From: Candidatus Electronema aureum
GTDB taxonomy: Bacteria; Desulfobacterota; Desulfobulbia; Desulfobulbales; Desulfobulbaceae
Direction: 5' to 3'
Assembly: GCA_004284765.1 (NCBI GenBank)
Contig: NQJD01000016.1
Coordinates: 22,597-54,596 of the forward strand
Length of the DNA stretch: 32,000 nt
Both the position numbers and the translations under genes were made by a program. The notes under the pieces were generated by a model, which worked only from the letters and a program-made list of their open reading frames with translations, did no database searches and had not been told where the DNA came from. Positions 1 through 32,000 of this stretch are shown piece by piece. How positions within the stretch are numbered: the stretch's first letter is position 1; every line of letters begins with the position of its first letter.

Positions 1-474
1 TTTTACGCCTTTGCCGTGGGAAGCGGCAGGAAAGCCCGTGAGCGACTGTTTGAAGATGGCAAAAACGCAGGTATCTTCACTAAAGTGCTTTTGGATGCTT
101 TGAGAAACGCTCGACCAGTGCAGGGTGTAGTTACAGGACAAGCACTAAAAAACCATATTCATAACAGCATTTCCCGGTTTGCAGGCGACCATGAAGCCGA
201 GCCGCCGGAAATCCGCCTTGATTCTAACCAAGACATCAGCTTCTTTAAGCGTAAGTCAGCTGGCACGGTGCCGGTCATGGTCAATATTCAGTCCTACAGT
301 GACACGGATATGCTAATTCTCTATGACGGTTTGTCTCAAAAAATCAGGCAGGAAGCGGCAACAGCTTCAGTGATGACGCTGGATTTAGAGCCAGGGATAT
401 ACAAAGTCAAAATCGGCAACACGGGCCGTGAGAAACTTTTCGAGGTGCCGAACAATGAGCAAATCACCGTCTGA
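1..474 (+). CDS. 3' end of a caspase-like (peptidase C14 / orthocaspase-type) protein, 5'-truncated by the window edge
   Basis: Frame 1 is open from base 1 (FYAFAVGSGRKARE...), so the GTG at 16 in the ORF track is probably internal. GIFTKVLLDALRN resembles the xFTxALLxxL motif in the small-subunit region of bacterial caspase homologues. The tail LDLEPGIYKVKIGNTG looks like a small beta-sandwich module. Stop TGA at 472-474. Confidence 0.45.
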   Translation, partial: FYAFAVGSGRKARERLFEDGKNAGIFTKVLLDALRNARPVQGVVTGQALKNHIHNSISRFAGDHEAEPPEIRLDSNQDISFFKRKSAGTVPVMVNIQSYSDTDMLILYDGLSQKIRQEAATASVMTLDLEPGIYKVKIGNTGREKLFEVPNNEQITV

Positions 475-1588
475 GCAGATTGCCCTGACTGTCAGGGCTG
501 CGGACAACATGACCGAGGTTTTTCTTGCGGACAGTCGCTTTGAGCTGATTGCCAACGGCATCGGCAGGACAGAGGCTACTGTTGCGCCGGGTCTGTACAA
601 GGCCCGCTTCCGGGTTGGCCAAGTGCAAACCGACAGCCTGATTGAGGTAGAGACTGGCGGAGCAAGCAAGATTTTTGATGGTACGGCAGTGCAATTTGCT
701 TCGCCAGTGCCAATGCCGCAAACGCTGACATACCGGCAAGCCCAAGCTGAGGCTGCGCAACAGCTGTCCCGCGTAATTAACCTGAAACAAGGCACCGGCA
801 GTCAGCTCTTTCTTTTCCTCCGGGGATTGACCGCAGAAGCCTCCCGCCCTTGGGTAGGCGTGTCGCTGCATGACCTTAGTGGTAAGCAATTCGCAGAAGC
901 AGGGCAGGGTACCTGTGATACAGCTAACTGCTTTTGTGGCCTGAACATCGAGCTTGACCCAGGCACGTACCGTTTGCGGGTGGAGGAAGAGCCGGGCGAA
1001 ATCTACGAGATGTTTATAGTCACGCTGGCGGGCTGGCAGACGCAGGTCTTTGCCTTAGCAGAAACCTCGTGGCAGCCGGGTGTGCAGGCAGTACGAGCCG
1101 CGCTGCCGGATGCCGCTGTGCTGATGGCAGAAATCGACAAGGGTTTTGATCCGGCTAACCCAGCGGTGCGCCAAACTGAGTTGCTTCGGCTTGGTCTGAT
1201 GCACGGACGCAAGATTCTAACGGAAATAGGGCTGAAAAATCTGTTAGCTGGAACATTAAATCCGATGAATGCGGTTTTTATCGCTCATCTGCTGGCTCGG
1301 CGGGAGGATGAAGTTCTTCAGGCGTTGGCAGTGGATTTGGTCGGACACATCGACAGCAGCTTGGCCGCGCATCCTGATTTGCGAGCCGCCTTACTCGTAC
1401 CGCAGTTCGTTACCAGCAACGAAACGCCGCCTATCTTTACCGCGCCGCCTATGCTCAACAGCAGTTGGCAGCTCATCACGCAGGCTGTTGACAAGGAAAA
1501 GGCAGTAATTCCATCTGGCTCACTCAACGAGCAGATCAAGGCCGGGGTGTTGAACACCGCGCTCTGGTTGTTGCATCGACTACCATAA
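455..1588 (+). CDS. hypothetical protein (377 aa): two PGxY beta-sandwich-like modules plus a helical C-terminal half; probable partner of the upstream caspase-like gene
   Basis: ATG at 455 has GAGGTG 7 nt upstream and overlaps the upstream stop by 20 nt, suggesting translational coupling. I prefer it to the GTG at 428. APGLYKARFRVG and DPGTYRLRVEEE echo the EPGIYKVKIGN tail of the upstream protein. I recognise no catalytic motif. Confidence 0.6.
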   Translation: MSKSPSEQIALTVRAADNMTEVFLADSRFELIANGIGRTEATVAPGLYKARFRVGQVQTDSLIEVETGGASKIFDGTAVQFASPVPMPQTLTYRQAQAEAAQQLSRVINLKQGTGSQLFLFLRGLTAEASRPWVGVSLHDLSGKQFAEAGQGTCDTANCFCGLNIELDPGTYRLRVEEEPGEIYEMFIVTLAGWQTQVFALAETSWQPGVQAVRAALPDAAVLMAEIDKGFDPANPAVRQTELLRLGLMHGRKILTEIGLKNLLAGTLNPMNAVFIAHLLARREDEVLQALAVDLVGHIDSSLAAHPDLRAALLVPQFVTSNETPPIFTAPPMLNSSWQLITQAVDKEKAVIPSGSLNEQIKAGVLNTALWLLHRLP

Positions 1589-1673
1589 GCATGGGCTTTC
1601 TTTGAAACATCAGTAGCTTTATGGTATAAGGCCCTGAGTAGCTTAGTAATGCATCCTGTTTTTTCAATAGACA

Positions 1674-1789
1674 TAGGAGTTACGCAGTTGAAATGAAAAG
1701 TTCAACCATTACAGCAAGTTGTCTTTTTATCGTATAAATCGCCAGTTGAATAAAATCAACGGGTTGGCAATCGAACTGCGTAACTCCTA
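1674..1789 (+). mobile_element. 116-bp element with terminal inverted repeats, copy A (MITE-like; a structured RNA is not excluded)
   Basis: Starts TAGGAGTTACGCAGTT and ends AACTGCGTAACTCCTA, a perfect 16-bp inverted repeat (14 bp plus a flanking TA on each side). It is colinear with 26208-26323 at 101/116 identity by hand alignment. Internal hairpins include GTTGAA/TTCAAC and GTTGA/TCAAC. Confidence 0.7.
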
Positions 1790-1790
1790 T

Positions 1791-2000
1791 CAAATACGAA
1801 ACAGTGCATAGCCTCAGTGAGGAAGAGGTGCAGCAACATCTCCTGCGCAACGCCCTCATCGCGATCAGCCATGCGACCCGGTAAACGAAGGTGCGGGTCT
1901 TACCGTTGCCTGCCCCTGTGATCACCAAAGCCGGGCAGCCGGAATGAGTGACGGCTGATTCGGGTCACTGAGATCAAACTCAAGGCACGGAGAATGAGCG
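1791..2000 (-). pseudogene. decayed 5' fragment of a UvrD/Rep/PcrA-type superfamily-1 helicase
   Basis: Minus-strand translation gives ..DPNQ / SAVTHSGCPALVITGAGNGKTRTFVYRVAWLI / ..EGVAQEMLL. This is the N-terminal Q-motif region plus Walker A (GAGxGKT) of UvrD-like helicases. It needs at least two frame changes (about 1958 and about 1860), has no start codon, and ends at the 116-bp element. The 82-aa track ORF 1680..1928 is a chimera of this stub and the element. Confidence 0.45.
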
Positions 2001-2002
2001 TG

Positions 2003-2587
2003 TCAGAGAAACAGCTCTCTGATGTCTTGCCAAGAAGTAACCACAGGAAAGCAATGACCGTTTTGATTCCACGGCTGATTGAAGACTAAAGGCTGGATAC
2101 CTGCGACATGGAGCTGCTGGCAGGTTTCAGCTCGGTCATCGATGAAACAGTCTAAGCCCTGCTCCAAGATGTGGCGGGCTTTGTCATCATGATCGCCCAT
2201 TGCCACAACCCGGACGTGTGCCATAGCTGACGCAGGCAGAGCTTGTTCAAACCAGTCTAAGACCGGGTGCAGCAGAGGCCGAGCTGTGATGACCGTGACC
2301 CCGGCGGTTTCTGCTAACTCGGTCAGTACGTCTAACGCACCGGGGAGAGGCTGTAGTCTTGTGCCAACGGAATCATGCAGAATCTTCCTAAAGATATCAG
2401 CTACGGTTTCAGAATCAATGGGAAGACAATGCTCCACCTCGAAACGAGTGATGTCTTCCAAGCGGAAGCCGCACAGACCGTAGTCCTCACAGGCGATGCG
2501 CAGAAAGGCCTCTGCTGTATCGGCAATCACACCATCAAAGTCGAAACCAAGCCGGGCCGGATGAAGCCCGGCAGGATACACAGGCAT
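2003..2587 (-). CDS. HAD-superfamily hydrolase (5'(3')-nucleotidase-like subfamily)
   Basis: HAD motif I FDFDGVIADT lies near the N-terminus, with an FIDD-type motif IV later. The gene starts 9 nt after the upstream gene's stop, so the two are likely co-transcribed. Confidence 0.8.
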   Translation of the reverse strand: MPVYPAGLHPARLGFDFDGVIADTAEAFLRIACEDYGLCGFRLEDITRFEVEHCLPIDSETVADIFRKILHDSVGTRLQPLPGALDVLTELAETAGVTVITARPLLHPVLDWFEQALPASAMAHVRVVAMGDHDDKARHILEQGLDCFIDDRAETCQQLHVAGIQPLVFNQPWNQNGHCFPVVTSWQDIRELFL

Positions 2588-2596
2588 CGCAGAGAG

Positions 2597-3388
2597 TTAC
2601 TTAACTACCTTGGCATCTTCGACGATTGCGTCATACTTGTAGCCCGCACCGAAATCCTTGGCCTTACCCAAAGTTCCTTCAATCACCACGACAGTATCCT
2701 TTGCTGCTGTTTCTGAAGTGGTAACAACGAGATCGTGGGTGTTCTTCATCGGATCACCGCTACCGTCTTGAAGATGAATCCAGTTTTTGCCCATGATCTG
2801 CGGGGTGAACTTGACTACTTTGCCCCGCACTCGCACTTTCTGCCCATTTAACTTTTCAGCTTCGGCAAAGCATTGCTCAACCGTGCGACCAGTCTCACCC
2901 TCAGCTTTTTCGACTTTTACGTCGCTCGCTGGAACAACAGCCCGTGAAGAACCACCGGACATAGCTGCCAGCGTGGCCTCGTCAACAGGCTTGTCCATTG
3001 CTCCGGCTAACTTTGGTGTACCGCCTTCAACGGCAGGAGCAGCAGTGGTGGTGTCAACTAAACCCGGTGAAAAGATGATGGTCTCAAACTGTTTATTCAG
3101 AGCCTTAGACTCAAAGGCTTTCATTACCATACCCGGTTGAACAGCAACTTCTTGGCCCACTGTAACCTTGCTCTCTGGGATAGCTACCCACGTCTTGTCC
3201 TGCCCGTCCTCAACCAGTAGATAGGTGTAACCTGCCCCGGACATACTTTCTAACACCTTGCCTTTGATGGCTTTCTGTACTGGAGCAGCAGCGGCTTCAG
3301 TGGCAGCTGGCGCGATTTCTTCAGCCATCGCAGGATGAGTCAGCAACAGGGTCAGCAGCAAGGCGGCAGGAATGTATCGAGTGTTCAT
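2597..3388 (-). CDS. exported protein of unknown function with two OB-fold-like halves
   Basis: I place the start at ATG 3388 (MNTRYIPAALLLTLLLTHPAMAEE, a Sec signal peptide) with GGAGA 8 nt upstream, not at the track start 3490. GKVLESMSGAGYTYLLVEDG..WVAIPE and GKVVKFTPQIMGKNWIHLQDGSGD look like a duplicated OB-type module. Confidence 0.7.
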   Translation of the reverse strand: MNTRYIPAALLLTLLLTHPAMAEEIAPAATEAAAAPVQKAIKGKVLESMSGAGYTYLLVEDGQDKTWVAIPESKVTVGQEVAVQPGMVMKAFESKALNKQFETIIFSPGLVDTTTAAPAVEGGTPKLAGAMDKPVDEATLAAMSGGSSRAVVPASDVKVEKAEGETGRTVEQCFAEAEKLNGQKVRVRGKVVKFTPQIMGKNWIHLQDGSGDPMKNTHDLVVTTSETAAKDTVVVIEGTLGKAKDFGAGYKYDAIVEDAKVVK

Positions 3389-3632
3389 TGGCATGTCTCC
3401 TTGAAAGGGAATGGATACTAAGAAGCAGGGCATTGCGGCCCTTATTTTCGCACACCTTGTATTTATAGAAAATTGCCCGCACTCTGTCAACAGAACCCGG
3501 TTGTAATTGCTCTTACAGCTTCTTCTTTTTCAGGCGAGAGAACGGAATAGACAGCCTTCTGCCTTGTTTTTTCCGGTAAATCTTGTATAACCGTCTCGCA
3601 ACTGCCAGAAACATTATAGAAGGAATTTCTCT

Positions 3633-4190
3633 ATGCCGCGTCTTTTCGTCCTCCATCTTTTTCTTACTCTCCTGTCTATCGTCTTCCCGACTGCCTCAAG
3701 TTTTGCGCAGATGAATACCATGCCTCAGTATGATAGATTTTCTTTTATGCGGGTCATGGTTTGGGTGGAAAGCGTCAACACGTTGCAAAATCCGCATATC
3801 GGTAGATTTGGACTGCATCTATTTGCCAAGGATTCGTTCTCCAATAGATATTTAGTTCATATCTGCCCACAATGGTATGCTGACAATCATCCTGATCAAT
3901 TCACCTTTAAGCCGGGCGAGCAGTTGATCATCTCTGGTTCGCGTTTTGCCACTGGTCTTACGGAGAACAATATATTTGCCGCAACCATCATTAACTGTTC
4001 TCGAAATAATTTGGAACTGAACGTGCGAGACCCTTACACTGGCAATGCCTTATGGCACAATCAACCTGATAATCTCTTGGAGAAAATTCAAGAAGTACAA
4101 AGGAGATTGTTCTCAAAGCGATCACAGGCCATACAAAAGAATATAAAAGAAAATTTCCCTGTCGGTAAACCTTCTTTGGTCTCTCAGTAA
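3633..4190 (+). CDS. exported OB-fold protein resembling MamS/MamX-domain proteins
   Basis: Signal peptide MPRLFVLHLFLTLLSIVFPTASSFAQ. The pattern GLHL..YLVHICPQWY..KPGEQLIISGSRF..IFAATII..LELNVRDPYTGNALW matches my memory of the MamS/MamX-type periplasmic OB domain (GLHL, VHLgPxWY, GS, LRDxxGxPxW). The gene is AT-richer than the backbone by eye. Confidence 0.5.
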   Translation: MPRLFVLHLFLTLLSIVFPTASSFAQMNTMPQYDRFSFMRVMVWVESVNTLQNPHIGRFGLHLFAKDSFSNRYLVHICPQWYADNHPDQFTFKPGEQLIISGSRFATGLTENNIFAATIINCSRNNLELNVRDPYTGNALWHNQPDNLLEKIQEVQRRLFSKRSQAIQKNIKENFPVGKPSLVSQ

Positions 4191-4459
4191 GAGATCAAGA
4201 TTCAGTCGTACTCTATCTCAGAAAATAACGGCAAACACTACCTCCTTTGCCCCAGCCTTCCTTTCTTTACTTTCAATTAATCACCTGTTTTTTCTGCCAC
4301 ATGACTGCTAACAGAGGACTGTCTCGTGCGCCGCCTCTGCTCGCTATGCTGTCAGAGTTCCGTTTTTTGACGCAATAGGCCACTTCAAAAAGTGGCCCAT
4401 ATCCTTTATCTTCTTTTCATAAGCTTAATAAACCCCCAATCAACAAGGAGAGAACCTTC

Positions 4460-4972
4460 ATGAGACCTTGGAATCTCTTGGCTCTATTCGTAGTTTCAGT
4501 TGCTCTGCTTACAGGTGGTTGCTCTTCAAAAAAGACCAAACCTGCGCCACAGCCCAAGCCATCAGCTGTCTCTGCTGTTAAGGCCAATACGGAGTTGAAG
4601 AGCACCAGCGAGGAGCTAAAGGGTACTTCGTGGAAAGTGAGCCGCTACAACGACGGACAGGGCGGCATGACCGATGTTATCGTTGGTAAAGGTCGGACAC
4701 TGACTGCATTATTCGGCTACAGCAAGCGATTCAGCGGTTCAGCGGGCTGCAATAATTATGTAGCTCATTATACCTATTCTCCTACTGAAAAAACCTTCAG
4801 CTTTGAAATGATCTCGATGACTACCAAACAGTGCGAAACAGATGTAATCATGGAACAAGAAGGCCAGTTCATGGCCGCGTTATATACAGCAGTTTCTTTC
4901 CGTATTATAGGAAATACTCTGACTTTGAATGATGATAGTGGCAATCCAGCTGTAATCTTGACCAAAAATTGA
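4460..4972 (+). CDS. META-domain (HslJ-like) lipoprotein
   Basis: AAGGAG RBS upstream and a lipobox LLTGGC. META-domain signatures are FSGSAGCNNYVAHY and MTTKQCETDVIMEQEGQFMAAL. Confidence 0.8.
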   Translation: MRPWNLLALFVVSVALLTGGCSSKKTKPAPQPKPSAVSAVKANTELKSTSEELKGTSWKVSRYNDGQGGMTDVIVGKGRTLTALFGYSKRFSGSAGCNNYVAHYTYSPTEKTFSFEMISMTTKQCETDVIMEQEGQFMAALYTAVSFRIIGNTLTLNDDSGNPAVILTKN

Positions 4973-5026
4973 TCTTCGCAGGCAAGCGAAGTTTTTTATT
5001 AATAAAAACCCAAATAGGAGAACAAA

Positions 5027-5782
5027 ATGAAAGTACAACACGTTGTTGCAGCAATGATGATGTTTGCTACGTTGGTTCTATCGGCAGGATTTGCGCCAGC
5101 AGCTTCATTGAACGGTACCAGCTGGCTTCTGAAAACACTGAATGGGCAGCCGCTTAAATCAAACCTCCAGCTAACGCTGAATATTGAGAACGGCAAAGCA
5201 TTTGGTGATGCCGGTTGCAATAATTACTCCGGTAAGTACACAGAGGGAGGCGGAAACTCGTTACATATTGAGAAAATATACAGAACCTTAGTGATGTGTA
5301 CGCCGGATCAAATCATGACACAAGAGTCGCAGTTTGTCAGCGCATTAAAGGATGCTACCATATATCACCTTGTTGGAAAAATGATGACACTGAAGAATAA
5401 GAATGGTGTGTCTTTGGCTGTCTTTAATTCTCAGAGCCAAGTGATCAAGGGCACGTCATGGAAGGTAGGATCAATTGAAGGAAGTAATGTCATTGATGGC
5501 TCAAAGTTAACTGCAACCTTCGGCACTAACGGTACAGTTAATGGATCGGCAGGCTGTAACAGCTACTCTGGCTCTTACACTTCGTCGATTTCTGGCAAAA
5601 AAATTAACATTAACAAACTCGGATTAACGAGGATGAGCTGTCATAAACCGGTGGGTGTAATGATGCAGGAAAATAAATTTGTTGAAATGATGGAAGCAGC
5701 AAAGACCTACCGGATTGAAGCCGATAGATTGACAATAAGCAAGGCTGATGGATCGAGAGCTGTCGTCTTGTACAAGAAGTGA
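5027..5782 (+). CDS. exported protein with two tandem META (HslJ-like) domains
   Basis: AGGAG RBS and a signal peptide. There are two META units (GDAGCNNYSGKY..MCTPDQIMTQESQF and GSAGCNSYSGSY..MSCHKPVGVMMQENKF). Confidence 0.8.
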   Translation: MKVQHVVAAMMMFATLVLSAGFAPAASLNGTSWLLKTLNGQPLKSNLQLTLNIENGKAFGDAGCNNYSGKYTEGGGNSLHIEKIYRTLVMCTPDQIMTQESQFVSALKDATIYHLVGKMMTLKNKNGVSLAVFNSQSQVIKGTSWKVGSIEGSNVIDGSKLTATFGTNGTVNGSAGCNSYSGSYTSSISGKKININKLGLTRMSCHKPVGVMMQENKFVEMMEAAKTYRIEADRLTISKADGSRAVVLYKK

Positions 5783-5807
5783 TCTGAATATCAACGCAAT
5801 AGTTCTT

Positions 5808-5833
5808 CGGCCCGGAACCAGCATTCCGGGCCG
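5808..5833. terminator. bidirectional stem-loop terminator between convergent genes
   Basis: CGGCCCGGAA (5808-5817) and TTCCGGGCCG (5824-5833) form a perfect 10-bp GC-rich stem with a 6-nt loop, followed on the + strand by ATTTGCTT. It lies between the stop at 5782 (+) and the stop at 5858 (-). Confidence 0.6.
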
Positions 5834-5857
5834 ATTTGCTTCACATGGTGCAGAAAA

Positions 5858-7033
5858 TCACTCCAGCTTATACCCGCATTTCAGCGTGGCATGGAACGTA
5901 CAGCTCTGCTTGGGGTCCCACGAGGGGCCTCTTTCATTTTCACTGGCGATGTTGTACAGCTCTACATCTTTGATCACCGCTTTGAGACCAGATTTTTGTT
6001 TATTCTTCTTTTCCGCCCAAGCTTCGCATCGTTCCCAAGCCTGATTATTGATCCGCGATGTTCCGCAGTTCGTAACACCACTTCCTTGAATAGAAAATAA
6101 TTTTGACCAGCGCATTCCATCGCTGTCCACAAATTCCTTTTCAATAGGTGCTGTTTTCTTTTTTGTTTCCGCTTTGGCTGATTCATCCAAAGTGTATCGA
6201 CATTTTATACCAGCATGAAAAGAACATCCTGCGGTAGAATCTGCCGGATTTTTATTCTCAGTCGCAATATTGTACAGTTCAACACCCTTGATCACCGGTT
6301 TTCCTGAAAGCCCTTTTTTCTTTTTCGCCCAATTGTTGCATGTTTTCAACGCCTCAGTGGTAATGCGGGGGATTTCGCAGTTGGAAGTAGTGTCACCTGT
6401 GCCTTTGATAGAAATTAGCCCAGAACGCTTAAACGTACTTCCTGTGGCTCCAACAGAGAAAACGGTACCTTCTTTCGCTTTGTCGTTCTGCTCAACAGGA
6501 TTGGCATCAGTATTTTTCGGCAGAGACGGAGCAGCTATAACCACCGTCTGTATTGCAGCAGCAGCTTTTCCGGTAGGTTTGGCAGAGGAAACAAGTTTTT
6601 CTCCTGCGCCTTTGTCCTCACATTTTCCTAATAGAACTTCATCGTCTTTAACAGGCGTGCCACAGCCTACTGCATCCGTTTCTTTTGGCTTCAATAACCC
6701 AGTCAGCTTGAGTTTTACGCCTTTCTCTGCACTGTAACCGCATTTTACATTAGCATGAAAAGTGCAGTTTAACTTTGGATCCCAATAAGTTCCTTTTTCA
6801 TTTTCAGTCGCAACATTATATAGTTCTATATCCTTAATAACAATTCCTTTGTTTTGCTTTGCAAAAGATTCACATTGATCCCAAGCCTCGTTGGTTATAC
6901 GCGTTTTGCCGCAGTTGGTTGCGCCTGCGCCTTTAATATAGATCACATCTGACCATTTTAGTTCTTCGCTGAAGCCCTTTAGTGGAAAAATAAAATTCAC
7001 CAAAAAACATGCTGCAATCATTATCTTCTTCAT
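5858..7033 (-). CDS. exported protein with three copies of a ~75-80-aa four-cysteine repeat (unknown family)
   Basis: Signal peptide MKKIMIAACFLVNFIFPLKG. The repeats are at aa 26-100, 204-280 and 308-388. Each has the pattern W-S..I.GxGxTNCG..RI.N.AW..C..WA......VIKDVELYN(IV)A(ST)EN......C(ST)FHA..KC(GR)Y. Confidence 0.75.
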   Translation of the reverse strand: MKKIMIAACFLVNFIFPLKGFSEELKWSDVIYIKGAGATNCGKTRITNEAWDQCESFAKQNKGIVIKDIELYNVATENEKGTYWDPKLNCTFHANVKCGYSAEKGVKLKLTGLLKPKETDAVGCGTPVKDDEVLLGKCEDKGAGEKLVSSAKPTGKAAAAIQTVVIAAPSLPKNTDANPVEQNDKAKEGTVFSVGATGSTFKRSGLISIKGTGDTTSNCEIPRITTEALKTCNNWAKKKKGLSGKPVIKGVELYNIATENKNPADSTAGCSFHAGIKCRYTLDESAKAETKKKTAPIEKEFVDSDGMRWSKLFSIQGSGVTNCGTSRINNQAWERCEAWAEKKNKQKSGLKAVIKDVELYNIASENERGPSWDPKQSCTFHATLKCGYKLE

Positions 7034-7186
7034 CGTCCTCTCCCGGCTTGGTGTTGCAGTAGTTCGTCGATAACGTCACAATAGATATATTCCCATTATA
7101 AACAGGAAGGTATTACCGGTCAAATCTTTTTCCGCAAGGTATTAGCAAGATGCGTGAAAGTAGGCGTTTTTTTCTACCGTCTGCTT

Positions 7187-8113
7187 TCAAGCGCCAGCCA
7201 TCAGCTCGGTGCTGAGATACCGCTCGCCAGTGTCGGGCAGCAGCACCACAATCCGCTTACCTCTACTCTCAGGCCGCGCCGCGATCTTTTGGGTCGCAAC
7301 TGCTGCCGCACCGGAGGAAATACCACAAAGAATGCCTTCCAACTGGGCCAAGCTGCGCGCCGCTGTCATTGCTTCTTCGTTACTCACCTGTACTACTTCG
7401 TCAATCAACTGCTGATCCAAAATCTTCGGAATAAAACCCGCCCCAATGCCCTGAATTTTGTGCGGGCCGGGCTGACCGCCAGACAGCACCGGCGAGGCGG
7501 ATGGCTCCACCGCAATCACCCGCACAGCAGGATTTTGCTCTTTGAGGAAGCGGCCCGTACCGGTAATCGTGCCGCCAGTACCCACGCCAGCGACAAAAAT
7601 ATCAACCGTACCATCAGTTTGCCGCCAAATTTCCGGCCCGGTGGTGCGGTAGTGCATAGCTGGGTTGGCTGGGTTCTCAAACTGATTGGGCATCCAAGCG
7701 GATTCGTGTTCGTGCAGCAGTTCTTGAGCGCGGGCGATGGCCCCTTTCATGCCTGCCGCTCCGGGCGTGAGTACCAATTCTGCGCCGAGATACGCCAATA
7801 GCTTGCGCCGCTCGATGCTCATAGTTTCGGGCATGGCCAGAATCAGCCGATAACCCCGATGAGCGCAGACAAAAGCGAGACCGATGCCGGTGTTGCCGGA
7901 AGTTGGCTCGATGATCACTGTCTTGGGCGAAAGTAGATTTGCTGCTTCAGCGGCTTCGATCATCGCTACAGCGATGCGATCTTTGACGCTGCCGAGGGGA
8001 TTAGCCGACTCTAATTTGACCACGATCTCTGCCCCGCAATCCGCACCGAAGCGGTTGAGGCGCACCAACGGCGTATTGCCCACGCTGTTCGCTAAATCCT
8101 TAAATATTTCCAT
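7187..8113 (-). CDS. cysK: cysteine synthase A (O-acetylserine sulfhydrylase)
   Basis: [10 protein letters not shown], the PLP-lysine motif NPLGSVKDR, and the SSGNTG-like and GTGGT loops. A GGAGG RBS lies inside the 3' end of cysE, with a 14-nt overlap. Confidence 0.9.
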
Positions 8114-9101
8114 CGCCTTTTCCTCCTTTCTGCTTGGTTTCGCCGTCTTTGCCGATGTAGATTAGCTCCGGCTGTTTGAGCAGCACTTTGGTGTCTGGGC
8201 CGATGCTCTTGGTCAGCCAGACATTACCGCCCACAATAGAACGCGCTCCGATCACAGTGTCGCCGCCGAGAATAGTGGCGTTGGCATAGATAATCGCATC
8301 ATCTTCAATGGTCGGATGCCGCTTGGCATTCTTCAGCCGCTGTACTGCATCTTTGGGCAAGGACAGCGCACCAAGCGTTACGCCCTGATAAAGTCGCACC
8401 CGCCGACCAATGGTACAGGTAGCACCGATCACCACGCCCGCGCCGTGGTCAATAAAGAACGAATCGCCGATAACTGCGCCGGGATGAATATCAATCGCGG
8501 TGCGGTGGTAGGCGTATTCGCTCATGATGCGCGGCAGCAGCGGTACTTCCAGCTCGAAAAGCCGGTGGGCCAAACGATACACTAAGACAGCAAACATACC
8601 AGGATAGCTGAAAATGATTTCATCGGCATTAGCCGCAGCTGGGTCACCTTCCAAAGCCGCGCTGATATCGGTCTCCAGTGTTTCGCGGATTTCTGGCAGC
8701 GAACGGACAAAGGCAGCAGCTATCTGACTGCTGCGCTCGCCGCAGTGCGAACAGGAATGATTGCGACGAAAACATTCGTGGCGAAGGGCAGAGTTGACCT
8801 GTTGACTCAGATTTTTGTGGAAGAGAGTCAGATTGTGTCCTATATGATAGCCCAAACTGGAACTGCTGGGGAGGGTTGAAGAGCTGAAATAACCGGGAAA
8901 GAGAATGCGTTGGGCCTGTAAGATCAGATCAACGGTTTCCCGCCAAGAAGGTATCTCCACCGGCTCAATGTGACTTGACCATCGGCGCGAGGTGAAGCCT
9001 TCGGCTAATTGACTGACCACCGAAGGAATGAAATCAGCCTCCGATATGCACGGCAACCGCACTTCCGAGGCGCAGCTGCAAGGTTCTGTTGTTTTAGACA
9101 T
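8100..9101 (-). CDS. cysE: serine O-acetyltransferase (long EpsC-type form)
   Basis: Hexapeptide-repeat core [41 protein letters not shown] plus [19 protein letters not shown]. It lies immediately upstream of cysK. Confidence 0.85.
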
Positions 9102-9137
9102 AAGGAAGACTCTGGGCAGCTTTTTAGGATTTATTTG

Positions 9138-9950
9138 TCACATCAGCAAAATAACGGCCAACCCAAGCACGGCACAGTATCCGGCAAACAAATAGAGTGA
9201 ATGCTTGCTCAGATAAGCGATCAACCAGCGGATGGCAATATAACCAGAAATCATGGCGGTCAAGAAGCCAACCAACAATGGCGGCAAAAATTCGCTGATA
9301 GTATGCAGTGCCAACAAATCTTTGACCGCCAGTACCCCAGCACCGACCATCACCGGCACTGACATGAGGAAGGAGAAGCGGGCCGCAGCGGGCCGGTCAA
9401 GATGCCGGGTCATGCCACCCGCCAAAGTTGCGCCGGAACGAGACAGGCCGGGCAGCAGGGCTATCACTTGCGAAAAACCAATCCAGAGGCTGTCCTGCCA
9501 GTTAAGTTGCTCGATAGAGCGACAGCGACGGCCCGCCTTTTCCGCGATGAGTAGCAAAAGAGCTGTACCAAGGAGAAACACTCCTGTCATTTTGGGATCA
9601 GCGAAAAACTTTTCAATCGAATGCTTACAAAGCAGTCCGACAACCGCTGCCGGGATGGTTGCAAGAATCAAATACCAGCCCATTCGAGCATCCGCATCAG
9701 CAAAAGGCCGCCGCTGGACAAGCCCAAGCAAAAAGGCGCGGGTTATCGCGATCAGTTCTTGGCGAAAATAAACCAGCACCGCGACTAATGTACCCATCTG
9801 CACGAGTACATCAAAGACAAAAGCGTGTTCTTCTGGAAAATGCCATCCAAGGAAGTGGGGTACCAGCACTAAATGCCCGGAGCTGGAAACAGGGATGAAT
9901 TCGGTCAGTCCTTGGACAAGGCCAAGCACCGCCGCTTGCAACAAGGTCAT
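9138..9950 (-). CDS. uppP: undecaprenyl-diphosphate phosphatase
   Basis: The N-terminal GLTEFIPVSSSGHL motif and the PGLSRSGATL motif are typical of BacA/UppP. The protein is polytopic membrane. Confidence 0.9.
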   Translation of the reverse strand: MTLLQAAVLGLVQGLTEFIPVSSSGHLVLVPHFLGWHFPEEHAFVFDVLVQMGTLVAVLVYFRQELIAITRAFLLGLVQRRPFADADARMGWYLILATIPAAVVGLLCKHSIEKFFADPKMTGVFLLGTALLLLIAEKAGRRCRSIEQLNWQDSLWIGFSQVIALLPGLSRSGATLAGGMTRHLDRPAAARFSFLMSVPVMVGAGVLAVKDLLALHTISEFLPPLLVGFLTAMISGYIAIRWLIAYLSKHSLYLFAGYCAVLGLAVILLM

Positions 9951-10130
9951 AGTTTTTCTCCTGAAAAGAATTACCCTACCCGCTGGCAGGAAATGATGCG
10001 GAGCATACCGCTGCTCGTCCTACCGGTCAAGGCGCAATTGCTTGCCGCTATGAAAGGTTGACAGCAAAGGGAGAACTGTGGAAACATTCACTCACGTTCT
10101 GCTGCGGCACTCCTTTTCCTTTCAGCACTC

Positions 10131-11054
10131 ATGCCTGATACTCTCGCGCATTTTGGCGTTCAGATTTTGGCCAGCAAGGTTGTTTTTCGGCAGGCGGATG
10201 TCCGCTGGATCGGCCTCGGCTGTCTGCTGCCTGATTTGCCGTGGATGCTTCAGCGGGCTATCCTGCCCCTTAATCTCTTTAATCCAGTGAACTTGCGCTT
10301 GTATGCGGTCATCCAGTCCAGCCTCTTTTTCTGCCTGCTGCTGGTTGGTGCAATCAGTTTGCAAACCGAACAGAGCCGTCGCATTTTCTTACTCTTAGCA
10401 TGGAATTGCCTGCTTCATTTGCTACTCGACCCGATGGAAATCAAATGGGGCAACGGTACGCTGTTAGCTGCGCCTTTTTCTTGGCAACTAACCAAGTTTG
10501 CTTGGTTCTGGCCTGATGAGCTGCCTTCGCTGCTGTTAGCCGCAGCTGGGTTGCTTCTCTTTCCGGTAGTGGCTTGGCGCGCCCGACGACAGGAAGTTCG
10601 TTTTCTCAAAAGTGGCAAACGGCAGAGTGCAGGTCTGCTGCTCTTGCTGATGTATTTCCTGCTGCCTTTCGGCTTTTTCAGCGGCCCGCTTCAGGCGGAC
10701 AATCATTTTGCCGCCACCTTGCTGGCCCAAAACCGCAGCGGCAGGCTGATCGAATTTGACCGCAGGCCGTACAACGCCGCAGAGCAAAGGTTGCTCTCTT
10801 ATTCTGGCGAAGAACTGCGACTCACCGGTACTAATGGCAGCCTACCCGCGCAGGATGGAACGCTTTCGGTACAGGGCAGATTCATTGATCAGCAGACCAT
10901 CGCAGTTTCCGCTTGGCATCTTCATAGGAGCAGGCGCGATCTTCATTCTAAGGTCGGGATTTTTTTGCTCCTGCTCATCTGGTCGGTTGCACTCTCCGCA
11001 AAACGTATTACTATACAAGATGTTGCCTCATTGCAGCAAGAAACGGTTCTTTGA
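10131..11054 (+). CDS. integral membrane protein of unknown function
   Basis: Several hydrophobic helices, with a soluble C-terminal ~100 aa. There is no clear SD, so the start is uncertain. The N-terminus (MPDTLAHFG) faintly resembles the DUF457/YdjM membrane hydrolase family, but I cannot support that call. Confidence 0.55.
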   Translation: MPDTLAHFGVQILASKVVFRQADVRWIGLGCLLPDLPWMLQRAILPLNLFNPVNLRLYAVIQSSLFFCLLLVGAISLQTEQSRRIFLLLAWNCLLHLLLDPMEIKWGNGTLLAAPFSWQLTKFAWFWPDELPSLLLAAAGLLLFPVVAWRARRQEVRFLKSGKRQSAGLLLLLMYFLLPFGFFSGPLQADNHFAATLLAQNRSGRLIEFDRRPYNAAEQRLLSYSGEELRLTGTNGSLPAQDGTLSVQGRFIDQQTIAVSAWHLHRSRRDLHSKVGIFLLLLIWSVALSAKRITIQDVASLQQETVL

Positions 11055-11085
11055 GCCGATCCCGTCCTTTTAACATTTTATAATT

Positions 11086-11772
11086 ATGACTGTTTTACTT
11101 CGCTGCGCCGCCTTATTCGTGCTGATTTGCACTCCCTCCCTTGCTTCAGCAGCACCAGAACAATCTGCTGCACAAGCCCTGCCCAAAAAGCAGGCGGCAA
11201 CAATGGCCCGGCCTCAAGCGGCCAGAAAATCCCAAGCACCGCCGGTGACAGTCGTCCTACCAGAAGCAGCCCTGTATCAGGCATTGAGTGGTATCCTGCC
11301 GCTGCCGATTGAGCATGACGGTGGCAAGCAATTCCAAGGGATTGTCACTCTTGATTCCATCGACAGCCTGAGCATAGGCAGCGGGCGGATACGGATCAGC
11401 GGCCAGCTCTCAGGTCGTAACATGACCATGAATGCCAATGTTGGCAATCAGGACATCCAAGTGAAGCTGGGCAGCTTGGTGCTGCCGGTCATCTGCGATG
11501 TTGATCTACGCTTTAACTCAGCCCAGCAGCTGCTTTTACTCACCCCTCGTTTTCAGCGGGCAAACCCTGGCAGCAACGATTCTGACGAGGCATTACTGGC
11601 TCTCCTCAATAGTCTGAGCAAGGAATATGAAGTGCCGTTGCACAACGTTATGCCGCTGTCCGGTCAAATCGGCTCCAGCAAGGTACAGTTGCGGATGCTG
11701 CCGCTTGATATCCGGGCAGAAGACGGCGCAGTAACCCTGCGGATGCGGCCTGTGACGAAGAAACACCCCTGA
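11086..11772 (+). CDS. exported hypothetical protein
   Basis: Signal peptide MTVLLRCAALFVLICTPSLASA followed by an Ala/Gln/Pro-rich linker. No motif recognised. Confidence 0.6.
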   Translation: MTVLLRCAALFVLICTPSLASAAPEQSAAQALPKKQAATMARPQAARKSQAPPVTVVLPEAALYQALSGILPLPIEHDGGKQFQGIVTLDSIDSLSIGSGRIRISGQLSGRNMTMNANVGNQDIQVKLGSLVLPVICDVDLRFNSAQQLLLLTPRFQRANPGSNDSDEALLALLNSLSKEYEVPLHNVMPLSGQIGSSKVQLRMLPLDIRAEDGAVTLRMRPVTKKHP

Positions 11773-11943
11773 ATAGTGCAAGCATATATATTAGTTTGAG
11801 AGCGGTCGATACTCAGCAAGTGTCTGATCAACTGAGCCACCATCCTGTTTAGAGATTTATTAACCACTACAACGATTGTATTTTATCACTTACGGTTCAA
11901 CATTACCCGTACCGTGTGATGAATATATCGGCAAGGAGCAGCT

Positions 11944-12906
11944 ATGCAGTTCGTAAAAGAAAAGGCCGGGGTAGTGGTCTGGCAGCAAGGGTCGGGCAAG
12001 GAACCGCTAGTGCTCTTGGTCAGCTCGCGCAAAAACAAGGGCGCGTGGGTTTTTCCAGTAGGCAGCGTAGAGCCGGGCGAGTCCTTGCCCGAAGCTGCTG
12101 CACGGGAATGCCTTGAGGAGTCAGGCTCTTGCGTCAGAATCGGCCCGCATTTAGCGGCAGTTGAAGCTCCTAACGCAGGTGGCATTCACTCGCGCTTTAC
12201 CTTTTATCTGGCTGAAGTCAGCAGTGAAACCGAAACTTGGGAGCAGGACAGAAGCAGAATCTGGGTGCCGCTTTCTGAAGCCATAAGCCTCCTGCCTGAT
12301 ATTTTTAAAGATGTGGCCCGTGAGGCCCAGCAAAGGATAAAGAGCATGAACAACGCAGATGAACGGCAGCGGCTTAAAGAGCTGCTTTTGGCGAAATCTT
12401 ACCGCAAAGGTACTTTCACCCTTACTTCGGGTAAAACCTCGGATTTCTACATTGATGGGAAGCAAACCACCTTGGATGCCGAAGGCGGCTGGCTCTGCGG
12501 TCGGCTGCTTTTTGAACTCATCCGACAAGCTCCACAGCCGATCAGCGGCGTGGGCGGCATGACTCTCGGTGCTGATCCGTTAGTGACGGCGGTATCCATT
12601 GCCAGTTATCTCGCAGGCAATCCGATTCCCGCCTTCATTGTTCGCAAAGAGGCCAAAGGGCACGGTACCGGCAATTATTTAGAAGGAAAGAATAATCTTC
12701 ATCCCGGCTGCTCTGTGGCTCTGTTGGAGGACGTAGTCACGACCGGCGGCACTTTGCTCAAGGTGATTGAGCGGGTGGAGAAGGAGGGTTTTCGGGTGGG
12801 AATGGTATTGACCGTGATCGACCGCGATGAAGGCGGTGCAGAGGTGCTGGCCCAAGCAGGCTATCCGCTGCATAGCGTGTTCACCCGAACACAGCTCATC
12901 GGCTGA
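11944..12906 (+). CDS. pyrE: Nudix hydrolase fused to orotate phosphoribosyltransferase
   Basis: AAGGAG RBS upstream. The N-terminal ~135 aa carry a full Nudix box, GSVEPGESLPEAAARECLEESGS. The C-terminal ~180 aa is PyrE-like (FTLTSGKTSDFYIDG, FIVRKEAKGHGT, PRPP loop VALLEDVVTTGGTLL). Confidence 0.8.
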   Translation: MQFVKEKAGVVVWQQGSGKEPLVLLVSSRKNKGAWVFPVGSVEPGESLPEAAARECLEESGSCVRIGPHLAAVEAPNAGGIHSRFTFYLAEVSSETETWEQDRSRIWVPLSEAISLLPDIFKDVAREAQQRIKSMNNADERQRLKELLLAKSYRKGTFTLTSGKTSDFYIDGKQTTLDAEGGWLCGRLLFELIRQAPQPISGVGGMTLGADPLVTAVSIASYLAGNPIPAFIVRKEAKGHGTGNYLEGKNNLHPGCSVALLEDVVTTGGTLLKVIERVEKEGFRVGMVLTVIDRDEGGAEVLAQAGYPLHSVFTRTQLIG

Positions 12907-12914
12907 GGTACGCC

Positions 12915-13085
12915 ATGCAGTGCCGACAATGCGGACAGAAACTGGAGGTTGTGCGGCGGTGCAAGCAAGTCCGCCTTCGCTGCGAGAGCTGCGGCAGGGA
13001 ATATCGAATTCAAGAGGTTTCAGCGGACTTAGATGCGGAAATCGAAAAGCAGCTGGAGCGGCATCCCTGCATTATTTATGACTAA
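12915..13085 (+). CDS. small zinc-ribbon protein (56 aa, two CxxC pairs); below the ORF-track size cut-off
   Basis: MQCRQCGQKLEVVRRCKQVRLRCESCGREYRIQEV... has ATG at 12915 with GAGG 6 nt upstream, 8 nt after the pyrE stop, and ends just before the shared terminator hairpin. The overlapping 84-aa track ORF (12827..13081) has no such features. Confidence 0.5.
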   Translation: MQCRQCGQKLEVVRRCKQVRLRCESCGREYRIQEVSADLDAEIEKQLERHPCIIYD

Positions 13086-13097
13086 ATAAGTTAAAAC

Positions 13098-13130
13098 CAA
13101 CTCACTCGACGCAAGCAGTGGAGTGAGTTG
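13098..13130. terminator. stem-loop between convergent genes (putative bidirectional terminator)
   Basis: CAACTCACTC (13098-13107) pairs with GAGTGAGTTG (13121-13130), a 10-bp stem with a 13-nt loop. It sits between the small zinc-ribbon ORF stop and the dprA stop. There is no strong U-tract. Confidence 0.4.
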
Positions 13131-13132
13131 CT

Positions 13133-14266
13133 TCATGTTCGTTCATATTGTTGGCCGGGCAACTGACGGATCAACCCTTTTAGCTCCAAGCCCAACAACA
13201 GGCCGTGCAGATCGCTGACCGGTAGCTTGCTTTTTTCTGTTAGCTCCTCAATATCCGCTGGACTGGGGTCGTCTATCAAGGTCAGTAGCTCTTTTTCCGA
13301 CGCAGAAAGCTCTTCCGCCATTGGTACCGCTTCATCGTGTTTCTCCCCGTTCAAAGTCACCGCAGGTAGTTCCATCAGTATATCATCAACCGAATGAATA
13401 AGATACGCTCCTTGTTGAATCAAGCGGTGTACGCCCTCACTTTGCAGAGAGTCAATTCTGCCGGGCACAGCAAAAACTTCCCGGTTTTGCTCCAAGGCCA
13501 TTCGCGCCGTGATCAGCGAACCAGAACGAGCCGCCGCCTCCACAATCACCACACCTAATGACAGGCCGCTGATGATTCGGTTGCGAGCAGGAAAACGGAA
13601 GCCCTCTGGCTGAGTGCCGAGCGAATATTCACTGACTATAAGACCTTGCGCGGCAACCTGTTCGTAGAGGCGGTTGTGAAAACGGGGATAAATTACATCA
13701 ACACCACAGCCCAAGACAGCAATGGTTCTCCCACCGGCAGCTAATGCGCCCGCATGGGCCTGACCGTCAATGCCGTCAGCTAAACCGCTGACTACGGCAC
13801 AACCAGCCTCTGTCAGTTGTCGCGCCAGCAAAAAGCTCACTTTGCGTCCGTAACCAGTGGCGGAGCGAGAGCCAACAAGGGCAACAGTAGGTAGCTGAAA
13901 ACAGGAAAAATCGCCCCGGCACCAAAGCAGCACAGGCGGATCAGGAATGGTTTGTAGCAGGGAAGGATAAAGGGATAAATCGTTGCAGCAAAGCAGCTGC
14001 ACACCAATTTTTGCGGCCCGTTCCTGCTCTTGCGCGGCCCATGAACGAGCCTGAGCAAGAGCGGTCGGATTGTCGAAAACTGCGGCTAACCGAGGGCCGA
14101 TACCCTCCACTTGGGATACTGCTCGGCCAGCATTCAGCACTGCCTGTGGAGTACCAAAAACGGCTACCAGCCGGTGGATCAGAGTACAGCCCAAGCCCGG
14201 CAGAGCAGCAAGAGCTAACCAATCCCTGATCGAGTCAGGCCCAGCCATCAGGCAGCAATAGGTCAA
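13133..14266 (-). CDS. dprA: DNA-processing protein DprA (Smf)
   Basis: [39 protein letters not shown] and [12 protein letters not shown] motifs. The TTG at 14266 overlaps the rpoD stop; an alternative ATG start is at 14248. Confidence 0.85.
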
Positions 14267-15795
14267 TCATGCACAAACGGCTCCAAATAGCGACTGCGGT
14301 TGGGATGCCGTAACTTCTTGATCGCCTGAGACTCAATTTGCCGAATGCGTTCTCGTGTTACGGAGAAGCACTGACCTACTTCCTCTAAGGTATGATCACA
14401 GGCCACTTCGATGCCGTAACGCAACCGTAACACCTGCGCCTCGCGTTCAGTCAGCTCGTCCATCACCTTAGACAAGCAACGCTTGAGGCTTTCGGTGATG
14501 GAACTTTCTTGAGGATCAGGATTAACCTCATCAATGATGAAATCACTGAGCAAGGTGTCTTCTTCATCGCCGACAGGTGCATCTAAAGATATTGCATCTC
14601 TGGCCGTTTTGAGTGCGGCATGGACATATTCAACATCAGTGTCCAATTGCTCGGCCAGCTCTTCCGGGGTGGGTTCGCGGCTTTCAGTGCGCTGAAATTC
14701 CCGAGTAAAACGCAGCATCCGGTTGATGGCTTCGATCATATGCACAGGCAAACGGATTGTTCGACCTTGATCGGCAATGCCCCGGTTGATTGACTGCCGA
14801 ATCCACCATGTGGCATAAGTGGAAAATTTGTAGCCCCGGTTGTAGTCGTATTTCTCCACCGCTTTCATCAGACCGATGTTGCCTTCCTGAATCAGGTCGG
14901 CCAGCATCATGCCTCGATTGAGGAACTTCTTGGAGATGGAAATCACTAAGCGCAGATTGGCCCGCACTAATGATTCCTTAGCTTGTTTCGCAGTAAGACG
15001 GCCTATCTTTACTTCGGTGAAGAGAGCGTTGAAGCTGCGGCAATCCATGCCCACAGTTTCCGCCAGATCAAAGCTAATTTGTCGTTCTAACTCGTCAATA
15101 TCCGCTGGATGCTCACCTGCCTTCGCAGCCAACAGCACCTCGCGTCTGGCTCTGATCCGCACTTCACGGAACTTTTCGCTAAATTCCTCCACCGCCTTAA
15201 CTACCGGCAGCAGGCTCCTAAAGCTCACTCGCCACTGTCGGAACAGAGCAGCGATTTCTAAACCAAGATGACGAATGCCGTCAGCCAGCCGTTCCTCGTC
15301 TTCAGGAATACCGAGCTTTTCGTGCAGCTGCCGGAACAACCCAGATCGCTGCTGATTTAACCGATTCGCCCGCTCAACTGCCTCAATGAAGGCTTCCCTG
15401 ATGACAGCCAGTCCATTGTCGTCATTCTCTGACACCCCGTTGAGAACGGAGCCGACGCGCAGATTGCCTTGAAGTAGTCCGTTTTTCAAACTATTCAGGG
15501 TTTCTAACCCCAGCGTTAACTGGAAGATAGCATTCTGTACCCTTGCCTCGCCTTCTTCAATTTTTTTGGCCAGCTCAATTTCCTCATGATAACTGAGCAA
15601 GTCCAACTCGCCCATCTCCCGAAGGTAGATGTTCATTGGGTCAGCACCAAATTCGTCCTGACTCGGCCTTTCTTCCTCATGCGCGCTGCTCTCGCAGCTC
15701 TGTTCATCCTCGGACACTTCTGCATCCGGGCTGTGCGCTGTATCTTCTTCGTCTTCATAACTTTTTTCTGAAGACAACTCTAACTGGTTCTTCAC
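14263..15795 (-). CDS. rpoD: primary RNA polymerase sigma factor (sigma-70)
   Basis: Region 1.2 YLREMG, region 2 [34 protein letters not shown], and region 4 [22 protein letters not shown] start with GGAGGAGG 8 nt upstream. Confidence 0.95.
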
Positions 15796-16177
15796 GCAGA
15801 TACCTCCTCCGTACCGTTAAAAAACACAGCTTTTCGACAGAATCCGCCGATTCTGCTTTTCCTGCTGCCCCTTTCCGCGTTCTTTTATCTCCTCTGCCAG
15901 CCGTTCAGCGTCTCAACCTCTGTGGTATCTACCACACCGCTGTCCGACCTTTCCTAACTACTGTCAGAGTCCCACTGAAAAACCGTTCAGTTTCGCCACG
16001 CTGCCGATTTTTTCAGCTTTGGCATATAACCCCTGCGCTGTAATGTACAACTTTTTGCACATTATGTACAGAATTTTCTACACCACGCTGTGGTTTTTTT
16101 GTTCAGCTGGCCTAATAACTTGTTAGGAACAAATCTTAACAAGGAAACAGATTATCATTTTCTCAATTTATTGCAAT

Positions 16178-17998
16178 TTATTTTTCTGACCTTATTATAT
16201 AAATTTTCTGAAGCAGCTCCTGTATTAACCCGTCATCTCCGTTCTGAATAGCCCGCTGGAGTAGTTGCTGGAGTTCGGCTCCGTCCTGCTGTTTTTGGGC
16301 TTTGCGGAGCCAAGCGAGCAACTCGCCGCAGAGTGCTTGGCCTTGCTCTTCGTCGTTCCCTGCTACATCGTCAGAACCTTGACGAAGCAAATCAGCAACG
16401 TGCTGCCGCTCCTGACTACCGGACAACACCGAAAGCAGCAGCTCCGGCATAAACGATCCCTCAGCAGTCAATTGCTGCATAGCTGCGACTACAGTTTGCA
16501 CGGTTGGTACGCAGCCGCGCACGTAATCCAGCAAGCCACCCTGAATCAGCTCGTTGAAATGCTCTGGGTACAGCACCAAAAAACTGAGCAACCGCTGCTG
16601 CTTGGGTGGAAGAGGAACAAAGGTTTCGTGGATAGGCTCATGGTCGAAGACCGGCATATCTTCCGGCAACGGCGGTAATTCCTGCACTTCCGCTTTGGCC
16701 TGTGGTAGAGGAGTACCGGGCAGTAGCTGGCCCAATGAAACTCCTAATTTGCTTCCAAAATGCGCGGCTATCAGCTCGCGTTGGGCCTGATCAGGTGACT
16801 GTTTGACTAAATCAGTCAGCTCGGCCATGATTTTACTTTTGCCAGAGAGCGTGAGGCCATGTTCTTGTGCCAAAGCAGAAAAAACGAATTCCGGCAGTGG
16901 CGCGGCAGTATTTACCAGCTCTTGAATACCTGCCGCTCCTTTTTCCCGCACCAAAGAATCTGGGTCGTGGCCTTGCGGGAGTAGAGCTACTTTAGCCTCT
17001 AACTGCTCGTTGAGAAAGAAAGGAATGGAGCGGCGGGCGGCCTTCAAGCCAGCAGAATCGCCATCAAAAAGCAGCACCACTTCGCTGCAATAACTGCGCA
17101 ACGTGCGAACATGCTCTTTGGTCAATGCGGTACCTAACGGCGCAACCGCATTACTGATGCCATGTACCGCCAGCAAAAGTAGGTCAAAATTGCCTTCAAC
17201 CACGATAGCCCGGCGACTTTTGCGGATGGCTTCCCGATGCTGATGCAGGCCAAAGAGAATGCGGCTTTTTTCAAAGATCAGGCTTTCCGGCGAATTCATG
17301 TACTTAGGCTGGCCCTCGCCAAGTATTCTGCCCCCGAATGCTGCGGTTTTACCGCTCAGATCAAGGATGGGAAACATTACTCGGTCGCGGAAGCGGTCAT
17401 ACCAGCGATTTTTGTCTTTTCGCACGATCAGCCCGGATTGTTCCACCAGCTCTGCCGGAAACTTAACTATCAGCTGCGAGGTAATAAAATCCCATTGCGC
17501 TGGGGCATAACCGAGCTGATATTGCTCAACGAAGTCTGGGGGCACTCCCCGCTGGCGTAGATACTGCCGGGCCGCCTCGGCTTGCGGTGCTTTGAGCAGG
17601 TATTCATGAAAAAGTTGGGCCGCCGCCTCGTTGACTTGATGCAGCAATTCTCGCTGCCGCCGCCGTTCCTGTTCCGCCTCGTTCAGCTTGCGCTCAGGCA
17701 GACTGATCTGATAGCGGCGAGCTAAATCTTTCAATGCTTCGGGAAAACTCAAATTCTGATATTTCATCAGAAAGTCGAAAACGTCCCCGCTCTCACCGCA
17801 GCCGAAGCACTTAAAAAACTGAAACTGCCCTTGAGGATTGACAGAAAACGAAGGTGTTTTTTCGCCATGAAAAGGACAGAGGCCACTAAATCGGTTGCCT
17901 GCCCTCTTCAGCTGGACATGCTCACCGATTATTTGCACGATGTCGGCGGCCTCGCGTACCCGGTTTATCGCCTCATCCCAGGAGTCGCTGAATGTCAT
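16178..17998 (-). CDS. dnaG: DNA primase
   Basis: Zinc finger CPFHGEKTPSFSVNP..FKCFGCGESGD, followed by RNA polymerase and TOPRIM regions (VVEGNFDLL, LLFDGDSAG). I place the start at ATG 17998 (MTFSDSWDEAINRV...), not the TTG at 18085 in the track. Confidence 0.9.
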   Translation of the reverse strand: MTFSDSWDEAINRVREAADIVQIIGEHVQLKRAGNRFSGLCPFHGEKTPSFSVNPQGQFQFFKCFGCGESGDVFDFLMKYQNLSFPEALKDLARRYQISLPERKLNEAEQERRRQRELLHQVNEAAAQLFHEYLLKAPQAEAARQYLRQRGVPPDFVEQYQLGYAPAQWDFITSQLIVKFPAELVEQSGLIVRKDKNRWYDRFRDRVMFPILDLSGKTAAFGGRILGEGQPKYMNSPESLIFEKSRILFGLHQHREAIRKSRRAIVVEGNFDLLLLAVHGISNAVAPLGTALTKEHVRTLRSYCSEVVLLFDGDSAGLKAARRSIPFFLNEQLEAKVALLPQGHDPDSLVREKGAAGIQELVNTAAPLPEFVFSALAQEHGLTLSGKSKIMAELTDLVKQSPDQAQRELIAAHFGSKLGVSLGQLLPGTPLPQAKAEVQELPPLPEDMPVFDHEPIHETFVPLPPKQQRLLSFLVLYPEHFNELIQGGLLDYVRGCVPTVQTVVAAMQQLTAEGSFMPELLLSVLSGSQERQHVADLLRQGSDDVAGNDEEQGQALCGELLAWLRKAQKQQDGAELQQLLQRAIQNGDDGLIQELLQKIYIIRSEK

Positions 17999-18306
17999 GA
18001 TTTTCCCAACTAAGTTCTGCCAATCTGGTACATTATTCAGAGCCGAGGTTAAGTCATACACCACAAACGACTGAATATCAATCAAATTCCATCGGAAAGT
18101 AAAAGTTTTCTCGCGGTCAGGATGAGATTCACGTAAAATCAGAAAGATAAACTACTCAAACGACGGTTGCCCCCGGATGTAATATCTTGCTTTTTTCTCT
18201 TCTCCTCGCCTCCATTCGTCTTGCCTTGCACGCCCTTCATGCAGTACATTCTTGCTATTCTGCTAAAATAAACTCCGGCTGTTTAAACTGAGCCATCTGC
18301 CCTGCA

Positions 18307-19221
18307 ATGGAATACTTTCTTCAAAATTTGATCAACGCCCTCCAGTGGGGCAGCTTCTATGCCGTTATTTCCATTGGCTACTCGATGGTTTATGGTGTGC
18401 TGATGCTATTCAACTTCGCGCACGGCGATATCTTCATGACTGGCACGTACATTGGCTTCGGTATTGCCACGCTGCTGCTGGCTCTGTGCGGCACAGTCAT
18501 GCCGGGCTGGGTGATTTTCCTGCTCACCGTGCTGATCACCATGTTTCTTACCGCGTGGCTCGGTGTTTTGGTTGAAGTAGTGGGTTATCGGCCTCTGCGC
18601 CATGCGCCGCGAGCCTCTGCCGCCATCACTGGCCTGATGATCGGCATCATCTTGGAGACCAGCAACCTGATCATTCTTGGCACTAAGCGCCTGAGTTTCC
18701 CAGCCCTGATCGAATCAACAACGTGGCATGTCGGCGGGGTTTATTTGACCAATGTCAAGGTGCTGATCATCGCGGTTTCGCTCATGTTAATGCTCGGACT
18801 ACACACCTTCATTCAGAAAAGCCGCTGGGGTATGGCGATGCGAGCGATGTCCTATGAATTCCACGCCGTGCCGCTAATGGGCATTTCGGTCAATGTGTTG
18901 GCCCCGCTGACCTTTGCCATTGGCGCAGGGTTAGCTTCGGTGGCCGGCATTCTGTACGGTCAGGCCTATCCGGTGCTTGATCCGCACATGGGCGTTTTGC
19001 TCGGCTGGAAGGCGTTTGTGGCCGCCATTCTCGGCGGACGCGGTTCAATTATGGGCGCGGCTTTGGCTGGGTATTTGCTCGGCGCGATTGAGATATTTAC
19101 CGCAATGGTCTTTCCCTCCACCTTCCGCGATTTGATTGCGTATTCGATCATTCTGGTGATCTTAACCTTTCGGCCACGTGGCTTTTTCGGCATGGCGCAC
19201 AGCACGCAGCTCAGGCTCTAA
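18307..19221 (+). CDS. livH: branched-chain amino-acid (HAAT family) ABC transporter permease, LivH-like
   Basis: N-terminus FLQNLINALQWGSFYAVISIGYSMVYGVLMLFNFAHGD, then AMRAMS... and GGRGSIMGAALAG, typical of LivH/BraD. Confidence 0.85.
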   Translation: MEYFLQNLINALQWGSFYAVISIGYSMVYGVLMLFNFAHGDIFMTGTYIGFGIATLLLALCGTVMPGWVIFLLTVLITMFLTAWLGVLVEVVGYRPLRHAPRASAAITGLMIGIILETSNLIILGTKRLSFPALIESTTWHVGGVYLTNVKVLIIAVSLMLMLGLHTFIQKSRWGMAMRAMSYEFHAVPLMGISVNVLAPLTFAIGAGLASVAGILYGQAYPVLDPHMGVLLGWKAFVAAILGGRGSIMGAALAGYLLGAIEIFTAMVFPSTFRDLIAYSIILVILTFRPRGFFGMAHSTQLRL

Positions 19222-19560
19222 GGAGAACACCTGTAGCGGATGCGACCATGATCACGGTACAGCCAGACAATCGGCAGCAGTCTTTTTTTTGCGCAGACCT
19301 TGCTGGGGCAAAAGGTTCCGGCGGCACGGTGCGAGTAAGAGGAAACAGTGCGGCGGCTGAATGTCCAGTAGGGAATGTGCTTTGATCTCTTCTGGATTTC
19401 AGCAGCGGCAGGGTGTAGGAATCCTTTCGTTCTGGCAGCTATCAGCGATTTTTGGGATTCTCTCGGCGATCTTTTCGGAGTGCGAGGGGATGATTTAACC
19501 TATTCAGGCCGTGTAGAGGTAAATTTAGCAAGTATTTTGACTTAGTCAACCGGAGGAATC

Positions 19561-20250
19561 ATGTCAAAAAAGCATACCAGCAATGAGTTGATATCTAACT
19601 TTCCAGACTGGAACAATTTAATTGATAAATATATTTATGTTGAATGTCAAGTAGAACAAATGGGAGATGATCTGAAAATAGATATCAATAATATGCTTGC
19701 AGATATTATTTTTCACTTTGCATCTTGTGTAAAAGTTAAAGATGGGTGGGAAATTGCGACATCTACGTCTCATGGCAGATTTTCTTTGTTTTCTTTAGTT
19801 AGATCAAAAAAACTATGCACTGAGATTAGGTTTGGTATTGATCAAGATGAATTTTACATGACTTCAAATTTTGCAGCTGCACCATATCTCAAAAACATGG
19901 ATGATGCCTTTTGGGTTGATATGTTAAGTCTCTTGAGTCTTGGAAGATTCGAATTTATAGAAGATGCCGCCCCTCAAATGAACAAAAAGAGTGAGGCGGA
20001 TAAAATCATGCGACATAACAAGAGTCAACTATTCAGGTTGATCAGGAATTACTTATTTCTTGAGATCACAGAAGGAGATACGGCAGATTTAGGTAAAATA
20101 GAATTATATTGGCCGATTAAAACACCGTTGCTTACAATATTACAAAATGGAGCGACAGCGTTCGAAAAAATATATCGAATCAATTATGCGCTATATCGAG
20201 CAGAATACTTGTGTTTCCGCAATGAAGTTAGGAAGAGCCAAAATAGATAG
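19561..20250 (+). CDS. AT-rich orphan protein (229 aa) inserted between livH and livM
   Basis: GGAGG lies 4 nt before the ATG. A clean 229-codon ORF sits in strongly AT-rich DNA, where random ORFs of this length are unlikely. No motif recognised. GC is visibly far below that of the flanking liv genes. Confidence 0.65.
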   Translation: MSKKHTSNELISNFPDWNNLIDKYIYVECQVEQMGDDLKIDINNMLADIIFHFASCVKVKDGWEIATSTSHGRFSLFSLVRSKKLCTEIRFGIDQDEFYMTSNFAAAPYLKNMDDAFWVDMLSLLSLGRFEFIEDAAPQMNKKSEADKIMRHNKSQLFRLIRNYLFLEITEGDTADLGKIELYWPIKTPLLTILQNGATAFEKIYRINYALYRAEYLCFRNEVRKSQNR

Positions 20251-20304
20251 AAACGCATATCTGCTCACCGTACTTATAGACCAAGAACCCATTAGTCTCA
20301 ACTC

Positions 20305-21582
20305 ATGCACCTACTCCGCAAACTCCTGAACCTCTTCTCCCCCATCCCGCTCTCTGGCTGGCTCCTCGGTGCCTTTGCAGCGGTGCTACTGGAATATTAC
20401 CTCGGCGATGCGATTTCCTATTACCTCTATCTGCCCAAGATACCGGTGCTTTTCGGCACGCTGGTGGTGCTGAAAAGCCCGCAGCTCATTCCCGGCGTGA
20501 TCGGCTATGACCTGCTGATTTACATCCTGCCCATCCTGCTGGTCGCCCGGCTTTCTGCGCCATTGACCAACCGCATCGCCGCGCTGCTGGAGAAGCTGCC
20601 GACTTGGGCCGCCACGCTGCTGCATCTGGCCGCCTTCTACGGCATCCTCCACCTCTGGGCGGGCATCAGCGACTACCGGGTGCTGGTGGTCAAGCTGATC
20701 CTCATCTCGATCATCCTCACCCTCAGCCTGAACATCATCAACGGCTGGCAGGGCGAGTTTTCCTGCTCGCATCCGGGCTTCATGGCCTTGGGCGCATACA
20801 CCTCGTCCTTCCTCACCCTCCGCCTGTTCAGCGGCAGCCATGCCTTGCTCAGTCCTGCCCTCGGCCCGTGGCTCTTCCCGCTGATTCTCATCGCAGGAGG
20901 TGCCGCTGCTGCGCTCGGCTCGCTGATTGTCGCCATCCCCTCCTTCCGCACCCGTGGCGACTACTTAGCCGTCATCTCGTTAGCCTTCATGTTTATGGTC
21001 AAGAGCGCGATTGAGAACATGGAGTTCCTCGGCGGGCCGCGTGGTCTGAGCAGTCAGCCCGACTACTCCTCCCTGCCGGTGATCTTCGCGTGGACAAGCC
21101 TCTGTATCTGGATGGTGCACAACTTCACCACGTCCATCATGGGCAAGGCCCTGAACGCGGTGCGCGACAACGAGGCCGCAGCCAGCTCAATGACCGTCAA
21201 CACCCGCAAGACCAAGATGACCGCCTTCATGTTCGGCGCATTCTGGGCAGGCGTGGCAGGCGGCCTCTTCGCGCATGTGCTGCGCTACATCAATCCGGGC
21301 AGCTTCGGCATTCAGAACTTGGCCGAGATGCTGGCAATGGTCTATTTCGGCGGCCTAAACTCGATAGCCGGGTCTATCCTTGGCGCGGTCAGCATCAGCG
21401 TTCTCAGCGAAGCCCTGAAGCCGCTGGAGCTGTTCAAGTGGATCATCATCCCCCTAATGCTGATTTTGATCATGATCTACCGCCCGCATGGCCTGATTGC
21501 CTTCACCGAGCTGAATGTCAGGAAGCTGATGCGGGCGAGGAAGCGGGGCGGTGCAGATAATAACCCAAGAGGGACGACATGA
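20305..21582 (+). CDS. livM: branched-chain amino-acid ABC transporter permease, LivM-like
   Basis: 425 aa with a long N-terminal membrane extension, as in LivM. Motifs include NIINGWQGEFSCSHPGFMALGAY and AVRDNEAAASSMTVNTRKTK. Confidence 0.85.
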   Translation: MHLLRKLLNLFSPIPLSGWLLGAFAAVLLEYYLGDAISYYLYLPKIPVLFGTLVVLKSPQLIPGVIGYDLLIYILPILLVARLSAPLTNRIAALLEKLPTWAATLLHLAAFYGILHLWAGISDYRVLVVKLILISIILTLSLNIINGWQGEFSCSHPGFMALGAYTSSFLTLRLFSGSHALLSPALGPWLFPLILIAGGAAAALGSLIVAIPSFRTRGDYLAVISLAFMFMVKSAIENMEFLGGPRGLSSQPDYSSLPVIFAWTSLCIWMVHNFTTSIMGKALNAVRDNEAAASSMTVNTRKTKMTAFMFGAFWAGVAGGLFAHVLRYINPGSFGIQNLAEMLAMVYFGGLNSIAGSILGAVSISVLSEALKPLELFKWIIIPLMLILIMIYRPHGLIAFTELNVRKLMRARKRGGADNNPRGTT

Positions 21583-21764
21583 AATCAACGAGCAAGATCA
21601 GTGCGCCTGAAGCCTTTTACCGTCTCTTTCAAGCATTGCCTGCGAAAGAGCGTTTTGCTGCGGCCAAGTATATATTGGAAGACGAGCAGGTGCGTCATCA
21701 CTTCAAGATCCCGAATGAGATGACCGAACTCATGGAGCCTGAAGATGAAGACGACAACCAGTGA
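21579..21764 (+). CDS. small hypothetical protein (61 aa, acidic C-terminus)
   Basis: The ATG overlaps the livM stop (ATGA). It overlaps the next small ORF by 20 nt. No motif recognised. Confidence 0.4.
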   Translation: MKSTSKISAPEAFYRLFQALPAKERFAAAKYILEDEQVRHHFKIPNEMTELMEPEDEDDNQ

Positions 21765-21933
21765 TCCCATTGTGGATGAAGTGCGCAAGGCGCGTCACGA
21801 TCATGCGGCGCAGCTCGGCTATGACATCAAAGCAATATTCCGCAGCATCAGGGCGCAGCAGCAGTCTTCCGACCGTCAGTATGTGCATTATCCTGCCCGG
21901 CGTGCGGCGGAGGCAGCTTCAGCCCGCTCATAG
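21745..21933 (+). CDS. small conserved-looking hypothetical protein (62 aa)
   Basis: DPIVDEVRKARHDHAAQLGYDIKAIFRSIRAQQQSSDRQYVHYP resembles a widespread small-protein family I recall only as hypothetical. Function unknown. Confidence 0.45.
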   Translation: MKTTTSDPIVDEVRKARHDHAAQLGYDIKAIFRSIRAQQQSSDRQYVHYPARRAAEAASARS

Positions 21934-22080
21934 TTCACCGCCGCTGCTCCAGGTCTGGCTTGACTAAGCAGCGGATGTTCACTCAGTTCTCGCCGAAGAG
22001 TCTCTGCATACAGGACGCGCGCGGACAGATGTCAATTCTTCGAGGCGCAGCTCGATCACCAAATCCACCAGGCAGCGCAT

Positions 22081-24884
22081 ATGCAGCTTCACACTTTTAA
22101 TTCGACATGGAAGGACTGCACCAAAGATTTCTTTCGCATTAAAGAGTATCGTTTCCCTGATGACCTCTGGATGTGCGAAGGCGCGGCGCGGGTTACCGCC
22201 GAAAATCCATTCGCAGTCAGCGGCAGGGAGAAGGTGACTGTCCATCTCATCACGGCAGGAAAATATCGGGAAGGGCAGCTGTATATCTGGACTCCGGGCC
22301 GCGCGGGCCGCTTTGTCTCGTCAAGCAAGGAAGACGAGCATGGGCCTATCTATGATGTTGTTTTGAAAGCGTCGGAGCGTAACCTGTTCCTTTTCAAATT
22401 CTTGGACAAGCATGGCACGTTTGAGCCTGATTACGCCAATCGCCTCTGGGTCGCGCAGGACGGCGGGGAGATATGGGCGCACAGTCAGGCTGCAGCTGTC
22501 AGCATTGCCGCGCCTGTCAAGAAACCGCTGATCGTCTATGTCCTCCAAACAGGTGCCCAGGTGCCTCCGCATCTGCATCTGTGGCAGAACGATTCTGATT
22601 TCGTCACCACCATCGAGGAAAGCGAGCCGTGCCAAGACGGCTGGGCGCGGTTCACGCATGATATATACACCGGGCGCGAGTACTGCTTCATGCTGCGCAG
22701 CCCGGATCTGCCGGGCGAGTGGGAGAGCAAGGAGGCTGAACGGAACATCCTTCTGGATGCGGATGGCGGGCATTGCACCTTTGCCGGCGACAGTGCCAGA
22801 CGCAAACTGGGCAAGGAAGGTGTCTGGACATTGGAAGGAGATAACCAACTGTTCGGCAGGCAGCCGTTTGCAGACAAAAAGATTTGCCTTGAGATTGCGG
22901 CCAGAGACTCCGGCTGCACGCTGGAAACGCCCTTGTTCTTGGATGTCTGGATCAACAGGGCGCGCACGCAACTGCACACCGGACTGACAGCCGACGCGGA
23001 CGGGCACTATCGCTTCCAAACCTTCCCGGAAGTGATCACATCATTCTCGTTCCGCTCTGACAACGCCGCCGAGCAGATAGAACGTCACTGCCTCAAGGCA
23101 GCGGATGATGCAAGCGAGATGCATTGCTATGTGGTGCTGGATCGCGCGGATGTTCTGCCAATGCAGCCTCCGGCTGATCTTTTCAGCAATCCGCCCTTCG
23201 ACATCGAACGGCCAGGCGTGTGGGTTGCCGACGACCATCTCCGCTTTGCTCTGCACTGCCCCAAGGCCGCCGCAGTCGAAGTGGTCGGCGACTGGACCGG
23301 CTGGCAGGATTCGCCGCTGCCCATGCGCTCGACCCTCGACGGCACCTATTGGTGGGCGCAGGTGCCGGTCGCGGATGTCACTGCCGCGCTTGGCGGCTCC
23401 TTTCATGGGGAACGCTACAAGTTCCGGCTTAATCAGGCGCGCTTGGTGCAGGATCCGGCTGCCGACTGGGTGGACAACTCAGATCTGAGCAGTGCCTCAA
23501 GGCTGGTGGATCATCAGGCGTTTGCTTGGCAGGCAGCTGATTGGCAGCGGCCCGGCTGGGAATCTCTCAACATCTACCAGCTTCATCCATCAAGGTTCAG
23601 CAGCCGCGACGGGCAGCACGGTCTTGATGCTGTGACGCGCGAGATGACCGCCCCTGACGGCTATCTCCGCAAGGTCAAGGCGACAGCCGTGCTGCTGATG
23701 CCCACCTGCGAGTTTGCCGGAGACGACAGCTGGGGCTACAATCCTTCGTTCTTCTACTCAGTTGAGTCTGCCTATGGCGGCCCGGACGCGCTCAAGCGGC
23801 TGGTCGATGCCTGTCACCAGCAGGGCAAGGCGGTGCTGATGGATGTGATCTTCAACCATGCCTCGGCTTCAGACAACGTGCTGTGGAGTGTCGCCCCTGA
23901 GAGCTTCTTTGACGGCGACACGGACTGGGGGCCGATGATCAACTTCGACCATCCCCAGGTGCTTCACTTCTTTGAACGCAACTTGACGCACTTCATGCGG
24001 AACTACAGGATCGACGGCTTCCGCTTTGATTTCACCCGCGTTGTCCGCTTCGGCGATCAATGGATAGCCCATGTCAAGCAGCCAGGCTCCGGCGGCGGCT
24101 GGGGCTTCATGCAGCGGCTTCGCGAAGCGGTCCGCCAGGTTGACGGACGCTGCCTGATGATGGCCGAGAACTTGCCCAATGACTGGGATCTCACCTATAA
24201 CAGCGGCCCGATGGACACGCAATGGTGCGATGATTTCCATGACCGCATGGTGGATGCGTGCAGAGGCTGGGACATGATGAACCGCTTGGCGGATGCTGTG
24301 CAGATGACGCACACGGCCTGCACCCGCTGGCATGAGGCAACCAACTATGCCGAGAGTCACGACGAGGTGGGCAATGAGCCGAACCGCATCAGCTCTGTGG
24401 CCGGGCCTGGCCAAGGACTGCGGCGGAGCAAGGTGGCAAGTGCCGCAACGCTCCTGAGCCGGGGCATTCCGCTTTCCTTCATGGGTGCGGAAACGGGCGA
24501 GTGGCGGCAGTTTCACAAGGATGGCGAGCAAGCACTCGATCTCAACTATTATGAACAGGACGGCGCAGCCTGTTGTTTGCGGAACTGGTGGAACCGGCTC
24601 TCCGAGATTCGCCGCAGCAATCCGCGTCTTGAGGGGCCTTCACGCGCGGCGAGGCCAACGATCTGTTCATCCTCCTGAACTTCAGCGGCTGGTCTGGCTG
24701 GCGTTCGCTCGCGGAGCTTAATCTGCCTGATGGGGAGTACAAGGAGCTGCTGAATTCAACCTGGGGAGACTACCGGGTTGAGTGGGAAGACGAACACTCC
24801 AACGGCGGCTGGGATGCTCACATGCACCGTGGCCACTGGTTGAATATCCCCGATTACGGAGTCGTGATGCTGGAGAAACGTTGA
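22081..24884 (+). pseudogene. GH13 alpha-amylase-family enzyme (branching-enzyme/TreZ-like, with a CBM48-like module), frameshifted near its 3' end
   Basis: The four GH13 regions are VLMDVIFNHAS, IDGFRFDFTR, MMAENL and YAESHDEV. A CBM48/E-set-like segment is LRFALHCPKAAAVEVVGDWTGW. The main frame stops at 24678. The expected C-terminal beta-domain (AFTRGEANDLFILLNFSGW...YGVVMLEKR) continues in another frame from 24633 to the stop at 24882-24884. The shift must lie near the GAGGGGCC run at 24631-24638. Confidence 0.75.
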
Positions 24885-24994
24885 TTGGACGTGAAGAGAA
24901 TGGGAGCAGCTCATATGTGGCATCCGCAAAGGTGATCTTTGCGGAAGGTTGCACAACCTCAGCGCATCACCGACAAGGTGAAGGAAGAATATCT

Positions 24995-26011
24995 ATGAAT
25001 CCAGAATTGCTGCCAGACTATTCCACAGAAGGCGAAGAGCAGATCATCAAGGAAATGATCAAGCTGACCATTGGCCTGATGGAGGAATCGCCAGACGGCT
25101 GCCCGCTGCGGGTCCAGCACGCCAAGGCCACGGCCTGTGTCAGAGCAACATTCGAGATTGCTGCGGATATTCCAGCCAGTCTCCGCTATGGGGTGTTCAG
25201 CCAGCCAGGCCGGGTCTTTGAGGCCATTGTCCGCTTCTCCAATGCCCAAGGCACAATCACGCCCGATGGCGACCGAACCGCCAGAGGCTTGGCCATTAAG
25301 CTACTCAATGTTCCTGGGCAGCGGGCAATGGCCAGCGACACGGACAGCAGCCAAGATTTCCTCTTCGTGGATCATCCTGTCTTTCCCTTTCCGAACGCGG
25401 CAGAATACCGGGATGTGATTAAGCACAAGAGCGTGCCGCTGATCGGCGATCTTCTTGCCCTTGCCCATCTTCAGCTCTTTGAACCTGAGCAGCTCAAGAT
25501 CATCAAGGAGATCAGAAAGAAGAGTGTGACCAGCCCCCTCAGCATCACCTACTGGAGCGGTGTGCCGTACTGGCTTGGCGACGCTGCCAGCACGGCAGGG
25601 CAGGCTGTGAAGTATATAGCCGTGCCGCCTGTGCTTGCCGCAGGGCCTGCTGATCCAGAAGAGCTGCCGCCAGACTACCTGAGAGAGGCCGTTGCCAAGC
25701 AGCTTGCTGCCAGCGAAGCCGTCTTTGACTTCAAGGTGCAGAAGCAGGGGGATCCGCTGAAGATGCCGATTGAGAATGCCTCGGTGTATTGGGACGAGCA
25801 GCAGTCAGTGCCTGTTACAGTCGCGACCTTGCGCATCAGCAAGCAGGCGGTCAACAGCAACAGCGAACTGGAGCAGCGTTGCGAAGGAATGTTCTTCAAC
25901 CCGTGGCACGCGCTCAAGGAGCATCGTCCGCTGGGCAGCCTCAACCGTCTGCGCAAGGCAGTGTATGAGGCCAGCTTTGCCGAGCGTGAACGGCGGAAGA
26001 AGGCCTGTTGA
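24995..26011 (+). CDS. catalase-related haem protein (small catalase-like family, 338 aa)
   Basis: ATG at 24995 with GAAGGAAG upstream. Distal-His motif RVQHAK..C.....F, then VRFSNAQG, and proximal-Tyr motif RKAVYEASFAER, as in catalase-fold proteins. The track ORF start at 24782 overlaps the GH13 tail and is rejected. Confidence 0.7.
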   Translation: MNPELLPDYSTEGEEQIIKEMIKLTIGLMEESPDGCPLRVQHAKATACVRATFEIAADIPASLRYGVFSQPGRVFEAIVRFSNAQGTITPDGDRTARGLAIKLLNVPGQRAMASDTDSSQDFLFVDHPVFPFPNAAEYRDVIKHKSVPLIGDLLALAHLQLFEPEQLKIIKEIRKKSVTSPLSITYWSGVPYWLGDAASTAGQAVKYIAVPPVLAAGPADPEELPPDYLREAVAKQLAASEAVFDFKVQKQGDPLKMPIENASVYWDEQQSVPVTVATLRISKQAVNSNSELEQRCEGMFFNPWHALKEHRPLGSLNRLRKAVYEASFAERERRKKAC

Positions 26012-26082
26012 TCACGGAGCTGCAAAGAAAGTGAGCGGCGTTGGTGCTGTGCTGCTGGCAAGGAAGCGGAGCGAAATTTTTC

Positions 26083-26175
26083 AGCGCGATGCTCAAGCCG
26101 CTGGAGCTGTTCAAGTGGATTGCCTTCACGAAGCTGAATGTCAGGAAGCTGATGCGGGCGAAGAAGGGGGGATAA
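26083..26175 (+). pseudogene. remnant of a livM 3' end (second, decayed copy)
   Basis: 26095-26120 is identical to 21418-21443, and 26121-26171 matches 21498-21548 at 47/51. It reads ..LKPLELFKWI/AFTKLNVRKLMRAKKGG* in the livM frame, lacking the 54 nt (18 codons) found at 21444-21497. The ORF track shows the same out-of-frame peptide, AAGAVQVD...AECQEADAGEE, at both places. Confidence 0.8.
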
Positions 26176-26207
26176 CGTAGAGTAAATTTTTTGCACTTTG
26201 ATGAAGA

Positions 26208-26323
26208 TAGGAGTTACGCAGTTGAAATGAGAAATTCAGCTATTACAGATAGTTGTCTTTTTGCCGCCTAAGTCGTCAGTTGAATAAAATCAACTGGTTG
26301 GCGGTCGAACTGCGTAACTCCTA
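26208..26323 (+). mobile_element. 116-bp element with terminal inverted repeats, copy B (MITE-like; a structured RNA is not excluded)
   Basis: Same length, termini and hairpins as 1674-1789. It is flanked by TA on both sides. It lies 32 nt after the livM-remnant stop and 66 nt before the start of the AT-rich 310-aa ORF. Confidence 0.7.
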
Positions 26324-26389
26324 GAAGAATTGCTGCAAACTGGCAATGCAAGTTACATCTGCTTAATTTTAAGCTACATGGAGTCAGTA

Positions 26390-27322
26390 ATGAATCAAAA
26401 TAAAAAAATATTCACTCAAGAATCAGGTGATAATCTTTATATGGATATTCGGAGCGGCACAGATGAACTTTGTTGTGATGCCGTTATATCATGCAAAAAT
26501 GCCAAAGAATTTGTAATCAAGCTTTGGCAAGATTCGGGAAAATTTCTTGATCCAAAATTTCCAGATAAACTTGCCAGTCGATTTCATCAGCATTTTTGGG
26601 AGCTTTATTTGGCAGCTACACTTCATGATGTTGGATTTCCTCTTGTTGAACAAAAGAAAGAAGAGGGACCAGACATTCTTTTGTGCAATAATAGTCAATG
26701 CGTATGGGTAGAAGCAATAGCTGTCACAGCAGGGGATGGCAATGACGCAGTGCCAGCAAATGTATGCGGTCAAGCCAGCCCCGTGCCTGATGAGCAAATC
26801 AGACTTCGCCTAACAAGTGCGTTTAAAGAGAAATTTGAAAAATATCAAAAGTACATAACCAATGGTATTGTTAGCGATAATGATCAATTTATCATAGCGA
26901 TTAATGCAGCTATAGTGCCTTCTGCGCGCTTAGAGCGAGAGTTGCCTTTTATAGTAAGATGTTTGCTTCCGTTCGGTCACGAATTGTTGGAAATTAATCA
27001 ACAAACAATGAAAGCAGTCAACAGAACTCATACATATCAAGGCGAGATAAATAAAAAATCTGGTACAAAAATCCCTGTAACAATATTCCAGCAAGAAAAA
27101 TATGAAGGTATATCTGCTGTTATCTATTCGTGTTCCGATGTGTCGTACAACAATGTTATTTTGGGAGACGATATAGTCGTTGTCCATAATCCATTAGCTC
27201 GCAACCAATTGCCTCACGATTTTATAAAGCGCGGTTCTGAATTTTTTGTCAATTGTCAATTACAATTAGAGCGTATAGAGTACAGATCAATGCCCCAGCA
27301 GGAGTTGTCTGATGCTACTTGA
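26390..27322 (+). CDS. AT-rich orphan protein (310 aa), possible PD-(D/E)xK-like nuclease fold, inserted between the livM remnant and livG
   Basis: I prefer ATG 26390 (GGAG 6 nt upstream) to the track start at 26330. FWELYLAATLHDVGF..EEGPDILLCNNSQCVWVEAIAV has the E..PD..(hydrophobic)xE spacing of restriction-endonuclease-like cores, but no clear Lys. Its last 11 nt overlap the livG start. Confidence 0.6.
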   Translation: MNQNKKIFTQESGDNLYMDIRSGTDELCCDAVISCKNAKEFVIKLWQDSGKFLDPKFPDKLASRFHQHFWELYLAATLHDVGFPLVEQKKEEGPDILLCNNSQCVWVEAIAVTAGDGNDAVPANVCGQASPVPDEQIRLRLTSAFKEKFEKYQKYITNGIVSDNDQFIIAINAAIVPSARLERELPFIVRCLLPFGHELLEINQQTMKAVNRTHTYQGEINKKSGTKIPVTIFQQEKYEGISAVIYSCSDVSYNNVILGDDIVVVHNPLARNQLPHDFIKRGSEFFVNCQLQLERIEYRSMPQQELSDAT

Positions 27323-28079
27323 AGTCAAAAACATGTCCCACTACTTCGGCGGCCTGCGGGCGGTCAACGGCTTCAATCTCCGCATTGAGCCGGGCCAGAT
27401 TCATGGACTGATCGGCCCGAACGGCGCAGGCAAGACCACGGTCTTCAACCTGATCACCGGGGTGCATGTGCCGACCGAAGGCGAGGTGCTGCTGGAAGGC
27501 ACGAACATTCGCGGCTTTGAGACGCACCGCATCGCCGCGCTCGGCATTGGCCGCACCTTTCAGAACCTGCTGCTCTGGCGGCACCTGAGCGTGCTCGATC
27601 ACATCCGCATGGCCCATTACAGCCAACTGCGCTACGGCATCTTCGGGGCCTTATTTGCCACGCCTGCCTGCCGCCGTCAGGAAAAGGAGATTGAGGAGCA
27701 GTCGCGCCGCCTGCTGGAGACCTTTGACATCAGCCGCTTTGCTGATCAGCTTGTCGGCAGCCTGCCTTATGGCGCGCAGCGGCGGGTGGAGATGGCGCGG
27801 GCAATGGCCACTCGTCCGAAGGTGCTCTTTCTCGACGAACCCACCGCAGGCATGACCCCGGACGAGCTGGTGCGGATGATTGAGATTATTCGGCAAGTGC
27901 ATCGGGAATTCGGCGTGGCGATCCTGCTGATTGAACACCGGATGAAGTTTGTCATGGAGCTGTGCGACAGCGTGCAAGTGCTGGTCTTTGGTGAGGTGAT
28001 CGCGGCTGGCCCGCCTGCTGCGATTCAGAATAATCCCCAAGTGATTGAAGCCTATCTCGGCAAGGAGGACATCCACTGA
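27312..28079 (+). CDS. livG: branched-chain amino-acid ABC transporter ATP-binding protein, LivG-like
   Basis: [18 protein letters not shown], Walker [10 protein letters not shown], signature [14 protein letters not shown] and Walker B VLFLDEP. GGAG lies 8 nt upstream. Confidence 0.9.
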
Positions 28080-28792
28080 TGCAGCTCATTGTGGAGAATC
28101 TCTCCGTCTCGTATGGCAATATCCGCGCCTTGCACGGCCTCAGCTTTCGGGTGGATCAGGGCGAGATTGTCACCATCATCGGGGCGAACGGCGCGGGCAA
28201 GAGCACAGCCCTGCGGGCCATCTCCCGCATGATTCCAGCGGAGCCGGGTTCGCGGCTGGAGTTCATGGGCGAGAACCTGCTCAAATACAAGACCGACAAG
28301 GTGGTTTCCCGGCTCGGTATCTCGCACGTACCCGAAGGCCGGATGATCTTTGGCAACCTGACTGTGGCGGAGAATCTCAGCCTTGCCGCCTTTGCCCGCA
28401 AAGACAAGGCCGCAGTGGCCAAGGACGAGCAGTGGGTCTTTGATCTCTTCCCCCGTCTGCGCGAGCGGCGCAATCAGCTCGCAGGCACGATGAGCGGCGG
28501 CGAGCAGCAGATGCTCGCTGTTGGCCGCGCCTACATCAGCGGCAGGAAAATCATGCTGCTCGACGAGCCGTCCATGGGCCTCGCGCCCCTGCTGATGCTG
28601 GACATGTTCGCGGCCTTGAAGGAGATCAACCGCACAGGCACCACCATCCTGCTGGTCGAGCAGAACGCCCGCCTTGCCCTCAAATTCGCCATGCGCGGCT
28701 ATGTCTTAGAGAATGGCAGACTGGTGCTGGAGGGAAAGGCGGCTGATCTGCTCAACGATCCGGCGGTGAAGCGGGCGTATCTGGGGGCGTGA
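28079..28792 (+). CDS. livF: branched-chain amino-acid ABC transporter ATP-binding protein, LivF-like
   Basis: Walker A GANGAGKST, signature MSGGEQQMLAVGRA and Walker B IMLLDEPS. The ATG overlaps the livG stop by 1 nt (TGATG). Confidence 0.9.
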   Translation: MQLIVENLSVSYGNIRALHGLSFRVDQGEIVTIIGANGAGKSTALRAISRMIPAEPGSRLEFMGENLLKYKTDKVVSRLGISHVPEGRMIFGNLTVAENLSLAAFARKDKAAVAKDEQWVFDLFPRLRERRNQLAGTMSGGEQQMLAVGRAYISGRKIMLLDEPSMGLAPLLMLDMFAALKEINRTGTTILLVEQNARLALKFAMRGYVLENGRLVLEGKAADLLNDPAVKRAYLGA

Positions 28793-28834
28793 GATCAATG
28801 GCTTCTTTTGCCAACCACGTAACTCATAGTCATC

Positions 28835-31594
28835 ATGATTGAAACCTTGCTGATCAGCTGGGGAATAAAAACTGCGTGGTCGGCTTTTGGCCCGGTGTTG
28901 GAAGATTTGGCGCAAGATGTCGCCAAGGACTCAGCGAAAAGCTACATAGGCAAATGCTTCGGCAGCGTGTTTTCCTCGAAGAACGAAAAAGTGCTGGTTA
29001 AGGCGACTGGCCAAGCAATCAAAGAGCTGCTTGATTTGTTGGAATACGAGCTGGGCCTTGATGAAGACACTCAGCGCGAAGAGTTGATTCAAGCGCAGCG
29101 GGCGGTGTCCGCGTTTCTCAAGCAGCCGGAAGTGACTGATTCCATCACCGCGCTGCTGCAAGGAGAACAGCTTGACCCCGCTGCTCTCGCCCAAGCATGG
29201 CAGCAAGTGCCGGACGCGCCACCATTGCCGGACGATTTTTCGTGGCAGCGGATCAGCAAACGCTTCAGCCGCAAGGCCGGGGAAATCCGCGACAGCATCC
29301 CGGAGCTGAAGGCGGTTTTCGCGCAGAACGTAGCGGTCAAAGCGGACGAAGCCCTTGCAAGCAGCATCGGCCCGCAGCCGGATTTTGATCTTGATGTGTA
29401 TGCCAAGGCGTTGGAGGAGCGTTTCGGCAGGCTGAATCTTGACTGCTTGGACACTGACGGCGCGTCCTACAACGCCGTCCGCCTCTGGAGCGTGTTCGTG
29501 CCGCAGTCGGTGCGGGAATGCGAGAAGTTTCAGCCCCGGCATCTCGAACAGCCCAAAGGCGACGAGGAGCGGCAGGAGCAGCTGCGGCCTTATTTCGAGC
29601 AGCCGCTGCGCCCGGTTTTGGAAGTCTGCGCTGACCAGCAGCTGCAACGGCTGGTAATTCTTGGTGATCCCGGCTCCGGCAAATCAACTCTGCTCCGCTG
29701 CTTGGCTTTGGAATGGGCGCGGGATGAGGACGCGAACCGCCGGGCGACCGCGCCGCTGCCGCTGCTGATTGAGCTGCGCGCCTACAACCAGTGGGAATGC
29801 TCCAGCGGCAAGAGCTTCATCGCCTATCTGCACCATGCGCAGAACTGGCACCGCCTCAATCAGAACGCCCTTGATGCCCTGCTGCACAGGCCGGGCCGCG
29901 TCCTGCTCCTTTTGGACGGCCTCGACGAAATCTTTGATCCGCAGCAGCGCGAGCTGGCGGTCAACGACATCTTCCGCTTCAGCAACGATTACCCCAATGC
30001 CCGGATTATCCTCACCTCGCGGGTGGTCGGCTACAAGCCGGAGCGGCTGCGCGATGCCGGGTTCCACCACTTCATGCTGCAAGATTTTGACGCGGGCCAG
30101 ATCGAGGAATTTCTCAAGCTCTGGCACCAGATCACTTTCACCTTCAGTGACCAGGAGGAGGCGGAGCGCAAGCGGCAGCGGCTGGCCAAGGCGGTCGCCG
30201 ACTCGCGGCCCATCAAGCTGCTGGCGGGCAATCCGCTCCTGCTCACCCTGATGGCGATCATCAACCGCAAGGAGGAGCTGCCCCGCAACCGGGCGCGGCT
30301 CTACGAAAAGGCGGCGGAGCTGCTCTTGCAGCAGTGGGACACCGAAGCGAAACTTCTGCTTGATTTTCCCAGTCTGAGCGAGGAGATTGATCTGCGGGCC
30401 AAGGCGGCGATACTCCGCAAAGTGGCTCTCGAAATGCAGACCGCCGGGAGCGAAGCTGCCAACCTGATTCAGGGCGAGAAGCTCATCAAGCTGATTGAGG
30501 AATATCTGCTGACCGAGCTGCGCTTTCCGCAAGCCCGCAAAGCTGCCAACGCCTTGGTTGAACAACTGCGCCAGCGCAATTTCATCCTCTGCTTTCTTGG
30601 CGGCGACAGCTACGGCTTTGTTCACCGCACCTTTCTGGAATATTTCTGCGCGGCTGAGTTTGTTGATCAGTTCAAGGAGCGGCAGACGCTGAAGATTGAC
30701 GGCCTGCTTGCGCTCTATGATCAGCATTGCCGTGAGGACGACTGGCAGGAGGTGCTGCGTCTGATATGCGGGCAGATTGATGAGTCATTTGCCGGGAAGA
30801 TTATTGAGCATTTGACTGGGCTGGTGGATTTGGAGAAGGATCAAAAAGCATCGCTGCCGGAGTTGCTGCTGGCGGTGTGGTGTTTGAGCGAGGTGAAGAA
30901 TCTGAATAAGATTGATGAGCTGACAGGAGGAAAGTTGTTGTTGAAGACAATTGACTGTTTTTTGCAAAACGAAGATACAGATACTGGTTATGAGCTATAT
31001 CAACGAATTGAAACTATTGGTGCAAACTGGCCGGGAAAATCTGCATTCCACTTTAACGGACAAATCCCAAGAGATAAATTCTACCAAACTATATGGCCTT
31101 ATTTTTTAGCAATTATCTTTCAGCAACGTCAGTGGATTGAGCAGCTTTGTCATGTAAACTCTGGGGATGTCCGCAGCAATGCGCTGAGGTATCTGGCTAC
31201 TTGCTGGCCAGATAAGGATATCCGGCAGCTCTGCCGACAGGCTGTAGATGATGAGCATGAAAATGTCCGCAGCAATGCGCTGAATCTGCTGGTCGCGTAT
31301 TGGCCAAATAAAGAAATTTTTCAGCTACTCAAACAATCTATCTCAGTGGCTGGTATAGCAGCATCTCGGCACGGCAAAGAGTATTCCCACTTTGGTGAAA
31401 TTGTATTTAGGCGTTTTCCAGAGTTTGATTCACAATATTTTCTCAATCCACGCCAGCCCATTCCCGCCAAGCACATCCAAAAAGCCGCAGAAGAAGCCGG
31501 TATTCCCCCGGACAAAATAGACGAGGCCGTGCGTTCGCTTTCAGCGCACATGGGCTGGGACATCACCAAGGGCAGCTTGGCCGGGAAGCTGTAG
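28835..31594 (+). CDS. STAND NTPase of the NACHT type with C-terminal HEAT-like repeats (bacterial NLR-like protein); N-terminal ~276 aa unassigned
   Basis: Walker A GDPGSGKST (29663-29689), Walker B LLLLDGLDE (29900-29929), GNPLLLTLM and HRTFLEYFCAAEF. The C-terminal (D/N)VRSNAL units are 32 aa apart. Confidence 0.85.
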   Translation: MIETLLISWGIKTAWSAFGPVLEDLAQDVAKDSAKSYIGKCFGSVFSSKNEKVLVKATGQAIKELLDLLEYELGLDEDTQREELIQAQRAVSAFLKQPEVTDSITALLQGEQLDPAALAQAWQQVPDAPPLPDDFSWQRISKRFSRKAGEIRDSIPELKAVFAQNVAVKADEALASSIGPQPDFDLDVYAKALEERFGRLNLDCLDTDGASYNAVRLWSVFVPQSVRECEKFQPRHLEQPKGDEERQEQLRPYFEQPLRPVLEVCADQQLQRLVILGDPGSGKSTLLRCLALEWARDEDANRRATAPLPLLIELRAYNQWECSSGKSFIAYLHHAQNWHRLNQNALDALLHRPGRVLLLLDGLDEIFDPQQRELAVNDIFRFSNDYPNARIILTSRVVGYKPERLRDAGFHHFMLQDFDAGQIEEFLKLWHQITFTFSDQEEAERKRQRLAKAVADSRPIKLLAGNPLLLTLMAIINRKEELPRNRARLYEKAAELLLQQWDTEAKLLLDFPSLSEEIDLRAKAAILRKVALEMQTAGSEAANLIQGEKLIKLIEEYLLTELRFPQARKAANALVEQLRQRNFILCFLGGDSYGFVHRTFLEYFCAAEFVDQFKERQTLKIDGLLALYDQHCREDDWQEVLRLICGQIDESFAGKIIEHLTGLVDLEKDQKASLPELLLAVWCLSEVKNLNKIDELTGGKLLLKTIDCFLQNEDTDTGYELYQRIETIGANWPGKSAFHFNGQIPRDKFYQTIWPYFLAIIFQQRQWIEQLCHVNSGDVRSNALRYLATCWPDKDIRQLCRQAVDDEHENVRSNALNLLVAYWPNKEIFQLLKQSISVAGIAASRHGKEYSHFGEIVFRRFPEFDSQYFLNPRQPIPAKHIQKAAEEAGIPPDKIDEAVRSLSAHMGWDITKGSLAGKL

Positions 31595-31635
31595 CGGCGG
31601 GAAAATTTTCAGCCCGGTCAAAGCAGCATCGAATT

Positions 31636-31866
31636 TTGTTCGGCAAGAAAGGAGTGTTGTTAAACCGGCAAGGAGTTCTGTTCGGCAGCGAAGAAGCGTT
31701 GTTTAGCAGGGAAGGAGTTTTGTTCGGCAAAGAAGGAGTGCTGATTAACAGCAAAGGAGTTTTGTTAAACAACGAAGAAGCGTTGATTAACAAGAAAGAA
31801 ATATTGCTGATCAACAAAGAAGCGTGGTTCGTCAAGAAAGGAGTTTTGCTGAACCGCAAAGAAATG
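31636..31866 (+). repeat. eleven degenerate 21-bp tandem repeats (a twelfth, decayed unit runs to about 31887); reads as a heptad-repeat peptide in + frame 1
   Basis: Units start at 31636, 31657, 31678 ... 31846, with exact 21-nt phasing. The consensus is about TTG TTC GGC AAG AAA GGA GTT. It covers the track ORF 31636..31893 (LFGKKGV LLNRQGV LFGSEEA ...). There is no ATG and no SD. Confidence 0.85.
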
Positions 31867-31910
31867 CTATTCGATATAGCCAGAGCAACATAATTTGAAC
31901 CGTCGTATCT

Positions 31911-31981
31911 GTCATTTCGAGCGGAGCGAGAAATCTCACGCCAAGGACGAAGAGGAGATTCCTCGCTCCGCTCGGAATGAC
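31911..31981. repeat. long imperfect palindrome (27-bp arms, 17-nt loop), REP-like hairpin element
   Basis: GTCATTTCGAGCGGAGCGAGAAATCTC (31911-31937) pairs with GAGATTCCTCGCTCCGCTCGGAATGAC (31955-31981) at 25 of 27 positions. The exceptions are one G:T and one A:C. Confidence 0.75.
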
Positions 31982-32000
31982 ATTCAAGTTCACTTTATGC

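Follow-up and report, generated by a model that had tools for sequence, protein, structure and literature searches.

[quoted passage not shown]

Results and Discussion

Organization of the Two Copies and Their Surroundings

The window, i.e. the whole 32,000-nt stretch of DNA that was analysed, contains two colinear copies of a 116-bp element on the + strand, copy A (1674–1789) and copy B (26208–26323). They are 87.07% identical (101/116 positions, 15 substitutions). In both copies the element starts with TAGGAGTTACGCAGTT and ends with AACTGCGTAACTCCTA, the exact reverse complement, which gives perfect 16-bp terminal inverted repeats (TIRs) in copy A as well as in copy B. The preliminary description of this DNA had reported the same lengths, identity, substitution count and perfect TIRs, and all of these were correct. 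The TIR 16-mer occurs exactly four times in the window, against a chance expectation of 0.08 even with three mismatches allowed, and a search of the window with a profile of the family (nhmmer, E = 9e-33 for copy B) returned copies A and B only.

The left TIR of copy B, TAGGAGTTACGCAGTTG (26208–26224, + strand), is the same as the 17-bp end of ISMesi2-type insertion sequences (ISs) of the IS701 family. The right TIR, AACTGCGTAACTCCTA (26308–26323, − strand), matches the left one perfectly over 16 bp, and the 17th base is unpaired. Copy B is flanked by the direct repeat GAAGA (26203–26207 and 26324–26328), a 5-bp target-site duplication with which the family-wide statistics given below agree. 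The most conserved part of the core, according to the alignment of the subfamily to which the window copies belong, is an internal block, CAGTTGAATAAAATCAAC (26277–26294, + strand), which holds a GTTGA/TCAAC hairpin; the inner 8 nt of the TIR recur in this block as CAGTTGAA. A promoter-like match (TTGCCG-18-TAAAAT, 9/12; 26261–26290, + strand) faces the open reading frame (ORF) starting at 26390, and this single match is not above chance (0.4 ± 0.7 in shuffled sequences).

Copy A lies 213 nt beyond the 3′ end of an NT5C-like gene (2003–2587, − strand). No intact target duplication was found at its flanks (AGACA versus TCAAA). Given the 13% divergence of the two copies and the loss of the duplication around copy A, both are probably old insertions. 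A third copy may have left a solo right-TIR remnant, CCAACCACGTAACTCATA (28811–28828, − strand), which matches CCAACTGCGTAACTCCTA at 15/18 positions and is located in the 42 bp that separate the second ABC ATPase gene from a NACHT-HEAT gene; the evidence for it is weak, with about 0.08 such matches expected by chance.

The GC content drops to 41.7% in positions 26001–27000 of the window, compared with 58% and 53% in the flanks, and copy B sits at the GC boundary. For these two reasons the low-GC segment may be foreign DNA. The ORF at 26390–27322 (310 aa) begins 66 nt downstream of copy B, exactly the distance reported earlier. Even at E ≤ 1 it had no counterpart in Pfam, and neither of the two ATG starts tried gave a product identical to one on record. 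Just upstream of copy B, a catalase-related ORF (24782–26011, with a weak partial match to Pfam Catalase) overlaps a 136-aa ORF in another frame (25770–26180); this overlap could represent a frameshifted or mis-delimited gene.

Distribution of the Family

One genome per species was scanned with the pattern GTTACGCAGTT-N70-100-AACTGCGTAAC, in which the outer five bases and the core were left free. At least 111 loci were found. It should be noted that the pattern fixed 11 of the 17 TIR bases, and the conservation of the TIR among these short elements is therefore partly forced by the search. Credible copies, with TAGGA/TCCTA tips, were present in at least six bacterial phyla. Among the matches listed, these include Chloroflexota, Acidobacteriota (Pyrinomonadaceae), Planctomycetota and Abditibacteriota, together with Desulfobacterota (including the cable bacterium Electrothrix) and Pseudomonadota (Thiomargarita, Thiotrichaceae, Competibacter, Chromatium and Magnetococcales). 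Three further loci, from Chamaesiphon, Solirubrobacterales and Latescibacterota, have neither the tips nor duplications, and the one from Solirubrobacterales is a run of GTTACGC-like repeats. These three are probably not members of the family, and their phyla were therefore left out of the count.

Among the matches listed, the copy closest to copy B (89.7% identity) was found in a Desulfobulbaceae MAG. Judged by this MITE sharing only, the source of the window would probably be a related member of the Desulfobacterota. A scan of metagenomes with an internal 18-mer gave mostly chance matches, and TIRs were found nearby in only 15 of 120 loci. With these additions the window's subfamily comprises 21 full-length members, 10 from the window and the genome loci and 11 from the metagenome scan. 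All 21 are intergenic, and none is spanned by an ORF of 100 aa or more. The 116-mer had no BLAST match in E. coli genomes or PLSDB plasmids. In five independent assemblies of the source organism the sequence breaks off or becomes chimeric within copy A, the behaviour expected of a dispersed repeat.

The MAG JAZKAR01 contains many copies of a subfamily with the same TIR and a different core (L023, L024, L027, L054, L059 and L069, with further loci L078, L083, L090, L095 and L106). Their lengths fall into classes of about 93–94, 107–108 and 118–122 bp, distinguished by whether GC-rich modules of about 14 nt (GCGTGGGACGCCCC / GCGGGGCATCCCAT) are present.

In the full-text literature the TIR string matched unrelated primers only, and no description of the present family was found in the literature searched. 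[quoted passage not shown]

Target-Site Duplication and Insertion Preference

The position of the duplicated bases was determined for 118 short elements with the inner TIR among the matches listed. Directly outside TAGGA...TCCTA, a perfect direct repeat of 5 bp was present in 60 of them, of 6 bp in a further 12 and of 4 bp in two, so that 74/118 carry some perfect duplication of 4–6 bp. When the flanks were shifted 7 nt outward as a control, only two matches were obtained, both of 4 bp. Other offsets, including the one that treats the terminal TA as the duplication, gave background only. The tips themselves were TAGGA in 77 and TCCTA in 71 of 115 copies among the matches listed. Similarly, the 11 additional full-length subfamily copies from metagenomes had a 5-bp duplication in nine cases and a 4-bp duplication in one. 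The reconstructed targets revealed a palindromic, A/T-rich preference, AT-N5-AT, and the target of copy B, reconstructed as AT-GAAGA-AT, fits it.

These data bear directly on the type of transposon involved. In the preliminary description the element was regarded as flanked by a TA duplication and, on this basis, as a MITE derived from IS630/Tc1-mariner elements, of which the TA duplication is the defining feature. It is true that the element has short TIRs and both begins and ends with TA. However, this TA lies within the inverted repeat, as the outermost bases of the TIR, and the duplication consists of the 5 nt that follow it outward; around copy B this is the GAAGA repeat. The same holds for the family, with a 5-bp repeat outside the TA in 60/118 and a 6-bp repeat in 12 more of the matches listed. 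Moreover, every transposase-bearing element that has this TIR and whose ends were checked belongs to the IS701 family. The mariner origin is thus refuted by a duplication of 5 bp (sometimes 4 or 6) and by a TIR of IS701 elements, and we consider it extremely improbable.

An empty site can be proposed for one locus of the family, in which the copy interrupts the reading frame of an IS5-like transposase. Excision of the copy together with one TGTAT restores the frame, which suggests, by inference from the sequence, an empty site with a TGTAT duplication. The interrupted gene (L008:5496–6482) encodes an IS5/Harbinger-like transposase with its own TIR, TAGACCTCTTGCATAAG, and the insertion is at 5797; most of the right TIR of this copy was lost via a deletion between two TCC repeats. 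For copy B, the predicted empty site with a single 5-bp target would read ...ATGAAGAAT... Searches via the proteins encoded beside the window copies revealed no filled/empty difference among strains, as the available contigs break in the element or start beyond it.

Two other loci were compared with the window. In L217, an orthologue of the window gene 14263–15795 (about 80% amino acid identity in the best stretch) adjoins a MITE; this locus gives no empty-site comparison, since its flank is not colinear with the window. In L207:1448–1580, the flanks resemble those of copy B (26201–26334) (ATRAAGAATTKCT), with ATAAAGA and AAAGAATTTCT on the two sides versus ATGAAGA and GAAGAATTGCT in the window. 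The neighbouring genes are not homologous, and an orthologous insertion was rejected; the likeness is read as target preference or chance.

Search for the Parent Insertion Sequence

No transposase of the ISAba11/ISMesi2 group of the IS701 family was detected within the 32-kb window (tblastn, best E = 3.9). Likewise, none of the solo TIRs among the at least 111 genome loci had a transposase attached; they were remnants or, in one case, the truncated copy inside the IS5-like gene. When flanking ORFs of at least 120 aa were clustered (about 800 kb of flanking DNA around the genome loci listed), no recurrent transposase was found.

A first link to a transposase came from a contig classified as viral (L003:1–955, IMGVR_UViG_3300009788_000061). 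It carries a frameshifted IS701-family element adjoining another gene, and its transposase ORF stops precisely at a perfect right TIR. A search upstream of this locus gave the locus itself again. Once repaired, the protein matches NCBIfam NF049921, "IS701 family transposase", with 334 bits (cutoff 250), as well as Pfam DDE_5 and DDE_Tnp_1. A protein search gave 4044 clusters at E ≤ 1e-20; most were 327–340 aa long, and many came from contigs of about 1.05 kb. From these relatives, 20 IS loci representing seven transposase clusters (57–76% mutual identity) were retrieved by protein and not by the DNA pattern. All 20 were 1044–1055 bp long and had (T/C)AGGAGTTACGCAGTTG at their ends, with no more than one mismatch, and the last codons and the stop of the transposase (CCA ACT GCG TAA) lie inside the right TIR. 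Because the loci were found by protein, the conservation of the TIR in these ISs is not an artefact of the DNA pattern.

The same TIR, with at most two mismatches, was found in all 20 loci and, on finished plasmids, in ISMesi2 and in copies from Gloeocapsa and Methanosarcina barkeri. The Gloeocapsa copy has a 5-bp duplication, ATGCT. The records of the plasmid relatives are annotated as "IS701-like element ISMesi2 / ISAba11 family transposase". The TIR was confirmed on elements from Desulfobacterota, Deinococcota, Cyanobacteriota and one archaeon. In one genome, the MAG JAABRU01, the IS (L120) occurs together with MITEs (L109 and L113).

Beyond the 17-bp TIR, the ends of the ISs vary among lineages, and none of them resembles the MITE core. 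Most full-length metagenome copies of the IS lack clean duplications, and only one (L248) is perfect. Several of these copies have one flank in common with another copy and not the other flank, which points to chimeric assembly across the repeat. As for the length of the duplication, it is mostly 5 bp in the MITEs and 5 bp in the ISAba11 and Gloeocapsa copies. For the IS701 family the ISfinder figure is 4–5 bp.

The link to a DDE transposase is also relevant to another explanation, that of a palindromic repeat of the REP/REPIN type spread by a RAYT, an IS200/IS605-like tyrosine transposase. A length of about 100 bp, an intergenic location, the ability to form hairpins and multiple copies are all in agreement with a REPIN. 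On the other hand, insertion sequences with a DDE transposase have identical ends, no RAYT-like or other transposase gene recurs in the approximately 800 kb of flanking DNA, and 74/118 copies among the matches listed have target duplications. REPINs are not known to make target-site duplications. The probability of this explanation is next to negligible.

Possibility of a Structured RNA

The preliminary description also left room for a transcribed structured RNA, such as a leader or small RNA. In this reading, which can be extended to an mRNA-stabilising hairpin, selection on the + strand would maintain the internal helices, either instead of the transposon nature of the element or on top of it. 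Several features could be seen in this light. Both strands fold far better than shuffled sequences (z = −6 to −7.7), an effect due for the most part to the TIR stem. In the left hairpin of the 21-member alignment, cells of the G:U type outnumber those of the A:C type by 20 to 1, and hardly any variation is seen in the block CAGTTGAAYAAAATCAAC within the subfamily. Copy B is located 66 nt upstream of an ORF, and the copies are oriented like the neighbouring ORFs in 22 cases and opposite to them in 12, a non-significant difference based on crude ORF calls.

However, a search of Rfam 15 returned no match at the gathering score for the whole window, nor at E ≤ 1 for the region around copy B. Covariation was not significant in the 21-copy alignment. 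The RNAalifold covariation term was only −0.5 kcal/mol. In a shuffle test on a structure made up of the TIR stem, the left hairpin and the GTTGA/TCAAC hairpin, three pairs changed on both sides versus 2.1 in shuffles, and 154 of 500 shuffles did as well (the power of 21 sequences is limited). Compensatory changes were absent from the 16-bp terminal stem, in which seven pairs vary, in each case only through loss of pairing.

The substitutions between the two window copies had been described as preserving the internal helices. This did not hold in the larger alignment, where pairing in two of these helices is found in about half of the cells: helix 65–71/92–98 is Watson–Crick in only 75/147 cells and helix 38–41/46–49 in 47/84 (21 members). 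Helix 14–19/28–33 competes with the TIR stem, and fold prediction gave different internal helices for copies A and B. The only proposed helix that is consistently present is the GTTGA/TCAAC hairpin (72–76/83–87), which never varies and is uninformative either way for this reason. The G:U excess can be traced to a few clade-level differences, and three of the 12 pairs of the left hairpin are broken in the clade of the window copies. The genes on either side are convergent for copy A and co-directional for copy B, so the position with respect to gene starts is inconsistent. Finally, there is no terminator-like run of T. A structured RNA is not supported by these sequence comparisons, and we regard it as highly improbable.

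A related proposal is that the element is a MITE and that, in addition, the Desulfobulbaceae-type subfamily was co-opted by its host as an outward promoter or a + strand RNA hairpin. The near-invariant CAGTTGAAYAAAATCAAC block, with its hairpin and −10-like TAAAAT, and the G:U-biased left hairpin could be the basis of such a role. If so, a neighbouring gene could be influenced; for copy B this might be the low-GC orphan ORF that begins 66 nt downstream. We consider co-option very unlikely.

Proposed Origin and Mobilisation of the Element

MITEs are shorter than about 600 bp and carry no transposase gene. The window element is 116 bp long and has no transposase gene, and it combines TIRs, target duplications and dispersed copies with a TIR common to autonomous ISs. 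The earlier view that a MITE is the most parsimonious reading is thus upheld for this short, non-coding and multi-copy element with TIRs at its ends and target duplications outside them. Since the 17-bp TIR is identical with that of transposase-bearing elements and 5-bp duplications are present, we assign the element to the ISAba11/ISMesi2 group. Judging from these sequence features, the 116-bp repeat is very probably a MITE mobilised in trans, in the past or at present, by a transposase of this group (IS701 family).

Based on the above, we suggest the following pathway. The TIR TAGGAGTTACGCAGTTG (17 bp) would be the recognition end of the ISAba11/ISMesi2 group, the autonomous elements of which are about 1.05 kb long and encode one DDE transposase of about 331 aa. 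The transposase, produced from a full-length IS elsewhere in the cell, would bind both TIRs and excise or copy the 116-bp unit. The unit would then be inserted at A/T-rich sites, preferably AT-N5-AT, by staggered cuts usually 5 bp apart, which would leave a 5-bp direct repeat such as the one around copy B. Mobilisation in trans, its chemistry and any present mobility of the window copies are what we infer here; the anatomy of the copies, their number, the duplications and the TIR identity were read directly.

It should be noted that the MITE core and the ISs have nothing in common beyond the TIR. For this reason the MITE is best described as two TIRs enclosing filler that is unrelated and partly palindromic; it is not a simple deletion derivative of any sampled IS.

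The element should therefore be annotated as an IS701-family MITE (ISAba11/ISMesi2 group) that duplicates 5 bp, and not as a mariner-type MITE or a candidate RNA. The family itself is new to the literature searched; the kind of object is well known, and the finding is an ordinary one. What deserves attention is the breadth of conservation of the 17-bp TIR, which extends over several bacterial phyla and one archaeon. A single end sequence marks a very widespread clade of transposases and, at the same time, many MITE subfamilies with unrelated cores in at least six phyla. The TIR can serve as a handle for repeat masking, for understanding why contigs of metagenome assemblies break, and for work on the origin of MITEs around a conserved TIR.

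Comparison with Known Elements

MITEs of the IS630/Tc1-mariner type likewise have short TIRs and TA ends. They differ in the TA duplication, in place of which the window element has a 5-bp duplication outside the TA and a cognate transposase of the IS701 family.

MITEAba12 of Acinetobacter (PMC6382973) is an element of the same kind, about 113 bp long and non-coding, with TIRs matching those of a co-resident IS. Its target duplications are kept in 40% of the copies, A/T-rich targets are preferred, and outward-facing promoter-like sequences have been proposed for it (PMC6382973). However, the proposed parent is ISAba12, the duplications are of 9 bp, and the TIR is different, the related ISs being tabulated with GGCTTTGTTGCA... 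(PMC6382973). There is no sequence relationship between MITEAba12 and the window element.

ISAba11 is an IS701-family element of Acinetobacter. Its TIR, TAGGACTTACGCA, agrees with the MITE at 12 of the first 13 TIR bases, and the ends of the window element match the group TIR TAGGAsTTACGCA... A plasmid copy of ISAba11 has a 5-bp duplication, TATAG, of the same length as that of the MITE, and its single DDE transposase belongs to the same family (40% identity). Transposition of ISAba11 was shown experimentally, as stated in PMC9771954 with reference to Moffatt et al. 2011. No description of an ISAba11-derived MITE was found in the literature searched. ISAba11 differs from the MITE in being autonomous and in the inner part of the TIR (..CATT/..CACT versus ..CAGTTG of the MITE), and its host is Acinetobacter, whereas the hosts of the MITE are environmental lineages.

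ISMesi2 (IS701 family), from the Allomeiothermus silvanus plasmid pMESIL01 (NC_014213.1), has a left TIR identical to that of the MITE, TAGGAGTTACGCAGTTG, over all 17 nt, and one base is different in the right TIR. The copy examined is flanked by a 7-bp repeat, TGGAGGA, and not by 5 bp. It is an autonomous element of about 1.09 kb with a transposase gene, while the window element is 116 bp long, has no gene and has a core unrelated to the IS interior. The ISMesi2 transposase is 55% identical to the transposases of the 1.05-kb elements that bear the exact TIR of the MITE, and in ISMesi2 and these elements alike the stop codon lies inside the right TIR.

Follow-up and report, generated by a model that had tools for sequence, protein, structure and literature searches.

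An NNH2-NACHT-HEAT-like NLR-type gene of a cable bacterium behind an interrupted amino-acid transporter operon

The gene at 28835..31594 of the window (the whole 32,000-nt stretch of DNA that was analysed) from Candidatus Electronema aureum encodes an intact bacterial NLR-like NACHT sensor of an already catalogued design, composed of an NNH2 domain, a NACHT ATPase and HEAT-like repeats. The 919-aa ORF on the forward strand starts with ATG, and its product has 100% identity to a protein of Candidatus Electronema aureum that carries the annotation 'NACHT domain-containing protein'. A known family gains a new, cable-bacterial (Desulfobulbaceae) member; it is not a new class. The product is best described as an NLR-type STAND switch of the NNH2+NACHT+HEAT kind, for which antiphage defence or defence in another biological conflict is the most likely role, with NNH2 as a non-enzymatic output; this description is held with moderate confidence. 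Features of the locus are collected in Table 1.

Table 1 Features of the NACHT gene, its upstream neighbours and its 3' flank (window coordinates)
Feature	Position	Strand	Basis or remark
Low-GC inserted gene, 330 aa, PD-T7-5/PD-T7-1-like	26330..27322	+	PADLOC models
livG-like ABC ATPase	27312-28079	+	physical upstream neighbour
livF-like ABC ATPase	28079-28792	+	physical upstream neighbour
Spacer, livF-like stop to NACHT ATG	28793..28834	+	no SD-like run, no predicted terminator
Complete NNH2-NACHT-HEAT-like gene (919 aa + stop)	28835..31594	+	ORF, motifs, homology
Conserved Trp/Gly-rich, moderately hydrophobic extreme N-terminus, aa 1-24	28835..28906	+	family alignment, hydrophobicity
NNH2 (NACHT N-terminal Helical domain 2), aa 25-207, all-alpha, ~10 helices	28907..29455	+	PF22734, AF2
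Flexible linker and conserved pre-P-loop segment RLWSVFVPQSVRE, aa 208-271	29456..29647	+	alignment, AF2 model
NACHT nucleotide-binding domain, aa 272-431	29648..30127	+	Pfam NACHT E=1.3e-17, motifs, invariant columns
Helical domain 1, winged-helix domain, helical domain 2, aa 432-660	30128..30814	+	AF2 model, Foldseek
Hypervariable low-GC3 helical sensor region, aa 661-850	30815..31384	+	HEAT_2, family profile, DNA identity, GC3
Small conserved C-terminal tail (…PRQPIPAKHIQKAAEEAGIPPDKIDEAVRSLSAHMGWDITKGSLAGKL), aa 851-919 + stop	31385..31594	+	related to PF24410
Degenerate palindrome GTAGCGGCGGGAAAATTTTCAGCCCGG directly past the stop codon	31595..31630	.	comparison with orthologs
21-nt tandem array of eleven units (consensus GAGTTTTGTTCAACAAGAAAG; super-period 42 nt)	31631..31861	.	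repeat analysis

Domain architecture and NLR-like fold

A preliminary description of this DNA had proposed an NLR-like STAND NTPase with a NACHT module, and the profile, motif and structure comparisons all agree with this assignment. In the Pfam profile search, NACHT (PF05729) scores 64.6 bits against a curated cutoff of 26.7 (E=1.3e-17). Walker A GDPGSGKST (aa 277-285, 29663-29689), GNPLLLTLM (aa 465-473; GNPLLL, the GxP motif of helical domain 1, at 30227-30253) and the winged-helix motif HRTFLEYFCAAEF (FVHRTFLEYF; aa 597-609, 30623-30661) were found in the order proposed earlier, Walker A also at the position given for it. Walker B LLLLDGLDE (aa 357-365, 29903-29929) is likewise present, but the start given for it, 29900, included an extra Val codon. 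A TSR sensor motif is located at aa 394-396. These catalytic and switch motifs (Walker A/B, TSR, GxP, winged-helix His) show no or almost no variation across 88 homologs, and within the pre-P-loop segment the residues W218, F221, Q224 and K241 are invariant. H597/T599 were matched to NLRC4 H443/S445, following the logic described by Kibby et al. (bioRxiv 10.1101/2022.07.19.500537), by motif rather than by residue-level alignment.

The AF2 full-length model (pLDDT 84.9) finds NLRC4 (4kxf, 1.4e-11), NOD2 (5irm, 6e-11) and NLRP3 (8.6e-10) with Foldseek, and the family profile matches NOD2 in the PDB at 2.8e-5 in the NACHT part. The NBD-HD1-WHD-HD2 fold is thus predicted to resemble that of solved NLRs, with which it superposes at Foldseek E-values of 1e-11 to 1e-9. 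Shared with the animal proteins (NLRC4, NOD2, NLRP3) are Walker A/B, GxP and the logic of the WHD His, as well as a C-terminal solenoid that serves as sensor and autoinhibitor. In contrast, sequence identity is 13-16%, the solenoid is HEAT-like instead of LRR, NNH2 takes the place of CARD, PYD or BIR, and there is no downstream caspase pathway.

The N-terminal residues 1-276 had been regarded as unassignable. However, aa 25-207 match the complete Pfam model of NNH2 (PF22734; model positions 1-181/181, E=2e-42, 145.4 bits, cutoff 27), while NNH1 has no Pfam match in the protein. Since Pfam already names this domain and the architecture has been catalogued before, the gene does not represent a new effector class, as had been suggested. 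A match of the N-terminal region to a described effector family had been given as a ground for refutation; this applies in part, as the match is to a named family, not to a described function. The AF2 model of NNH2 (pLDDT 83; aa 1-170 mostly >85) is all-alpha and confidently predicted. A structure comparison had been proposed for the N-terminal domain; Foldseek returned no significant neighbour for the NNH2 model in PDB (best E 0.33) or BFVD (best E 0.24; TM<=0.25), CC, HeLo and MLKL bundles gave no visible match in these searches, and a sequence search of the PDB with aa 1-276 found nothing. The PDB matches of the family profile were confined to the HEAT-like and NACHT parts. The earlier observation that the N-terminus carries no recognisable enzymatic motif holds: no catalytic constellation was found among the conserved NNH2 positions, which are mostly hydrophobic or aromatic in the family alignment, or in the model. 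The hydrophobic start is conserved. It directly precedes the Pfam NNH2 model and follows the family consensus M-[LV]-[ED]-W-L-A-[VI]-W-G-V-x-A-x-W-x-V-F-R-P-I-L-E-D. With a best 19-aa Kyte-Doolittle mean of 1.05 (family median 1.22), it is below the TM range and too weakly hydrophobic for a constitutive transmembrane anchor.

The same combination is widespread among homologs. Of the 120 best (43-80% identity), about three quarters carry PF22734 and PF05729, most of them with PF13646. NNH2 is directly followed by NACHT in all ten NNH2 proteins sampled with Pfam, and in nearly all of the 150 representatives listed by an exhaustive phmmer search it starts at residue 1-20. NNH2 is essentially confined to the very N-terminal end of NACHT proteins. 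When aa 1-205 served as query in a word-indexed homolog search, 13 short proteins only were obtained, apparently fragments or truncated copies, which are uninformative on architecture.

NNH2+NACHT+HEAT(_2) proteins are listed in Table S1 of Kibby et al. (clades 2-3), with TBR56486.1 of Westiellopsis prolifica and NET46618.1 of Okeania sp. as examples; there, NNH2 is also paired with other sensors (FGE-sulfatase, TCAD10) besides HEAT (bioRxiv 10.1101/2022.07.19.500537). These proteins, known from census cataloguing alone, share the three-part architecture and its order with the gene described here, and many carry a PF24410 tail. The present gene differs in its cable-bacterial origin, in an array of ~2.5 units and in an AT-rich, highly divergent sensor segment. 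Matches to defence profiles are weak, partial and limited to the NACHT region (PADLOC: PDC-S60, 4.5e-7; NCBIfam: EruA, 41 bits against a cutoff of 1000), and no Avs model is among the PADLOC matches at E<=1. The protein hence falls outside every validated defence family. The tripartite effector-NTPase-sensor logic is shared with Avs proteins, which are likewise single-gene systems in defence islands, but the NTPases of Avs fall into other STAND clades, and their usual partners are enzymatic effectors and TPR-like sensors.

Sensor region, C-terminal tail and 3' flank

The sensor region ends in ~2.5 HEAT-like 32-aa units of the WPD type, an unusually short array compared to 4-14 units in relatives. 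The repeats had been assigned to the PBS type. Their HEAT-like character is suggested by the two 32-aa units, by helical hairpins in the AF2 model and by the match of the family profile to alphaRep HEAT-like proteins in the PDB (1.3e-13), but HEAT_PBS itself has no match in the profile search. HEAT_2 reaches 24.9-26 bits, just under the Pfam cutoff of 27.7, whereas relatives are well above threshold. As described before, VRSNAL occurs at aa 779 and aa 811, 32 aa apart, encoded by identical 21-nt segments (31167-31187 and 31263-31283) that constitute the longest exact direct repeat of the gene. This identity is beyond chance, since the longest repeat in 200 synonymous-codon shuffles of the same protein did not exceed 16 nt. 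Judged from the DNA, the identity that ties the two repeat units together appears to be recent.

Among Electronema orthologs, DNA identity is 0.91-0.97 in codons ~180-660 and drops to 0.41-0.65 in codons 660-840. GC3 follows the same boundary, with 0.86-0.90 in the core and 0.41 in the sensor region of this gene; in every ortholog the sensor region falls to 0.26-0.5. A conserved core with a diverged sensor region fits the expectation for an immune sensor. Two N-terminal alleles are found among these orthologs. The small tail at the extreme C-terminus is 82-92% identical among close relatives; PF24410 ('wHTH-Hsp90_Na associated') scores 18.1 bits here, below the cutoff of 23, and 28.7 and 26.4 bits in two aligned relatives (P0022 and P0036).

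The stop codon is directly followed by a degenerate palindrome, at a site where orthologs carry clean palindromes with GC stem and AT loop. Integron attC sites are an unlikely identity for these palindromes, as the core is unlike GTTRRRY and no integrase was seen. The adjacent 21-nt tandem array travels with the NACHT orthologs to other chromosomal sites and is probably non-coding. A small heptad-repeat protein gene is unlikely because ATG and SD are missing, the alignment with ortholog locus L004 gives ~7 synonymous to 22 non-synonymous changes (a rough count by eye), and four of the seven invariant repeat columns are on third codon positions. A CsrA/SD-sponge RNA was also dismissed: L004 does not retain the AAGGAG motifs, and the array has no match in Rfam.

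Genomic context

The gene starts 43 nt past the livF-like stop (28792) on the same strand, without an SD-like purine-rich run upstream of its ATG, as had been reported. Co-transcription with liv by read-through is plausible, given this short gap and the lack of a predicted terminator in the spacer. The gene had been described as appended to the liv operon. In terms of physical adjacency this is correct; a functional meaning is contradicted by the neighbourhoods of the orthologs and of other liv loci. Homology to orthologs at other chromosomal sites starts at the NACHT ATG. Five different upstream neighbours are found among the orthologs; where identity is 59-79%, the place of liv is taken by cysS-Memo, by purF-ferredoxin, by the ATP synthase operon or by a PMP-like gene. 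No neighbouring gene is conserved across eight orthologous loci; VapBC/HigB/PIN toxin-antitoxin genes are often located just downstream.

In a survey of 80 liv loci of other taxa, not one had a NACHT homolog at a distance of up to 10 kb, so that a conserved synteny with liv across taxa is absent. The nearest relatives have a compact livHMGF without a NACHT gene, while the operon is broken up here by inserted genes. One of these, 1.5 kb upstream, matches PADLOC models PD-T7-5 (E=3.8e-20) and PD-T7-1 (E=1.7e-12), has a GC3 of 0.31 and, by these profile matches, is a second candidate defence gene of the same islet. The NACHT gene sits where the interrupted amino-acid transporter operon ends, at a variable site rich in defence genes. 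Its strand, the 43-nt distance and the terminator-free spacer could also indicate a functional partner of the branched-chain amino-acid transporter that is co-regulated with liv and acts on or senses transport. However, the different genes in front of the orthologs, the survey of liv loci with the compact operons of the nearest relatives, and an operon here that is simply riddled with insertions leave this explanation with hardly any probability; the ortholog neighbours and the liv-locus survey effectively refute it. Insertion into a variable islet has placed the gene behind livF by accident, as follows from the five different upstream neighbours and the 80 liv loci devoid of NACHT homologs.

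Proposed mechanism and alternative explanations

At rest, the ATPase would be held in an ADP-bound, closed form by the C-terminal solenoid and the winged-helix His597. When a molecule derived from a phage, or a host molecule altered by infection, binds to the variable solenoid, the protein would open, and ATP-dependent oligomerisation would then cluster the NNH2 domains, which may act as a non-enzymatic output that stops the growth of the infected cell or kills it. Expression may rely on read-through from liv. A toxic output of NNH-type NACHT proteins is indicated by bNACHT16, in which mutation of the winged-helix His/Thr stops the growth of E. coli (Kibby et al.); such changes, equivalent to hyperactivating ones at NLRC4 H443/S445, were used for bNACHT16 and bNACHT25. 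Both proteins combine a helical, non-enzymatic NNH N-terminus with NACHT and a C-terminal repeat sensor, but bNACHT16 carries NNH1, a Pfam family other than NNH2, has an LRR sensor instead of a HEAT-like one and belongs to another clade.

As for the output itself, a tentative preference is given to a free Trp/Gly-rich N-terminal segment that might be released on activation and perturb the membrane, like CC-NLRs and HeLo proteins. As no CC, HeLo or MLKL structural match was obtained, the moderate hydrophobicity of the N-terminus (KD 1.05) is the one feature that speaks for this idea. Resistosomes of plant CC-NLRs (ZAR1), fungal HeLo and MLKL are functional analogues only: an oligomerising NLR carries a helical, non-enzymatic N-terminal domain whose conserved hydrophobic start needs to be free. 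In contrast to these, NNH2 is ~200 aa long with ~10 helices and is not a four-helix bundle, and neither sequence nor Foldseek similarity was found. A combined proposal is given little credence: NNH2 would be an unrecognised non-enzymatic membrane executioner, a functional counterpart of CC-NLR/HeLo with an unrelated fold whose free N-terminus is released on oligomerisation, and the cable-bacterial gene, palindrome and 21-nt array would form a promoterless cassette that inserts itself at 3' ends of housekeeping operons, its own 3' end serving as a landing pad for TA cassettes.

NNH2 could alternatively be a scaffold, adaptor or autoinhibitory domain that, once the protein has oligomerised, recruits or activates a host factor encoded elsewhere, or the protein could signal without killing. 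The absent catalytic constellation and the missing structural match to known effectors are compatible with such a role, the model is a well-packed soluble helical bundle, and Kibby et al. class non-catalytic N-termini of bacterial NACHT proteins as possible 'adaptors'. Adaptors of the EAD/Death type should, however, recur on separate effectors, whereas NNH2 was N-terminal to NACHT in each sampled protein, its short matches look like fragments or truncated copies and the orthologous loci have no conserved neighbouring gene; an adaptor is therefore considered rather unlikely. A lower probability still is assigned to a non-immune STAND regulator, for instance one that controls programmed cell death or differentiation in the filament, or one that senses an endogenous metabolite instead of phage. 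The family is concentrated in filamentous and multicellular bacteria (cable bacteria, filamentous cyanobacteria, Thiolinea, Chloroflexota), the highly conserved C-terminal tail suggests a constant endogenous partner and no validated defence family is matched. On the other hand, a sensor that is hypervariable between very close orthologs, next to a 91-97% identical core, seems from the sequence comparison easier to reconcile with an arms race than with an endogenous ligand, and the chromosomal position is variable, with TA modules and the PD-T7-5-like gene nearby. This accessory-gene behaviour, with varied ortholog neighbours and downstream TA genes, supports the defence reading, which as a whole is somewhat favoured.

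A literature search found no meaningful link between cable bacteria and NACHT, and to our knowledge cable bacteria are not genetically tractable. The Electronema orthologs provide a clean natural case of NLR modular evolution, in which the ATPase core is nearly identical, the sensor is swapped or hypervariable and the N-terminus occurs as two alleles, and they show defence genes settling at the ends and in the interiors of housekeeping operons. Genomes rich in NACHT paralogs are preferentially those of multicellular bacteria, and the 27 genes tested by Kibby et al. include NNH1 but not NNH2 (bioRxiv 10.1101/2022.07.19.500537). NNH2-NACHT proteins make up a large family that is frequent in multicellular bacteria. 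Since this family carries no enzymatic effector, the role of NNH2 would reveal the output route of a widespread class of bacterial NLRs.

Domain architecture and relatives

The NACHT protein has an intact ATPase switch of the NLR type, a variable solenoid sensor (its C-terminal HEAT-like region) and a NACHT-specific helical domain that is obligately N-terminal. All motifs cited in the preliminary description are in place in the ORF (see table), and its proposal of a NACHT NTPase with HEAT-like repeats is corroborated. Pfam NACHT matches aa 272-431 above threshold (E=1.3e-17), and a profile built from 88 members of the family matches designed HEAT-like alphaRep proteins (1.3e-13) and rabbit NOD2 (2.8e-5). 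HEAT_2 scores slightly below its cutoff in the protein itself (24.9-26 vs 27.7 bits); up to 14 HEAT_2 stretches are found in its relatives. A small conserved tail, the final ~70 residues, is related to PF24410; it scores 18 bits here, below the threshold, which the aligned relatives P0022 and P0036 do pass. The AlphaFold2 model of the full protein (pLDDT 84.9) shows the order NBD-HD1-WHD-HD2 as expected, followed by helical repeats, and the full-length predicted model matches the structures of NLRC4, NOD2 and NLRP3 with E-values of 1e-11 to 1e-9. Only weak, partial matches were obtained with PADLOC (PDC-S60, 4.5e-7) and NCBIfam (EruA, 41 bits vs a cutoff of 1000), which places the protein outside every validated defence family.

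The N-terminal region had been regarded as unassignable and as a possible new effector class. Neither view holds, since Pfam NNH2 ('NACHT N-terminal Helical domain 2', PF22734) matches aa 25-207 with E=2e-42 over the full 181-position model; the region is thus a member of a described family, and the architecture is catalogued. The NNH names originate from Kibby et al. ('Bacterial NLR-related proteins protect against phage', bioRxiv 10.1101/2022.07.19.500537), whose main text uses NNH as an abbreviation only, without an assigned function. NNH2+NACHT+HEAT and NNH2+NACHT+HEAT_2 are explicitly entered in clades 2 and 3 of their Table S1, which also holds NNH2+NACHT+FGE-sulfatase and NNH2+NACHT+TCAD10; the Figure S3 legend, covering 27 tested genes, names NNH1 and not NNH2.

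The N-terminus was correctly expected to be non-enzymatic, helical and hydrophobic at its start; the membrane disruption also suggested for it is possible, at low probability. The model of aa 1-276, built from a 74-sequence alignment, has a pLDDT of 83 overall and of more than 85 over aa 1-170. It is an all-alpha fold: about ten helices extend as far as residue 197, and a flexible linker and a conserved pre-P-loop segment follow. Conserved NNH2 columns are mostly hydrophobic or aromatic, and no catalytic-looking constellation was found among them. Foldseek returned no significant neighbour of the NNH2-region model in the PDB (best E 0.33, TM<=0.25) or BFVD, and CC, HeLo and MLKL bundles were absent from its top matches. 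Just beyond the Pfam model, the first ~24 residues make up a conserved stretch rich in Trp and Gly, M-[LV]-[ED]-W-L-A-x-W-G-V-x-A-x-W-x-V-F-R-P-I-L-E-D. With a 19-aa mean hydrophobicity of 1.05 (family median 1.22), it falls short of what a constitutive membrane helix would need, and such a helix was ruled out.

When aa 1-205 was searched exhaustively with phmmer against 1.84 billion representatives, 210 clusters reached E<=1e-3. Nearly all matches listed have the domain beginning at residue 1-20, and NACHT follows directly C-terminal in each of ten sampled proteins. Large contigs also encode two short NNH2-only proteins, P0128 (Electronema sp. V4, 144 aa) and P0130 (Electronema sp. PJ, 142 aa). 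Beyond ~135 aa both continue into unrelated residues, and they resemble truncated leftovers of NNH2-NACHT genes more than independent adaptors.

A 'NACHT domain-containing protein' of Candidatus Electronema aureum, a cable bacterium in the family Desulfobulbaceae, has the identical sequence (100%). Other Electronema and Electrothrix genomes encode close relatives (59-80%); more distant ones (43-55%) come from filamentous cyanobacteria, Thiolinea, Planctomycetota and Chloroflexota. NNH2+NACHT is present in about three quarters of the best 120 matches, mostly with HEAT_2.

Coordinates of features in the window, in the NACHT protein (aa) and at ortholog loci (L004, L085, L086, L088)
Feature	Position	Strand	Remark
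NACHT ORF	28835-31594	+	919 codons
Walker A GDPGSGKST	aa 277-285
Walker B LLLLDGLDE	aa 357-365
GNPLLLTLM	aa 465-473
HRTFLEYFCAAEF	aa 597-609
VRSNAL x2	31167-31187, 31263-31283	+	identical 21-mers, spacing 32 residues
N-terminal allelic forms	28835-29014; L085/L086 6001-6180		first ~60 codons
229-aa orphan ORF	19561-20250	+	between livH and livM; GC about 0.40, GC3 0.31
GH13 amylase-like and catalase-related genes			between livM and livG
330-aa gene, low GC	26330-27322	+	between livM and livG; GC3 0.31; overlaps livG start by 11 nt
Two META-domain proteins	4460-4972, 5027-5782		low-GC stretch 3500-7000
Two ORFs	3633-4190; 5858-7033 (minus strand)		low-GC stretch 3500-7000
Tandem 21-nt array	31631-31861; L004 10809-11040; L085 9744-10025; L086 11170-11451; L088 ~1560-1750
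Stop-codon palindrome / NACHT 3'-end remnants	31590-31625; L085 8758-8783, 9027-9052, ~9700-9745; L086 ~11150-11170; L088 ~1414-1480
Imperfect palindrome, 80 nt	31905-31987		GTCATTTCGAGCGGAGCGAGAAATCTC ... GAGATTCCTCGCTCCGCTCGGAATGAC

Genomic context

The NACHT gene starts 43 nt past the stop of the livF-like gene and lacks an upstream SD-like run, both as first described. No terminator was predicted in the spacer, and read-through transcription from liv is plausible. Of the earlier idea that the gene is appended to the liv operon, the physical position stands and the functional link does not. The orthologs have five different upstream neighbours, always co-directional and at a short gap: a livF-like gene in E. 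aureum (the window, L089 and L090), cysS-Memo in Electronema sp. V4 and two metagenomic relatives (L001, L004, L087), purF-ferredoxin in Electronema sp. JC and a relative (L085, L086), the ATP synthase operon with a BrnA antitoxin in Electrothrix sp. Rat3 (L002) and a PMP-like gene in Electrothrix communis (L003). In none of 80 liv loci from other genomes did a NACHT homolog lie within 10 kb.

The liv genes themselves are split (18307-28792), in the order livH, orphan, livM, GH13 amylase-like, catalase-related, PD-T7-5-like, livG, livF. A compact livH-livM-livG-livF without these inserts is present in the closest relatives found (Desulfopila sp. and other Desulfobulbales-like MAGs, L005-L009). 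Given the several inserts and the varied ortholog neighbours, the NACHT gene is one accessory insertion among several in a variable islet, not a partner of the transporter. The 330-aa gene has no Pfam match. It does match two PADLOC models for phage defence, PD-T7-5 (E=3.8e-20) and PD-T7-1 (1.7e-12), and is thus a second phage-defence candidate inside the operon. The 229-aa orphan matched nothing in Pfam or PADLOC.

Comparable arrangements were observed elsewhere. Just past the window end on the E. aureum chromosome, a second liv-like set (L089 11287-17617; permease 11287-12474, livG-like ATPase 16802-17617) is likewise interrupted, by a VapBC/PIN pair and by genes for two PBS-type HEAT-repeat proteins that stand alone (154 and 675 aa). 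The HEAT units of these two are of the VRxxAAxALGxLGD type, unlike those of the NACHT protein, which are WPD-type. In Electrothrix sp. Rat3, two unannotated ORFs (201 and 192 aa; L002 5157-6445) between the ATP synthase gamma and beta genes are a further case of accessory genes within housekeeping operons of cable bacteria. Window positions 3500-7000 (GC 0.43-0.47 vs about 0.53 in the surroundings) may be another acquired segment; its two ORFs other than the META-domain genes have neither Pfam nor PADLOC matches.

Sequence mosaicism and the 3' end

In a codon-aligned comparison with Electronema orthologs, the ATPase core (codons ~180-660) shares 0.91-0.97 DNA identity with L001, L085 and L086. 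Identity to the Electronema orthologs is 0.41-0.65 in the sensor (codons 660-840) and 0.71-0.87 in the last 60 codons. The first ~60 codons exist in two allelic forms (MIETLLISWGIKTAWSAFGPVLEDLA... vs MVSGVLTTLGIVTWTAFGQDLAQELV...), with 0.80 identity to L001 and 48% to L085/L086, to which the following 600 codons are 83-97% identical. GC3 is 0.86-0.90 in the core and about 0.41 in the sensor, a drop common to all eight orthologs; livG and livF have 0.76-0.82. A near-identical switch joined to a hypervariable repeat sensor is the pattern that would be expected if an immune receptor were subject to diversifying pressure or often exchanged its sensor.

The VRSNAL units are encoded by identical 21-nt segments, as previously reported, and this 21-mer is the longest exact direct repeat within the gene. 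The longest repeat was <=16 nt in 200 synonymous-codon shuffles, so the identity is no by-product of the common peptide; it suggests that one unit was recently duplicated, or that conversion took place between the two.

The stop codon lies inside a GC-stem/AT-loop palindrome (e.g. GTAGGGGCAGTTCGCGAACTGCCCCTAC). Directly past the stop, a degenerate palindrome is followed by eleven tandem 21-nt units (consensus GAGTTTTGTTCAACAAGAAAG, super-period 42 nt). Homologous arrays (78-88% identity) accompany NACHT orthologs at other chromosomal sites. In L004 the array comes straight after the stop codon, and homology to the window runs from the ATG to about 31870. In L085 and L086 it lies 1.0 and 2.4 kb downstream, beyond inserted TA-type genes, and a remnant of the NACHT gene's final 20-35 nt stands just ahead of it; in L088 a second 3'-end remnant and then VapBC come after the array. 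The + strand ORF across the array, which has no ATG or SD and four of seven invariant columns at third codon positions, is probably non-coding, and an Rfam search of the array gave no match. VapBC, HigB or PIN toxin-antitoxin genes lie immediately 3' of several orthologs. Because remnants of the NACHT gene's final 20-70 nt flank the inserted toxin-antitoxin genes, the 3' end of the NACHT gene would seem to be a recurrent insertion or recombination site. The imperfect palindrome downstream of the array looks like a REP- or MITE-type element; its sole Rfam match was a sub-threshold miRNA model (25 bits vs 69), attributed to chance.

Proposed function

By analogy with NLRs and bacterial NACHT proteins (Kibby et al.), ligand binding by the C-terminal region would relieve autoinhibition, ATP-dependent oligomerisation would then cluster NNH2, and the clustered domains would emit a non-enzymatic growth-arrest or death signal. 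We slightly favour this reading; the specific idea within it, a membrane attack by the free N-terminal segment, merits about a quarter of that confidence. The best precedent is bNACHT16 (NNH1+NACHT+LRR), which becomes toxic upon mutation of a winged-helix His or Thr (Kibby et al.). It likewise lacks an enzymatic domain and differs in having NNH1 and LRR instead of NNH2 and HEAT-like repeats. By motif, compared with NLRC4, H597 and T599 would be the equivalents of the mutated residues.

That NNH2 instead serves as an adaptor or regulator is a rather unlikely alternative, and a non-immune STAND regulator of filament physiology appears less probable still. A partnership with liv is very improbable, as the ortholog neighbours are of five kinds and the 80 liv loci from other genomes are devoid of NACHT homologs within 10 kb. 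With ligand-triggered oligomerisation and a non-enzymatic NNH2 output as the preferred reading, the NACHT gene is a fresh cable-bacterium member of a kind already catalogued, for which analogy would suggest this function.
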